Source: an uncultured virus (IMG/VR IMGVR_UViG_2690315780_000001) (taxonomy: Duplodnaviria > Heunggongvirae > Uroviricota > Caudoviricetes). From it: a stretch of DNA of 64,000 nt. The stretch covers positions 1 to 64,000 of the IMG/VR virus record IMGVR_UViG_2690315780_000001, one strand, 5' to 3'. The notes beneath the pieces were generated by a model. It saw only the letters and a list, made by a program, of their open reading frames with translations. It was not told where the DNA came from and did no database searches. The position numbers and the translations under genes were made by a program. Shown here piece after piece: positions 1 to 64,000 of the stretch. Within the stretch, counting starts at the first letter, position 1. Each line of letters opens with the position of its first letter.

Positions 1-378
1 ATATCCTCGATATTTGAATTAATATTTAGAAAATCTATAACATAATATTATTCATTATCATAATATAGAACAAAAAACCAGATAATAAATATAAAATCAT
101 CTTTAATATTTCAAGTGATTTTACAATAAGAATCAATCATATTTTAATATATTTATCGATGAGTAATCGAAGATGTGACGAAATAAAAAAATAATAACAA
201 TTAAAATAATAAACATATGAAAGTTTATTCATTAAAAATAAAGTGTATTAAATTCAATTTAAAATCAAAACATTACAAAATACCAAAAGTAATTTTTTAT
301 TTTGTTGAGTTTTTATAATTAAAAATTATAATTATTCACAAACCAAAAAGTACTTTATTAATAAATATTAATTTTTAG

Positions 379-1092
379 ATGAGAGAAAATATGAAACTTA
401 ACAATTCAGTTTTGCATGAAATCTTAAACCAAAAAGGAATCCTTCATTTTTACCATGCAAACACCGTTGCTACCTCCATTACTTTTATTGAGCAGGGCGG
501 TTTATTAGCTCGTGGTGATGTTGAACGAGAAAATCTAATCCAAACTATACAAGTATCAGATGACGATGATAAACTATTTGATGTTTGGGATGATGTTTTT
601 ATTGATATTGTTGATTTACACGGTTTTTTCCCTAGGCAAAATCTTTATGGCCCTATTTTATTTAAATTTAATATTGATCTTTTGTTAGATGATAATTTAA
701 ATATTTATGTCACAAAAAATAATCCTATATATTGGAATTTACAGCTATCAGAAGAAGAAAAATATTTTCAAGATGCCGATGAACTTGAAAAAAACTGGGA
801 TAATTATCCTCTACAACAAAAAATGTTTACCATTAGAAAACCTGGCAATCCAGTCCTTTTTGACTATCTTGAAGAAATTATTGTAGACGATCCACAAGTT
901 ATTATTTACGAAAATATAAACCTTTATCAAGAGGCTTTGAATGCATTGAAAAAAACAACTGAACATATTCCTGAATTACAGAAAAAAATAAAAACAAGAG
1001 TATGTTCAAATTGTTATTGCCAATCAAATTACTTTAAACAAATACCACATAGTGACTTAAGACGACTCTTTTTGCCATTTCAACATCCTTAA
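379..1092 (+). CDS. DarT/DUF4433-like ADP-ribosyltransferase-fold protein (putative); start may be 391
   Basis: N-terminal FYHANTVATSITFIEQGGLLAR resembles the DarT 'YHxT...GGLLS' motif; C-terminal CxxCxC; AT-rich; opposite strand to the tail genes. Confidence 0.45.
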   Translation: MRENMKLNNSVLHEILNQKGILHFYHANTVATSITFIEQGGLLARGDVERENLIQTIQVSDDDDKLFDVWDDVFIDIVDLHGFFPRQNLYGPILFKFNIDLLLDDNLNIYVTKNNPIYWNLQLSEEEKYFQDADELEKNWDNYPLQQKMFTIRKPGNPVLFDYLEEIIVDDPQVIIYENINLYQEALNALKKTTEHIPELQKKIKTRVCSNCYCQSNYFKQIPHSDLRRLFLPFQHP

Positions 1093-1221
1093 TTCAACTT
1101 GGTTTAAATGATTATAAGTTTATTTTATAGAATAAAGATAAGGATCAGAAAATGTAGATAATAATTATACTGACTTAATAAATTACATCTTTAAAATACT
1201 ATATGGTTTTTATTACATAAA

Positions 1222-1884
1222 TTAACTAGTTAACTTATACTTCTCCCCACCATACTCCCTCACATCAATATAAAAATACTGCTTACCTAATGAGGTGGTT
1301 GACATTTGTCCTGAAACTATCATGGAATGAGGGATAATTCGATTACCTCGCCCACAAAGAGTTACTCTAATCGTTTTTCCTCCCATCGAATCCATCATAC
1401 CAATATGCCCAATTGTTGTGATTAATACCGCACAAGGAAAACCGACATCCACGCCACTCCAATTATTTCCTGTAAGCACAAAGTTATTTCCCTCTAATAA
1501 ATTAAGTGGTCTTTGACTTGAAGCGTGTGTAATAACACCTTTATGATAGATTTGAATTCCCCATTTTTGAGGATGAAGTGAAATATGATAAGAAGACTTC
1601 ACAAATACATAAAGCTCATATTCTGCTGAATTACCTTGAATAGTATCAATTAAATTCACACACCACGCATTGTTCTCATAAATTACTTCAGATAATCCAC
1701 CTAATGATGGATTAGAAGAATTAAGAACTCGAATAAAAATAAGTGGCACTGCGTTATTATTACCTTCGATAATTTTAATTAGCCCCGGCTTAGTTTTTAT
1801 CTTTTTTAAAAATACGGCTGATTCATAAGGTGTTAATTCTTCGGTAATACCCTGATTAAAAAATAATGCACCATATTTACTCAT
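1222..1884 (-). CDS. Tail tip/fibre-associated protein (two 'YG..' beta repeats, DUF6453-like)
   Basis: Downstream of J; MSKYGALF and KWGIQIY repeats; similar to 46580-47269. Confidence 0.6.
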   Translation of the reverse strand: MSKYGALFFNQGITEELTPYESAVFLKKIKTKPGLIKIIEGNNNAVPLIFIRVLNSSNPSLGGLSEVIYENNAWCVNLIDTIQGNSAEYELYVFVKSSYHISLHPQKWGIQIYHKGVITHASSQRPLNLLEGNNFVLTGNNWSGVDVGFPCAVLITTIGHIGMMDSMGGKTIRVTLCGRGNRIIPHSMIVSGQMSTTSLGKQYFYIDVREYGGEKYKLTS

Positions 1885-2144
1885 TTAATTAGTACCATAA
1901 TAATTCCATTAATCGATTGACTACCACGTAAAGAATTCCACGAGATTTTATTATTCTCGACTCTAACAGTGAAATAAGATCCTCGATTTCTAGCGACAAT
2001 ATAGGCGGCCAATGACCGCCCTTTAGGAATATTATTATAAGTTTTACTGCCATTTTGAGTGACCGCTATTTGGTCAAAAATAAACGAACGCCCTGTGATT
2101 TTTATTGGCTTTCCTTTTTCATATATCTCTATTCCCCACGACAT
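1881..2144 (-). CDS. Small tail-tip-associated protein
   Basis: MSWGIEIY start typical of post-J genes; overlaps both neighbours. Confidence 0.6.
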   Translation of the reverse strand: MSWGIEIYEKGKPIKITGRSFIFDQIAVTQNGSKTYNNIPKGRSLAAYIVARNRGSYFTVRVENNKISWNSLRGSQSINGIIMVLIK

Positions 2145-2380
2145 GAGAAATCCTCTACGACATCAGGAGATATCCATCCTCCTAAGAATTTAAATCCTAA
2201 TTGAGGTACAGCATGATAAAGAGGCCCTTTAATGGTTTCTCGTTTTTTATCAAACTTCACCAATACAGGTTGTTGATAGTGAAATGTTTTTATTTGATAA
2301 ACACCTTGACAATCGACTTTCTTATATCCAGAGGTACACCCTGACAATAATAATGCTGTAATTAAAACAATAAACTTCAT
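2129..2380 (-). CDS. cor: Cor-like superinfection-exclusion lipoprotein
   Basis: Lipobox LLSGC, two further Cys, W near the C-terminus, 83 aa, directly downstream of J as in phi80/N15/HK022. Confidence 0.6.
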   Translation of the reverse strand: MKFIVLITALLLSGCTSGYKKVDCQGVYQIKTFHYQQPVLVKFDKKRETIKGPLYHAVPQLGFKFLGGWISPDVVEDFSCRGE

Positions 2381-2383
2381 ACG

Positions 2384-5300
2384 CTACCCTAAATAACCTA
2401 TTTTTGCCGCTAACTGATTGTTTTCATCGTAAACATAAATAGTATTATTCGTGATCACTAACCGCCCTTTTGTTCCTCCTGAGTTTATATCTAACCGTCC
2501 ACGAAATACTGCATCATTTAATTCCACATTCCCTGTTGTGGCATCAATATTAAATCCTTTCTTGCCCGCTAAATAATTAGTGGATGTGATTTTTTTACCT
2601 ACCGATAATTTATCAATGGTTGCCTTGCTAAATAACGCATCATTGAAAAAAGCTTGTCCATTTTGGATCACAAACGGTGTCACCACTTTGCCGTTTAATG
2701 ACGATATCACCGCAAAGTTTTGGGCATTAACCAGAAATTGACTATTTCCTTGTGCATTAAACCCTAAGCCAATGCCAGTAATGACTTTATTCCCTTTGCT
2801 ATCCTGCTGGACTTTCATTGTCCATGATGCCGAAATTTTGCCATTTATGTCTGTGACCACTTTCGAAGTTTGTTCGATTTTAGCTGAACTTGTACCCACT
2901 TGGCTTTCTAAGCGAGTGACTTGCTGGGCGGTAGAGGTCACCTTACCTGAAACCTCGGTCACTTTAGTTTCAAGTTGGCTTACCGCATTCGCCGTTGCAT
3001 TGGCTTTCTGTTCGCTGGACTTAGGTACGTCATTCGCCACAAACCCTTTCGGTGCCACCGATTGCTTGTTGTTGGTATAAGTGCTGGTGATGATTTGATG
3101 GTTAACACTTTTATGCTTAGTGAGTTGGTATTTAGCGCCTCCCCGTAAATAGATATATTCCACAGAGCCATTCGTTAATTGAGCGGGTCCCATCACAGGA
3201 GATTGATTTGTCCATTTCCAATCAAAATTATCAATGATGCGGTTTTCAGATTGTGTTCCCCATCCAGAACCACTCACTTGCCACTCCACAATCATGGCAA
3301 AGCCTTTAGTGCTGTGAGTCGCATAACTGGGTTTATTATCTGAATATTGCCCTAAGGTTCTAAAAACCTTAAAGGCATAACGTCGAGAGGTTACTAAAGG
3401 CAAAATAACCGGATAATAGGTGTTCTCATTGAGTTTAGATAAATCTAAATCCACCACCACAGACTCCGTTAAATCGGCTTTCACTTTATCTAATTTGCTG
3501 GATAACGTTTGTACCTGAGAGGTTGCGGACGTCACTTTGCCATCGATATTCGATACTCGCGTATTTAATGCATTTACCGCACTACTATCAGCTTTCCCCT
3601 TAAGATTTGAATTGAGCGTTGAAATCTCTTGCGTTTGGGCTTGCTGTTTTGAGGTGAGGGTTTCTAATGATTTATTAATCGCGGAAACATTCCCATTCAT
3701 CCGTGTTTCCAATGATTGTCTGGCTTTCGCTTCCGTTTGGTCGCCAGTAACACGCGCTTGTTTCTCGGCGGAGATAAGTCCTGCGGTGACTTTCGATAAA
3801 TCATTGCCAGTATAATCACCACGAAGTTGTGTAGCTAAGAATTGGCGTTGTTGTGCCTCCGCTTTATCAGCTTCAGCGCGAGCTTGTTGCTCTTGGTTAA
3901 TTACCGCTCCTCGTGCAACTTGCTCCGCTAAAATCGCATCATGGTTTGCTTTCACTTGCGTGTTTAACTCAACAACAGCTGATTGGTCAGCTTTGCTGTT
4001 AATTTCACCCAATAGATCTTGTGCGAGTTGATCTCGGCTAATTTGCCCCGCTAATTCCTCAAGAATTAAATCCGTTTGAGAAGAGCAAGTACCCGAAGCT
4101 TCCACAAACGGTGATTTGCCATAGCTGTTGATTGTTCGAACATAAAAATAATACGTATGCCCTGCTTTTAAATTCTCTTGCGTCCAGAAATTCCCTTGGC
4201 CAACTTTATTTGTTTTGGTGATCACTTCATTTTCAGAAAGATCAGCGAGCTTTTCCTCACTAAACCAAAACTCAAAGGTATAACCAAAGACAGCACTATC
4301 ACCTTGTTTCGGTGCAATGGTCAGATTAAATAAGCCAGAGGTAACATCAATATGCTCAGGAGGCGGTGGCGCTTGAATGGCAAAATCACTGATAACGGGA
4401 GCAGACATCGCGCCAGCCACATTTGTTGCTCTAACTTCAACACGATAAGTTCCTCGCGCTAATCCGTTAATATCAACACGTTCAGCTGGTACCTGAATAG
4501 ATTGAATAACGTTGCCTTCTTGAAGAATAGTAACGGTGTTATAGCGCACATCAGACGCCACATTCTGCCAAGAAAGCGTACCTTGTATGATGTCACTGAC
4601 GGCAAGTGGAACAAAGGTAAGATTAATCGGTGAAGCAACACCACCAGCGGGTAAACTCACAAAGGGCGGACGCTCAAACGGTTTGCTAATCACATCCTCA
4701 TATAAATAGGCACCATCCTCTTCCAACGTTAAAGCCACACCGTCTAATGCATGAAAAGACCATTCGGCAATACGGAATTCCAGCCCACTAATCCCCAAAG
4801 AAGGTAATGCTAAAAGCACAACTTCCCCCGGGCGATAAGCATAGCCGTCTAAGTTCATGGTCAATTGAACCCGTCTTCCGGCTTTCTTTTTGCGGAGATA
4901 TTGGCGGGCTAATCGTTGGGCTTGATAAGGGCTGGTAACAAAACGATAGTCGATATTCTCCCGAATTTCTAAGCCATCCTCTTTCACCCATTCGTCCACA
5001 ATCACAGGCGTGAAATCCGTTTTTGTGTATAACTGTTCGGCATCAATAAACGTGCCATACACTGCATTTGTGGCATCTTTTAAGCCTGTTTCAGGGGTAC
5101 AAGTGACGGTGCCAATCAATTGTGATTCGGTAATGGTTTTTATTGCCGGCCCATAGTAAGCACCGATTTGGATACCGTGTTTTCCTGCGGTGAATGTCGG
5201 TTCGGCATTAATGCATTTGTGCATCGCTTCCAAAATACTGGATGGACTCTCATTTAAATCATAGGCGCCATTAAGGGTATATCGCGACTCAAATCCGCCT

Positions 5301-6046
5301 TCTGGTAGACTCACTTTTTCATCACATAAATCGGCTGCCTGTTTAAAGCTGTCAAAATCAATATCTGTATCAGGCACTTTTAAATAATGGCGGTAATAAT
5401 CCAAAATCACTAAGGCCCCATTATTACTCCACTCGATTTGCCCAGTGCGAGGATCAAACAGATGTTTTCCCCAGACTTCACATTTCACATTGGGTAATCC
5501 ATAAGGGAATTTTTCTTGGTCAAACGTGAGTGTCACACGTAACCACGCCATACCTCGACCAATCATATCCTCTTTCCATGACGGGCAATTTTTAAGCATA
5601 AAGGGATCGGCATTTTCCCTATCGTTATGTAATTCCCATGAGGCTTTATCACCAAACGTCTCAATGAGATCATCACCCAACCAGATCTTCCCAATTTTCT
5701 CTATGGGGTGTCCAGCAAGTGCCAATGCCAGTGTGATTTTTTCATTTTCATCTTGTTCGCCAGTTTCTTCCTCTGCGAAGAAAAGCAAACCCGATATCAC
5801 TGTTTTTCCGACGATCACGGTTTCAGGCGCAGACGATGAACGTAACATCTGTTTGCGTTCACTGGTATCTCGATAATTCATAGAGGGAAGTTTCGGCTTA
5901 AAGATAAGCGAACCCGCGACTTGAACCGCAACGCCTGCTGCCATCAGTGCCATGCCCATCGCCGAGGTGACACCTCCGGTAAACAGCCCCGCAATCATTA
6001 AGCCCGCACCCACGACTTTTGAAATTAATCCACCACTCCCACCCAT
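2384..6046 (-). CDS. Tail tip / host-specificity protein J (central fibre)
   Basis: About 1220 aa; FN3-like NLKAGHTYYFYVRTIN, coiled coils, C-terminal SQFLVNAQNFAV...PFVIQNGQAFFN. Confidence 0.9.
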   Translation of the reverse strand: MGGSGGLISKVVGAGLMIAGLFTGGVTSAMGMALMAAGVAVQVAGSLIFKPKLPSMNYRDTSERKQMLRSSSAPETVIVGKTVISGLLFFAEEETGEQDENEKITLALALAGHPIEKIGKIWLGDDLIETFGDKASWELHNDRENADPFMLKNCPSWKEDMIGRGMAWLRVTLTFDQEKFPYGLPNVKCEVWGKHLFDPRTGQIEWSNNGALVILDYYRHYLKVPDTDIDFDSFKQAADLCDEKVSLPEGGFESRYTLNGAYDLNESPSSILEAMHKCINAEPTFTAGKHGIQIGAYYGPAIKTITESQLIGTVTCTPETGLKDATNAVYGTFIDAEQLYTKTDFTPVIVDEWVKEDGLEIRENIDYRFVTSPYQAQRLARQYLRKKKAGRRVQLTMNLDGYAYRPGEVVLLALPSLGISGLEFRIAEWSFHALDGVALTLEEDGAYLYEDVISKPFERPPFVSLPAGGVASPINLTFVPLAVSDIIQGTLSWQNVASDVRYNTVTILQEGNVIQSIQVPAERVDINGLARGTYRVEVRATNVAGAMSAPVISDFAIQAPPPPEHIDVTSGLFNLTIAPKQGDSAVFGYTFEFWFSEEKLADLSENEVITKTNKVGQGNFWTQENLKAGHTYYFYVRTINSYGKSPFVEASGTCSSQTDLILEELAGQISRDQLAQDLLGEINSKADQSAVVELNTQVKANHDAILAEQVARGAVINQEQQARAEADKAEAQQRQFLATQLRGDYTGNDLSKVTAGLISAEKQARVTGDQTEAKARQSLETRMNGNVSAINKSLETLTSKQQAQTQEISTLNSNLKGKADSSAVNALNTRVSNIDGKVTSATSQVQTLSSKLDKVKADLTESVVVDLDLSKLNENTYYPVILPLVTSRRYAFKVFRTLGQYSDNKPSYATHSTKGFAMIVEWQVSGSGWGTQSENRIIDNFDWKWTNQSPVMGPAQLTNGSVEYIYLRGGAKYQLTKHKSVNHQIITSTYTNNKQSVAPKGFVANDVPKSSEQKANATANAVSQLETKVTEVSGKVTSTAQQVTRLESQVGTSSAKIEQTSKVVTDINGKISASWTMKVQQDSKGNKVITGIGLGFNAQGNSQFLVNAQNFAVISSLNGKVVTPFVIQNGQAFFNDALFSKATIDKLSVGKKITSTNYLAGKKGFNIDATTGNVELNDAVFRGRLDINSGGTKGRLVITNNTIYVYDENNQLAAKIGYLG

Positions 6047-6444
6047 TATTCCACTCTCCACGCTTTGATTGGGTTAATCTGCACTGGCTTCACGCCTTGT
6101 GGGGTTACGCCCCAATAATACCCCGCCCAAACCACGGCTAAACTGTCACCGTCCTCACCTTTAAACAGTACGAGGTCGCCACGCTGAACGCGCTCAATCT
6201 CAATGGATTTGAAATAGCGTGATACGGCTTTCTCTAATGTGCCAAATTTAGATTTGAGCAGGTTGAAGGCTTCGGCTTTGGTTTTATAGTGATTGAGATA
6301 AGGCTTTATCGGAGAGAAACCACATTGTGCGTAAATACATTCAGAGGCAAAAATACAACAATCAAATTTGCCCCATGAAAAAGGGCGACTCATGGCCGCC
6401 CTTATGGTTTCGGGTAATTTAAGTGTCCAGTTCGGTTGTTTCAT
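6046..6444 (-). CDS. NlpC/P60-like tail assembly protein (DUF6950-like)
   Basis: PFSWGKFDCCIFA and QRGDLV motifs; lies just before J. Confidence 0.75.
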   Translation of the reverse strand: MKQPNWTLKLPETIRAAMSRPFSWGKFDCCIFASECIYAQCGFSPIKPYLNHYKTKAEAFNLLKSKFGTLEKAVSRYFKSIEIERVQRGDLVLFKGEDGDSLAVVWAGYYWGVTPQGVKPVQINPIKAWRVE

Positions 6445-6501
6445 ATACTGACCTTAAATAGCAAAAAACCTCAATTAAGAGGCATGGTGAAATTCAGGCA
6501 A

Positions 6502-6525
6502 TAAAAAACCCACCGAAGTGGGTTA
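6502..6525. terminator. Intrinsic terminator downstream of doc
   Basis: aaaaaACCCACcgaaGTGGGTt hairpin with a U-tract on the minus strand. Confidence 0.7.
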
Positions 6526-6542
6526 GTTTCAATTGCGTAATA

Positions 6543-7031
6543 TCAGATATTTTTTAATTTGATTACACCACAACATAGTTTACCGAAATCAGGATTACAT
6601 AATTCTACTGTGTCATAAGTCCTAGACCAATGACACAGCCAATTCTCAAGATCCTCACAACTATAATCTTTAGTGGCTAAACCAGATGCAATATCAACCA
6701 TATCATCACTTGGTGCAGTAAGCTCATAACCATTTATCAATAAAAAAACATAACCACACATCATGGCTGTTCTTTTATTAGCATTCGCGAATGGATGGTT
6801 TTGGATAAGGCTTTCAATAAGAACAGAGGATAGTCTAAACATATCCTCTGTTTGTTCGTAATATCTTATTACGCTAGGTCTGGCTTGTGACGATTCTAGA
6901 TTGCTTTGATTTAAAACTTGGATTGGCTCATCTGGCGTTTGTGCTTTAATAAGAACTTCATTGATATAAATTATGTCATCAACAGATAAGTAATTCACGC
7001 CGTCAAGATGATAACCAAACTCCCTAGACAT
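6543..7031 (-). CDS. doc: Doc-family Fic toxin
   Basis: HPFANANKRTA Doc-type Fic motif; LESSQARP helix. Confidence 0.9.
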   Translation of the reverse strand: MSREFGYHLDGVNYLSVDDIIYINEVLIKAQTPDEPIQVLNQSNLESSQARPSVIRYYEQTEDMFRLSSVLIESLIQNHPFANANKRTAMMCGYVFLLINGYELTAPSDDMVDIASGLATKDYSCEDLENWLCHWSRTYDTVELCNPDFGKLCCGVIKLKNI

Positions 7032-7034
7032 CTA

Positions 7035-7214
7035 TCACACCTTAGATAATTTATCCATAGCAGTCTCATAACGCTCAAAGCCAAGACTGAAAGCATTTTT
7101 CACTTGATCTTTGTGTGAGCAATTATATCCAACTACTGCTCTAGGAGACGCAACTTTACTTTTGTCACGAGGCGGTATATCTAAACGACTAGCCTTTCTC
7201 AGTGCGTGACTCAT
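7035..7214 (-). CDS. Putative 59-aa antitoxin (not in the ORF track)
   Basis: MSHALRKASRLDIPPRDKSKVASPRAVVGYNCSHKDQVKNAFSLGFERYETAMDKLSKV*; GAGGG RBS; stop codon 3 nt before the doc ATG. Confidence 0.7.
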   Translation of the reverse strand: MSHALRKASRLDIPPRDKSKVASPRAVVGYNCSHKDQVKNAFSLGFERYETAMDKLSKV

Positions 7215-7596
7215 ATAAATACCCTCTTACCAGGATCTCTGGCATATATACAAAATAGACGATTTTGAGGTTATTGCAATTACTCTGCATGTAAAAAATC
7301 ACCCACACTGTTAGTGGGTACTGGATTATTTTTTGTGAACCTTTTCGACCAGTGGCCTATTCATAATAGAGTCATCTTGTCGCCATTACAACCCAGATTT
7401 ATCAACTAAAGCTTGTTTTTTTGCGGTTATAAAGGTATATGAATGTAGTTTTTGGCATCAATTACCTATCTATACTCCCAACGCTGATATCTTCTAACAA
7501 GGATAAATTTAGCTCTTTCATGAAACAACAAAGGGCACAGTTCCTCTTGTTTATGCAATAAAAACCCACAAAAGTGGGTTTAACAAGACAATAAGA

Positions 7597-8178
7597 TTAT
7601 TTATAAATAAATGCAGGTGCATCTTTCTTGCTGCCCCAATAAATTGCCCGTTCAGCCATTTGAGCGACATAGCGAAAGATGCGATCACCTTGTCTTCGAG
7701 ATGACCACGATTCATCGGTGAATCGATCGGGTAACCCGATTGACCATCGCTCGAATCGATTAGAAACATTAACACATACGGCATTTTCTTCGCCAGACAC
7801 CACATTGATAGATGTGATTTGTCCGACAAATAAGACTTCAGCAAGAAGCGGTTTCCCCTCTTCGCCGATGGCAACCATCATCAACCGGACTTCGCGTCCT
7901 CGACTTTGCTCATTCATCACCATACCCACCAGCGATTTATCAAAACCCGTTAATTTAAGCTGTAATTGTGGAGGACTGGTTGTCTTATTCTCTTTTAGCT
8001 GACTGATTTCACCTAAACTTCCTACACCTAAATAGGTTTCACCCGCAATAATCAGTTGCCCAACACCGGTATGCGCACAGGTGACGCCTGATTTCAAATC
8101 GAGTCTGGCGGCTAAAACGATATAAGCCCCCTCATTAATCGCGTTCACCATGGCATCAGAAAATGGATGATATTGCAT
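7597..8178 (-). CDS. Minor tail protein (gpL-equivalent)
   Basis: GETYLGVGSLGEI and RFTDESW...GDRIFRYV motifs; position in the tail module. Confidence 0.75.
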   Translation of the reverse strand: MQYHPFSDAMVNAINEGAYIVLAARLDLKSGVTCAHTGVGQLIIAGETYLGVGSLGEISQLKENKTTSPPQLQLKLTGFDKSLVGMVMNEQSRGREVRLMMVAIGEEGKPLLAEVLFVGQITSINVVSGEENAVCVNVSNRFERWSIGLPDRFTDESWSSRRQGDRIFRYVAQMAERAIYWGSKKDAPAFIYK

Positions 8179-8774
8179 TAGTACAACACCTCCTCAAAAG
8201 ATAACGTGATATTGGTATACCCCAAGCGACGATGCTGAAATTTCCCCTGTTCATTATCAACAAGCCGAAAAACTCCAAAAGGACGCTCAACCTCAAGCAT
8301 TTCATTAACAGTAGGTGACGTTCTTAACATCGGCGAAATAAGAATAATGGCACGTCCTTGATTATCACTGACCACATCCGCCACCACCATTTTGAGTTCA
8401 TTACCCACAGTTAAGCGATCCCCTTGCTGTAACACGCGCATATTGCGCTTCCAGTCCTTTGTTTCTAGCCGATTACCTAATTGGCTTGGTATTGCAATAC
8501 GAGGCGAACCATATCCATAACGCCCTTTTCTTATCCAACTGGTTATCTTGACTCGCCCCGACATCCCATCCAATGAAGCCACCAGCGCTTCTAACTGGCG
8601 CGATTTCTCTTCATTTAAATTATTGAATGTCAGCTCACAACGCCAACGACTTCCCGGAAAGCGCACCGTTTGGCTACTTCCATTAAACGGCGAGGTAAAG
8701 GTTTTGCTGTTACTCAATAATTGCCAGTTTTCCTGTGTGGGGATCACCTCTTTTGGCCATTCAAGAATAGACAT
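8178..8774 (-). CDS. Distal tail-like protein
   Basis: FTSPFNGSSQTV..PGSRW; directly after the tape measure gene. Confidence 0.75.
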   Translation of the reverse strand: MSILEWPKEVIPTQENWQLLSNSKTFTSPFNGSSQTVRFPGSRWRCELTFNNLNEEKSRQLEALVASLDGMSGRVKITSWIRKGRYGYGSPRIAIPSQLGNRLETKDWKRNMRVLQQGDRLTVGNELKMVVADVVSDNQGRAIILISPMLRTSPTVNEMLEVERPFGVFRLVDNEQGKFQHRRLGYTNITLSFEEVLY

Positions 8775-11700
8775 TTAGACTCCTAATGTTCTGCGTGCTG
8801 CGCCATTACTTTGAAAGTCTTGTAACATCATCGCCTGAGCTTTCTGTGCACCAGCTTCTGTCCCTTGTTGTGCGGCTTCCTTCATTGCCTGCGCAAGTAC
8901 AGCGTCACCATTTCCCGTCACCGTAATATGATTAACGACCGTCATTTGTACACCGCCTGCACGGGCTAACGTCGGTTGCGGTGTAACGGGTATTTGCCCT
9001 GCGACCGCTCCCACAAAGCCCCCCGAAGCATAACCTTGCGCCGCATACATTAAGCGATAGAGATTGCCGACACCCAATTTAGCCGTCGCTTCTTTGGTAA
9101 AAACAAACTCGCCACCATGCACAATCCCTTTAGGCTCAAATTTCCCGCCATGCCCCGTATAACCACCGTAAGCATGCCCTTTGCTCATCCATCCCATATC
9201 AAATCCCATTGCCTGCCCACCCGCTTCAATGGCTTTGAAAACCAGCATTTTCATTACCATTCGAGTGATATCGGAAATCACCGCATTGGCAAAATCTTTA
9301 AAGCTTCCTTTGCCCGTTAAAGCAAAATCGGCTAATGCATCAGACATATTATTAAGGGCATTGGTAGTGACATTTCTGACGTTCTCCATCGCATTCATGG
9401 CCGACTCACTGAAATCCGATAAGCCTTGTTTTAATCCCGCCATCGGATCGCCTTTCATGGTCTCTCGCTTCCTCAGCTCTTCCTCAATCTGCTGTTTAGT
9501 GAGTTCGACATTGCGTTGTAAGTTCACCAGCTCTTTCTCACCTAAATCCACACTGGCTTGCTGATACAGCACATCAATCTGACGAAGGGCATTGAGTTTT
9601 TCTTGCTCTGCGCGTGTCTTTCCTATCAAGGTGGTTTCAAATTGCATCTGCTCAATTTCTTTACCGCGATCATAAGCAAATTGCGCAATCGAGTTGGCAC
9701 GAGCTAAATCATCAATGGCTTTCGCTTTTTCTTTTATCGTCTCAATCGCTTTGGGATCGATTTTTAAGATGGCATCAAACTTATCTTTGTTCTGTTTGAT
9801 ATCAGCTAAGGCGGATGTGTACTCATTAAAGGAAGAGGTAGTGCCATACAGCTGAATACTTTGTCCATCTGCAATCAGTGAGGCTTGTTTTTCCTCTAAT
9901 TCCGTTAAGATTTTGGTGTACTGTTTGGCATAATCAATGGTTGATTTGTGACTGGGCTTATACGTCCGTTTGGCTTGCAGTGCCAGTTGTGCCTCAATTT
10001 CAGCTTGTAAGGCCTTATCGTAGCCTTGCATATCTGGCGTAATTTTGCGTGAAGCCAATACATCTTCTGCATTTAATTTCGCTAATGCCTTCCCTGTGGC
10101 TTGCGCTTTTGCCACTGAACGTTGCGATTTTTCAATCGATTCATCAATCTGTTTAGCAATCGCCGTGGCGGCATTCACTTGGCTATTTGTCGCCTGAAGC
10201 GTGATATCAATGAGTGATTCATATTCAATGCCTAAACTCTTTAAACTCGCCTTAAGTGAATTAATAGCGACATCAACATTTTGTAACTCAGTGGCATAAC
10301 GTCTATATTCAGGAGCTTGGTCACCTACTTTTTCTTTGAGTGTCGCCAACATATTTTGCATATTGGCTCGCTGACGCTCTAAGTTATTAACTTGCTCTGC
10401 ATATATCCCCATCGCAGCATCAAGCTCTTTTTGCTTTTCAGCCACTCGTTTAAGGTATAAATCCCCCACACCTTGTTCAGTAAACGCCTTTTCACTCTCA
10501 ACGCTGTATTTTGATAGACCTTGTAAGGAAATAACCTGTTGTTTAAGTTCCTCGATTTTCTCCAATTGCGCGTTAATGCCCGATGAAACTTTGCTTAAAT
10601 TCGCCACTAGCGTGGCATTGCTCATTTTGTTTAACGCTTCTGTTGATGTATCAAGAGAATTGGCAAATTCAATCGATTCGAGTTTGGCTTGTTTGACATT
10701 TTCGCTGTATTCATACAATCCCATGCCCAATGCCGCAACACCCGTCAACACTAATCCAATAGGGCCACCCGCTAATCCCATAACACTGTTAAATGCTCGC
10801 CCCGCCACCGTTGATTGACGCCGAGCGGTCGTTAATGCACGTTGAGCAACATTTTCGGCGGTTAATGCCTGTGTATAATTTAGCGAGGCTGTTCTTGCGA
10901 GTGATTTTGTGGCGATAAGGTTATCGAGTGCGATTTTTTCCGCGTTAGTGCCTCTAGCAACTTGATATTCCATTTTGGCTCTATTGAGCGCCGATGTAGC
11001 GGCTTCTTTATCCGCCCATGCCTTCCTCATGGCACTGGTTGCTGTCACACTGTTTGCCTCTGCACTCTGTAATGTGGCTTTCGCCTCATTCAATGTTGCC
11101 TGATTTTTCAGATAAGTGGCTTTCGTCCATTGAGAGAGTTTTGCTACCAATGCCGTGACGGCGATCCCTTCAACCACTTTAGCCACTAACGATAGATTAT
11201 CGGCAAGAGTGGCCATCCCTGTGGTTAAAAGCTGAGTCGCACCTGTACCTTGATTCGCTTCACCGATAAATTTGGTCATCGCCGATTGAAGATTAGTGAA
11301 ACCTTGGCTAACCGTTGTCACACTGGTGGCGAATTTTTTATCCACACTGTCGGCTGCACGTTCTAAGGCTTGAATGACTTTCTCAATCGTCATTTCACCG
11401 TCTTGGGCTTTCTTCCTTAGTTCGCCCACACTGACACCCATTCCGTCAGCGATGGCTTTCGCTAACGCAGGGGTTTGCTCCATCACTGAATTCAGCTCTT
11501 CGCCACGTAACTGACCCGAGGCTAATGCTTGACCAAATTGAGTTAATGCCGCTTGGGCTGCGGTTGCACTTGCCCCCGAAATCGCCACGGCTTTTGAGAC
11601 GGTTTCCGTGAGTTCAGCCACTTTTTGCTGACTTAATCCTAAGCGATCGGCATTATCCGCAAAACGTTGATAAACCTGCGCTGTGGCATCCAATGATTGA

Positions 11701-12050
11701 TAGGTTTTTTGGGCAATATCATAGACGGCTTGTGTGGCTTTATTTAACTCAACGGAGCTTTCTGTCACCAGTTTTAAACGGTTCTGTAATTCCGTCCAAC
11801 TATCGGCATAATTAATGACTTGATGAATGGATAATGCACTTGCGGTGACACTCGCAAAACGGGCAAAAAGCGCCGAAGATTTTGCGGTTTGCGATACCAT
11901 TCGCTCTTGTTGTACGGTGATAGCTTGAAGGCTGACGCGAATACTTTGCCCAAATTGTTCTGTTTGGCGCTGGCTACGGTTGATCGCATTTGTGAAATTT
12001 GCCGTATTCAGCGTCAAATCAATATTTAATCTACCTAATGCTCCCGCCAT
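8775..12050 (-). CDS. Tail tape measure protein
   Basis: About 1090 aa, Ala/Gln-rich helical; QFGQALASGQLRGEELNSV; C-terminal GGYTGHGGKFEPKGIVHGGEFV. Confidence 0.95.
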   Translation of the reverse strand: MAGALGRLNIDLTLNTANFTNAINRSQRQTEQFGQSIRVSLQAITVQQERMVSQTAKSSALFARFASVTASALSIHQVINYADSWTELQNRLKLVTESSVELNKATQAVYDIAQKTYQSLDATAQVYQRFADNADRLGLSQQKVAELTETVSKAVAISGASATAAQAALTQFGQALASGQLRGEELNSVMEQTPALAKAIADGMGVSVGELRKKAQDGEMTIEKVIQALERAADSVDKKFATSVTTVSQGFTNLQSAMTKFIGEANQGTGATQLLTTGMATLADNLSLVAKVVEGIAVTALVAKLSQWTKATYLKNQATLNEAKATLQSAEANSVTATSAMRKAWADKEAATSALNRAKMEYQVARGTNAEKIALDNLIATKSLARTASLNYTQALTAENVAQRALTTARRQSTVAGRAFNSVMGLAGGPIGLVLTGVAALGMGLYEYSENVKQAKLESIEFANSLDTSTEALNKMSNATLVANLSKVSSGINAQLEKIEELKQQVISLQGLSKYSVESEKAFTEQGVGDLYLKRVAEKQKELDAAMGIYAEQVNNLERQRANMQNMLATLKEKVGDQAPEYRRYATELQNVDVAINSLKASLKSLGIEYESLIDITLQATNSQVNAATAIAKQIDESIEKSQRSVAKAQATGKALAKLNAEDVLASRKITPDMQGYDKALQAEIEAQLALQAKRTYKPSHKSTIDYAKQYTKILTELEEKQASLIADGQSIQLYGTTSSFNEYTSALADIKQNKDKFDAILKIDPKAIETIKEKAKAIDDLARANSIAQFAYDRGKEIEQMQFETTLIGKTRAEQEKLNALRQIDVLYQQASVDLGEKELVNLQRNVELTKQQIEEELRKRETMKGDPMAGLKQGLSDFSESAMNAMENVRNVTTNALNNMSDALADFALTGKGSFKDFANAVISDITRMVMKMLVFKAIEAGGQAMGFDMGWMSKGHAYGGYTGHGGKFEPKGIVHGGEFVFTKEATAKLGVGNLYRLMYAAQGYASGGFVGAVAGQIPVTPQPTLARAGGVQMTVVNHITVTGNGDAVLAQAMKEAAQQGTEAGAQKAQAMMLQDFQSNGAARRTLGV

Positions 12051-12176
12051 AAATTCAATCCTTGGTATGAACACTACAAAAGCAAACTTTCACCCTGAAT
12101 AAATGCAATATTCCTTGTTATTTGCTATTGATTTAATTATTGATAAACTGAAATTTCGAATAATAGAGGGGGTTTT

Positions 12177-12368
12177 ATGAGACTTATTCTGGCGTTATTA
12201 CTACCTTGGTTACAATTTTTCACGATTGGTCGCCCATTTGCTGGCATCTTCTGCCTTATCCTCCAAATCACCTTAATCGGATGGATCCCTGCGGCTATCT
12301 GGTCTGTTTACGCGCTTTCTCAATACAATACGGATAAAAAAATTGAGAAAATGTCTCGCGGTGGTTAA
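12177..12368 (+). CDS. YqaE/Pmp3-family small membrane protein (moron)
   Basis: LALLLPW...LILQITLIGWIPAAIWSVY; opposite strand, AT-rich upstream region, hairpin at 12375-12392. Confidence 0.75.
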   Translation: MRLILALLLPWLQFFTIGRPFAGIFCLILQITLIGWIPAAIWSVYALSQYNTDKKIEKMSRGG

Positions 12369-12392
12369 CGATTAAGCCCCACTGATGTGGGG

Positions 12393-12695
12393 CTATCGAT
12401 TAGCTAATACACTCTCAGTGACATTATCCCACAGCTCTTCTTCCGTGATTTTCTTCTTCCACATCGGCATAAAATCCATCAATTCAGGCGGAGACGTTTT
12501 CGGATCACGATTTATCATCGCGAGAAGATGTGCCACTTGTGCCATCCGATAATCCTCTCGCCATAAACCAAAGGGTTGTTTGCGATAAAAGGCTTCATAT
12601 TCACACAAGTGGCTTTCAGGCATTTGCTCTATTTCCGCGAGCGTTTTTCCCAGTGCCAGCGACAATATCAATTGAAATTGTCGCCGTTCTCCAAG
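12393..12695 (-). CDS. Tail assembly chaperone, T part of G-T (reached by -1 frameshift)
   Basis: The -1 frame is open from the slippery site: LGERRQFQLILSLALGKTL... Confidence 0.8.
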   Translation of the reverse strand, partial: LGERRQFQLILSLALGKTLAEIEQMPESHLCEYEAFYRKQPFGLWREDYRMAQVAHLLAMINRDPKTSPPELMDFMPMWKKKITEEELWDNVTESVLANR

Positions 12696-13084
12696 TTTTT
12701 TTCGCTGTTCCCCGCTTCGGCCGTAAACACCGCATTAGAGAACCCTTGTCCTAAACGATTAAGCCCTTTTAAGTCTTCTTCATTTTCGGCATCAAAAAGC
12801 AATTCCCCTTTTTCATCACATAACTTAAAGGCCAACATTCTGGCGACATCATATTCATCGTAGACACGATTTATCGCCTCATTAAATTGTTCGGGATCGT
12901 CTTCGTCTAAGTAAATGTCCTGCGCCTCAGCGAGCTTGATTTTAATTTGGCGAAGTTTGCGCTGAATGTAATTCATGGTGCCAACATCCAGCTCTTTGAC
13001 ATAAAAGGTGTTGTCTAAATAGGTAAAAGGCGTCACTTTCAGTGCTTGGTTTAACACTAATTCACGCAATAACGCGTTAGACAT
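12668..13084 (-). CDS. Tail assembly chaperone G
   Basis: Between major tail and tape measure genes; ends GAA AAA AAC TTG. Confidence 0.85.
   Translation of the reverse strand: MSNALLRELVLNQALKVTPFTYLDNTFYVKELDVGTMNYIQRKLRQIKIKLAEAQDIYLDEDDPEQFNEAINRVYDEYDVARMLAFKLCDEKGELLFDAENEEDLKGLNRLGQGFSNAVFTAEAGNSEKNLENGDNFN
12695..12701 (-). promoter_or_regulatory. -1 ribosomal frameshift heptamer A-AAA-AAC
   Basis: X-XXY-YYZ pattern in frame near the end of G; joins G to the T ORF. Confidence 0.8.
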
Positions 13085-13148
13085 AATTACTCCTAAGATT
13101 TTTTTTCGAAAAGGGAGAAGAGAAATAATGAAAGAGGTGAGTTAAGGG

Positions 13149-13820
13149 TTATTTCTTCGTATTCAAATAATCACGGCCAGACAATTTAATCGAGATCCCC
13201 GAATCCATCATTTGCCCTACACTGCCATCAATGTTCATGCCTGTTTCGACGGAGCCGTAATAAAACATGGAGCCTTCATCTCGTGTTAAGACCATTTTCA
13301 CTGCGAATTTTTCTTTGCTGTTTTCATATTTACGCAAGAGTCGCTGCACATCACTGGAGCTATACCGTAAGAAAAAGGTCAATTTAATTGAGCCGTATTC
13401 CGTATCGCCGGATTCATATTCCTTGCCATCACTGCAAATGGTAGTGACATCAATTTGTTCGGTTGTCGAACCGTCTTTGCTGAAACTTTTTACCGCACAA
13501 AAGTTATTAGACCACTGAATACGTTGCGCCTTAGCCTCTGCAAAATCCGTGGGTAGTGTTTTATCGCTCCAATCCACTTCGTCACACAGGGTCACTTTGT
13601 CGCCATCAACTTGTGCAACAGGAAAACGCCCATCTAACTCCCCGAGTCCCGATAACATAATCATGTCATCCGCTTTCAGCTTATTATTGGCAATGGTAAT
13701 AGTTGCCGGTGATAACGTCGCTTCCGTCACGGTCATCGCCTCTCCTAAGCCGGTTTGCACAAAGATCTTCGTGCCGAGGAAAGGCGTCGCTTTATGGTTT
13801 TTTGACTTTGCCATATCCAT
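13149..13820 (-). CDS. Major tail (tube) protein
   Basis: EQIDVTTICSDGKEY motif, HK97 gp12-like. Confidence 0.85.
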   Translation of the reverse strand: MDMAKSKNHKATPFLGTKIFVQTGLGEAMTVTEATLSPATITIANNKLKADDMIMLSGLGELDGRFPVAQVDGDKVTLCDEVDWSDKTLPTDFAEAKAQRIQWSNNFCAVKSFSKDGSTTEQIDVTTICSDGKEYESGDTEYGSIKLTFFLRYSSSDVQRLLRKYENSKEKFAVKMVLTRDEGSMFYYGSVETGMNIDGSVGQMMDSGISIKLSGRDYLNTKK

Positions 13821-13823
13821 TCC

Positions 13824-14165
13824 TTATTTATCTGATGAAATCATTAATTCAAGAACAAGCCGATGCAATTTGACATCCGCTTCATACCCAAAGACCGCAT
13901 TCACCCGTTGTGCAAATGGGATCGCTTCAACAATCTGAGCCTCAATTTTTTTACGCAAGACCATAAGGGGTTGTGGCTGCGGCGCATACACATCAAGTTG
14001 CACGCGATAGTTATCTAAATCCGCATCCTCCAGCGCACTGTTAGGTGTGATACTGGCAAATTGGATCACAATGGCGGGATAACGCCCTTTGCCTTCGGGT
14101 AATACCTGAAAAAAAACCCTTCCATCGACAAGCGGTGAAAGGGTCTCTTTTAATTGCTGTATCAT
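13824..14165 (-). CDS. Tail terminator (DUF3168-like)
   Basis: RVQLDVYA motif; position. Confidence 0.8.
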   Translation of the reverse strand: MIQQLKETLSPLVDGRVFFQVLPEGKGRYPAIVIQFASITPNSALEDADLDNYRVQLDVYAPQPQPLMVLRKKIEAQIVEAIPFAQRVNAVFGYEADVKLHRLVLELMISSDK

Positions 14166-14170
14166 GATCT

Positions 14171-14644
14171 CTACCTTGTTTTTTCAATATCCTCTTTGAG
14201 TGTTTGAACAATCACTTTAGCCGTCGCTTCCTTTTTCGCCTCAAAGCTGAGGCGCATAAACGGTTGTGCGGGCATCTTGGCGGTACCAAACTCGACAAAC
14301 CACCAATAAAACGGATCATTTGGGTTCAATGCCGCACTTTTTCCCGTTGCCTGTTTAAAGGCAGACACTTTTTTACCCGATAATGATTTCACCCAAATAC
14401 GCGTTTTGACTTGTCCATTGCGCTGCACTTTCGTTTTAGAACGAATATTGCGCTTGATGGTGCCTTTACGTCGATGCGGTACCGTTTCCTTAAGGATAGG
14501 CACTCGATGTTTGATTTCCTGCTTTAACGCCAAAGCCCCTGCATTCATTGCCTTACGCGCACTTTGATTTCTGGTTTTACGGGCAATGTCTTGCATTCGT
14601 TGAGCAAGTTCAGACAATCCACTGATTTTAATTTCACCCATCAT
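14171..14644 (-). CDS. HK97 gp10-family neck protein
   Basis: FYWWFVEFGTAKMPAQPFMR. Confidence 0.9.
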   Translation of the reverse strand: MMGEIKISGLSELAQRMQDIARKTRNQSARKAMNAGALALKQEIKHRVPILKETVPHRRKGTIKRNIRSKTKVQRNGQVKTRIWVKSLSGKKVSAFKQATGKSAALNPNDPFYWWFVEFGTAKMPAQPFMRLSFEAKKEATAKVIVQTLKEDIEKTR

Positions 14645-14963
14645 TCACGCCCTCTTTGCACATCAATTGAAGCTCACGATGGCGCTCATAAGGGTCAATA
14701 ATCGAAATAATATTAAATATTCGCTTACCCCATACAATACGCATCGAAGTATCAATATCAGCGATATAGCGAATAAGAATTCGCGTTGTGGCCTCACTTT
14801 GTACTTGCTGGGCTTGAAAATATTCCCGTCCTTGATAAGGCATGATCGCTGCACGTACTTTTGTCGCATGATCCGTCCAAATCACATCACTGCCACTGAT
14901 GGCATCAGGCGCTAATACTGATTTTTGAATATTAATGGTGTGGCGTAATCGTCCCGGATCCAT
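14634..14963 (-). CDS. Head closure protein
   Basis: GRLRHTINIQ; GREYF; RILIRY. Confidence 0.85.
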   Translation of the reverse strand: MDPGRLRHTINIQKSVLAPDAISGSDVIWTDHATKVRAAIMPYQGREYFQAQQVQSEATTRILIRYIADIDTSMRIVWGKRIFNIISIIDPYERHRELQLMCKEGVNDG

Positions 14964-15262
14964 TAACTACCTCGCCAATTTCGACAAAGCAGTAACAATC
15001 GTTCTACTGCTTTATTTTCATATAACGGAATTTCACTTTGGCTGGTTCGATGTTCAAACATGTCTCCCAGCACTAAGAGCATTGCCGATTTCACTTCATA
15101 AGGGATATCATCGGGTGATTTCCATGTGGGTTCATCACACCATCTCAAACAATAATTTAATGCGCTTTGTGCATAAAATAGAATCTGCTCATCACGATCA
15201 TCACCGCTGTATTCGAGATGCTGTTTTAATAAAGAAAGAGGAATGACATCTAAGATATTCAT
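14963..15262 (-). CDS. Head-tail connector (HK97 gp6-like)
   Basis: LKQHLE; VKSAMLLVLGDMFEHR. Confidence 0.85.
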   Translation of the reverse strand: MNILDVIPLSLLKQHLEYSGDDRDEQILFYAQSALNYCLRWCDEPTWKSPDDIPYEVKSAMLLVLGDMFEHRTSQSEIPLYENKAVERLLLLCRNWRGS

Positions 15263-15300
15263 GATGTAATACGGGATAGTTACCTACCCCGACCTATTAC

Positions 15301-16467
15301 TTAAGCACTTCTTCCAGACGTTGGGAAAGTCCCTTTAATTAAGGCTTGAGGACGATAATGGGCTAATGCTAAACGTTCTTCACACAAAATGGTCAGCATA
15401 TTCTTCACAAAGTTATCACGATCTTCTCGACTCACTTCGATAACCGCATTCATTCGATCCCATACTTGAGACGCCAAATCAAATGCACCAACAGTAAACT
15501 CACCTTGTTTTTGTGCTTTTGTGGGAACAACAGGTAATCCCCACATTACATTTGAAGTAAACGCTTGTGGGCCACCAAAAATATAACGCCCTTCTTTATC
15601 TTTCATTAATGCAATGGCATGCCAATCACGAGGATTTAAAATAATACCTGAGGCGCTAAATTCAGATTCTGTCACCTGATAAATGGCATGAGCAATCAAG
15701 TCAGCATGCGTGTCACCTGTAGCACTTAACGTGGTATCATAGGCCGTGGCAACATGGTTAATTCCCGTCAAATTATCCGCAGTACCGTCACCATTGAGTA
15801 ATTGCTCCTCTTCCACTAATGCTAAGCCATACAATAAGCGGTTATTAACGTAAGACTGTAACTGCACAGCATCATCCATCACTTGGCGAGACGCTTGGAT
15901 CCAATGAGCAATAGTGATCACATTTGCCGTTTGTTTTTCAAACGTCAGATTAGATTCTGGTTTTTGAGCCTTTTCTTTCACGGGTGTCGCGCTATTGGTA
16001 AATAATTTCTCACGTACATATTCCAGTGAGTTACTGGAAATACGGCCTTGTGCTAATAAATCGCGGATAACTAAACGACGCATACCCGGCATAATAATAC
16101 CCGGTACTTGCATCGGCTGAATTAGAACACCGGCTGAACTCGCATCACTGCCTAATGATTTATTAAAGGTTTTCACTTCATAAGAAGCCTGACTCCCATT
16201 CCATGATTTTGTCAGCGCTTCTGCTGCTCGCTCAGAAAAATCTTTTTTCACATTAGGATCATCAGCGCTCGTTGCCCCTTTCTGCTCTAAATCAAACAGA
16301 CGTTCACCGGCTTTTTTTAATTCCTCTTGAACTAAGACTAAATCTGTTTGTAATTGCTTTGAAACTGCGCCAGTAGCTTCAATTTCTTTCTTCTGTGCAT
16401 CGAAGAGCTCTTGCACCTTTTTTTGTGATCCTTCGATGGCTTCTTGGATAATAGCTAAGTCAGACAT
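15301..16467 (-). CDS. HK97-family major capsid protein
   Basis: Delta domain followed by KSLGSD; TIAHWIQASRQVMDD; FVKNMLTILCEERLAL. Confidence 0.97.
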   Translation of the reverse strand: MSDLAIIQEAIEGSQKKVQELFDAQKKEIEATGAVSKQLQTDLVLVQEELKKAGERLFDLEQKGATSADDPNVKKDFSERAAEALTKSWNGSQASYEVKTFNKSLGSDASSAGVLIQPMQVPGIIMPGMRRLVIRDLLAQGRISSNSLEYVREKLFTNSATPVKEKAQKPESNLTFEKQTANVITIAHWIQASRQVMDDAVQLQSYVNNRLLYGLALVEEEQLLNGDGTADNLTGINHVATAYDTTLSATGDTHADLIAHAIYQVTESEFSASGIILNPRDWHAIALMKDKEGRYIFGGPQAFTSNVMWGLPVVPTKAQKQGEFTVGAFDLASQVWDRMNAVIEVSREDRDNFVKNMLTILCEERLALAHYRPQALIKGTFPTSGRSA

Positions 16468-16470
16468 ATT

Positions 16471-17139
16471 CTATCCTTTCAGATTAAATGCATTAATTTG
16501 GTTAACAATGGATGCGACTAGGGATTGTTGAGTGTCATCGGACTCACTCCGAATAGCGGATTTGAAGCGGGAAATAAAACCAACTGCTTCTGATTTTGAT
16601 AAACCGGCTGACTCTCTCAGCCAATCCTCAATATCTCGGATCGTTAATAACCCATCGATACTTTTTAGCGATGAAACCTGTGCTTGGTCATTAGCGGGAA
16701 ATGTACAAATACTGATTTCACGTAACAGGGAGATATTTTTAAAAATACGGCCTGAAGGTGTCCTCTCAAAATCATTACGTAGACAACCGAATCCGATAGA
16801 AAGCCCGTCAACCGTGCCATGCTTCATTGCCGCTTTTAGATCTTGAGCCGCACTATGACCGGGTGTCAGTTGTCCTCTCACTCGTAATCCTTTTTGATCT
16901 TCCTCCATGTACTCCCATTTCCCCACAGGAAGTTCCCAGACTCGATGGTTATAAAACATAGCGACTTTTTGTTTTTGCTTATCTAAAACATGCTTAAACG
17001 CACCGGGTAAAATAATGTCACCGTCGAGATCTTGATGACTAAATACGGAGGCATAACCTTCGAAAACGCCTTGTGTGCCATCTCCCGTAAATTTGATTTC
17101 CGCGTCATCAAAATTCAGTGTTTTTTTAATATCAGGCAT
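16471..17139 (-). CDS. HK97-family prohead protease
   Basis: FEGYASVF, FYNH, GLSIGF, REISICTFPAN. Confidence 0.95.
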   Translation of the reverse strand: MPDIKKTLNFDDAEIKFTGDGTQGVFEGYASVFSHQDLDGDIILPGAFKHVLDKQKQKVAMFYNHRVWELPVGKWEYMEEDQKGLRVRGQLTPGHSAAQDLKAAMKHGTVDGLSIGFGCLRNDFERTPSGRIFKNISLLREISICTFPANDQAQVSSLKSIDGLLTIRDIEDWLRESAGLSKSEAVGFISRFKSAIRSESDDTQQSLVASIVNQINAFNLKG

Positions 17140-17156
17140 TGAACCCCCATAAATAA

Positions 17157-18428
17157 TTAAGCCCCACTTTCGTGAGGCTCTTTATTGAGTTGGTTAATCG
17201 GTAAATATTGTGCTTGCCGGTAAGCGACATCTCCACCTTCAAGAGGAGGATAATTATCGAGCCGTCGCATTTCATTAATAGTTCTTAGCCCCGATTCTCC
17301 CATCGCTTTCATAAACGCGGCGCGTGAAGTAGAATCGCCTCGCAATAATCCATCAAGGTTATGTTCAGCATGGTATTTTCCCACTTCGGGGGGTTTTAGA
17401 AGCCAACGCGCAATGCAGTTTTCCCATCGGGAGATATAGGGTTGTAAGGTATATTGAAGAAAACCTAAGTTTTGTTGCTCAATACCTGTTCCCCAACTTG
17501 TTGATTTTTCAACATCGCCGACTAAATGCGGGGGAACACCAAAGAAACGGGCTAATTCACTGACTTGAAATTTGCGGGAAGACATTGTTTCTGCATCTTG
17601 AGGACTAACACCAATATCTTGTGCTTGAAATCCCCCTTCTAAGATCCACAATCGTTTTTTAACGGGGCCACCCGCAATTTCTTTGAAATTCTCTTCAAGT
17701 TGGCTACGTTGCTCTTTATTCAATACCTTATCGCCCGTTGTCAGAATCTTAGGAGACTTAGCCCCATTAGCGTAAAACTCACGTTGTTGATCTTCCATCG
17801 CAACGGCCGTGCTTGCTGTCTTACACGCATAAGCAATAGGCGACAATCCAACTAATCCATTAAAACCAAACCCTTTTAAATGAAAAATTTCGTGTTGTTT
17901 AAATTTGGCAAATTCATGATCACGCTGATATTTATAGATAATATTCTTCCCCTCCATGCGTACATCCATATTGGCAGACAGCAGAGGGAGCAAGCTGATC
18001 ACATCACCGACTTTATTTCGCTCAATCAACGCGAAAGCATTACCATAAAAGCAAAGCTGCATAGTCATTGCCTCTCGAAATTCTTGAGCGGTCATGTACT
18101 GATTGGGCGAATACCGCAGTAATCGAGCCAATGGGTGACTTAAATCAACTTTGGTTCTATTTCCCTGTTTATCCGTTTCGAACACATCCAGTGGCAAACA
18201 AGCCGTTAACGTCGAAATTAAGCTAACACAACGCCAAACCGTTGATATTTGGAGTATTCGCTCATCATTTACAGAAGAATCACCAAGCGAGCCTTGCGCT
18301 GAGATAACGCCTGATTGTGAACCTTGCTCAGGTGTCACGAGTCTTCCCCCGACAAAGAAAGAAGCCAGACGCGCAAACCAACCATGATTAGTGCGCAAAT
18401 CGATTGAATATTGTTTATCTGTCATCAC
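17157..18428 (-). CDS. HK97-family portal protein
   Basis: LARFFGVPPHLVG; GIEQQNLGF; RTINEMRR. Confidence 0.95.
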   Translation of the reverse strand: MMTDKQYSIDLRTNHGWFARLASFFVGGRLVTPEQGSQSGVISAQGSLGDSSVNDERILQISTVWRCVSLISTLTACLPLDVFETDKQGNRTKVDLSHPLARLLRYSPNQYMTAQEFREAMTMQLCFYGNAFALIERNKVGDVISLLPLLSANMDVRMEGKNIIYKYQRDHEFAKFKQHEIFHLKGFGFNGLVGLSPIAYACKTASTAVAMEDQQREFYANGAKSPKILTTGDKVLNKEQRSQLEENFKEIAGGPVKKRLWILEGGFQAQDIGVSPQDAETMSSRKFQVSELARFFGVPPHLVGDVEKSTSWGTGIEQQNLGFLQYTLQPYISRWENCIARWLLKPPEVGKYHAEHNLDGLLRGDSTSRAAFMKAMGESGLRTINEMRRLDNYPPLEGGDVAYRQAQYLPINQLNKEPHESGA

Positions 18429-20158
18429 ATACTCAATGGGTTAGAGAAAAAATCTTCAAGGTTGCCATCATCAACCTCACCTTCCGCAGCACCAATCGCC
18501 ATTGCTGATGCCACCACACCATCAATTCGACCGGTACTTTTTTTCTTGGCAAAGACGCGGTTATCTTTTTGGTCAGCCTCAAGCACAGCGGATGCAGCAT
18601 TCCATCTCAAACAAGGATTGGTGTGGATCTCAATCTTCTTGTCATCAATGAGCTGTTCAAACAGTTCGATAGAGTGTGGCATCCACAGCCCTGAATCTTT
18701 GGCTTTGTAATATCCTTGCCCATGCGGAGTTAAAGGAACCGTCACACCCGCTTCATCGAGTTTGGGTTCAAGGTATTTAATGCGATAAGGGTCAAAGGCA
18801 ATGGCTCTCATGCTGACGTGCATCGCCATTTCAGCAATGCGTTCTGCCACAAATTCATACCTCACCGCATTCCCTGGCGTGGTATGCATAAAACCTTGCC
18901 TTACCCATAAGTCGTAGGGCACTCGGTCGGTTTTTGCTCTATCCAATAAGGTGTCTTTGGGTGTCCAAAATTCGACATAAAGACGTTTGAGGCGAGGAAA
19001 ATACAGGGCTAATGCGGTTAAATCTTTGGTTCCTGATAAATCCAATCCGCCATAACACTCTTCACCTTGAAGATCATCGAAGGTGAACGTGTTTTCACAC
19101 TGCATCCATATTTCACTGTTAATCCACGGATTATCGGCATCTACCCACTGACAAAAATTGAGCCGACGCACAATGCTTTCTTTTGCGGGCATACCTCGGG
19201 CTTGTGTCACTTGCTCGCGTAAATAGCGATCAGAAAAGGTGTAGCCCAATGACGGATTGGCTTTCCCCCAGCAAGACTCATCCTTAAAGGGATCATCGCC
19301 CTCATCCAGTGAGCAAATATAGGAAAAGAAGCTGTCGTCTTCGATAGTGCCTTCGGCAACTTTTCGTCCGTATTCATGATAGTCATAACACACACTGGTT
19401 TTATCATGCCCACTATTGGTGATCATAAATATCAAGGCTTGTCGCCGACCTTTTGTGCCTGCTCGCATCATCTCAACGGCGGTATTATTTTTATGCTCAT
19501 GAATTTCATCTATCAGCGCACAATGGGGACGAGGCCCTGATTGCCCATCATCTGAGCTAATCGGGCGAAAGAATGAACTCGTTTTCAAATAAGCCAAGTT
19601 CCACTCTTTGCCTGTTCCGCCTGATTTGGTGATCCGCTGACTTAATGCGGGAGATTGATCAACCATCGCCACCGCATCACGAAACAAAATCATGGCTTGG
19701 TCTTTTTTCGTAGCTGCCGCATACACTTCAGCACGTGGTTCACTGTCGGCGACTAAACAATACAGCCCAACGCCACCCGCCATCGGGGATTTTCCTGAAC
19801 CTTTGCCTGATTCAACGTACACTATGCGAAATCGGCGTGTTCCATCAGTCATTTTCCAGCCAAAAATGGAGCCAATCACAAAGCATTGCCAAGGCAATAA
19901 AATAAACGGTTTGCCTTCATGTTCCCCGCCATTGAGCTTTAAGACTTTCGAGAAAAAGTCGATCACTCTTTTGACAGCCTCGACATCCCAGACTAATCCC
20001 CGTTGCTCGGCTTCATTTAAGTCTTTGAGATGACGTGCACATGCATGACGAATATCAGGCCCCGCTAAGATTTTGCCTTGATGCACGTCTTGCGCGTATT
20101 GCGTTGCGGGATCAACCGAAATATTGGTTGAGCGGATCTTCCTCTTCTTCTCCACCAT
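18425..20158 (-). CDS. Terminase large subunit
   Basis: ESGKGSGKS Walker A, LIDEIHEH Walker B, GGLDLS nuclease, RIDGVVA. Confidence 0.95.
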   Translation of the reverse strand: MVEKKRKIRSTNISVDPATQYAQDVHQGKILAGPDIRHACARHLKDLNEAEQRGLVWDVEAVKRVIDFFSKVLKLNGGEHEGKPFILLPWQCFVIGSIFGWKMTDGTRRFRIVYVESGKGSGKSPMAGGVGLYCLVADSEPRAEVYAAATKKDQAMILFRDAVAMVDQSPALSQRITKSGGTGKEWNLAYLKTSSFFRPISSDDGQSGPRPHCALIDEIHEHKNNTAVEMMRAGTKGRRQALIFMITNSGHDKTSVCYDYHEYGRKVAEGTIEDDSFFSYICSLDEGDDPFKDESCWGKANPSLGYTFSDRYLREQVTQARGMPAKESIVRRLNFCQWVDADNPWINSEIWMQCENTFTFDDLQGEECYGGLDLSGTKDLTALALYFPRLKRLYVEFWTPKDTLLDRAKTDRVPYDLWVRQGFMHTTPGNAVRYEFVAERIAEMAMHVSMRAIAFDPYRIKYLEPKLDEAGVTVPLTPHGQGYYKAKDSGLWMPHSIELFEQLIDDKKIEIHTNPCLRWNAASAVLEADQKDNRVFAKKKSTGRIDGVVASAMAIGAAEGEVDDGNLEDFFSNPLSM

Positions 20159-20580
20159 CCATCTTCACCTTCGAACGAGCGGCGGGGGTTAAACCAAACT
20201 CGACTAAATAACTTTTAAAAAGACCGTCTTTTTTATCCAACATGGCAACCGCTGGATTCGCTTTAATTAAAAAAATCCCCTAGTTGGGTTTTTGTGGTGT
20301 ATGTTCGACCTTCAATGGCAATGGTGTCTCGTAATTGAAGAATATCGACGTAGATATCACACAGCCGTTCTAATGCCAGCGTATCAGCCACAGTTAAAAC
20401 GCCCATCCCATCGAGTAATAAGGTTAATTTTGCCCACGCCATTTTCCCCCAATCCGTTAAATGTTCGGGTGGGCTTGGAATTTCACGTTTAGGTTGGGGT
20501 TCTTTATCGTTGAGTTTTCGTTTTCCCGGATTACCGGTGACCACCTTCAAGTGGGTCGGTTTCGGGCGTCTTCCTGCCAT
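20112..20580 (-). pseudogene. P27-family small terminase, frameshifted at a T7 run (20269-20275)
   Basis: MAGRRPKPTHLK N-terminus; removing one T restores IKANPAV...EFGLTPAARSKV...LNQYFG*. Confidence 0.85.
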
Positions 20581-20589
20581 CGGAACCTC

Positions 20590-20690
20590 CCAGAAAAAAA
20601 CTTTTCATTTCGCGGTTGTGCACACAAATGAGGGCGCTAGGTAATCAGGGCGAAAGTGTTTGAACTTTTACCCCGCCCCCACCCTGTATT
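20590..20690 (-). promoter_or_regulatory. Probable cos/packaging region of prophage 1
   Basis: Non-coding GC-rich patch (GGGGGCGGGGTAAAAGTT) between HNH and terS, the usual cos position in HK97-type phages; exact cut site not determined. Confidence 0.45.
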
Positions 20691-20698
20691 TCATGGTG

Positions 20699-21037
20699 TT
20701 ATTGACGCCAATGAGAATTGGGATCGAGTGGAATGCCATCTGCATTACAGCCAATGACTTTGCCACTCTTTTCGATACGTTGTTTGGTTGAGTTATGATG
20801 CAGTTCGCATAAGCTTTGGAAGTTATTTTTATCCCAGAATAAGGCTTGGGCTTTTGCGATACGTTCTTTATTGCCTGATTCAAGTGCTTCTTTAAGACGA
20901 TGCGGAGTAATGTGGTCAACCACTGTGGCAGCAGTAATGCGCCCTTGCTCTTGGCACATGACGCAAAGTGGATGTTCATTAAGAAACGCTAATCGCACCT
21001 TTGCCCAGCGACCACCATAGACATTGCGTTTTTTCAT
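20699..21037 (-). CDS. Terminase-associated HNH endonuclease
   Basis: PLCVMC...VVDHITPH...NFQSLCELHHN. Confidence 0.9.
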   Translation of the reverse strand: MKKRNVYGGRWAKVRLAFLNEHPLCVMCQEQGRITAATVVDHITPHRLKEALESGNKERIAKAQALFWDKNNFQSLCELHHNSTKQRIEKSGKVIGCNADGIPLDPNSHWRQ

Positions 21038-21199
21038 GGTTTGTCACTTATTATTAATCGTATTCATAATAAAAAATACTTTTTCAGTAGATTATTTAAT
21101 CGGTTCTATATGTTCTGCTATTTTATGATAGGAATAAAAAATATATTAATTTTATTTGTGTTTTATAATAAACATTCATATTTATTATTGGACAAACAT

Positions 21200-21568
21200 A
21201 TGACAACTATTGATTCAATTCACGAGGTTATTAAATTAGCTAATTTAATAAATTCTCAAAATGACGAGCGTGAAATATTAGCTAAAGTACTCACTCAATC
21301 TCCTGAAGAACTCAGCCTTTGGGAGTTTTTGAACTCACTATCTGACCACCATACTATCGTTATTCGCAATCTGATGTATGTTGGTGGGCTATTAAATACT
21401 ATGGATATGACATTTATGGATTATTACAACCACTTATCTACAAGTTTAGAGGCTAATAGGCGTAAAGCTATAGAAAAAATTTATGAAAAATATCCTTGTA
21501 TTCCTCAATATTTGACTAAAGCTATTGATTTTGCAAAAGATGCTAATATAGATATAAATTCTCTTTAG
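21200..21568 (+). CDS. Moron protein, DUF3775-like (122 aa)
   Basis: GGAC RBS before ATG 21200; FLNSLS...LMYVG...YEK..IPQYL pattern. Confidence 0.5.
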   Translation: MTTIDSIHEVIKLANLINSQNDEREILAKVLTQSPEELSLWEFLNSLSDHHTIVIRNLMYVGGLLNTMDMTFMDYYNHLSTSLEANRRKAIEKIYEKYPCIPQYLTKAIDFAKDANIDINSL

Positions 21569-21768
21569 AATAGAGACATTAATATAGCTATTTATTTCCA
21601 ACAACGTCCCACTATTTGGTGAGACGTTTCTGCTCAATTTTCTATATTATTGTGTTCTCTTTGGATATTTAATAAACAAAACGATATATTTACTGTCAGC
21701 TTCATTATAGACATATTTAAATGATTCTTTTATTTACATAACTATTTCAACTATTGTTACTAATTTCT

Positions 21769-22236
21769 CTATTTTCTCCTTAAACACTCCTGCTTTATAT
21801 AATCCTGTAACCCTTTAATCATATGCTCTGATTCTGCAATTCGCTCTCTGAGTAACCAATAATTTCGGATAACGGTGTCAGTAGGTCTGGCGGTGGTTGC
21901 AGAAGCCAAGCTGGTGGAGGGAGTGGTTTTGCTTTTTGGGCACTCGGCTTTGATATACACCCGCTCAGGATGATGCTCGCTAATATCACGCAAGCGACTA
22001 ATTTCATTCTTTGCACTGGCTAACTCCTGTGAGTGACGAATATCGAGTTGATTTAATCGCATTATGCGTACTTGATAGTCAGTGTTAATAGACTTCTGTT
22101 CTTCAAGAGCCACTGTCAGTTTTTTGTTGGTATCTATCAGTGAATTAATCCTGTTAGCTTGCCAGTTAATCACCCAATAACTACCCACAATGATGCCTAC
22201 CATCGCGATGGCGGCATAGAGTTTCCCGTATTTCAT
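21769..22236 (-). CDS. Rz: Rz inner-membrane spanin
   Basis: N-terminal TM, coiled coil, LRERI...GLQDYIKQEC. Confidence 0.9.
   Translation of the reverse strand: MKYGKLYAAIAMVGIIVGSYWVINWQANRINSLIDTNKKLTVALEEQKSINTDYQVRIMRLNQLDIRHSQELASAKNEISRLRDISEHHPERVYIKAECPKSKTTPSTSLASATTARPTDTVIRNYWLLRERIAESEHMIKGLQDYIKQECLRRK
21819..22007 (-). CDS. Rz1: Rz1 outer-membrane spanin lipoprotein nested in Rz
   Basis: MKLVACVILASIILSGC lipobox; PLPPPAWLLQPPPD. Confidence 0.85.
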   Translation of the reverse strand: MKLVACVILASIILSGCISKPSAQKAKPLPPPAWLLQPPPDLLTPLSEIIGYSESELQNQSI

Positions 22237-22238
22237 GA

Positions 22239-22397
22239 TTAGTACCGATGATATGAGAGTGCAATCTGACAGCGTTTTTCTAAACTCACTTGGTCTTTAG
22301 TACATGAGTTATCAATCAAGAGATAAATGCCACCAGCGACTGTAATGAGTAATGCAAGAATAAAGCCGATAATGATGATTAAAGGTTTCCATGACAT
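22239..22397 (-). CDS. 52-aa single-TM protein between endolysin and Rz
   Basis: MSWKPLIIIIGF...SCTKDQVSLEKRCQIALSYHRY; homologue at 62854-63012. Confidence 0.7.
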   Translation of the reverse strand: MSWKPLIIIIGFILALLITVAGGIYLLIDNSCTKDQVSLEKRCQIALSYHRY

Positions 22398-22849
22398 AGT
22401 GCTGACTCCGCCTCTCGACGACTGACAAGCCCTCGCCAAACCTTTCCACCCGCATAAACCCAACGTTTTATTTCTTCACAGGCACCCGCTCTATCACCAA
22501 CATTTAGTTTCTTAAGTAATGTTGAGCGAGCAAATGCGGTTGTGCCCACATTAAAAGCAAAGGAATATAAAGCGGCTTTGGTGTAGTCATCGAGTGGTAC
22601 TTTGATTAATGCATCGACTTGCTGTTGTGTCTTAATAAAATCGTTTTGTAATAACGCATCACATTCTTGTTGTGTGTATGTCTTACCTTGAATAATGTCT
22701 TTGCCTGTATGCCCATAACAAACTGTCAAAACACCTGCCACATCACGATAAGGCTCATAACGTACACCTTCAAAATGGGCTATTACTACTAACGCGATGG
22801 CTGTTGCTCCCGCCGTTGTTAGCGCAGCTATTTTCTGTTTGAGAGACAT
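22379..22849 (-). CDS. SAR endolysin (GH24, R21-like)
   Basis: Ala/Gly-rich N-terminal SAR; E-x8-D-x5-T triad (FEGVRYEPYRDVAGVLT). Confidence 0.93.
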   Translation of the reverse strand: MSLKQKIAALTTAGATAIALVVIAHFEGVRYEPYRDVAGVLTVCYGHTGKDIIQGKTYTQQECDALLQNDFIKTQQQVDALIKVPLDDYTKAALYSFAFNVGTTAFARSTLLKKLNVGDRAGACEEIKRWVYAGGKVWRGLVSRREAESALCHGNL

Positions 22850-23118
22850 TAAATATCCTTTGGCGCTTTCACCATTAATTCAGCAAGCCTTTTTAGGGTT
22901 TCAGTTGGGTTTTGTGGGTCAACATGACGAACAAGCTCTTCAAATAATTCAGTGCGTTTTCGTTGCTCTCGACGAGTCATAAAGTAAGTGGCTAAACCCA
23001 GAACCATGCTAAACGCCATACCGATAACAAATCCCCATTCATATAATGAGAGACTGGCAAAAAAGGCCGTTAAGCCTGCGGTTCCGTAAGTAACATTGGT
23101 TAATTTTTCCATACGCAT
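22849..23118 (-). CDS. Holin with a possible dual start (Met-Arg-Met)
   Basis: Hydrophobic segments and basic C-tail; stop overlaps the endolysin start; ATG CGT ATG after GGGGGTG. Confidence 0.8.
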   Translation of the reverse strand: MRMEKLTNVTYGTAGLTAFFASLSLYEWGFVIGMAFSMVLGLATYFMTRREQRKRTELFEELVRHVDPQNPTETLKRLAELMVKAPKDI

Positions 23119-23261
23119 AGTCACCCCCAGAGGAGTGTCCGTTGATGATTAGTGTGAGAAAGTTAAAAGTGATAAAAGAAGACTTAAATTAAACTAATAA
23201 TTTAGATTAATGTAACTAACGATCGTGATAATCAATAGCTTAATCATGATAAGGAGAATAA

Positions 23262-23714
23262 ATGAGTAATTATTCAAACTTATTTCAAATAATAAAAATG
23301 AGAGTATGCAGAAATAACAAAGAGTCAGATTCAATGCTCGATATGAGAAATGATCATAGAAGCAAGCAAGTGTGGCATAGAATTGAACAAATTTTTATCC
23401 TTGAATGTTTGTTAGATGAATACCGAAAGAAACATGGTTCTCTACACTCTCCTCTTGATGGTAAAAAAGCATTACATCATATGATATTAAATAAGACTAA
23501 TTGGCCTCTTAGTGAAATAAAGGCTCTGTCATTTAATGACTGTATCCTAATCATTACTGAGTATCTGAAGAAAGAAAATATACATCCTGATGCCCAAGAT
23601 TTTTTAAATCGTATGAATTTGCCAACTAACTCTTATCCTCTTGATGATTTTTCAGAAGAGGATTGGGCACCCAAGGAAAACGCGCCATTCCTTCAAAAGG
23701 ATAGTGAGATATAA
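23262..23714 (+). CDS. Phage-associated moron protein (ECs1072-like)
   Basis: AAGGAG RBS; LDGKKALHHMIL..TNWPLSEI motif. Confidence 0.6.
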   Translation: MSNYSNLFQIIKMRVCRNNKESDSMLDMRNDHRSKQVWHRIEQIFILECLLDEYRKKHGSLHSPLDGKKALHHMILNKTNWPLSEIKALSFNDCILIITEYLKKENIHPDAQDFLNRMNLPTNSYPLDDFSEEDWAPKENAPFLQKDSEI

Positions 23715-23883
23715 TCTCAAGTTCATTATCGATATCTTTAAGCTGCTCTAATAGAGCGGCTTTATCTTTTTGTAATTTATTATATCGAGCAATAAACAGT
23801 CTCTGTTGTGATAACCAATCTTCTAACTCCAACGTATTTAAACCCGGATTAACAAAATAAGGTGTATTATTTTCATTACTCAT
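23626..23883 (-). CDS. Hypothetical 85-aa coiled-coil protein
   Basis: GAGGG RBS; overlaps the convergent gene by 89 bp. Confidence 0.5.
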   Translation of the reverse strand: MSNENNTPYFVNPGLNTLELEDWLSQQRLFIARYNKLQKDKAALLEQLKDIDNELEIISHYPFEGMARFPWVPNPLLKNHQEDKS

Positions 23884-23928
23884 AACTACCCTCTTATATA
23901 TAAAATATCACACTAGATATTCAGCAAG

Positions 23929-24351
23929 TTAAACAGCTTTCGACACATTAAGTGCCTTTAATAAACCTTCAGGCAACTGCTCTTCCAGTGACGCATTAGA
24001 AACAATCACAAGACCGTACATGGATATCCATGTATTCGTTTGTTGTAAGTGCCCTTGAATAAATTGCTTCGCTTTCTCTAACAAATAAACACAACTCTCC
24101 TGTGTGTTTTTGCGCCAATAAGATTCAATCGCCACCAGCAATGGATCACCTGCATCATTAATCTTTTGTGTGCCGATTCGATATTGTTTTTTACCTGCGG
24201 GAGATGTTGTACAAATTAATTGTGTCAGTTGTTGAGTTTCACCATCAGCCGTATGGATATTCGCCGTTAAAATGGCAGAGGTATTCATTTCGCTGTCTGT
24301 TTCTGAGGCGTAGTGAAGACTAAACTGTAATTCACTTATCTCTTTTGACAT
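23929..24351 (-). CDS. Hypothetical protein
   Basis: 140-aa ORF; no recognised motif. Confidence 0.65.
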   Translation of the reverse strand: MSKEISELQFSLHYASETDSEMNTSAILTANIHTADGETQQLTQLICTTSPAGKKQYRIGTQKINDAGDPLLVAIESYWRKNTQESCVYLLEKAKQFIQGHLQQTNTWISMYGLVIVSNASLEEQLPEGLLKALNVSKAV

Positions 24352-24479
24352 AACATTTACCGATTTATTTAGTTAATAAGGTGCCGACTCACAGCTCTTG
24401 TGTGAACGGTATAAGTAGGTGTTGATTCTGTGGTCGGCGTAGACGGAAAGGCTACAAAGTAACCTTATTTAATTTAGGG

Positions 24480-24510
24480 TTGAATACATTAATGAGAATA
24501 ATTATCATTA
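24480..24510 (+). promoter_or_regulatory. Sigma70 promoter overlapped by a Fur box
   Basis: TTGAAT-N17-TATCAT; AATGAGAATAATTATCATT inverted repeat (24491-24509). Confidence 0.8.
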
Positions 24511-24515
24511 CATAT

Positions 24516-24620
24516 GTATCGAATTGACAGGTTTGATACGAATTAGTACGACATGACTTACATTGCTTCTTGCGTTTATTTTATATGCCGATATGACTCC
24601 TAGCGTATCGGCATTTTTTT
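24516..24620 (+). ncRNA. ryhB: RyhB-like iron-responsive small RNA
   Basis: 5' hairpin GTATCGAA..TTTGATAC; core AGTACGACATGACTTACATTGCTTC matches 21/25 nt of E. coli RyhB as recalled; terminator ATGCCGATA..TATCGGCAT plus T run. Confidence 0.8.
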
Positions 24621-24690
24621 ATTGTGTGTTGGGTTATCTTTTCATACTGGTAATTTAGATCCATCTGTTTAGATTCGGTCTAACACAACA

Positions 24691-24909
24691 ATGATTCAAG
24701 TCTATAACTCATTACTTCTCATGACTGTATCTGTTGATATTGATGGTAGCGATACTCTGAATAAAGCTCTGGAAAAGAAGTTCGGAAAGAATGCAAAGAT
24801 CGTGGCTAACCTGTTCACCGATTCTGAAAAGACAAAGCATACCTTCACCTTCCATCTGGGGAAAGGGACCGATTTATTTTCGACGGATGGTAGTCTCCAG
24901 CACGATTGA
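24691..24909 (+). CDS. Hypothetical 72-aa protein or gene remnant
   Basis: ORF only; weak RBS. Confidence 0.3.
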   Translation: MIQVYNSLLLMTVSVDIDGSDTLNKALEKKFGKNAKIVANLFTDSEKTKHTFTFHLGKGTDLFSTDGSLQHD

Positions 24910-25152
24910 CTCTTGGCGAAATAAATAAAACCAGACTACAAAACAGATCCTAAATTGAGCAAGGACTATAAATCAACGTTGTGATAGGGATATAAGAACT
25001 TTCTTTTTCAAAAGGTTAAAATATTCCTACATCTTGTTATTGATTCTTTGTTAATAGAATTTTGTATTTTCGCAGGCTAACGCTTCTAAGGTTTATTTAT
25101 GCTTGTGAACTGCTTCCCCACGAATTAAGTTCTGTATCTACGGAGAAAGCAA

Positions 25153-26190
25153 GTGGAACTAAATGATTTAAAAAAACGACTTCAACAACATCTGGCTGAT
25201 GGCCTAGTTCTAATTATTGGTTCAGGGTTATCTTGTGCAGAAGGGATCCCTGGGATGGGAAAACTCGGGGAGCATCTGCTCTCTCATGTCCCTGATAATC
25301 TTTCTCCTGATGACCTAAAACTATGGAATGAGATCAACCCCTCAATCGGAACTGATGGTTTAGAAGCAGCCTTACTTAAACGAGCCCCGACACCATCCCT
25401 CGAAGCGATCATTGTCAAATCTACTGGGAAATACATTTCAGCAGCCGAAGCCATTATTATCTCGGAAGTGTTTAAAAATGAGAGAACTCTTCGACTTACA
25501 ACGTTACTTCCTCATTTATTAAAACCAGATAAAGGCATACCTATTGTAACAACTAACTATGACCGCTTAGTTGAGCTTGCCTGTGAAGAAGCTGGCTTAG
25601 GAGTTGATACTATGTTCAACGGGCATTTTGCTGCTCGGCTAGAACCTCTTAATAGCCATTGGCTTTTTTGCCGTGGGGCAAAACTTGTTGGTAAGCATGT
25701 GCGATATAAATTCACACCAAAAGTGAACGTTTTCAAACCGCATGGCAGCTTAGACTGGTATCACCGTAAAGGTAACCCTGTGCGATATACCGGAGATCTC
25801 CCTCTTCCTCGTCTAATCATTACACCTGGCTTGAATAAGTTCAGGAGCGGCTACGATAGTCCCTTTGACAAACACAGGGAAAAAGCTAATGATGCAATCG
25901 ATAAAGCCAGCCGGTTCTTGATCATAGGCTATGGATTCAATGATGATCATTTGGAAACACACCTAACCCCTCGTATTCGGTCAGGAGTAAGAACTGTAAT
26001 TTTGACCCGTACACTTTCCGAAAAAGCTAAAGAAATAGCTAAGTTAAACAAGAATGTAATTGCAGCAGAGTTCCATAACGACGCAGGAACTGATGGTACG
26101 CACTTCATCATCGATGGAAATGAAATATTTTACCCTGATATTGATTACTGGGATCTTAAAGGATTCGTAGAAGGAGTTTTATCCGTATGA
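25153..26190 (+). CDS. SIR2-like NADase of a Sir2-HerA anti-phage system
   Basis: IIGSGLS, TTNYD, KPHGSL, IIGYGFNDDH. Confidence 0.92.
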   Translation: MELNDLKKRLQQHLADGLVLIIGSGLSCAEGIPGMGKLGEHLLSHVPDNLSPDDLKLWNEINPSIGTDGLEAALLKRAPTPSLEAIIVKSTGKYISAAEAIIISEVFKNERTLRLTTLLPHLLKPDKGIPIVTTNYDRLVELACEEAGLGVDTMFNGHFAARLEPLNSHWLFCRGAKLVGKHVRYKFTPKVNVFKPHGSLDWYHRKGNPVRYTGDLPLPRLIITPGLNKFRSGYDSPFDKHREKANDAIDKASRFLIIGYGFNDDHLETHLTPRIRSGVRTVILTRTLSEKAKEIAKLNKNVIAAEFHNDAGTDGTHFIIDGNEIFYPDIDYWDLKGFVEGVLSV

Positions 26191-27935
26191 CTAGTCCTGT
26201 TCTTATATTTACAGAAAATGAACAAATAGGCCGTGTAGCTGGGGTAGATACCAGCCGTGTGGCTATTGATGTCACCAACTCCGAAATGCTGACACGTGTT
26301 GGAATTGGGCAGTTAATAGCAATCAAGGGGGCTACACAGGCCGAATTCCTGATTGGAATGACAGATCGAGTAACTCGGTCATTACGAGAAGAATTACCTG
26401 ATCCAGAAGAGGATGAGTCTGGAATGCTAACCATATCACCGTCTGACTATATGCAGGCCTTTGTCATCGGTACTTATAGGACTGTTGATGGAGATAAAAC
26501 TGATATATTCAAACGAGGAGCCGATAGTTTTCCACAGATCGATCGTGAATGCTTTGTGATAGAAGGAGTTAATCTTCAGCGTTTTATGGGCATACTTGGT
26601 GCTGGTTTACCCGACGAAGAACGCCTTAAACTTGGTACTTTCGTGGCAGATCGAAGTGCTGAGGCGATTGCTAGTGGGGATAGATTTTTCCAGAGGCATG
26701 CGGCCATCCTAGGAAGTACTGGTTCCGGTAAGAGTTGGGCTGTTGCTCTAATATTAGAGCGGGCTGCTAAGCTTAAATATCCTAATATTGTCGTCTTCGA
26801 TATGCATGGTGAGTACGCCACACTGGCTGATAAAGCCAAAGGAGGCTATGCACAACGATTCCGCATCGCGGGACCAGGAGACCTTACTGCACCTCAAGAT
26901 GATGCACTATTTCTGCCATATTGGTTACTAAATCGAGATGAAATGTTGTCGATGATTCTTGACCGTAGCGATCAAAATGCACCAAACCAAGCCTCTCGCT
27001 TCACTCTTCATGTTCGGGATCTCAAAGGCAAAACTCTGGATTCATCTGGTAAGCTAAAAGTCAAAGAGACATTTACTGTAGACTCACCAATACCTTACGC
27101 TATTTCTGATTTAGTTGATCGTTTAACTAAGGATAATATAACGAAAGGTATCGGTAAAACTGGACAGCCTGTAAAAGGGGATTGGGAAGACAAACTGACA
27201 CGTTTTCTTTCAAGGCTGGAAGCAAAGCTTGATGATCGCCGATATGGTTTTATGTTTTCACCTCCACCTGAAGCTCTAGATTACGGATGGCTTGCTAAAC
27301 AAATTATAAAACTACTTCGCGCTGATTCTGGTAACGGTATTAAAATTATTGATTTTTCTGAGGTTCCTGCTGATGTCCTGCCAGTAGTGACAGGAACTTT
27401 AGCCCGTCTACTCTATGATATTCAATTCTGGATGAGCGCAGATTCTCGAACGCCAATCACCTTACTTTGTGATGAAGCACATCTTTATCTTCCTGTAAAA
27501 GATGACGCAGATTCAGTTCAAAGGCAGGCACTATGGTCCTTTGAACGCATTGCAAAAGAGGGTCGTAAATATGGTTTCTCATTATTAGTCGTAAGTCAGA
27601 GGCCGTCAGATGTAAGCCGGACTATCCTTTCCCAATGTAACAACTTCTTAGCTCTCAGGTTAACAAATGATAGCGATCAAAATGTCATCAAGAGGTTGGT
27701 ACCTGATTCCCTCACAGGTCTAACCGCTATGCTTCCACTTTTAGATACAGGTGAGGCCTTGTTACTCGGAGACGCAGTTCTTCTACCAACACGTATTAAA
27801 CTTGATCAACCGCAGGTAAAACCTGACAGTGCCACTCGGGATTTCTGGAAAGAATGGGGTTCTCTTAATCCTGATCTAGATTTATTAGAAATGGCTGTTG
27901 AATGTTTAAGAAGCCAATCAAGAATCAATAAATAA
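26187..27935 (+). CDS. herA: HerA-family ATPase of the Sir2-HerA system
   Basis: HAAILGSTGSGKS, FDMHGEY, DEAH, KEGRKYG, SQRPS; ATGA overlap with the SIR2 gene. Confidence 0.93.
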   Translation: MTSPVLIFTENEQIGRVAGVDTSRVAIDVTNSEMLTRVGIGQLIAIKGATQAEFLIGMTDRVTRSLREELPDPEEDESGMLTISPSDYMQAFVIGTYRTVDGDKTDIFKRGADSFPQIDRECFVIEGVNLQRFMGILGAGLPDEERLKLGTFVADRSAEAIASGDRFFQRHAAILGSTGSGKSWAVALILERAAKLKYPNIVVFDMHGEYATLADKAKGGYAQRFRIAGPGDLTAPQDDALFLPYWLLNRDEMLSMILDRSDQNAPNQASRFTLHVRDLKGKTLDSSGKLKVKETFTVDSPIPYAISDLVDRLTKDNITKGIGKTGQPVKGDWEDKLTRFLSRLEAKLDDRRYGFMFSPPPEALDYGWLAKQIIKLLRADSGNGIKIIDFSEVPADVLPVVTGTLARLLYDIQFWMSADSRTPITLLCDEAHLYLPVKDDADSVQRQALWSFERIAKEGRKYGFSLLVVSQRPSDVSRTILSQCNNFLALRLTNDSDQNVIKRLVPDSLTGLTAMLPLLDTGEALLLGDAVLLPTRIKLDQPQVKPDSATRDFWKEWGSLNPDLDLLEMAVECLRSQSRINK

Positions 27936-27940
27936 TACAG

Positions 27941-27976
27941 TACTCGACGAGAATAAAAATTCGTCGAGTATTTTTT
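27941..27976 (+). terminator. Terminator after herA
   Basis: TACTCGACGA...TCGTCGAGTA followed by a T run. Confidence 0.8.
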
Positions 27977-28239
27977 AAGGTATATTTATTTGGTTCGAGA
28001 AGCACTTTAATTGTCAAAAGTAAATCTGGTAGACCTATCTATGTATCTCGGAAAAACGAACTATTCACTTTAACAGATATACCAATCTCCGCTCCTCGCT
28101 CAAATCAGACTGTAATTTCTAATAATATTCTACCTATGAGCCCCAAGTCTGAGCTAATACAATTTAGAACCTCTGACAAAAAAATTAAGGCTACACATTA
28201 TGCGTAGCCTTAATATCTTATTCACGTTATCTAACTCAA

Positions 28240-28698
28240 TTAGCTTTTATCTTTATTCTCTATCGCTATTGTTTGCCGTTTTTCTTCTTCTGGCAACTCA
28301 TACTCAATAGCAATAGTCAGAAGTCCACTTGATAAATCGGCTTTTTCTATTTTAACATTTTTACCGAGGTCAAATTGCAACGTAAATTGTCCTTGAGATA
28401 TGCCTCGGTGGATCCATTTATCATTGTCTTCTTCTGATTTTTCTTCTTTTTTCCCTTCAATCAATAAACGACTTCCTTTTAATGAAACCGATAAGTCATC
28501 TTCTTGATATCCAGGCACACTTACTGTCAGTTCATAATGGTTATCATCAATCTGTTTCAGGTTATAAGTCTGTACAGGTGATGCAATTGGCTTACTGCCT
28601 GTTAACTGACTAAACAGGCGATCTATCTGATCAAAACGATTTGAAAGTAAGTTGTCAGATAATGTTGGGAATAATGAAAAAGGTTTAATGTTAGGCAT
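28240..28698 (-). CDS. Hsp20/IbpA-like small heat-shock protein
   Basis: YNLKQIDDNHYELTVSVPG; WIHRGI; ADLSSGLLTI. Confidence 0.9.
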   Translation of the reverse strand: MPNIKPFSLFPTLSDNLLSNRFDQIDRLFSQLTGSKPIASPVQTYNLKQIDDNHYELTVSVPGYQEDDLSVSLKGSRLLIEGKKEEKSEEDNDKWIHRGISQGQFTLQFDLGKNVKIEKADLSSGLLTIAIEYELPEEEKRQTIAIENKDKS

Positions 28699-28758
28699 AT
28701 AACTCCTCCTTCAGTATTTAGTGAATTATGGGCGGTATCTTATTTACCCAAAATATAA

Positions 28759-28784
28759 ATATGAACGAGCAAGTATTTTTCAAG
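28759..28784 (-). promoter_or_regulatory. Possible sigma32 promoter of hsp20
   Basis: CTTGAA as -35, followed by an imperfect -10 (TTCATAT). Confidence 0.4.
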
Positions 28785-28834
28785 CCCTAAAATCTAAATT
28801 TTTTATCTTTAACCAATATGAGATTGTAGATAGC

Positions 28835-28860
28835 AAAAAACCCCGCCGAAGCGAGGTTTT
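28835..28860 (-). terminator. Terminator of the csp-ymcF unit
   Basis: AACCTCGC ttcg GCGGGGTT followed by a U-tract on the minus strand. Confidence 0.8.
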
Positions 28861-28881
28861 ATATATTCAACTATTTAATGC

Positions 28882-29022
28882 TTAACTCATTTGAGCTGTC
28901 ATCACACTTTTGCAAAAGATACATTTTGCGCCGTGTGGATTGTTCACTGTGACATCAAATTGTGATGTTCTATATTGTGAACCGCTACAACTTGGGCATT
29001 TAAAATAGAGGCGAATAGTAAT
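28882..29022 (-). CDS. ymcF: YmcF/YnfQ-like cold-shock small protein with ATT start (not in the ORF track)
   Basis: (M)TIRLYFKCPSCSGSQYRTSQFDVTVNNPHGAKCIFCKSVMTAQMS*; two CxxC motifs; starts 7 nt after the csp stop; no N-terminal ATG. Confidence 0.85.
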   Translation of the reverse strand: MTIRLYFKCPSCSGSQYRTSQFDVTVNNPHGAKCIFCKSVMTAQMS

Positions 29023-29029
29023 AGCGCCT

Positions 29030-29242
29030 TTAGAGAGCCACCACGTTGCCTGCTGCGGGGCCTTTCATACCATTTTCCATGGTGAATGAAACTTGTTGGC
29101 CTTCAGCTAATGTTTTGAAGCTATCACTTTGGATTGCAGAGAAATGTACAAAGACATCTTTGCTACCATCAGCTGGAGTAATAAAACCAAAACCTTTACC
29201 TTCATCGAACCATTTTACTGTACCAGTCATTGTATTAGACAT
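29030..29242 (-). CDS. csp: CspA-family cold-shock protein
   Basis: [21 protein letters not shown]. Confidence 0.97.
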
Positions 29243-29561
29243 AGAATTTCCTTTAATTTATTTAATTTGCCATAAGGCATATGCGGTTTGTTTTGTATTT
29301 TTACTTATGGGAATTAATTAGAAGGAATTCACAATGAAGAGGTATCGAGGATAACGCTAAACGGGAACAACTTTAAACTTACTAACATAAATAGGTCTGT
29401 ACTTCCAAACCAGTGACGCTATTAAGCCATAGAAAAATGCAGATAGCAAACTTTATTTTTTAGCGGTAAGTCAGCTTAAGTAGACCTATAAAAAACACAA
29501 CCCCGTTATACTCACGAGGTTTTTAATTGATAAGAGGTGTAACATCAAAACCATTATTAAC

Positions 29562-29590
29562 ACAATATATTGTGTTTTGTAATTACGCAA
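29562..29590 (-). promoter_or_regulatory. Late promoter pR' (with tR'-like hairpin at about 29498-29524)
   Basis: TTGCGT-N17-TATTGT at the end of Q; downstream AACCTCGT..ACGGGGTT hairpin. Confidence 0.65.
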
Positions 29591-29981
29591 GACTGTAAAT
29601 GTGGTGTTTTCTAATTATTTTATCCATATCTAATTTTACGTTATCAACCGATAAACACCCTTCAATAAATCCTTCCGCTGTCTGTAATCGCTTAGCCACT
29701 TCATTATGCGAAATGCCAAGTTTTGAAGCCATTGAACGCAAAGGATAATTTTTCACATAGTACATAATAACTAACTGAAACAAGTAACTATTATTTACCT
29801 TTAAATGTAATACCGCTTTATTGATTTTTAAGCCATCATCATCTGAACACTGCTCTCGGCTTCGTCTTGAGCTTGGAATTAATCCTTTAAAACCTGCGGC
29901 AATTGATGAGTAATCGATACTATTTCCCTCATTAGCTGACCACGCTCCCCAACGTGATAAAACTTCCTGCATATCTCTCAT
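29583..29981 (-). CDS. Q: Late antiterminator Q
   Basis: MRDMQEVLSRWGAW; CSDDDG; LQTAEGFIEG. Confidence 0.9.
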   Translation of the reverse strand: MRDMQEVLSRWGAWSANEGNSIDYSSIAAGFKGLIPSSRRSREQCSDDDGLKINKAVLHLKVNNSYLFQLVIMYYVKNYPLRSMASKLGISHNEVAKRLQTAEGFIEGCLSVDNVKLDMDKIIRKHHIYSLA

Positions 29982-30008
29982 ACTTAGACTCCCCGTGCCG
30001 TATACACG

Positions 30009-31034
30009 TTAAACCAGTGCCCCCATTCCTAATGAACGGTTTAGAAAAGAAAATAACAATTCGATTTGATTGCCATAAGTGGCTTCCCACAATTTCGGAT
30101 CACGATGTAACTCATCATGATGTTGCCGACATAATGGAATAGTGAATAAGTCATGAGCTTTCGTTCCCATGCCTCCCATACCATGGCCAATGATATGATG
30201 TGGATCATCAGATTGTTGTCCGCAAACACAACAAGGCTGTGTTTTTACCCATTGAAGCCATTGGGTATTCTCCCAACGGCGCATTTTAGGTTTAAGAAGA
30301 AATGAGGCTGGAGGTTCAGGATCGACAGTCACATTAATAACGGGTTTTATGGCATCTAAACGCGCATTCATTGCTGATAGCGCTGTTACTTCATTGGGAA
30401 CAATATCAGCTTCAGGAAAACCGCCATGCACTCTACGATCTTTAGGTTTATCAGACCAATTTAGAATACGACGTAATATAGCATCAGGTAATTCATTAAC
30501 CAGTTTATGCATCACGGCAAAAGCAAAAAAGTCAGGTATCGTCAGCGAATGGCTATCATTTAATCTCAAACGACTGCGAATAGTGTCTATCATCCAAGTA
30601 ATACGATTTTTATACGCTAATTCAGCAACCCACCCCGCCGATGAATTGCGAATATGATTATCATGATACCAACAAGTCCGTATCACACCGTCTTTATGCC
30701 ATGTGGTTGTTAATTCATGATGATGATAACTGTCATGTTCATCGTTGATCTGGCAGCAATGGGTATTTCTGCCTATCCACATATTCATCGATGCCAACCC
30801 TCCCATAGATTGGATCACTTTTTCATTATTCAAAAAATCAACAATGCTCTTGTTATTCAATAATGGCTGTTCGTTCCCTGTTAATGCACCAGAAGGCCAT
30901 TTATCTAAACTCTTTGGTACATCACTAATAATCACGCGAGAATGTTGTTTAAGTTGCTCAAGCAACTCCGCTTCAGGCTTCAATAAAACAACTCCAAGAT
31001 CGGGCTGAATATAGGGTGTTAATAATAATTTCAT
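30009..31034 (-). CDS. DUF968/YdfU-like protein
   Basis: WVKTQPCCVCG..DDPHHIIGHG..KAHDLFTIPLCR. Confidence 0.85.
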   Translation of the reverse strand: MKLLLTPYIQPDLGVVLLKPEAELLEQLKQHSRVIISDVPKSLDKWPSGALTGNEQPLLNNKSIVDFLNNEKVIQSMGGLASMNMWIGRNTHCCQINDEHDSYHHHELTTTWHKDGVIRTCWYHDNHIRNSSAGWVAELAYKNRITWMIDTIRSRLRLNDSHSLTIPDFFAFAVMHKLVNELPDAILRRILNWSDKPKDRRVHGGFPEADIVPNEVTALSAMNARLDAIKPVINVTVDPEPPASFLLKPKMRRWENTQWLQWVKTQPCCVCGQQSDDPHHIIGHGMGGMGTKAHDLFTIPLCRQHHDELHRDPKLWEATYGNQIELLFSFLNRSLGMGALV

Positions 31035-31837
31035 GCACTCACCTGTTTATTCAGCATCACCATACGGATCAATTCATCCGTTTTACTTTCAAAGAAATGG
31101 GGTTGGGTTTCACGAGGATTATTAGGGCTGGTCATATTCTTCCCAAACTGACAGCCCCGTGCAGTCACAGACCAGAACTCTTTCACTTTGTTTGCGGTTT
31201 TCGTACTTGGACGAGATAAACGTTCAACAATGCCGAGATCGGCTAATCGTTTATAAGCTTGCTGGGCTGAAATAGGTAATTGATGTTTTCTAATCAGTGT
31301 TGATAAAGCTACTGTTGGACGACTTGAACCATCCATTGATCCGCTTGGTGCATCAATCGCATACACAGGGGCTAATTCGGGTAAGCCTGCCATGGCTTGT
31401 AATTTTTGATACGCCCCTAATTTCGAAGAGTTTGAGAAATTCAGGCTCTTTGCCATCGATTCAAGCAATATAACCCCTGCTTGAACTTTATCGGCTAACT
31501 TTTCGCCGTGTTGCTGTGTTATCAATGCATCAAAAGTACGGATCACTTTTAAATGAAATGATGGGCTTATCCACATTGCATAGGCATACACTAATTCTTT
31601 GCAAACATACGTTCCTTGGTTAAGCCCACCAACAATGGTCACAATGGGAACCGCTCCTGTGATCTCAGGAGCGGTTGAAATTTCATCAATCAACTCTTTA
31701 GTTTGAGTCAAAGCACTCCAATTCGATGGTTGATGCCGTTTTTCACCACCTGAGACTCGATGAAGGTCATTTAAACAATAGCGCCCCGCGATATCTCGAC
31801 GAATTTGAACACCATCAATAACAATTAGTCCATTCAT
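31031..31837 (-). CDS. KilA-N domain protein (antirepressor/Roi-like)
   Basis: YCLNDLHR; GTYVCKELVYAYAMWISPSFHLKVI. Confidence 0.85.
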   Translation of the reverse strand: MNGLIVIDGVQIRRDIAGRYCLNDLHRVSGGEKRHQPSNWSALTQTKELIDEISTAPEITGAVPIVTIVGGLNQGTYVCKELVYAYAMWISPSFHLKVIRTFDALITQQHGEKLADKVQAGVILLESMAKSLNFSNSSKLGAYQKLQAMAGLPELAPVYAIDAPSGSMDGSSRPTVALSTLIRKHQLPISAQQAYKRLADLGIVERLSRPSTKTANKVKEFWSVTARGCQFGKNMTSPNNPRETQPHFFESKTDELIRMVMLNKQVSA

Positions 31838-31858
31838 GTTATTTTTCTCCATTCTCGC

Positions 31859-32923
31859 TTATAGCAAAACTTCCTGAGCAACTTGTTCCGCGACTTGTTG
31901 CCAAATACCTCGCCACGCAGCTAAACCTGCAACCTCATTCATTCGACCTAGACCATTTTTCTTTGCCTGAATAGCCGCTAATTCTTGGATTTTATTTTTA
32001 GGTTTCCAACCCGTACCCCAGATGAGCCGGAATGTTTCATCACGCTCTACGGAGTCGATGGTGATTTTTTTCTTACCCGCCAAACGTAAGGTTAAATCAT
32101 CCCATTGAGCCCTGAGTGTACGAGGACACTGAACATTCTTTTTCCAAAAATCATCTTGTGTAATTCGTTTATAGAACTGGCAAATTTCTTTGTGAGTATG
32201 CCCATCAATCGTTGTCATTAAGCGAATATCATTAGCCCAATCAGTGAAATTGGGCTCTTTAGGTGCTTTTAATCCCATATCTTGAAACACTTCGCATTTA
32301 CGACTGAATAGCCATTTAGCGCACTTCAAATCGTCAGCAGAGCCCCATTTTTGAAAGTTGGCGCTGTAAATCACAGCTTCAGGATAACGAGTTAAAAAAT
32401 CATTTTTGGGCTGGTCGCTGGATTCGCTAGAATTCTGCGACGAAGAATGATTTATTAATGGATCATATTTTGAAGTTACTGATGGATCGCCCTCAGGAGC
32501 TGGCGGGTCAAAATCCCTATTTTTGCTCGATTCTGAAGGAACAGAATTTGATGCAACAAATTTTGATGGGTCAGATCCTGATGTGTCAGGTTTTGACACG
32601 TCAGATTTTGTTGGTTGAGAAAGCGCTTTCTTTGCTGATTGGTATAGTTTTTCTACATTCAGCTGATAAATATTGCTTGCGTTGCGATTGCCTTTTCTAC
32701 GCTTTTCGCTGGTTAACCACCCTTCTTTTTCCAACTGTTTTATTGCTGTGCGCACCGTGCTTTCACCCGCACCAATTTGACGTGCAATCGTCACAACAGA
32801 AGGCCAACAAATACCTTCATCATTAGAAAAATCAGCTAATCTTGCCATGATAGCGACTGATGTGAGTTTTAAACCTGCATGGGCGCAACCATCCCAAACA
32901 TAACTAGATAATTTAACACTCAT
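31859..32923 (-). CDS. Replication initiator (HTH, O-like)
   Basis: RLADFSNDEGICWPSV HTH; internal repeats; DDFWKKNVQCP. Confidence 0.85.
   Translation of the reverse strand: MSVKLSSYVWDGCAHAGLKLTSVAIMARLADFSNDEGICWPSVVTIARQIGAGESTVRTAIKQLEKEGWLTSEKRRKGNRNASNIYQLNVEKLYQSAKKALSQPTKSDVSKPDTSGSDPSKFVASNSVPSESSKNRDFDPPAPEGDPSVTSKYDPLINHSSSQNSSESSDQPKNDFLTRYPEAVIYSANFQKWGSADDLKCAKWLFSRKCEVFQDMGLKAPKEPNFTDWANDIRLMTTIDGHTHKEICQFYKRITQDDFWKKNVQCPRTLRAQWDDLTLRLAGKKKITIDSVERDETFRLIWGTGWKPKNKIQELAAIQAKKNGLGRMNEVAGLAAWRGIWQQVAEQVAQEVLL
32503..32620. repeat. Imperfect ~15-bp repeats inside the initiator gene: probable iterons (ori)
   Basis: GGGTCAAAATCC, GGGTCAGATCCTGA, TGTCAGGTTTTGA, CGTCAGATTTTG. Confidence 0.55.
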
Positions 32924-32931
32924 AAGAGGCC

Positions 32932-33111
32932 TCACTTAACTCGGGTATATCTCTCTTTAAATCTTTGAACTGGCTCGCATTGTTCGTATTCATAACCATC
33001 AATCATAAAAATAACGCGCTGTTTTTCTCGATCATAACGAATGACATGAACAAGGAGCCCTCGAGGGTTTCTGTAATAGCGATCAAGACGATTGGGATCT
33101 TCATTTCGCAT
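32932..33111 (-). CDS. DUF4222-like small phage protein
   Basis: YRNPRGLLVHVIRYD...RVIF. Confidence 0.7.
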   Translation of the reverse strand: MRNEDPNRLDRYYRNPRGLLVHVIRYDREKQRVIFMIDGYEYEQCEPVQRFKERYTRVK

Positions 33112-33310
33112 TGCATTTTCCTCCACTCAAGAAATAGAAATCAGCCCATGACTTTTTCAGTGTCCTCTTATCTACCAAATCGATATTTTTTCGGTAGTTG
33201 TGTGATCGATTGTCACTCGGTATGCTTTCTACATAGCGAAATGTTCCCTCTTTAGTTAAGGGTAAACAGCGAAATTGCTTTTTAGGTATTAGATGCGCTA
33301 ATCTACTCAT
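33101..33310 (-). CDS. Small phage early protein
   Basis: ORF with GAGAA RBS in the replication operon. Confidence 0.55.
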   Translation of the reverse strand: MSRLAHLIPKKQFRCLPLTKEGTFRYVESIPSDNRSHNYRKNIDLVDKRTLKKSWADFYFLSGGKCNAK

Positions 33311-33372
33311 GCTTATTTCTCTTCACATCATTGAAATTGGCAACCGAAGCCAGAGGCCGTATACCTTTGGCT

Positions 33373-33849
33373 TCACCCTTTCTTAGTCGCTTCCTGTTTT
33401 TCACCGTATAACACTTTCAGTGAATCCAAGAACCCAATTGCATACGCAAAAACTTTCCCTGTTTTTCGATAAATACGCCCTATTTCTTCATCCGTTAAAA
33501 CACCATCAACAAGGCTTTCTTGAATTAAAACGGCGAGTGATCCTTGCATAGCAGCCAATGTCATTCGCATATCAAATAGCTCTACTTGGTCTATCTTTTC
33601 TGCTTCTATTTTCGGTAATGCACTCATGCCATGACGTTCTAGGTGATATTCCACCAGCAACTTAGTGCCCGAAATGTCTTCCATGGCTTCTTGTTCATCG
33701 ATATCAAAGAAACGACAGCCATTTTTTTCGTATAACTTGTTATTAAACGTCTCGAGTGACATACCTAAAGCCCCTGCCATAGCAGAACGTCCACCCGGCA
33801 GTGCTTTGCACATTTCTTTAATAACTTCTTTAATTGAATGTTTGCTCAT
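33373..33849 (-). CDS. YmfL-family (CII-position) regulator
   Basis: PGGRSAMAGALGMS..FNNKLYEKNGCRFF. Confidence 0.85.
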   Translation of the reverse strand: MSKHSIKEVIKEMCKALPGGRSAMAGALGMSLETFNNKLYEKNGCRFFDIDEQEAMEDISGTKLLVEYHLERHGMSALPKIEAEKIDQVELFDMRMTLAAMQGSLAVLIQESLVDGVLTDEEIGRIYRKTGKVFAYAIGFLDSLKVLYGEKQEATKKG

Positions 33850-33886
33850 ATCTACCTGCTCTATCTTTTATTGGTAGTTAATTGCC

Positions 33887-34081
33887 TTATGCTGTTTTGG
33901 TATTTTTTCTATAAAGTTCAGGGTTATATTTAAGTTTTCCCTTGGTGATTTTTTCTATTTCATACGCCCTTACTTTAGGAATGATATATCCCCAACCACA
34001 CACCGAAGGATGTTTAATACCGAGGGCTTTTGCTGTTTTACACGTACCACCAAAAAACGTGATTACATCTTTTTTCTTCAT
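33887..34081 (-). CDS. cro: Cro-like repressor
   Basis: MKKKDVITFFGG..AKALGI..SVCGWG..IP; divergent from cI. Confidence 0.88.
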   Translation of the reverse strand: MKKKDVITFFGGTCKTAKALGIKHPSVCGWGYIIPKVRAYEIEKITKGKLKYNPELYRKNTKTA

Positions 34082-34121
34082 TTGTAATCCTTTGGTAAGT
34101 GAATAATTCACACGCACATAA

Positions 34122-34185
34122 TGTAGGATATCTTACATTTAAATGTCAAGATTCTTACATTTGGAATGTGGTAGGCTTTCCTACA
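34122..34185. promoter_or_regulatory. OR: three 16-bp operators (34122, 34144, 34170)
   Basis: TGTAGGATATCTTACA, TGTCAAGATTCTTACA, GGTAGGCTTTCCTACA. Confidence 0.8.
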
Positions 34186-34832
34186 TGAAAGAAATGAGCG
34201 AACGAATTAAACAAAGACGCCTTGAGCTGAAAATGACACAACAGGCTCTAGCTAAAAAAGCTGGAGTCAATCGTGTGACTGTTACTGGTTGGGAAAAAGG
34301 TGACTATCAACCCAATGGCGCTAATCTTCAAGCATTAGCGAGTGCTCTTGAAACAAGCCCTATTTGGCTTGTTGATGGAAAAGAAGATCCTATTTCTAAT
34401 GTTTCGTTTTTAAAATTTAATAGATCTAGTGGTGAATACCCTTTAATTAGCTGGGTAAGCGCTGGGAATTGGTCTGAGGCCGTAGAGCCATATCATAGAA
34501 AATCAATCGATACATGGTATGAGACAACTGTGCATTGTTCCGAAGAATCATTTTGGCTAGAAGTAAAAGGAGATTCTATGACCTCTCCTTCTGGACTAAG
34601 TATTCCTGAAGGGATGATTATATTAGTAGATCCCGCAGTAGAGGTTGTTAGTGGCAAGCTAGTTGTCGCTAAATTAGAATCTGAAAATGAAGTTACATTT
34701 AAGCAGTACATTGTAGATGCAGGCAACCATTACTTAAAACCATTAAACCCTCAATACCGCTTAATACCAATCAATGGAAATTGTAAAATTGTGGGTGTTG
34801 TTGTGGATGCCAAAATAGCTCATTTACCATAA
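34185..34832 (+). CDS. cI: CI repressor (HTH plus S24 autoprotease)
   Basis: HTH; VSAG cleavage site; GDSM serine; VTFKQ lysine. Confidence 0.95.
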   Translation: MKEMSERIKQRRLELKMTQQALAKKAGVNRVTVTGWEKGDYQPNGANLQALASALETSPIWLVDGKEDPISNVSFLKFNRSSGEYPLISWVSAGNWSEAVEPYHRKSIDTWYETTVHCSEESFWLEVKGDSMTSPSGLSIPEGMIILVDPAVEVVSGKLVVAKLESENEVTFKQYIVDAGNHYLKPLNPQYRLIPINGNCKIVGVVVDAKIAHLP

Positions 34833-34894
34833 TTTCCTATCTCATTGATAAAAGGATCCTCTTCGGAGGATTTTTTATTACCATCATATACCAA

Positions 34895-34975
34895 TGTAAG
34901 ATTTCCTACAAAAACACTTGACACACCAATGTTGGTTATCCTACATTTTAAGTGTGCGGTGTAGGATGAGTTACA
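34895..34975. promoter_or_regulatory. OL: three 16-bp operators (34895, 34930, 34960) around a TTGACA -35
   Basis: TGTAAGATTTCCTACA, TGTTGGTTATCCTACA, TGTAGGATGAGTTACA. Confidence 0.8.
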
Positions 34976-35221
34976 TTATGATTAATATCTAATTCAATTA
35001 TGTGTGTGAAAACACCTTAATAAAAATTTTCATGTGAAGAGAAATAGTTTCTGTCTGTTGGGAAACAGTAGAAACCGCCACAACTTGAGGTAAGCAATAA
35101 TCAAGTTCAATAATTGAAACATAAAAAATAAGCCTTTATTTACCATTAACCAACATCAGGGAAATTTAATCTCGATTAATTCGAGAGGGATCTTTATTAC
35201 TTAAATTATGTGGAGAGAATA

Positions 35222-35746
35222 ATGTCTTATATTGCAACTGCAACTAATAAGCACTTCTATTACTTCGATGTACGGATCGAGGATATAGATATTCAAGACA
35301 TTGCGACGGGTTTAGCTAATGAATGTCGCTTTAATGGGCAGATTGATAATTTCTATTCTGTTGCTCAACACTCGGTATATGTCAGCTATTTAGTTGCACC
35401 TGAATATGCTTTAGAAGCCCTACTTCATGATGCCAGTGAAGCCTATGTCAAAGACCTGCCATCACCGCTTAAAAAGCTATTACCTGAATATAAGGAGATA
35501 GAAAAAAGAATTGATGCTGCTATTCGTCAAAAATATAACTTACCACCCGTTATGTCGGACGCCGTTCATTTAGCCGACTTAATGATGTTAGCAACCGAAA
35601 AGCGAGATTTAGAAATTGATGTGGGTAGCAATTGGCTAATGCTTGAAGGTATTCCTACAAGTGATTTTATTGTTAATCCATTAACTTCACTACAAGCCAA
35701 AGTTTTATTTTTACGTAGATTTAATGAATTAAGTAAAAGGAGCTAA
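35222..35746 (+). CDS. HD-domain YfdR-like deoxynucleotidase
   Basis: CRFNGQ..FYSVAQHS; ALLHDASEAY..DLPSPLK. Confidence 0.88.
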   Translation: MSYIATATNKHFYYFDVRIEDIDIQDIATGLANECRFNGQIDNFYSVAQHSVYVSYLVAPEYALEALLHDASEAYVKDLPSPLKKLLPEYKEIEKRIDAAIRQKYNLPPVMSDAVHLADLMMLATEKRDLEIDVGSNWLMLEGIPTSDFIVNPLTSLQAKVLFLRRFNELSKRS

Positions 35747-35831
35747 ATAAACAGTTCTAAAAAGTTTAAATAAATACCACCAGCATAATTAACGTCTATT
35801 TAAACTGTATACGGCAGTATGGAGAGAAAAT

Positions 35832-36083
35832 ATGTCAAGAATGGTGACTCTTGAAGCGTGGGCAAGGTTGGAATTTGGAGATGCCTCTCCTTGCATGACG
35901 GTATTACAAAAATACGCAAAGAATAACCTTATTGCACCACCTGCAATGAAAGTTGGCCGCAAGTGGATGGTCGATAGAGAAGCTCGTTATGTGGGCTATC
36001 TGTCTCTCCCTCAAATTCCTACTAAATCAACGGAACGACTTAAGAGGATAATTACAGATGGCTGCCCGACCACGAACCCATAA
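35832..36083 (+). CDS. xis: Excisionase
   Basis: VTLEAWA...IAPPAMKVGRKWMV; overlaps int. Confidence 0.88.
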   Translation: MSRMVTLEAWARLEFGDASPCMTVLQKYAKNNLIAPPAMKVGRKWMVDREARYVGYLSLPQIPTKSTERLKRIITDGCPTTNP

Positions 36084-37191
36084 AATTATCATCCCTAATC
36101 TATATCGAAAGCTAGATAAACGTAACGGCAAAATTTATTGGCAATATAAACATCCCATCACTGGTAAATTTCATAGCTTGGGCACCGACGAGCAGGAAGC
36201 GAGAGAAACAGCCATTCAAGCCAATACAATTATTGCTGAACAACATACTCGACAGTTATTAAGTATTAATGAACGGTTATCAAAAATTAAGACAAACAAG
36301 TCTGAAATATCTGTCGATATATGGATGGATAAATATTTAGATATTCAAAAAGAAAGATTAGATATCGGTGAATTAAAAATTAATTCTTATCGACAAAAAA
36401 TGAAACCTATTAATTTATTCCGTCAGTATTGTGGTACGAAAATATTAAAAGAGATAACCGCTTTAGATATTGCTGAAATAATAGATTCCATCAAAGTATT
36501 AGGACATTCAAGAATGGCGCAGGTTGTTCGCATGGTGCTTATTGATGTATTTAAAGAAGCTCAACATGCTGGCTATGTTCCTCCTGGTTACAATCCCGCG
36601 AAAGCAACTAAACAACCACGGAACAGAGTGAAAAGAGAACGCATGACATTGGACGAATGGCGCACTATTTACCAGCAAGCTAAGAACCACCCTCCTTACT
36701 TGCAATGTGGCATGTTGCTGGCCTTAACCACAGGTCAGCGGATCGGTGATATCTGTAAAATGAAATTCTCTGATATTTGGGATGACATGTTACATATACA
36801 GCAAGAGAAAACGGGCAGTAAGTTAGCCATCCCTCTCTCGCTAAAATGTGAAGCTATCAATCTCTCTTTAAGGGATGTCGTTGCTCAATGTCGTGATGCG
36901 GTTGTGAGTAAATATCTCGTACATTATCGGCATACCACCGCACAAGCGAAACGAGGTGAACAAGTCACACCAAACACATTAACCACAACATTTAAAAAGG
37001 CGAGAGATAAATGTGGGTTAACTTGGGAAAAAGGTACGGCACCAACTTTCCATGAACAACGATCTTTATCCGAGCGGCTTTATCGTGAGCAAGGAATTAA
37101 TACACAAAAATTATTGGGTCATAAAACACAAAATATGACTGATAAATACCACGATGATAGAGGCAAAGAATGGCAAATTATTGCTGTTTAA
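36058..37191 (+). CDS. int: Tyrosine integrase (phage 21/lambda family)
   Basis: Arm-binding N-terminus; TGQRIGD, KTG, FHEQRSL, LGH, KYHD. Confidence 0.97.
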   Translation: MAARPRTHKIIIPNLYRKLDKRNGKIYWQYKHPITGKFHSLGTDEQEARETAIQANTIIAEQHTRQLLSINERLSKIKTNKSEISVDIWMDKYLDIQKERLDIGELKINSYRQKMKPINLFRQYCGTKILKEITALDIAEIIDSIKVLGHSRMAQVVRMVLIDVFKEAQHAGYVPPGYNPAKATKQPRNRVKRERMTLDEWRTIYQQAKNHPPYLQCGMLLALTTGQRIGDICKMKFSDIWDDMLHIQQEKTGSKLAIPLSLKCEAINLSLRDVVAQCRDAVVSKYLVHYRHTTAQAKRGEQVTPNTLTTTFKKARDKCGLTWEKGTAPTFHEQRSLSERLYREQGINTQKLLGHKTQNMTDKYHDDRGKEWQIIAV

Positions 37192-37199
37192 TTGAACAG

Positions 37200-37236
37200 T
37201 TTTGGGGAAGAGTTTTGGGGATATTTTGGGGAAGAA
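37200..37236 (+). repeat. Three TTTTGGGGA direct repeats: probable Int arm-type sites
   Basis: Tandem 9-mers between the int stop and the icd fragment. Confidence 0.6.
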
Positions 37237-37300
37237 TTTTATAGTACAAAAAATAAACGGGAACTAATAAGCTCCCGTTAACTATTTATCAAATCAATAA

Positions 37301-37468
37301 TTACATATGTTTGATAATTGCGTCACCAAATTCGCTACATTTCAGTAGTTTAGCGCCTTCTAACTGACGTTCGAAATCATAAGTTACAGTCTTAGCGGCA
37401 ATCGCGCCTTCCATACCTTTAATGATTAAGTCAGCGGCTTCAGTCCAGCCCATGTGGCGTAGCAGTAA
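37301..37468 (-). pseudogene. icd: icd 3' fragment (icdC-like), attachment site
   Basis: Reads [55 protein letters not shown]; no icd 5' part upstream. Confidence 0.92.
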
Positions 37469-37629
37469 CACCTAAATTATCACTTACTTTATTAATTTGT
37501 AGGGTATATTTCATTCATTACTTTCTTATTTTTAGTTTTGTAGGGTTAATTAAACAATTTATATTAATCATGCTTGTAACTTAACTTTGCTACCTTAAGT
37601 ACAAAGTTAATTTGTAAAGGCTGAGTACA

Positions 37630-38097
37630 ATGAATAAAAAATATATTGAGGTTGCTAAGTTATTACACGCTATTTTTCAACAATATCATGAGCGGATGGA
37701 TTTACCATTTTTCTGTACTTATCCATTAAATTGTTGCCAAGGTGCTTCAATCCTATTGGGACAACTTATCCTAGATTTACACCCAAATGCTAAAGTCACT
37801 ATTGTTAAAGGTAGTTCTCGTAAAGATGATAATCATCATTACTGGCTTGAAGTTGATAAAAAGATTTTCGACTTAACTGTTGAGCAGTTTGTATCTTGGA
37901 TGAATAAAAAATATCACTGCCCTGCTTCACCAATATATGGTGATAAAAAGCACCCTTTAGCAGGCTATTTTTTCTATAAACAACGATTTTCGTTTGATGA
38001 TGCGTATCAGATATTTATTACTAAACATGCGAATGAAGAAGATGTTGTGGAAGCTTATGGGATGGTGTTGTTGAAGTATTTTGAATTGGTGCAGTAA
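37630..38097 (+). CDS. Hypothetical protein with a transglutaminase/papain-like Cys-His-Asp pattern
   Basis: YPLNCCQGAS...HYWLEVD..IFDLT. Confidence 0.55.
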   Translation: MNKKYIEVAKLLHAIFQQYHERMDLPFFCTYPLNCCQGASILLGQLILDLHPNAKVTIVKGSSRKDDNHHYWLEVDKKIFDLTVEQFVSWMNKKYHCPASPIYGDKKHPLAGYFFYKQRFSFDDAYQIFITKHANEEDVVEAYGMVLLKYFELVQ

Positions 38098-38427
38098 TGT
38101 TCAGTATTCTAAATCGTTTTCTGCAATATAAAATGTTTTATACATAAATATAATACCAACTGAATATTAGATTTATTCGTGAATATTAGTTATTTTCACG
38201 TGTCTTTAAAAGACTATTTTGTGCCAAAATCGGAAGTAGTTACAAAGTTACTCAACGGGGAATCGGTTATACCTCAAAACGTACTAGCAATAGGTAAGAA
38301 ATCCTTACCTGTTGACTCATCTTTATCCCTTTTAAAGTTGTAACTCGTGATTGCAACAGCATTCTTACCATTATGAAATCTATATAATATTCTAGCTAAG
38401 AATTTACATCATAAGGCCAGTACTATA

Positions 38428-39993
38428 ATGACGCATATTTTGAAGGCAAAAATCAAAAATTTTAAGAAATTCCGAGAGTATGAGATTCATTTTGACCCTA
38501 AAAGAAACATTCTGGTTGGCGATAATGAAGCAGGAAAGAGCACTATATTGATGGCTATTGAACTTGTGTTGAGTGGCAGTAGAAGCAAGGTAGATAACTT
38601 GGGTATTGAAGCTTTGCTTAATGCCAGTGTTGTTTCAGAATTTCTAGCAGGTGAGAAGAATATAGATCGCCTTCCTAGTCTTCATATTGAATTATTTCTA
38701 AACGAAGCAGATAACCCAGACCTCAATGGTAGAAACAATAGTGATGGAACTTATGCTGACGGGCTTCAATTGATCTGTGAACCAAACGAAGAGTTAAGCA
38801 CGGAGATACGGCAAGTTTTGGATACTGAAGGTGATAATTTTCCATTCGAATTTTACGTTGCCAAGTTTATTACATTCAATGGGGAACTATACTCCAGTTA
38901 TCGGAAGTTTTTGCGCTATTTATCTATTGATAGCACTCAAATTAACAACGAGTATGCAAACAGTAAGTATGTAAAAGCTATGTATGAAGCGACTGTGGAG
39001 CAATCTCTCCGTTACAGTCTAATGAATGAATATAGACAGCAAAAAAATGCCTTCAGGAATACTCAACTAAATGTGATTAATGATGATTTAGAAGGGTTCG
39101 ATTTTGCTATCCGCTCTGGCTCAAAGTTCAATTTGGAAACTGATCTAACTCTAACAGAGGAAGGTATTCCTATTGAAAATCGTGGTAAAGGAAGGCAGTG
39201 CTTTATAAAAACTGCGTTTGCATTAAGAGAGCGTGATGAAGGTAAGAGAATCGATGTTTTGTTACTAGAAGAACCTGAGAATCACCTTAGCCACACCAAC
39301 ATGTATAAGCTAATTAGTCAGGTAGAGAAGGCTCATGATAATCAGGTGATAATTGCAACTCATAGTAGTCTAATTAGTTCTAGATTAGATTTAAGAAAGT
39401 CGATCTTACTGAATAGCGCAACAACCAGACCAGCTACCTTGACAGACCTCACGAGGGATACCGCTAAGTTTTTTGCGAAAGCCCCTAACCATAACATCTT
39501 AGAACATGTCCTTTCTGAAAAAGTAATTCTTGTTGAGGGTGATGCGGAATATATTTTGATGGAATGCTTATACGAGAGAACTAAAGGTCATCAACCAAGC
39601 GAGGATGGAGTTCATATAATCTCAGTTGGTGGTATTAGCTTTAAACGATATATGGAAGTTTCTAAATTGTTGAATATTAGAACGGCAGTGATCCGTGATA
39701 ATGACGGTGACTATCAAAAAAACTGTATAGATAATTATCATGATTATCAGGCAGATTGTATAACTGTGTACGCTGATACAGATAATACAAGAACAACTTT
39801 TGAAATATGCATGTATCAAGATAATAAAGAAATCTGTGACGACTTATTTTCAGGCAGAGGGATCCAATTAACACCGCAACAGTATATGTTGAAGAACAAA
39901 ACTACCGTAGCATTTAGATTACTTGACGAGAAGGCGAATGAAATCACTGTACCTACATACATTAGAGAGGCCATTGAATGGATAAGCGAGTAG
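38428..39993 (+). CDS. gajA: OLD-family ATPase/TOPRIM nuclease, Gabija GajA
   Basis: GDNEAGKS, LLEEPENHLS, ATHS, LVEGDAE, RDNDGD. Confidence 0.85.
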   Translation: MTHILKAKIKNFKKFREYEIHFDPKRNILVGDNEAGKSTILMAIELVLSGSRSKVDNLGIEALLNASVVSEFLAGEKNIDRLPSLHIELFLNEADNPDLNGRNNSDGTYADGLQLICEPNEELSTEIRQVLDTEGDNFPFEFYVAKFITFNGELYSSYRKFLRYLSIDSTQINNEYANSKYVKAMYEATVEQSLRYSLMNEYRQQKNAFRNTQLNVINDDLEGFDFAIRSGSKFNLETDLTLTEEGIPIENRGKGRQCFIKTAFALRERDEGKRIDVLLLEEPENHLSHTNMYKLISQVEKAHDNQVIIATHSSLISSRLDLRKSILLNSATTRPATLTDLTRDTAKFFAKAPNHNILEHVLSEKVILVEGDAEYILMECLYERTKGHQPSEDGVHIISVGGISFKRYMEVSKLLNIRTAVIRDNDGDYQKNCIDNYHDYQADCITVYADTDNTRTTFEICMYQDNKEICDDLFSGRGIQLTPQQYMLKNKTTVAFRLLDEKANEITVPTYIREAIEWISE

Positions 39994-41000
39994 TACTAGC
40001 AGTTGCAGGAGCAGGAAAAACACAACATATAATTGATAAATTAGACATAAATAGTCGTGCGCTAATTGTTACTTACACTGTAAATAATACTACTAATCTG
40101 AAGAAACGTATTTTAAACAAATTTGGAGTAATTCCTAAAGGTATTCGTGTTTACACCTATTTTTCATTCCTAATATCGTTTTGCGTGCGACCAATCATTG
40201 GTAACGACATGAAGATAAAGGGGATTAGCTATAGTGATCCGCCTAAATTTGCGAAACGCAACACTCATGCACATTACGTCAGTCAAGGAGACCGACTTTA
40301 CCATAACCGTATTTCGAAGATGATGATGGATTGTAATGGTGTATCTGACATCTCCAAGCGTATTGAAAAGTATTTTGATTTCTTCTGCGTAGATGAAGTT
40401 CAAGATTTCGCAGCTAATGATTTCAATTTGCTTTGTCAATTGTCGAAAACGGATGTTGAGATATTATTCGTTGGTGACTTCTTCCAACATACTTTTGATA
40501 CTAGCCGAGATGGCAATATTCAAAAAAACCTACATAACCACTACGAAGCATACCTTACTAAGCTCAAAGATGCCGGATACACAATCGACTTAGATACGCT
40601 CTCCCACAGTTATAGATGTAGCCCTACAGTTTGCAGATTTGTTACCGAACAAATTGGCATCATAATAAGTTCCCATCGACAAGATGAGGTCAATATTGCC
40701 TTAATTGAAAATACTGAACATATTAAGAGGTTATTCTCCAATGATTCCATCGTTAAATTATTTTTTAAAGAAAGCTACAAGTACGTTGGAAGGACTGACA
40801 ATTGGGGAAATACAAAAGGCTTGGATGATTTCGCTGACATCTGTATAGTTCTAAATCCGACCACATTCGCTGCCTATACAAAAGGACAATTGGCTACTTT
40901 GTCACCATCGACGTTAAATAAGCTATACGTAGCTTGTACAAGAGCTAAAGGTAATGTGTATTTTGTCTCACAACGTTTGTTAGACGAGTACAAATGTTAA
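39978..41000 (+). CDS. gajB: Compact UvrD-like helicase, Gabija GajB
   Basis: AVAGAGKT, DEVQD, GDFFQ, SYRC, KGL, YVACTRA; overlaps gajA. Confidence 0.85.
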   Translation: MDKRVVLAVAGAGKTQHIIDKLDINSRALIVTYTVNNTTNLKKRILNKFGVIPKGIRVYTYFSFLISFCVRPIIGNDMKIKGISYSDPPKFAKRNTHAHYVSQGDRLYHNRISKMMMDCNGVSDISKRIEKYFDFFCVDEVQDFAANDFNLLCQLSKTDVEILFVGDFFQHTFDTSRDGNIQKNLHNHYEAYLTKLKDAGYTIDLDTLSHSYRCSPTVCRFVTEQIGIIISSHRQDEVNIALIENTEHIKRLFSNDSIVKLFFKESYKYVGRTDNWGNTKGLDDFADICIVLNPTTFAAYTKGQLATLSPSTLNKLYVACTRAKGNVYFVSQRLLDEYKC

Positions 41001-41227
41001 ACCAAGAATACAATAAAATGTCTAACCTGTGCCCCGCGGATTTACATAGAATACTGTTAGTAATATCTGCTTTTCGCTCTAACCAGACTATTATACTTAG
41101 TTGTATTATACTGGTTCGTTCTATCAGTTCTAATTTGAGTTAACACAAAATAAAAAATAATAAAATGAACAATATAAACCACACTTGCCGAAAATGTTTC
41201 TGTTGTTAGTTGAAGCTAATCTGGTTA

Positions 41228-42070
41228 CTAACTTTTTGGTTCGACAATAATCCCTTGCCTTAAAATTTTTACATCTATATCTTGCATAAAGGTCAACTGT
41301 AAATATAGCATATCCATAAGAGAATCATTATTTATGCTAATTATGTGTATTGACTCTGGCAATCCCGAATGATAAGCAATAATTCCATTAACTTTACTCA
41401 TTATTAGTTTATGCGATATGTCGTCATGCTCAATATCAATCAGTTCACACTCACCATTCTTATTTTTCTTTAATTTTTGTATCTTGTTACGCGATATTGG
41501 AATTCCTCCCTTTTGAGGCTTACCATTTTTCTTATTAAGAATTAACTCCAACTCATCTTTAACGAAACAATAAGCCGAAAAAAGCAAAGAACCAGATACA
41601 TTCACGGGGAAAAGTTACCCAATATCAATTGCAATAATCTTTGAATCACTATCTTTTATTACACCATTAGCGATCCATTTTTTAAACTGGCCTGATTTTT
41701 TATCAAAGATTAGAAGTAACGAATAGCTTAATCTTATCATGCTCAATAACATCTTCTGGACAGTGTGAATTAAAAAATTTTTCACTAAACCTATTGTCAG
41801 ATTTAGTAATTTTGGTAACTTCCACATGCGTAACCTTACCGTTTAGCTTTGACTTTAGATCAGGATGATTTTCACCTACTTGCTTCATAAACTTGATGTC
41901 TAATGGCTTCTTTTCTTGTATCAAAATAAAAATAAATGCAAAAAGCAACTCTGACTTAAAACTGTCTAGCATGTTAAGATCTGATGAATTAGCTACATAT
42001 TCAGAAAAAAATTTTCCTTTATGCTAAAATACTTTTTTGTTCTTTTGAATATTTCATCCCAATCATAAAT
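41228..42070 (-). pseudogene. Disrupted gene, possibly a PD-(D/E)xK nuclease
   Basis: Three ORF pieces join through a frameshift near 41705 and an in-frame TAA at 41615; HPDLK...HVEVTK motif; 5' end uncertain. Confidence 0.5.
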
Positions 42071-42577
42071 ATATAAAATTCTTTAAAATAAAATTACTAT
42101 TATAATTAATTTAGCATAAAAAATAAAATGGATTTTTTGAGTCTCTCTCTTAGACATTTACAATTGTTTTATTTATCCTCTTACGATGATTATATTTTTC
42201 CAGCATTTTCATAATAGGTGAGATCGACATCAAAACTGTAGCTTCTATATCTTCTATATAAAGTTTATGCACGCATTGCGGGAATCTCATAGAATAGATA
42301 AGAAATTAAAAAAACTTTATAGTATGAGGGCTGGCAGCAACAATATGCTTTAGCATACTAGCCATTAGTAAATTATGTTAAAAAATATGTAGTGACATCA
42401 CAAAGCAAATATATTATATATTAACATGGTTTTTATTGATATATTACTTTTAAAAATAGGAAGGATATGGATAGTAATTGAAAAATTAATTGAAATATGA
42501 TTTTAAAATTAATAATTTAATTTCTTAGATTTATTATAACTTTAAGATACTAGTAGATTTATTTAACAGAGTTTAAC

Positions 42578-43783
42578 ATGAATATTAAAAGTGTACAGTT
42601 TTTGGACTTGTTTGATAAGTTAAATTACAACTTGGATTTTTCTAATTTTGATACAAATATACTAACAGGTCCTAATGGTTATGGAAAAACCATTATTCTA
42701 AAATCTATAAATAGCCTTATTAATCGTGATTTGCCTTTCTTTGAAAAATTACGTTTCAAAGAGTTTAGAATAATATTTGATTCTATTGATATAACACTAA
42801 AAAAGGATGAACATTTACAAATAAAAATAACGCAAGGAGATATTACCGATATACTAATATTTGAGAAAAACCTCACAGATATTAAATTATCAGACAACAC
42901 TATTGTGACAGAAATGGAAATAAAATGGAGTAAAATGAAAGCAATATCTGCTTCACGAGATGCAGTTATTGAAAAATTAGGAAAATATTTATCAGGCTGT
43001 ACTGTATTATTTATAAAAGATCAAAGAATGCAAGTCTATATAGATAAAAAAAACGAAATAACATTAATTTCTTTGGCTAGAGATTTAAAAGAAAAAATAA
43101 ATTTTGCAATAGAAGAATATAACAGATTATCACAAGAATTAGATGCTACTTTCCCAATTAGACTATTTGATTATGAAGCGAGACCAAGTTATATAATGAT
43201 AGAAGAAAAACTAAAGGGATTAAAGTTAGTTAGATATGATTATATAAAATTTGGATTTCTTGATGAATCCACTAACACTAAATTTGAAATGCAAGATATG
43301 GACTTATCAAAAAAATATGATAATGCACATGTTCTAGAATTATATCTATCTGATAGTTTAGATAAATATTCTGCATTTAAAGATTTAACGAAGAAAATAA
43401 ATCTATTTATTCGTTTTTTAAATAGTAAAGAATTAGCATTCAAATCACTTGTTGTACATAAAGATGTAGGGTTTTGCTTAATTGATAATGATACTGGAAA
43501 ATCAATAGAATTAAATAGCCTCTCATCAGGAGAACAAAATCAAATAATTATGCTCTATAACTTGATTTTCTTGACAAATAAAAACTCTATTTTATTGATA
43601 GATGAACCTGAAATATCATTACATATCGCTTGGCAAAAAGAAGTATTAAATAATTTAGAAAGAATTATGAAAGTTAATAATATTCCACAGACGATTATAG
43701 CTACACATTCACCTACAGTTATTAATGGAAACTGGGATAGAAGTTTAGATCTATATGAATTAAGTAAGCAAGGAAATAACTAA
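42578..43783 (+). CDS. ariA: ABC/AAA ATPase, PARIS AriA-like
   Basis: GPNGYGKT, LSSGEQ, IDEPEISLHIAWQ, ATHSP. Confidence 0.8.
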   Translation: MNIKSVQFLDLFDKLNYNLDFSNFDTNILTGPNGYGKTIILKSINSLINRDLPFFEKLRFKEFRIIFDSIDITLKKDEHLQIKITQGDITDILIFEKNLTDIKLSDNTIVTEMEIKWSKMKAISASRDAVIEKLGKYLSGCTVLFIKDQRMQVYIDKKNEITLISLARDLKEKINFAIEEYNRLSQELDATFPIRLFDYEARPSYIMIEEKLKGLKLVRYDYIKFGFLDESTNTKFEMQDMDLSKKYDNAHVLELYLSDSLDKYSAFKDLTKKINLFIRFLNSKELAFKSLVVHKDVGFCLIDNDTGKSIELNSLSSGEQNQIIMLYNLIFLTNKNSILLIDEPEISLHIAWQKEVLNNLERIMKVNNIPQTIIATHSPTVINGNWDRSLDLYELSKQGNN

Positions 43784-43784
43784 C

Positions 43785-44678
43785 ATGCGTTCATTACAAC
43801 AAGAAAGTAGTGAGCTATCATGGGTAGATAAAAATAGACTCATATTTAACCATGCTTCAACAGAAAATAAAATAGTTTTGCTTGTAGAAGGAGATAGTGA
43901 TCGACGTTTCTTTTATAAAATATTTAAATGTTATAGTGAACAAATATTAATTGAATCCCCTGACTCTGGAAAACCCGAAGTTATAAATGCAGTTAATAAA
44001 ATTCGCTCTTTAGAACACAAAAATATTTATGGAATCTGTGATACTGACTTTGATTATATAACAGGTAAGATAGACAATTACGATAGAAATATAATTTTAT
44101 TTACAGATTTTCATGACTTAGAGGTAACATTGCTAACTTTAGATATATTTGATGATATTTATACGGAATATACTATATTTGATATACTGACTCCCAATGA
44201 TGCTAACAGTTTAAAGGAAAATATATTTAATATTTCTTATGATATAGGATTGCTAAAACTAGCCAATGAAAAAGAAAATTTTAATTTAAACTTTAAATCA
44301 TTAGTTCACAATAAATATATTTCTGCTGATGGTATTAATTTAACATTGGACATAGATTTCTTAATCGATGACTTAATATCAAAAAGTCCAAGATTTAATA
44401 ATGAGATATATTCAAAAATGTATATTTTAGAAAAATACTCATTATTGAAGATCGCTGGCTATGATAAACATCACATATGCAACGGTCATGATTTTTGCGA
44501 AATACTATCACTATGTTATAGACAAGATTTTTCAAAAGACAAAAATCTTAATAGGAATAAAATAGAAAGTGACCTTCGATTAACTTGCACAGACACTAGA
44601 TTTTCAAAAAGTAATTTATATAACTTACTGAAAAATATTCTTTCTAAACATAATATTGATGTGTCTACTCTACCTTAA
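43785..44678 (+). CDS. ariB: DUF4435/TOPRIM protein, PARIS AriB-like
   Basis: LVEGDSD, GICDTDFD, HDLE, CNGHD; 1 nt after the ATPase gene. Confidence 0.8.
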   Translation: MRSLQQESSELSWVDKNRLIFNHASTENKIVLLVEGDSDRRFFYKIFKCYSEQILIESPDSGKPEVINAVNKIRSLEHKNIYGICDTDFDYITGKIDNYDRNIILFTDFHDLEVTLLTLDIFDDIYTEYTIFDILTPNDANSLKENIFNISYDIGLLKLANEKENFNLNFKSLVHNKYISADGINLTLDIDFLIDDLISKSPRFNNEIYSKMYILEKYSLLKIAGYDKHHICNGHDFCEILSLCYRQDFSKDKNLNRNKIESDLRLTCTDTRFSKSNLYNLLKNILSKHNIDVSTLP

Positions 44679-45049
44679 TTTATATACTCTAAACTAAAAC
44701 TTTATAATATACTTCCAGTAAAAAGCCTCTACATAGTAGATGGCTTTTATTCATTTCTTTTGAATTAGTGTCGTTATAATTAGATTTTTCTCCTCAAAGT
44801 AAGTATCTTCATTACCTCTAGCTACGGTTTACTACCATTGGTATGAAAAAAAGATATAGCGATAAGTACGATACAATCTATTTTAGATAAGTCACCATAA
44901 TCTGGATTTTAGAAATGCTATTATCAATAAAGATTCCAGAGCAATATCTTTAATCATAAAAGAATTCATTGTCATCTGAAACATCGAATTAAAGTAGTAT
45001 TTCTGTCCACTTCCTCTGTGTAAAAAGTACTGATAATCGAGAAAATACC

Positions 45050-45395
45050 GAATATTTAAATAGTATTAAATTTCATACACAATAATCCATATTGCAGTAA
45101 CTTATTAAGAATATTGAATATTAATGATAAAGAAATGCTTGAATATTTGGCAACTGGGATTGATATCTCATTACTCACAGAACGAGTAATCGGAGTGCTT
45201 GAGTGTTTAAAAACAAATAGAGGATTATCAAAAAAATTCGTGTAGATAATGAATTTGCACTTATTTCAGCTAATTTATTGAATTATTGTGAAAATAATCG
45301 AATTGAGTTATACTATATTCAAACAGATAAATCTCAACAAAATGGTTTTATCGAATAATTTAATGGCTCATTTTGCCGTGAATTTTTAAATAACT
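45050..45395 (+). mobile_element. Decayed IS3-family transposase (integrase core) fragment
   Basis: Translates piecewise to RVIGVLECLK..RGL, KIRVDN, YIQTDKSQQNGFIE*FNGSFCREFLN. Confidence 0.8.
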
Positions 45396-45598
45396 ATTCA
45401 TATTTACATTCTATTAATTATAACTAATACATTGACACTTTTTCACAATAAAGTTAATGTAGATAACTTTACACTTATATCAATGAGACTGATGAGCTTA
45501 CTTATCATTATACTTCATTAGTGAAAAAATCATACGCAAAAAATATCACTTCTTTAGTTTATGATATTTCTACCTAGCTAATAACAAGGTTAAGAAGA

Positions 45599-46041
45599 AT
45601 GGAAGAATATAAAAAATCCTGTGAGGATGAACTTGATTGGGAAATTATCAATCAACTTCATGAAGCAACCCTTCAAATGAGTAAGAGTTGTTTCGAGTTC
45701 AAAAAGATATGCGTAGGACTTATCGGCGCAACTTTAGCGATATTAGCAAAATTACCGATGGTAAACTTGATCATTCTTATTTTTATATAACTCTTATTCT
45801 ATGCTTGGGTTTCTGGATCGCTGATTCTTCTGCATATTATTTTCAGAGAAAAACTAGGATGGTTATGAATAAAAAACTGATTTCACTGGCTAATAGGAAT
45901 TCAATTAATGGCTATCTAACCGAAAACTTAGAGGTAACTTGGTCTAAAGCTGTATTTAATCTTTCAATGGTTCTATACTATTTTTTTGCTCTCATAGGAT
46001 TTATTGGATGGCTTGTTTATGTATATTGTATATATAGGTAA
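45599..46041 (+). pseudogene. About 147-aa three-TM protein, frameshifted at an A4 run (45748-45751)
   Basis: Adding one A fuses ...LAILAK to ITDGKLDHSYF...FWIADSSAYYFQR...; ends 5 nt before the TIR gene. Confidence 0.7.
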
Positions 46042-46046
46042 GTAAT

Positions 46047-46502
46047 ATGAATATTTTTGTAAGCTATACAACTAGAGACGACAATATTGATAGAAAATTA
46101 TTAGAGCGTATATCTGAGATTATTTCACTTTATGGTCATTGCTACATCGATCTATTACATAATACCGAAAAAAATAAGCAACGACATGTCGAATTTATGC
46201 TATCACAATCTAATTGTGTAATTTTAATAGCATCAAGTTCAATATTTATTTCAAAATGGGTTCAATGGGAGCTTAATGAAGCTAAAAAACGTTGCATTCC
46301 AATTATTATAGTTGAAGCCAAGTCAGACATAACTAATACTTTAAAAAATTTGAAATCAAAATTAGCAACTAATGCTTATTTACTTTCTAAATTAGAAAAT
46401 AAAAAATTGCAATCTCATCAAAAAATATCAGATTTTTATTTGGAATCGACATCTAATAAATTAACAATGATAAAAAATACGTGTTTTTTATTAGTTAAAT
46501 AA
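46047..46502 (+). CDS. TIR-domain protein (ThsB-like)
   Basis: MNIFVSY; SNCVILIAS; SKWVQWEL with the catalytic Glu; IPIIIV. Confidence 0.85.
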   Translation: MNIFVSYTTRDDNIDRKLLERISEIISLYGHCYIDLLHNTEKNKQRHVEFMLSQSNCVILIASSSIFISKWVQWELNEAKKRCIPIIIVEAKSDITNTLKNLKSKLATNAYLLSKLENKKLQSHQKISDFYLESTSNKLTMIKNTCFLLVK

Positions 46503-46579
46503 TATATTTATATTAAATTTATATAAGCTGACCAACATTCACTTTATATAACAAGAATAATGGTTTATTTTATTATAAA

Positions 46580-47269
46580 CTACAACCCCCTATTTATATT
46601 CCCTACATCAACCACCAAACAGGTTGCGGGAAATCGGGATATCTCTTCTCCTACAACGTTTGTTGCCCATTTAATGCTTTCTTTATATCGAATTTGGAGC
46701 ACATTTCCTTCTCTTCGAATAAAAGTTTCCATCAAAGCACCTTCAAAACCATCTTCACAAATTCCGGCCATACCTCCACCAAAAACAAAGGCTAAATCCT
46801 TTATATTAGGTAATGGATAATCCATATTCTCTTTTTGTGAAACAATAAAATAATTAACTATTTTTAATATTCCCCAGTTTGAATTATAAACGGTCTTTTT
46901 CGTTTTGCTGTTTTTTACAACCAATCCATATTTTTCATTAAAAATATTATTTGGCTGCTCACCAAACTCATAAATATCAACAACGCCCGGTGAATCATAG
47001 CAAGGTTGTGATATATAAACCGCTTTCATCTCGTTATTTATAATTCTTGAGGTGATCCGAATAAATGCATGTTTAGGTGATATTGCTAATAATTTTGTAT
47101 TGGGATGAGGAGGTATTTTAAACTCTTGGCTATATCCTTCATTATTTGATGTTATCCCACCAGCCATCCTTATGGTTCTTTTATCAAGACAGCACATCAC
47201 TTGGTTATGGCTATCGATCTGAACTTGCCTATTTTCACCGCGGATGATTATTCCATATTTACTTTTCAT
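46580..47269 (-). CDS. Tail tip-associated protein (DUF6453-like)
   Basis: KYGIII and KYGLVV repeats; lies after J. Confidence 0.6.
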   Translation of the reverse strand: MKSKYGIIIRGENRQVQIDSHNQVMCCLDKRTIRMAGGITSNNEGYSQEFKIPPHPNTKLLAISPKHAFIRITSRIINNEMKAVYISQPCYDSPGVVDIYEFGEQPNNIFNEKYGLVVKNSKTKKTVYNSNWGILKIVNYFIVSQKENMDYPLPNIKDLAFVFGGGMAGICEDGFEGALMETFIRREGNVLQIRYKESIKWATNVVGEEISRFPATCLVVDVGNINRGL

Positions 47270-47600
47270 TAATAAACACCATAGTAGAGTTTTATAATAT
47301 CTTCATATTCACCATCAACTCCATTGGTATACATATTTTTTAATTCAAGTTTAATGATCCCATTATTTATCTCTAATTTAATATCTCCTGCCAATCCCAT
47401 TAAAAATGCCGAGCCAAACCAAGCGAAAACCTTGCCATATTTATTTAAATCTTGATGATCGAAAATATACTCTTTTTGAGTATTTAGTGGGATGGGTTTT
47501 ATATCATGATACCCGACTATTCTTCCTACTCTGTCTGAGGTGTTTAATAAATCCATATCATATAATGTAGACCTAACCAGTACGCCATATTTACTCTTCA
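47269..47600 (-). CDS. Small tail tip-associated protein
   Basis: MKSKYGVLV start overlapping the end of J. Confidence 0.6.
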
Positions 47601-50600
47601 TTGCTGATATCACCAATAATAACAACGTTATTTCCAAACTCATCTTTGACATATAAATTTTGTTCTGTGAGGGAAGTCCCCCCATTACCGCCATAAAATT
47701 CTAATTTATTATTTTTTACGTCAATAATAAAACCTGACTCGTCGGGATAATAATTATCGGAAGTAATGGCTTCTGATAAGACTAATTTTCTGATCATGGC
47801 TTTATCAATTAATGCATCTCGAATAAAAAACTGTCCATTTTTTGCTGACATAAACAGTTCCATTCGATTATTTTTAGGATTATAAAAGGCAAAGTTATTG
47901 GCATTAAATCCAATATAGGAGGTGATCTTTTTATTTTTAATTTCAGCGCTCACCACAAGGCCACCGGCATTATATTTAATATTATCTTGGATAATGGTAA
48001 TGTTCATTGAATGCCTCGCATATCCGCCTGATTGTGTAAATTGCGCATTCATCTTTCGGCTAACAATACCTGACTGCTGATTAAACTTGGCTTGAACCTG
48101 TTGTTGATAAGTTGATTGGGCTTGTGTTATTGAGGAAATGGCTTCTTTTTGGGTAATAATATCCGCTTCCGTATTTTCTATTTGAGTTCGGATATCTTTA
48201 ATATCTGTTTCAATCTGTTCACTGTATTTTTCAAACTTTCGAGATAAGCGGTATTCATTGTAACGCAGTCTTTTAACGGTGGTTTCATTCCAATCGACAG
48301 TTTCACTCAGTGTTTTCCATGCTTGGGTTTCTTGTAATTCTTTATCTAAGTTATCTAATATCTCTCTGGTGTAGCTTTCTGGTTGCCCTATTCCTTCCAC
48401 AAATTCTGAACGCCCAACAGCGTTTATACTGCGAACATAAATATAATAGGTATGCCCTGCTTTTAGGTTTCTACCTTGAATAACCCACATCGTACTGACA
48501 CCTAAATATTCAGTGCGACTTTCCACTTCGCGAATATCGGTGATCTGTTTTTCTGAAACCCAAAACTCATACTGTGCTCGTAAGCTATTTTGACCACCAG
48601 AACGCGGAATAATACCCAAGCTAAAATAACCTGATTCCACTTCAATGTAACTCGGTGGCAATGGCGGGTTAATCGCGAATGAAGTTGTGACCACCTCGCC
48701 TTTTTGTTTCCGATCATTTTGAGGCACGACGGATAAAACATAATTGCCCTGAGGCAAACCACCAAAACGATGCATTGTATCCGTGGTTGAGGCAGTACCG
48801 ACAATGCGATCACCCGTAGTGAGTTTTAATAAAAAGTCGACCCCTCGACTGGAATAAGGCGTGTTCCAGCTGGCTTCTACTTGCCACGCACTCGTATCCG
48901 ATTCGATATCCACAGAAAGGTTTTCAACTGGTGGAATAAATCCACCCAGTGGCGTATCGGGCTTTGGCTCAAATTTAGCACCCTTATCAACAATCGCCTC
49001 TTTTTCGGGTGTGTGTTGTACTGCGATAACCGTAAAACTACCATCTCCGTTATCAGCCAAGCTGATAGCGCGAAATAATCGGCGACGTAAAGACGGGAGT
49101 GTCAACGTCCAAATTCCGCCCTCGCGTAACCCTAACGGTAAGGTATCCAGATTTATTTGATTGGATGCGGGATAATTCAGCACTTCATAAGATTGCGGAT
49201 CACCTTGTGCATTGATGAGCGTAACGCTGGATTTACCGCTTTTGGGTGTGTCGATATTGCGATCTAAGGTTAATGTTTGAGAGGCATAATCAATGTGTGT
49301 CAGACGCCCACCAATTTGATTATCCGCGTAATAGTTATCGGCAATTTCGATAATATCACCCGGCATATGACGCAAGCCTTCACTGCCAACAGTAAACTCA
49401 ACCGTCTGTGTCTCTAATTTCTCAGTGGTTAATAACCAAAGACCATGACGATGGGCTTGCCCTCTGCTAGTACAACCAAAAGCATCGACGCGCATCACAT
49501 TACGACCAAAGCGGGCAATGCTGGCATCATCTTCAACCAGTTCAACACTGGTTTTCCAGCCATTATCGGGATCAATAAAACGAACTTCGACAGCAGTATG
49601 ACGCGATTTTAATGCACTAAAACTATATTGAAAGTTACCATCAATCACATTGGCGTTGGTATATGGCCACACCACATCAGACGGCCTATCTTGAATAAAG
49701 GTTAATGTTCGCCCGTTCCAGACTGGCATAATGCGCATCATGGCACACATATCGCCCATCACATCATAGGCTTTGCGCATATCCGTAATGTAGGCATTGC
49801 ACGTCATACGGGGTTCTTTTCCACCGAACCCATCATCAACCTGTTCATCACAATAACGACCGATTGCATACAGGGCGAATTTATCGACTTCTCTAATATT
49901 AAGGCGTTTCCCCATGCCATAACGCGGGTGAGTTAATAAATCCCATAATATCCATGCAGGATTATTGGTAAATGCCGGTTTAAAGGTGCCATCCCAAATC
50001 CCTGTATAAATCCGTTTATCTGGATCATAATTACTCGGCACCTGAATAATGCGACCTTTAATTAAATAATTACGGCGAGGAAATTTATTACCAAACTGCT
50101 CACTATCAAACATTAATCCAGCAACAGCAGACCCCGGATAAGTTTGTGAAATATCCACTAACTCAGAATAGCTCGACCAAACGGTATTATTTTGAATTTT
50201 GTCAGAAGTGCTGTCTTGAGTGATACGGATCATGCGTACACTAAACGGAACGGGCGGTAAATCATCCAACACAACGGCCATCAAATAAGGTGAGTTAGAG
50301 CGTTTGCCATTAATCGTGACATTTTTCTCTGTTATCCATGCCCCATTGCGCTGAATTTGGATTTGCAATTGAACAGAAGTGGGTACACGATCACCATTAT
50401 CTTTAGTTTCAACCAGAGCTTGTGTCCCAAAGGTTAGGCGTAAACGGTCAATATTGGGTGAGGTAATAGTACGAGTGACGGGGGAATTATATTTAACTTC
50501 GATACCCACCGGCACTTCATTCGCAGACGCGGTAAAGCCACTCATTGCCGGTTGTTCTAATGTCCCTGCCCGCCATTGTGCATACATTCCATTAATGGTG

Positions 50601-50794
50601 CTATTGCCAGAGCCGTCTATCACAGGCGTATCATCCAAATAAATACACCCTAAATCATCCATCGAGCCTTGAATATGAATAGGGCCTTCAATCGGTCCCT
50701 CACTGATTAAATCAATTAATGAGGCTTTTTGTCGTGATGTTAAATCATTTGGTGCCTCATACGGTGTTCTTTGACCGCCACCACCTTTACCCAT
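47591..50794 (-). CDS. J: Lambda-type tail tip protein J
   Basis: MGKGGG..TPYEAPN; DLISEGPIEG; WDGTFKPAFTNNPAW. Confidence 0.95.
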   Translation of the reverse strand: MGKGGGGQRTPYEAPNDLTSRQKASLIDLISEGPIEGPIHIQGSMDDLGCIYLDDTPVIDGSGNSTINGMYAQWRAGTLEQPAMSGFTASANEVPVGIEVKYNSPVTRTITSPNIDRLRLTFGTQALVETKDNGDRVPTSVQLQIQIQRNGAWITEKNVTINGKRSNSPYLMAVVLDDLPPVPFSVRMIRITQDSTSDKIQNNTVWSSYSELVDISQTYPGSAVAGLMFDSEQFGNKFPRRNYLIKGRIIQVPSNYDPDKRIYTGIWDGTFKPAFTNNPAWILWDLLTHPRYGMGKRLNIREVDKFALYAIGRYCDEQVDDGFGGKEPRMTCNAYITDMRKAYDVMGDMCAMMRIMPVWNGRTLTFIQDRPSDVVWPYTNANVIDGNFQYSFSALKSRHTAVEVRFIDPDNGWKTSVELVEDDASIARFGRNVMRVDAFGCTSRGQAHRHGLWLLTTEKLETQTVEFTVGSEGLRHMPGDIIEIADNYYADNQIGGRLTHIDYASQTLTLDRNIDTPKSGKSSVTLINAQGDPQSYEVLNYPASNQINLDTLPLGLREGGIWTLTLPSLRRRLFRAISLADNGDGSFTVIAVQHTPEKEAIVDKGAKFEPKPDTPLGGFIPPVENLSVDIESDTSAWQVEASWNTPYSSRGVDFLLKLTTGDRIVGTASTTDTMHRFGGLPQGNYVLSVVPQNDRKQKGEVVTTSFAINPPLPPSYIEVESGYFSLGIIPRSGGQNSLRAQYEFWVSEKQITDIREVESRTEYLGVSTMWVIQGRNLKAGHTYYIYVRSINAVGRSEFVEGIGQPESYTREILDNLDKELQETQAWKTLSETVDWNETTVKRLRYNEYRLSRKFEKYSEQIETDIKDIRTQIENTEADIITQKEAISSITQAQSTYQQQVQAKFNQQSGIVSRKMNAQFTQSGGYARHSMNITIIQDNIKYNAGGLVVSAEIKNKKITSYIGFNANNFAFYNPKNNRMELFMSAKNGQFFIRDALIDKAMIRKLVLSEAITSDNYYPDESGFIIDVKNNKLEFYGGNGGTSLTEQNLYVKDEFGNNVVIIGDISNEE

Positions 50795-50808
50795 AATACA
50801 AGCTCCTC

Positions 50809-51447
50809 TTAACCACCGTGTTTGCCGGCATCGATATCTTCGCCATCACTGTCATCCATAATTTCAACGGATTGTGAAATGACGCGTGAACCACACATAA
50901 TTTCGCCATACGCAATGGGCACCGGCATCCCTTGAGCAACCGCGTTATCAAGATTACTAAAATAGGTATTGCCTTTTTCTTCATCATCACGAGATAAATT
51001 AGGGGGTTTAGGTGCGGGGATCAGCATTTGAGCGACACCACCAATCATCATGGCAGCACCACCCGCCATCAAAGAAGTCGCCACTGTTGCGGAGATCCAC
51101 GCAGGCCCCCACCATCCCAATGAAAATAAAGCAGCACCCGCAACAAACTGAAAAACGCCGACGTTTTTAGCCCCTGATAATTTCGGCACAATATGGACGA
51201 TCGCGTTATCAGGTAAGGTTTCATTGAATTTTTGGTGAACTTCTTGCGGGGAAATATCGGTACCGGCAATACGCACTTGATACCAACCCTCACGAATGGC
51301 AAGGCGTAATGCTGGGATTTGAATAAAAAGCGCGTGAAGCCCTTCAGAGGCGGTATTCACATTTAAATCAAAGCGACGTCCAAATCGTTGCAAATTCCCG
51401 TAAAGTCGGAAGGTTGCCAATCGCGGTAACGCCAGATCGAGTGCGTC
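50809..51447 (-). CDS. I: Tail assembly protein I
   Basis: RLYGNLQRFGRR; QGMPVPIAYGE..GSRVIS. Confidence 0.9.
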   Translation of the reverse strand, partial: DALDLALPRLATFRLYGNLQRFGRRFDLNVNTASEGLHALFIQIPALRLAIREGWYQVRIAGTDISPQEVHQKFNETLPDNAIVHIVPKLSGAKNVGVFQFVAGAALFSLGWWGPAWISATVATSLMAGGAAMMIGGVAQMLIPAPKPPNLSRDDEEKGNTYFSNLDNAVAQGMPVPIAYGEIMCGSRVISQSVEIMDDSDGEDIDAGKHGG

Positions 51448-52091
51448 ATTCGTTGCCATCGTTCGTTATACTCCTCGCGTTTACTGAGTTGGTTTGGAAT
51501 GTGATGCAAAATCGTTTGGTTGCCTAAATAAATCCCCGCATGGTTGGCGCGAGAGCTGGCATAGCAACACAAAATAATATCGCCGGGTTGTGCCTCTTTT
51601 TTTATCTGTCGAAAACCACTGCTCACCATATTGTCGAGGTACAACTCTTTACTTTGTCGCCACCAATTATCATGTCGCTCAAAATCAGGCAGATCATGTC
51701 CTGCCAAATGATAAGCGTCTCGAAACAACCCATAACAATCTGTTGAGCCATGAACAAATTGGCGACCCAATAGATGAGGAACAGGTTGATAGCAGTGAAT
51801 TTTTTCATCATAAACCACCCACCACGGCAATGCGCTGTTCACCTGCAGTTGTCTATCTAATGTGCTGAGGTACTGTTGGCCTTCAGGATGACTGTGTACA
51901 ACCGCGATCACTTCGCCCTGCTGTTCGGCGCGAATAAAATCATCAAAAGAAATCGTGAAGTGGTTTTTCGGATCGGTATGCTGGTTAACACAAGGTAAAT
52001 ACTGTTCGCCATGAGCAGTACTTATCAATAAGCCACACGCCTCCAAGGGCGCTTGCTCTTTTGCCTGCGCCAATATTGCTTGTTCAATCAT
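51363..52091 (-). CDS. K: Tail assembly protein K (JAB plus NlpC/P60)
   Basis: EACGL, HSHP, DCYGL, NHAGIY. Confidence 0.92.
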   Translation of the reverse strand: MIEQAILAQAKEQAPLEACGLLISTAHGEQYLPCVNQHTDPKNHFTISFDDFIRAEQQGEVIAVVHSHPEGQQYLSTLDRQLQVNSALPWWVVYDEKIHCYQPVPHLLGRQFVHGSTDCYGLFRDAYHLAGHDLPDFERHDNWWRQSKELYLDNMVSSGFRQIKKEAQPGDIILCCYASSRANHAGIYLGNQTILHHIPNQLSKREEYNERWQRMTHSIWRYRDWQPSDFTGICNDLDVALI

Positions 52092-52112
52092 AAGAAACAC
52101 CTTAGGAGGGAA

Positions 52113-52817
52113 TTAACTATTACCAATACGGGAAGTAGAAACAAACGCGCCTATACGTGACTCGTTTTTTCTTAACTTACAGTCACTCAGACGTTTACCG
52201 CATTTATCTTTTAACGGATCGGAGGTTGGCTTTCCCCACTCATCTGCAACAGGAGCACCTTTATATCCGCACTCTTCTGAGCGATATCCCCAAGGACAGA
52301 TATCCGACAAAATCACGCGACCAGGAAGCATCAATCCGTCGGTTTCACTGGGTGTGGCTAACATAAAGGTGGCAGTCACTGAATTTAAACTGGTCATCTG
52401 CTCAATGATCCAGCGTGTCACAATCTCTTGTGACGGATCGGCATTAGGATTACCTTGGGGAAAATTTACCGCATCTAAAAATTGGGTGCTGACAATGCGA
52501 CGTACCACCAGCCCACCAATTGCACTATCTAACTGACTCGCAATACCGGTAATAAGCCCGAATAAATTCGACAATGTAATAGTGGGTCGCCCTGATGGCC
52601 CTTTACCATTAAATGAAAATCCGTCACCTTTTACAGGGTAAGGCTCATAGATATTTCCTTGCCAGATTAGCGGTTCTTTACGTTGGTTTAGCCCGTCAAA
52701 AAAGCGGTACCGAATACCGCCTATTTTAGTTAAATCAAACTCGTAAAGTTCAAGCAGAGCATCACTGGAAGAGAGTTCGGTAACACTAATTCGCATTTCA
52801 GGAGGAATATGTTGCAT
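52113..52817 (-). CDS. L: Minor tail protein L
   Basis: WQGNIYEPYP; C-terminal four Cys (CPWGYRSEEC..DKC..SDC). Confidence 0.92.
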   Translation of the reverse strand: MQHIPPEMRISVTELSSSDALLELYEFDLTKIGGIRYRFFDGLNQRKEPLIWQGNIYEPYPVKGDGFSFNGKGPSGRPTITLSNLFGLITGIASQLDSAIGGLVVRRIVSTQFLDAVNFPQGNPNADPSQEIVTRWIIEQMTSLNSVTATFMLATPSETDGLMLPGRVILSDICPWGYRSEECGYKGAPVADEWGKPTSDPLKDKCGKRLSDCKLRKNESRIGAFVSTSRIGNS

Positions 52818-53018
52818 ATTAGCTCCAATAAAAAACCCGCCGAAGCGGGTCAAGGTTACAATATTTTTTATATTATGAATAATAGTTTAGGTATGATGAA
52901 GATAATATTCATATTTAAATAAATTATGAATTAATATCTTTCATATAAGAAAATAAATGAATTTAGATTAAAGTATTAATATTTTGATTATATTTTAATT
53001 GAATAATTAGGATTGTAA

Positions 53019-53249
53019 TTATTTTATTCTTCGTCTATCGACTGATTGTAATACACTGAATTTTCTTGCTTGTATAATATTTTCACTTTCTTTTTTATCT
53101 TCATTTTTTAAATATATAAGTTTTCCTGAGTCTTTACTTTTCAACCATCTACCATTTAAATCTATAGCGACTTCAGCATATAATGTATCTGAGTTGAGGA
53201 GTTTTTTATAGGAAAGTCCTGTATATGCCCATAATTCGGTTCTGTTCAT
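53019..53249 (-). CDS. Hypothetical 76-aa moron protein
   Basis: GAGG RBS; 1 nt after the upstream stop. Confidence 0.6.
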   Translation of the reverse strand: MNRTELWAYTGLSYKKLLNSDTLYAEVAIDLNGRWLKSKDSGKLIYLKNEDKKESENIIQARKFSVLQSVDRRRIK

Positions 53250-53250
53250 C

Positions 53251-54648
53251 TTACACCTCGGATTTTAGATCTGTTAGATAGTTATCTTCTTTTTCATTAT
53301 CATTCAAATTGTAGCTATTTAGTAATTTAGAGTACAGTATTTTCAATGACATTAATACTGATAGATTGTGGCACAATGGTTTTATTGTTGAATAATATAC
53401 TTCTGACTTAATTTCATTTTCTAAGAAATTAACTCTATCGACATAAATATTTATAACTCCAGCTATCTCTTCAAATACAATAGGTATTTCTAATGTATTA
53501 CAATCAATATCTAATTTACCAATTGGTACTGACAGTATTGATTTAGTTCTATCTTTATCTTTTTCATAATACTTACGAATATCTTGTTCATATACTCCTG
53601 TAAGATGCTCTCGATATGTGGGAGATTTTTTTAATTGATTAAGGTAAGTATCAACGCACTCTTGTATGCTCTTTATATAAACTTCACGTGCAGTAATCAC
53701 GGCTTCCGGTGCACCAAATAAATTGGGATGCTTTATCTTTCCAACCTCTTCAATGGTAGAGAATGGCATGCAAATTGGATATGAATTACTGTTCTTTCCA
53801 TTTTTATAACAGTTTGAAAATTGATATTTTTTATTAAGTTCACAGGTAAATTGTTGTTCACATATTAAAACATGATCGCAATGTTCTAAGCGAGATTGAA
53901 GATTCGATGAAAACAAAAAAAAAGGTGAAAATACAACGGCATTCTTACTAAAAATAGAATGATTTTCTTGTTTATAAACATCCTCACTTTGAAATGTATT
54001 TAATAATGATGATGTTGGAACTAAAGAAAAAAGATTACTTTTTATCGTAACATCATCATTTCCTTCTAAAAAACGATGAGTCACTTTTAATATTGATTCC
54101 TGCACGGTATCTATAGCACTGTCTAAAGTGTCATTATAACTATTAACCAGATCTTCATTTCCTAAAATAGAACCCACTTGATGCGTTTCTGCTTGCATTA
54201 TTTTTCTTAAATCCTGTACACAGGAATTAATAACACTTAGCATATTAATACACTGTGTTCCATTTTCATTAACAGCATTATACGAAGCACGAGTTTGGTT
54301 TGTTTGTTCTTTATGCTGACTATAAATATAATGCAATACGCTCAATACCAAAGCACAAGTCACGGGAATGGCAAAAAAGAGACTTTCAAATCCCCACACT
54401 TCACCATCAAACCACTGTTTTTGTAATTGTGTACCCAAAACGGATACGCTAGATGCCCAGAATATTCCAATAGCTGCTAGTAATAAATGCCCATAAGCAG
54501 AGTGAGTCATACTGGCAAGTCTCATTACCCATACACTTCTTTTCTTTCGTAAGAAAATCACGCATGCAAATATTCCAAATAATATAACAATAAATAATAT
54601 AATACCCATATAGCCCATTTGGGTATATTTCTCACTTGAATAATTCAA
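53251..54648 (-). CDS. Membrane protein (3 N-terminal TMs) with a GAF-like C-terminal domain
   Basis: Three hydrophobic helices; KSILSVPI...IAGVINIY; start may be ATG near 54618. Confidence 0.6.
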   Translation of the reverse strand: MNYSSEKYTQMGYMGIILFIVILFGIFACVIFLRKKRSVWVMRLASMTHSAYGHLLLAAIGIFWASSVSVLGTQLQKQWFDGEVWGFESLFFAIPVTCALVLSVLHYIYSQHKEQTNQTRASYNAVNENGTQCINMLSVINSCVQDLRKIMQAETHQVGSILGNEDLVNSYNDTLDSAIDTVQESILKVTHRFLEGNDDVTIKSNLFSLVPTSSLLNTFQSEDVYKQENHSIFSKNAVVFSPFFLFSSNLQSRLEHCDHVLICEQQFTCELNKKYQFSNCYKNGKNSNSYPICMPFSTIEEVGKIKHPNLFGAPEAVITAREVYIKSIQECVDTYLNQLKKSPTYREHLTGVYEQDIRKYYEKDKDRTKSILSVPIGKLDIDCNTLEIPIVFEEIAGVINIYVDRVNFLENEIKSEVYYSTIKPLCHNLSVLMSLKILYSKLLNSYNLNDNEKEDNYLTDLKSEV

Positions 54649-54678
54649 AGTTTACCATTCCTGTTATTTAAATAATGA

Positions 54679-54984
54679 TTAAAAACATGTTGGTTGATAC
54701 TCTATTTTTATCTTATCTCTTAAACTATTATCTGTAGTTTCTATGACTAACCGCCAAATAACTTTATTAACTGATAAAATAATATCGATATCGTATTCAT
54801 TTCCAAACTCATCATAAATACAACTATCTTTTATTATGGAATAAAAAAGATTACCATCATTAGATATAGTCAGAGAAGGTATACAAACAATTGACACTTC
54901 TACATTATTGTTATAAATAATAAGATATCCACCATATATACTTGGAGAATACTCCTCCCCTATTAATTTAAATTTAATATGCAT
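54679..54984 (-). CDS. Hypothetical 101-aa moron protein
   Basis: GAGGAG RBS; AT-rich. Confidence 0.6.
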   Translation of the reverse strand: MHIKFKLIGEEYSPSIYGGYLIIYNNNVEVSIVCIPSLTISNDGNLFYSIIKDSCIYDEFGNEYDIDIILSVNKVIWRLVIETTDNSLRDKIKIEYQPTCF

Positions 54985-55098
54985 TCTCCTCGCTAATTTT
55001 TAATTGATGGTACTTTAATAATTTATAGTTAATAAAAAAATCATTTTCCTCTTCTATTCTTTATTTTCAGACTGATTACACAGTAATAATTAATTTTA

Positions 55099-55428
55099 TT
55101 AATTTACCACTTGTTCAAATTCAGCTTCAATTTCACTGCGCATTAGTTTGATTTGTTCTGACCATTTACGGCAAATCACCTTAATATAGTCAGCTTGGTA
55201 TGGAGGTTGCCAAAGAAAAGCTTTAACACCTTGATGTTTTGCTAAAAAACGGTCGATTTCTTGTGATCCAGCGTGTGTCGATAGAAATGTAACATGATAT
55301 TTTATTGTATTAGAATTTAGCCCGTCAGGTCGTCGTTGTTCATAACCCTCCCCCAGTTTTACCGATTTCACTCTGGGTTCAGATACTTTGATCATATCAG
55401 GCTTCACTTTCCATTTAAAAATGTCCAT
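55099..55428 (-). CDS. M: Minor tail protein M
   Basis: GEGYEQRRPDGLN; FLAKHQGVKAFLWQPP. Confidence 0.9.
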   Translation of the reverse strand: MDIFKWKVKPDMIKVSEPRVKSVKLGEGYEQRRPDGLNSNTIKYHVTFLSTHAGSQEIDRFLAKHQGVKAFLWQPPYQADYIKVICRKWSEQIKLMRSEIEAEFEQVVN

Positions 55429-55435
55429 ATATCTC

Positions 55436-56467
55436 CTACATTCCACCACCATCACGGCGCTGACTTAAAATATAATCTTGTGCTCCCCGCTTGCTTATCT
55501 CATAGATTTTTTTCAGCACATGAGGGCTAATTTGCCCATGACTGCTTTCATTTTGAATAGTGACATTATTGATTTGAGTGAATCCTGCACCTTGATTCGG
55601 TATTTTAGCAACAACACCTAATTTGCCATCAATCCCTCGGCGAAGAGGAAAAATACCTTCAGGCCCAGCTTCCCCCATCACTCCTGCGCCTTTAGCAAAG
55701 GCAAATAATGTAGGGCGATTGACGATGTGCCCACTATAACGACTAAGACTTGATGAGGAATAAACACCTCCTTTCGCATTAGCGACTGGCGCACTAAAAC
55801 CACCAAAGCCAAAGGCTTCTAGACCTTTGATTAAAGCCATTTTAACTAAGATATTCGTGATCATTTTAAATATCGATTTAGTGAATGCTTTAAAATCGGC
55901 TTCTCTTTCTACTAATACATCAGTTAACTGGCTACTAAATCCGTCTAATGCCATTGATGTGGCATTTTTTACTTGCGTGTTAACATCTAAGGCTGTCTCA
56001 CGATAATCAGCCCACGCACTTTTTGCCCCTGCTAACCAGTTGTTTCGTTGATTGTCCTCCGCTTCAAATGTTTTTTGTTGCTCTGCGATCATCATGGATA
56101 ATTGAGGATTATCTTTATTGTCTGTTAATAATTGTTCTCGCTGATTATTTTGTTGAATTTCTTGGCGAGAAAGTCCTGCATTTGCCTCTATTGCTTGACG
56201 TTTTTTAATTTGTTGCGTGAGAGATTTTTCAGCTTGCACTTGCATCTTGTTTAAGCGTTGCTGTAATACGATTTCATCGCCAATTAAAGCTAATTTTTCT
56301 TTTTGTGAGAGGATATTATCTTTGTGAGCTAATAACGATTTTTCAGTTACCGTTAATTGCCGAGACTGAGAGGCTTGTTCTAAAAGGGTAAATTGCGCTT
56401 GTTGTTTTTGTAAGTCTTTACGTTGTTGGCTAATTTGTTGATATGTATTGTGATGTTTTCTGAGTAC
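55436..56467 (-). pseudogene. C-terminal remnant of a lambda H-like tape measure gene
   Basis: Frame is open back to about 56467 (ISQQRKDL..EKSLLAHKD); GVMGEAGPE; N-terminal part absent. Confidence 0.85.
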
Positions 56468-56709
56468 ATGGCGATACCATCAAACACCTCACCACCGGGA
56501 GAGTGAATATGCAGATTGATATGACTGAGATTACCCAGCGAGAGTAAATCTTCCGTAAAGCGTCTTGCGCTAATTCCCCACCCACCGATATCATCATAAA
56601 TATAGATATCTGCAGTTTGGTCTTCTTTAGCTTGCATGCGAAACCAGTTTTTTTGAGTTACTGGCCCCGACATTTTAGGCATCGTTATCAGGTTCTTGTT
56701 GTTTAGCAT
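56465..56709 (-). pseudogene. N-terminal remnant of a ClpP-like prohead protease/capsid gene
   Basis: IYIYDDIGGWG...LHIHSPGGEVFDGIA, then an abrupt switch to tape-measure sequence. Confidence 0.85.
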
Positions 56710-58154
56710 CTTGTGCCCCTTTGTCATTAGCAGGATCAGTATCAAATACCAGTCCTAATCGTTTATTTTCGTCAATTTCGGTTTTACGACGACGTTTTAC
56801 ATCCGCAGGATTGCCCCCTTTTGCGCGTATCCAGTCACTTTCTGTTGACGCACCACCGCGTAACAAGGTTTTCCATGCCTCAGACTCTTTTTTCGGATCA
56901 ATCCATGGCATTACAGGGCCACTGTAAACTGCATTAAACAGGGATTTAGCATCAACATCTGGAGGAACCACTATCACACCACTGGCTATCGCCATTTTTA
57001 ACCAATTGCGATACATCGGACGGCTAATGCCTGCCACAAAGGTATCTTGAAAAATGTTATAACCTTCAAACGACTCCACCAGCTCTTGTCGTTGAGCGCT
57101 ATATGTGCCGTTATAGTCACGGGCAATACTGGAATAACTGCCCCGACTGCCTGCAGAAACCGCACGTAATTGCCCATTGCGAAAGGTTTGTAGATTAGGG
57201 TTGGGGCGGTCTGATTTGATCATGCCCACTTCTTCACCCGGCTTTAAACCGTCGTAAATCATACCCGGCTGAATATCAATATTACGTTGCTCATCTTCGT
57301 CATAGTCACCTTCAGGGAAAGAGCCGGCATCCCCTTTTTTGATGTACATCTCCAATGAAGCTGCAATACGTGCGGAGGTTAATTCCGCATCTTCATAATC
57401 TTTTAACGCACTTAAGCGCATCAAGATCCCCGAAAATAAACTGACACCCCGCGCTTGGTGAAGCCGGCGAGTGAACTTCAGGTGCAACATGTTTTCGGCA
57501 TCAATGGTTTTGATATCCCCTAAATTGGGGAAGGTTTTTATACACCTGATACCCTGTGGGTCGCCCCCACTCATTAAATTTAATGCCTTGGATAATCTTA
57601 CTTTCTGGCATATTCATGTGGATCGGCACAAAGTCAGGCTCTAAGGCTTCGAGCCAAAAATAGATATTGGTTTGAGGATCTAACCCCTTGGCTTTACCTT
57701 TGACGAGCTGAGCAAAGACCTCACCATCACGTAGCCACGTTCTGACCAGTAAACGTTCTAATACAGGGCGACTAAATTGCCCTGTTACTTCGGGTAACAC
57801 TGACCATTCCGCCCAGGCTTGACGAATTTGCGAGGCTAACTCTTCATGGATTTGCCCTGCACCATCGAGAGGTTGTGGTTCGACAATAATGCCCTTTGCC
57901 CCGACAATGCGCTCTTCCATCTTGTCGAGAATACCAATAGAGATATCATGATTGTTATCTAGCCACCGCGCTTGCTCCCGTAATGATGTGCCACCAAACT
58001 GAGTCAGTTGGTTGCCATTACGATTTTCACGTTTAGCGGGATGAGTACGAGTGGGTAAAACGGCTTCATAGGCTTTAATTTGTAAGCGAGAACGGAGGCG
58101 CGAGGCTTGCCAGTTTGGGGCGAAATAACCAATGGCGCTGTCTAATAATGTCAT
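56675..58154 (-). pseudogene. Lambda-family portal protein, frameshifted near 57525
   Basis: Two ORFs (57501-58154 and 56675-57574) carry consecutive portal motifs LREQARWLDNNH, QARGVS, WIDPKKE. Confidence 0.85.
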
Positions 58155-58366
58155 CTAAACCTCGCTAATTTATACATTGGATTACCTCGTTTTCGTGATA
58201 TCAATGCCGATAAGCGGGCTTCCCAACGCTCACGACCTTTTATGATCTCGTTGAGGTTTTCCATTGTCATGGCTTGTCCATTAAAGGTGATGGATTTTCC
58301 TTTTAATACCGCCTCTTCCGCTAAACGGTATTGCTCAATCATGTGTTCAATTTCTTCTTTCGTCAT
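58151..58366 (-). CDS. gpW-like head completion protein
   Basis: YRLAEEAVLKGKSITFNGQ; between terL and portal. Confidence 0.8.
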   Translation of the reverse strand: MTKEEIEHMIEQYRLAEEAVLKGKSITFNGQAMTMENLNEIIKGRERWEARLSALISRKRGNPMYKLARFR

Positions 58367-60465
58367 ATCCAGCCTCCGCTGTTTGATACCGGTGCCCATG
58401 CTGATACGGCAGGCGTTTCCTGTTTTTGGGTTTCGGGTGAGGGTTTTATTTCAGGCTCTGTGGCGATATCGGCAATTGGCGGGGGTGAGGAAAGCATTAC
58501 ATCAGGCAATCTCGCCCATTTAGGCGGGTTTTCCCAATTAATATTCTCGTACCCTTTTAATATCACCAAGGCATGAGCGTAAACCATCAGGTCAAATGCC
58601 TCATTAGCGCCTCGCCCCGGCTTTTCCCAATGCCCTTTTTCATCACGCTCTTCATACGTCAACTCGTCATAGAACGATTCATCCAGCCAATCAGGGAAAT
58701 GAATATAATTAGGCCCTACAGTATCGCGCGATAACGCAGAACTGATCCGGTCTTTGAGTTGACCCGTTTGCAATAAATAAAGAGGCACATCCCCTTTCGC
58801 TTGGGCGCGCCGTTCAGAACGACTGGTGTTATCGGGAAAGGATTTGGTAATTAACTTACTGCGTTTATGCCCATCGCCCTTAAAGAGATAGACTTTACGG
58901 TGTAATCCCTCTTTTCGACAGCGACGCCAAAATTTATAGGCATTATCGGTAACACCCTCTTCACCACCAGAGTCTACGCCTAACATCATGATTTCCATTT
59001 CATGGTGAGGATAATGTTGCAATGGATAGGTTTTCTCTAATACATCGGTGATTAATACTTGCCAATCTTCGGGATACGAACCCGGATCGATTCGACGGCA
59101 TTCACCGTTGTTGTCATAACGTAGAGATTGGGTGATTTCAAAGCGGTCAATCACCCAACGTTCACCTTTTTCACCGTAACCGACCACTTGCACCACAAAG
59201 CGTCGTTTTTTCCCGCCCTGTACGTCAACCGTGGCAACCAAGAACCGCACACCATCAGGAACAATCAATTCACCTAAATCTTCAACACGATTGATTAATT
59301 CATCGCTCCGACGTTGCTCTTGTGCTGTGCGCGGTAAATAAGGTAAACCCCAGTCTGTATTCGTGACCGCTTTTAAGGTTTCTTCACTACCTGTTAATTC
59401 ATATTCCTGTTCTGCAGTCAGTAATTTATAAACTAACTGAGACAGCGTTTGATAAGCAGCCGCAGGCCCTTCCATCCAAAAAGAGGCAATACGAGAACGA
59501 CGCCCTGTTCCTGATACTTTCCCTTGCTTATCAATGGACTGCCCTTCAATCAACCACACCCCTTTATTATTGAGTTCCCTTTTTTGATGGGGCTCGATGC
59601 GACCTAAACAGTGCTGACATTCCACATACGCCGATTCGCTGGCTTCTACGGGATCTGGATTGTCACGATACCCCTTTACCGCATCATAAATAGGCTGAAA
59701 ATATTCGTGGCAGTGAGGACATTGCCAGTACCAGCGACGACGATCACCCCGATTATAAAGCGATAGAATACCCGTTGTGGGCGGGGCTTCGTGAGGCGAT
59801 AAGCGACGCCATTTAGTATCGGTAATATCTCGCCCCGGAGAGCTTTCCACCAGCGTCATGCCAGCCGACATAAAAGTGGTTGTCCGTTTTGATGCTAAAG
59901 AAAAGCCATCTCCTTCACCGTCGATATCTTCGGGAAAACGGTCATAGTCGGTAAGAGCCACACATTTAAAGTCAGATGAGGACATCACGTTAATCGATGG
60001 CCACCCCATTTTTAGAAAACTGCCGGATAAAAAGTATTTATCAAATACGTTATTGTCATTACGACGAGGACTGAGTTGTTTGCTGACTTCAGGACTACAA
60101 CGAAAGGTACGAGAAAGCCGTTTTTTACTGTGCTCTTGTGCTTTGTCTTGCGTCATTTGCACCAGCAACATATCAGAAGGGTCGCACACAATATTGTAAA
60201 TCACCCAGCCATCAATTAACCCGACCGTCTTTCCTGTTCTCGCAGGCCCGACAAATATCACTGCATCATAGAGCCGTGACGATAAACAATTCATAGGTTC
60301 AACAATGTAAGGGGATACCGCCGGATCCCAAGGAACCGAGTTACCCGCTCCCACAGGGACGCGCATATATTTTGCCACAGCATCCGCAACCGGCATTCGC
60401 CTCGGTGCTTTAATGAGTTGAGCCACATTCTTACGTAACAAAGAGGCAGATATTGGTTTAACCAT
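58363..60465 (-). CDS. GpA-type terminase large subunit
   Basis: GPARTGKT; ESSP; CPHC; VDVQGG; NEAFDL. Confidence 0.93.
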   Translation of the reverse strand: MVKPISASLLRKNVAQLIKAPRRMPVADAVAKYMRVPVGAGNSVPWDPAVSPYIVEPMNCLSSRLYDAVIFVGPARTGKTVGLIDGWVIYNIVCDPSDMLLVQMTQDKAQEHSKKRLSRTFRCSPEVSKQLSPRRNDNNVFDKYFLSGSFLKMGWPSINVMSSSDFKCVALTDYDRFPEDIDGEGDGFSLASKRTTTFMSAGMTLVESSPGRDITDTKWRRLSPHEAPPTTGILSLYNRGDRRRWYWQCPHCHEYFQPIYDAVKGYRDNPDPVEASESAYVECQHCLGRIEPHQKRELNNKGVWLIEGQSIDKQGKVSGTGRRSRIASFWMEGPAAAYQTLSQLVYKLLTAEQEYELTGSEETLKAVTNTDWGLPYLPRTAQEQRRSDELINRVEDLGELIVPDGVRFLVATVDVQGGKKRRFVVQVVGYGEKGERWVIDRFEITQSLRYDNNGECRRIDPGSYPEDWQVLITDVLEKTYPLQHYPHHEMEIMMLGVDSGGEEGVTDNAYKFWRRCRKEGLHRKVYLFKGDGHKRSKLITKSFPDNTSRSERRAQAKGDVPLYLLQTGQLKDRISSALSRDTVGPNYIHFPDWLDESFYDELTYEERDEKGHWEKPGRGANEAFDLMVYAHALVILKGYENINWENPPKWARLPDVMLSSPPPIADIATEPEIKPSPETQKQETPAVSAWAPVSNSGGWI

Positions 60466-60476
60466 TTCCCCTCCTT

Positions 60477-60956
60477 TTAATCCTCCTTAAGCTCATCGTC
60501 TGCTAGCACTTTTATCGCAATTTGATCACGTAGGTCATCAATCACTGTTTGTATTTGAAAAACCGCTGAAGGCGTTAATGCACAATCGCGCTCTAATATA
60601 TCTGGTAACGTTTCCAATACTTGCACCATCACTTTAGCCAGTGCTGAATATTCTCGTGCAACATCTGAAGCCGGCAATAACTCCCCCACTTCTTGCTCAA
60701 ACTTCAAACGCTCCCGCTCAGACTGATACCACGCTTTTCGATCTTGAGGTTGCATGTCTTGACTATCAATCGATGCAGGAGCTTTCATTGTTTCGGCTAA
60801 AATATCGCTAAGTGCATAAAGTTTGAGGTTTGAGTTATTGGTATTAAGAGGTGTGAGATTTTTAAGGCGTGATGAAACGGTCTGTCGATGTATTCCTGAT
60901 AATGCAGCTATCTGGCTAATATTGAGTGTTAGCTGTTTGAGTTTTTGATCCATCAT
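60477..60956 (-). CDS. Terminase small subunit (DUF1441/Nu1-like)
   Basis: LNISQIAALSGIHRQTV; RKAWYQSERERLK; LETLPDILERDC. Confidence 0.88.
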   Translation of the reverse strand: MMDQKLKQLTLNISQIAALSGIHRQTVSSRLKNLTPLNTNNSNLKLYALSDILAETMKAPASIDSQDMQPQDRKAWYQSERERLKFEQEVGELLPASDVAREYSALAKVMVQVLETLPDILERDCALTPSAVFQIQTVIDDLRDQIAIKVLADDELKED

Positions 60957-61016
60957 TGTATGTAAATAGTGAATAAAAAACCCGCGTTGAGCGGGTGTTC
61001 GCAGTGGTATTTAACT

Positions 61017-61538
61017 TTATTGTGTTAGGGAATCAATATAGTCAAAAAGAAATTGAGCATCTGTTTCGTTTAATTTATTAAAATATTCGGCTTTTCTTTT
61101 GTCAAAATCTTCACCTTTATGAGGCCATTTATTACACCACTCATTTATATTTGTATTTTTTTCGAACCATTGCATTTCATAGCAATATTTATCTGCTAAT
61201 TGATTAATTAAGTTCGTAGTTTCACCTTTAGTTCTTGTTGCCGTAACAATCAGATCACATCCATGACTAATTAATTTCCCAACTGTTTTATCTACTATTT
61301 CTTTATAATCACCTTCTGTAGAAATTCCTATTTTAATACCATTTTTCTCAAAAATAGCGATCTCATCACTTGAAGATAATTCCCTTATTTTTAATTCAAA
61401 AGGAATAGAATAGCTTTTATCTGATTCAAACTTATCAATCAATTTGCTCAGTGTTTGAGTTTTACCTCGTTCACTTGCACCAAACACACCTAACAATAAT
61501 TTTTTATCAAACTTCATTATGGGATATTCCACTTTCAA
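61017..61538 (-). CDS. Small P-loop NTPase-like moron
   Basis: GASERGKT Walker A; CDLIVTATR; own terminator at 60974-60997. Confidence 0.6.
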   Translation of the reverse strand: MKVEYPIMKFDKKLLLGVFGASERGKTQTLSKLIDKFESDKSYSIPFELKIRELSSSDEIAIFEKNGIKIGISTEGDYKEIVDKTVGKLISHGCDLIVTATRTKGETTNLINQLADKYCYEMQWFEKNTNINEWCNKWPHKGEDFDKRKAEYFNKLNETDAQFLFDYIDSLTQ

Positions 61539-61765
61539 TAATAAATTATGATATACGTGCAGAATGTAATTAATACAAGTTACTACATCACATTCTTATG
61601 AATATTAAGAAAAATTCCTGTAGAAAATAATGAAGCGTAAAATATGTTGATGAACAAAAAACGGTCACAATCATCAGCGTTTATTATTTATATAATTAAG
61701 AATCAATAAGTTAATTCAATAGTGATGATGCTAAAATAAAATGCAAAAATTTGGCGTTTTCCGCG

Positions 61766-61777
61766 AAGCCTCCGCCC
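61766..61777 (-). promoter_or_regulatory. Lambda-like cosN (GGGCGGAGGCTT)
   Basis: ACG-GGGCGGAGGCTT-CGCGG versus lambda ACG-GGGCGGCGACCT-CGCGG (9/12); cosQ-like AGGTACT upstream. Confidence 0.75.
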
Positions 61778-61836
61778 CGTGGGAAGGGAGGCTATTGAGA
61801 GTACCTTTTTAATTAACTGTTCTTCAATCTAGTTTA

Positions 61837-62214
61837 TTATTTAATAAGGTTTGCTTCTAAAAGGCTAATAACTACATCGGCTTGCCCATTATGATTTTTA
61901 GGTAAATCATCATTGTTTTTTTGATATAGCCGAAAACATTCGATGGCTGTTATGTTTGGGTTCTCTATTGCTAATGCTAAAAGTTCTTTCGCATGGTGTT
62001 TATTAGCTATACCCGCTTTATAATTATTCGATGGGATGTTCTTTACTAAACCAAGCTCACATAAACCAAGAAAGGCACCTTTAGGGCATCCTTTATTAAT
62101 TGATGATTTACTAGTTGTTTCTTTTGATATCGCATTCGTCCATTGCTCACGCAAATCTATTTTATCATCATAATTCAATACAGTCTGTACTGCTGCTTTA
62201 CCATAAGTTCCCAT
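61837..62214 (-). CDS. DUF6979-like moron protein
   Basis: YGKAAV; KGCPKGAFLGLCELGLVKNIP; HNGQADVV. Confidence 0.65.
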   Translation of the reverse strand: MGTYGKAAVQTVLNYDDKIDLREQWTNAISKETTSKSSINKGCPKGAFLGLCELGLVKNIPSNNYKAGIANKHHAKELLALAIENPNITAIECFRLYQKNNDDLPKNHNGQADVVISLLEANLIK

Positions 62215-62385
62215 ATATAACCTCATGCCTGATTAATATATTAATATTCGATGATACTAACACTCAGTAATGCATAATTACCTGATTTTGACCACGCATT
62301 GTGAAAGTATTTATTTCTATTTAACATTACTCATAGCTTCCTTTATTATTCAACTTATTTTTGTAATTTATTTGAATATTTTTAA

Positions 62386-62847
62386 TTATTGTGAACACTC
62401 ATATCTTATATATTCCTGTAACCCCTTAATCATTCTTTCCGACTCGGCAATTCGCTCTCTAAGTAGCCAATAATTTCGGATAGCGGTGTCAGTAAGTCTG
62501 GCGGGGGTTGCATCATCCATGCTGGAGGTGGAATTTGTGGTGATACGGGAGGAGCACTCTGCTCTGATATACACCCGCTTAGGATTACGCTCAGCCAAAA
62601 TACGCAACCCATCAATTTCCTTTTTCGCATTAACTAATTCCTGAGTGTGTTTAATATCGAGTTGATTTAATAGAGTTACCCGGTTTTGATAATCGTGATT
62701 TATATTCACTAGCTCTTTTAAACGACTGGCTAGCTCCTTATTAGCATCGTTTAATCTATTCAGTTTTTTTGATTGCTCATTTACCACCATATAACCACCA
62801 GCAATAATAACTATTGCCATAGTCGCGATATAAAACTTCCAATTCAT
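62386..62847 (-). CDS. Rz: Rz inner-membrane spanin
   Basis: Homologous to 21769-22236. Confidence 0.9.
   Translation of the reverse strand: MNWKFYIATMAIVIIAGGYMVVNEQSKKLNRLNDANKELASRLKELVNINHDYQNRVTLLNQLDIKHTQELVNAKKEIDGLRILAERNPKRVYIRAECSSRITTNSTSSMDDATPARLTDTAIRNYWLLRERIAESERMIKGLQEYIRYECSQ
62430..62630 (-). CDS. Rz1: Rz1 outer-membrane spanin nested in Rz
   Basis: ILSGC lipobox; PPPAWMMQPPPD. Confidence 0.8.
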   Translation of the reverse strand: MRKRKLMGCVFWLSVILSGCISEQSAPPVSPQIPPPAWMMQPPPDLLTPLSEIIGYLESELPSRKE

Positions 62848-62853
62848 TATTGA

Positions 62854-63012
62854 TTAATACCTATAATGAGAAATAGCACGTTGACAACGTTTAACTAAAC
62901 TCGCTTTATCATTGGAACAAGAAGGATCAATGGAAAGATAAAAACTAAAGATAACAATAAGAAAAAGAGTAATAATAAAACAAAAAACAATAATTAAAGA
63001 TTTCCATGGCAT
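62854..63012 (-). CDS. 52-aa single-TM protein (not in the ORF track)
   Basis: MPWKSLIIVFCFIITLFLIVIFSFYLSIDPSCSNDKASLVKRCQRAISHYRY*. Confidence 0.7.
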   Translation of the reverse strand: MPWKSLIIVFCFIITLFLIVIFSFYLSIDPSCSNDKASLVKRCQRAISHYRY

Positions 63013-63464
63013 AAAGCAGATTCCATTTCACGGCGATTAATTAAGCCTTTCCATACTTTTCCACCAGCATAAATCCAGCGTTTCATTTCTTCACAAGCAC
63101 CATGTTGATCACCCACATTTAATTTTTTGAGTAAAGTAGAACGTGAAAATGCTGTTATTCCAACATTAAAAGCAAAAGAATATAAAGAGGCTTTAGTGTG
63201 ATTATCGAGAGATACTTTAACTAAAGCATCGACTTGTTGTTGTATTTTAATAAAATCTTTTTGTAATAAAGCATCACATTCTTGCTGTGTGTATATTCTA
63301 TTCTGAATGATGTCATTGCCAGTATAGCCGTAACAAACCGTCAGAACACCCGCAACATCATAATAGGATTTGTATTTTATTCCTTCTAAATAACTAATAA
63401 GAGTTAAGGCTATAGTAACGGCACTGGTGCTACTTAATACAATGGCTTTCCGTTTTAATTGCAC
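62994..63464 (-). CDS. SAR endolysin (GH24)
   Basis: LEGIKYKSYYDVAGVLT triad; GTG start after AAGGA. Confidence 0.9.
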   Translation of the reverse strand: MQLKRKAIVLSSTSAVTIALTLISYLEGIKYKSYYDVAGVLTVCYGYTGNDIIQNRIYTQQECDALLQKDFIKIQQQVDALVKVSLDNHTKASLYSFAFNVGITAFSRSTLLKKLNVGDQHGACEEMKRWIYAGGKVWKGLINRREMESALCHGNL

Positions 63465-63578
63465 TTAAGATCCTTTTTATTAAAAAGTATCATTTCATAA
63501 ATATAATTAAATCTTATAATTCAGCTTGATATTTAATTATGTTATCATTAGAAAAATAAAAATTAGAGATAAAATACA

Positions 63579-63860
63579 ATGAAAAAATTCGATATAGATA
63601 CAATAATTAAAAACTTATTGGACAAGGATGTAAAAAAATAAATCAAACTTATAACAACCAAACCAATAAAGAAGATAGTTTCAACAAATGGTTTTTTGAC
63701 ACATTTATCTTTGATCGTATTTTATTTGAAGGATTATTTATTTCACTTACTATAGTTTTCATTTGTATAATCACATCAGGATCCACACCTCATCTATTCT
63801 ATTCATTCTTAGTTTTAGTTTTTATTTATTTCGCCATGAGTTTAGTTATTACTATCTATG
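63579..63860 (+). pseudogene. Possible frameshifted two-TM membrane protein
   Basis: MKKFDIDTIIKNLLDKDVKK* stops after an A7 run; adding one A continues into two hydrophobic helices. Confidence 0.35.
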
Positions 63861-64000
63861 ATTGTATTAATAATAAAATATCACTAATTTTATTCTTTAG
63901 AGTAAAAAGAATTACAATAATGACCTATATAATGAAATGACAATTCTCAGACAATAATTATTTATTAAAACTATAAAGAGTCACTTGTAATTTAATACTT

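Follow-up and report, generated by a model that had tools for sequence, protein, structure and literature searches.

A predicted RyhB-like small RNA gene with an altered seed is widespread cargo of Proteus prophages

Introduction

The closest described relatives of the gene analysed here are RyhB and its island-borne Salmonella paralogue IsrE (RyhB-2), both of which have a Fur box over the promoter, a 5' hairpin, a two-repeat core, a U-rich stretch and a terminator; the IsrE report indicates that a horizontally acquired ryhB paralogue can be non-redundant (PMC2330248). Other relevant systems are small RNAs (sRNAs) of mobile elements. In EHEC lambdoid prophages, convergent sRNA genes are described at a moron site downstream of a Q-antiterminated promoter, and the EcOnc/anti-sRNAs AgvB and AsxR, 51-60 nt sponges of host sRNAs, combine a shared 3' part with an exchangeable pairing part (PMC4104026). 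Esr41 (EcOnc14), of the EHEC island SpLE1, is reported to repress cirA, chuA and bfr, its targets overlapping those of RyhB with a different outcome (PMC5286369). Prophage RNAs that limit other phages have also been reported: svsR of E. coli NC-SV, which works via host transport genes, and STnc6030 of Salmonella BTP1 and aQ of lambda, which are cis-antisense to their own phage (PMC12803456, PMC12197685). As these reports describe them, none is a trans-acting, iron-controlled RNA aimed at the Q gene of another phage.

Here we describe a predicted sRNA gene within a 64,000-nt stretch of an IMG/VR virus record (hereafter the window, meaning the whole stretch analysed). It shares the RyhB layout, but differs from RyhB in being temperate-phage cargo in a late-gene slot, with a changed first repeat and 3' extension, a covariance score of 30 bits compared with 57-82 bits for the Proteus chromosomal copies, and a predicted loss of iscS, sodA and frdA as targets. 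Like AgvB and AsxR it occupies a convergent slot and joins a shared 3' part to an exchangeable pairing part; unlike these sponges, as described, it has a predicted length of about 107 nt and a putative Fur box, derives from RyhB and is predicted to pair at the starts of mRNAs. Esr41 likewise belongs to a mobile element, but is described as repressing iron-receptor mRNAs, whereas receptor starts rank poorly in predictions for the phage RNA. A literature search covering few subscription papers returned no phage-encoded RyhB homologue and no report of the Proteus RNA, which sRNA lists in supplements could hold.

Architecture of the phage RNA gene

The gene and its control region comprise the following features.

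24480-24508, plus strand: predicted sigma-70-type promoter (-35 element TTGAAT at 24480-24485, 17-nt spacer, -10 element TATCAT at 24503-24508)
24488-24512, no strand assigned: putative Fur box, two overlapping 15/19 consensus matches around a palindrome at 24491-24509, over the -10 element
24514-24620, plus strand: predicted sRNA gene of about 107 nt, its start placed from the -10 element
24516-24539, plus strand: 5' hairpin of the RyhB-like RNA, from folding and sequence
24545-24569, plus strand: core of the RNA, matching the Rfam RyhB consensus at 21/25 positions
24545-24574, plus strand: RyhB-like pairing region, the core plus a 3' extension
24575-24620, plus strand: U-rich stretch and intrinsic terminator (stem 24585-24614, then seven T to 24620)

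A preliminary description of this DNA had proposed a TTGAAT-N17-TATCAT promoter overlapped by an inverted repeat, and behind it a 5' hairpin, a core resembling that of RyhB at 21/25 positions and an intrinsic terminator. The promoter is present at 24480-24508, the inverted repeat lies at 24491-24509 with 8/9 arm bases matching, each transcript element sits where it had been placed, and the likeness of the core is borne out by alignment to the Rfam RyhB consensus. The unit had also been called free of open reading frames; it does contain a 16-codon frame (24553-24603), which lacks a ribosome-binding site. Likewise, substitutions had been placed in the pairing region, and the first repeat is indeed altered (at 24555, 24556 and 24559, with the second repeat intact), but changes extend 3' of the core first considered, into the extension, which differs from host RyhB at 24570-24574.

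Taken alone, the promoter (9/12 matches) does not rise above chance, with four such sites in the window compared with 10.6 in shuffled sequence. The two Fur-consensus matches (starts 24488 and 24494) represent two of only six positions reaching at least 15/19 in the 64-kb window, the 11-pair terminator stem is the strongest of five in the window (1.4 expected), and the predicted fold of the RNA has a z-score of -2.96. At the level of sequence, the combination of terminator, Fur matches, fold and Rfam match (see below) exceeds chance, unlike the promoter alone. Both promoter hexamers are 90-100% conserved over 45 aligned copies and share the register of the chromosomal ryhB copies; the putative Fur box is also conserved among aligned copies, at the same position as in chromosomal ryhB. 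The U-rich stretch and terminator would form the usual Hfq-binding module, and we infer Fur repression, transcription in the lysogen and use of Hfq. Eight of 24 listed public RNA runs were inspected; these offered contigs only, each extending upstream of the promoter or beyond the terminator, so that start, end and strand are unreadable, and several of the eight clearly contain DNA.

A separate conserved hairpin was observed just upstream of the promoter (24375-24450; arms at about 24383-24394 and 24427-24438). It occurs in 21/21 genomes of the genus Proteus, often in multiple copies without a RyhB-like gene, and has no credible Rfam match.

Relation to the RyhB family and origin

The cmsearch with the Rfam RyhB model (RF00057) that had been suggested as a check returned a match over the whole model (1-67; 30.1 bits, E 0.0012), with a score 25 bits under the family's gathering cut-off of 55 bits. 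Absence of a significant covariance-model hit had been named as a refuting condition, and the outcome is divided, in that there is a hit but one too weak for the family threshold. A default Rfam scan therefore misses the phage RNA, and such a scan of the window gave a cspA leader as its sole match. By comparison, canonical ryhB copies on Proteus chromosomes score 57-82 bits, at three to four per chromosome in 5/5 hosts tested (L051-L069). Members of the family also carry two ACAUUGCU repeats in the core, of which the phage RNA has the first altered at three places and the second intact. Since it falls short in both score and core, we file the phage RNA as a RyhB-derived variant. At the sequence level it agrees with the family in having a Fur box that overlaps the promoter, and its layout, with a 5' hairpin, a seed left single-stranded, a U-rich stretch and an intrinsic terminator, also conforms. 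The ryhB architecture proposed earlier is thus supported in Fur-box position and in layout, and the gene is RyhB-like in build and likely also in control. Rfam models of other mobile-element sRNAs gave no match, whether for AgvB or AsxR within 24300-24800 or for Esr41 (RF02676) at the RNA gene, and the length of about 107 nt lies outside the 51-60 nt of AgvB and AsxR.

One chromosomal ryhB paralogue (L061-L065) has the same terminator-loop 10-mer as the phage gene and agrees with it where the core ends and where the promoter begins. On the strength of these shared segments, we regard this paralogue as the probable donor or recombination partner, and the most likely origin of the phage gene is a chromosomal copy of this type, either captured or recombined with.

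Several further ryhB arrangements were observed. Canonical ryhB was found in 12 viral contigs (L608-L619) and is there mostly host flank, 10 of the 12 loci being within 350 nt of the contig end. This is as if those prophages inserted beside ryhB, which may have offered a way to capture it. In three genomes (G002, G003 and G004), two ryhB paralogues are found at 16-25 kb from the Q gene of the contractile-tailed prophage considered below, as is one, at 20 kb, in G318. Another RyhB variant, in Citrobacter braakii (L233:1824-1894; 42.2 bits, one first-repeat change), has a tyrosine recombinase on one side and a siderophore receptor of the IreA family on the other, and is likely on a mobile element.

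Predicted targets and proposed mode of action

RyhB targets include iscS, sodA and acnB. Published accounts add sodB and sdhC (PMC8544716) and fumarate reductase (PMC7157518). We screened 2260 called ORF starts, from 2.32 Mb or 59% of Proteus genome G318, with a simple score of duplex energy over 75 nt around each start, to which accessibility was added for the 450 top-scoring starts of each RNA; the ranking depends on our own start calls, and G318 ORFs are often broken (acnB 157 aa, iscS 94 aa). As a control, host RyhB places many iron proteins near the top, among them iscS, narG, fixX, hcp, norW, rimO and a Dyp peroxidase; the method is coarse, as even host RyhB puts sodB and sdhC, both known targets, no higher than ranks 52-631 of 2260. 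A class I fumarase gene was not found in G318.

The predicted targets of the phage allele diverge from those of the host copies. Of its top 50, nine and eight also appear in the top 50 of two host copies, between which the overlap is 25, in line with the earlier suggestion that the altered seed may recognise different mRNAs. Predicted pairing drops for iscS (phage -12.1, host -21.7 kcal/mol), sodA (-9.3 and -19.3) and frdA (-12.7 and -18.2), and is weaker by about 1-3 kcal/mol for sodB (-13.8 and -17.2) and sdhC (-17.7 and -20.4). Predicted sites in acnB, fdhF and cysE are instead kept or improved (acnB -27.3 for the phage allele, -19.7 for the host), and aceF strengthens from -16.9 to -25.6 kcal/mol. 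The acnB site is present in 21/21 and the aceF site in 20/21 genus genomes, as is often the case for start regions of core genes. In most of the top predicted duplexes the changed first repeat lies over the start codon, and the second repeat with the new extension over the ribosome-binding site.

We consider the probable mechanism to be that an RNA under Fur control represses translation of a shifted set of targets. At low iron, Fur would leave the promoter and the RNA of about 107 nt would be made from the prophage; its changed first repeat would pair over a start codon followed by UC, and the intact second repeat with the new 3' extension would pair over the ribosome-binding site 15-25 nt upstream. 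The RNA would thereby block translation of a target set unlike that of host RyhB, with iscS, sodA and frdA dropped, acnB, fdhF and cysE kept or improved, and aceF and the Q-like gene of a rival phage (see below) added.

Alternatively, the gene may be a redundant, extra iron-sparing RyhB in which the second repeat suffices and the changes are neutral. The intact second repeat, the sites in acnB, fdhF, cysE, sdhD, narG and fdnG that still score, and the precedent of IsrE as a horizontally acquired paralogue in Salmonella, as reported (PMC2330248), are all consistent with redundancy. We nevertheless consider it unlikely, given that 5-10 kcal/mol of predicted pairing is lost with each of iscS, sodA and frdA, that hosts have three to four canonical copies, and that the commonest second-repeat substitution, found in L562, L570, G238, G316 and deletion alleles, would break pairing with targets having C there, such as acnB. 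The same observations bear on the preliminary reading of the gene as the phage's own iron-sparing regulator: with predicted pairing lost for iscS, sodA and frdA and weaker for sodB and sdhC, in hosts already supplied with canonical copies, that reading is not supported in the form first given, and an iron-sparing role is only partly supported by these models.

Other candidate targets were less favoured. A receptor-blocking role like that of Esr41 was dropped, as starts of TonB-dependent receptors rank poorly, none of the 13 tested (of 14 found) placing better than 336 of 2260. The second-ranked raw match, an OapA-like gene (1990541), was set aside because its start appears to have been called too far upstream and the diverged G238 allele loses the site. 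Within the phage's own genome, once the antisense strand is left aside, no site goes beyond -24.4 kcal/mol, and the starts of its own Q, holin and lysozyme genes score -10 to -17 kcal/mol (own Q -15.0).

Position among late genes and phage cargo

The window is a virus record containing a lambdoid prophage with integrase, repressor, Q, lysis and head-tail genes. Three of its genes define the setting of the RNA gene.

29583-29981, minus strand: the phage's own Q antiterminator (Pfam PF06530, phrog_79)
23929-24351, minus strand: conserved ORF phrog_2473, before the holin
22849-23124, minus strand: holin, which with phrog_2473 opens the lysis cassette

The phage's own Q gene, on the minus strand, sets the late transcript on that strand. 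The plus-strand RNA gene is thus antisense to the late region, in the Q-to-lysis slot, between a SIR2-HerA pair and the conserved phrog_2473 ORF that precedes the holin; this antisense position between Q and lysis genes is the one that characterises sRNAs of PR' moron sites. The earlier proposal of phage cargo antisense to the late transcript is upheld by both the slot and the orientation of Q. The setting recurs among 51 loci with the RNA gene, with a holin within 6 kb in 46/51 and hsp20 in 38/51, while the cargo beside the RNA gene differs from locus to locus.

The same position admits an action in cis, whereby transcription of the RNA, or the perfect duplex that it would form with late mRNA, reduces Q-to-lysis read-through at low iron. 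The RNA gene is always antisense and just upstream of the lysis cassette, and three different cores occur in one cassette (see below), as expected if transcription outweighs sequence. A duplex, however, could form without any conserved RyhB-like seed, whereas no part of the gene is more conserved than the seed, and EHEC sRNAs in the same slot are described as acting in trans (PMC4104026). We therefore regard cis action as quite unlikely.

The surrounding sequence carries other accessory genes. SIR2-HerA defence genes occupy the cargo slot adjoining the RNA gene (25153-27935), the content of which differs in nearly every related phage, and further defence genes comprise Gabija (GajA, GajB; 38428-41000), an AriA/AriB-like pair (42578-44678) and a TIR protein (46047-46502). 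Stress morons, an Hsp20 gene and a cspA gene, lie between Q and the cargo slot (28240-29414), the latter with its thermoregulator leader complete (231.7 bits). At 46580-64000, genes for tail, head and lysis occur a second time and apparently represent another, partly broken prophage.

Distribution, conservation and alleles

The exact core was found in 43 IMG/VR viral loci and in seven loci of five named Proteus genomes. One P. mirabilis record carries a 98% copy of the RNA gene at a site bearing no annotation. Among 301 sampled genomes of the wider family, full matches were confined to two Proteus genomes, the remainder being Fur boxes, and an annotated phage collection gave eight weak matches, none exceeding the size of a Fur box. 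The features first noted are real, and the predicted RNA gene is widespread and conserved phage cargo.

Conservation of the gene bears on whether it is a silent or decaying hitch-hiker of the lysis cassette. Degraded copies do exist, including one without the promoter (L005), one with an eroded Fur box (G238), and 3/47 with part of the seed deleted. Across 42 distinct loci, however, positions 24537-24620 are 98-100% identical, compared with 44-68% for the right flank and 71-90% for the neighbouring coding ORF; of these 84 bases, 24 were the search pattern and the other 60 were not, and the 50 nt 3' of the pattern are themselves 98-100% conserved. As copies are 96% alike, part of this conservation may reflect recent spread. 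Both hairpins also keep pairing, with 93% of alignment cells paired in the 5' hairpin (6/10 pairs vary on one side and one on both), 99% in the terminator stem (one compensatory pair) and 96% in the two together, where two cells have a double change and covariation is thin. Further, a full copy of the RNA gene is kept in 15/21 Proteus genus genomes while adjoining cargo turns over. We accordingly judge a passive hitch-hiker very unlikely.

Seed and cores were also surveyed by a scan of viral loci anchored on the terminator, and thus blind to the seed. It recovered 64 loci, all preceded by a Fur-box-like sequence, comprising 47 with the core described above (type 1), 16 with a second core (type 2) and one with a third, such that the same promoter-terminator cassette carries two other cores besides type 1. 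Among the 47 type-1 loci, the seed is unchanged in 41, has one substitution in three and deletions in three. Judged by sequence, the changed seed is itself conserved, and the phage gene is hence no spare copy.

Type 2 represents a second Fur-boxed sRNA candidate, with the same terminator and prophage slot and a different core (examples include L269:5774-5945, L270, L547, L550, L554, L576 and G318:C1:3175489). No Rfam family reaches its cut-off on the type-2 core, the best predicted target of which is the fdnG/fdoG start, and some phages carry types 1 and 2 at a distance of 2 kb. In the third core (L558) the first RyhB repeat is canonical and the second is changed; this core is predicted to keep iscS (-16.7 kcal/mol).

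Two further readings were considered. The RNA could be a competitor for Hfq or a sponge for another sRNA rather than an mRNA regulator, as its U-rich stretch and terminator would allow and as the anti-sRNAs AgvB and AsxR, described from the same slot in EHEC (PMC4104026), illustrate; but it has the same sense as host RyhB and so cannot pair with the RyhB seed, its best non-self sites over 2.28 Mb fall in coding genes, at gene starts or opposite ryhB, and competition for Hfq leaves the conservation of the seed unexplained, making this highly improbable. That the RNA is instead the mRNA of a 16-residue peptide (24553-24603), its start codon made by one seed change, is barely credible: the frame exists, and the title of one paper claims a peptide for E. 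coli ryhB, but the frame has no ribosome-binding site, loses its start codon in G238 and the deletion alleles, and shows no third-position pattern of variation in the alignment.

A Q-like antiterminator gene as predicted target

Returning to regulation of a shifted set of mRNAs, the best predicted site among the 2260 starts is in a Q-like antiterminator gene (phrog_943; -21.0 kcal/mol with accessibility) belonging to a second prophage, one with a tail sheath. The predicted duplex has 24 pairs and covers -24 to +5 of the gene. None of nine shuffled sequences reaches this score (best -17.2 kcal/mol), although 2/35 random variants of the RyhB scaffold do, and in the host RyhB rankings this site likewise takes first and fifth place. 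When every position of 2.28 Mb is considered, the score is equalled at four other sites, two of which the G238 allele also keeps.

The diverged G238 allele, examined after the Q site had been chosen, has three core changes and retains the site at -30.6 kcal/mol raw and -19.6 with accessibility (21 pairs, one bulge), leading its next target (-13.8) by 5.8 kcal/mol. Retention as good as this was seen for only 85/2300 transition triples (p about 0.04) and, with random triples, for 2.0% of 5000. When 12 top targets were put to the same test, Q alone fell below 0.12; in two of 20 random variants, the G238 changes left the top target in place. Other natural alleles weaken the predicted pairing, type-2 and type-3 cores are not predicted to pair with the Q site (-12 to -19 kcal/mol), and nothing in the G238 assembly matches the Q region.

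The exact Q site was found in 33 viral loci and, over 22 distinct copies, varies at 2/30 columns compared with 62/295 nearby, where some constraint is expected as two reading frames overlap at the site. Pairing with Q homologues of at most 85% identity is predicted to be at least 7 kcal/mol worse. The RNA gene is present in each of the seven genus genomes that have this Q gene (p = 0.055, a value that ignores prophage load), and no copy of the RNA gene lies within 1.5-2.5 kb of Q in the Q-bearing phage loci. Together, these models raise the possibility, which we hold to be doubtful, that a captured host iron-starvation RNA has been re-aimed at a rival, such that at low iron the RNA would lie over the start codon and ribosome-binding site of Q in a co-resident contractile-tailed prophage and hence block its late and lysis genes.

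Biological significance

The RNA gene is common in prophages of Proteus, a genus living in iron-poor urine, and is missed both by ORF-based annotation and by Rfam scans at default settings. Little has been described of phages controlling how their host responds to iron, or controlling rivals through an iron signal. Should the Q target prove true, it would constitute a new form of phage-against-phage control by a domesticated host regulator, and the cassette of Fur-controlled promoter and terminator with exchangeable cores would represent an iron-triggered RNA platform retuned by phages. The locus also offers a natural experiment in sRNA evolution, with one chassis, three cores, several seed alleles and three to four unchanged host copies, an arrangement that makes the gain and loss of sRNA targets directly testable.
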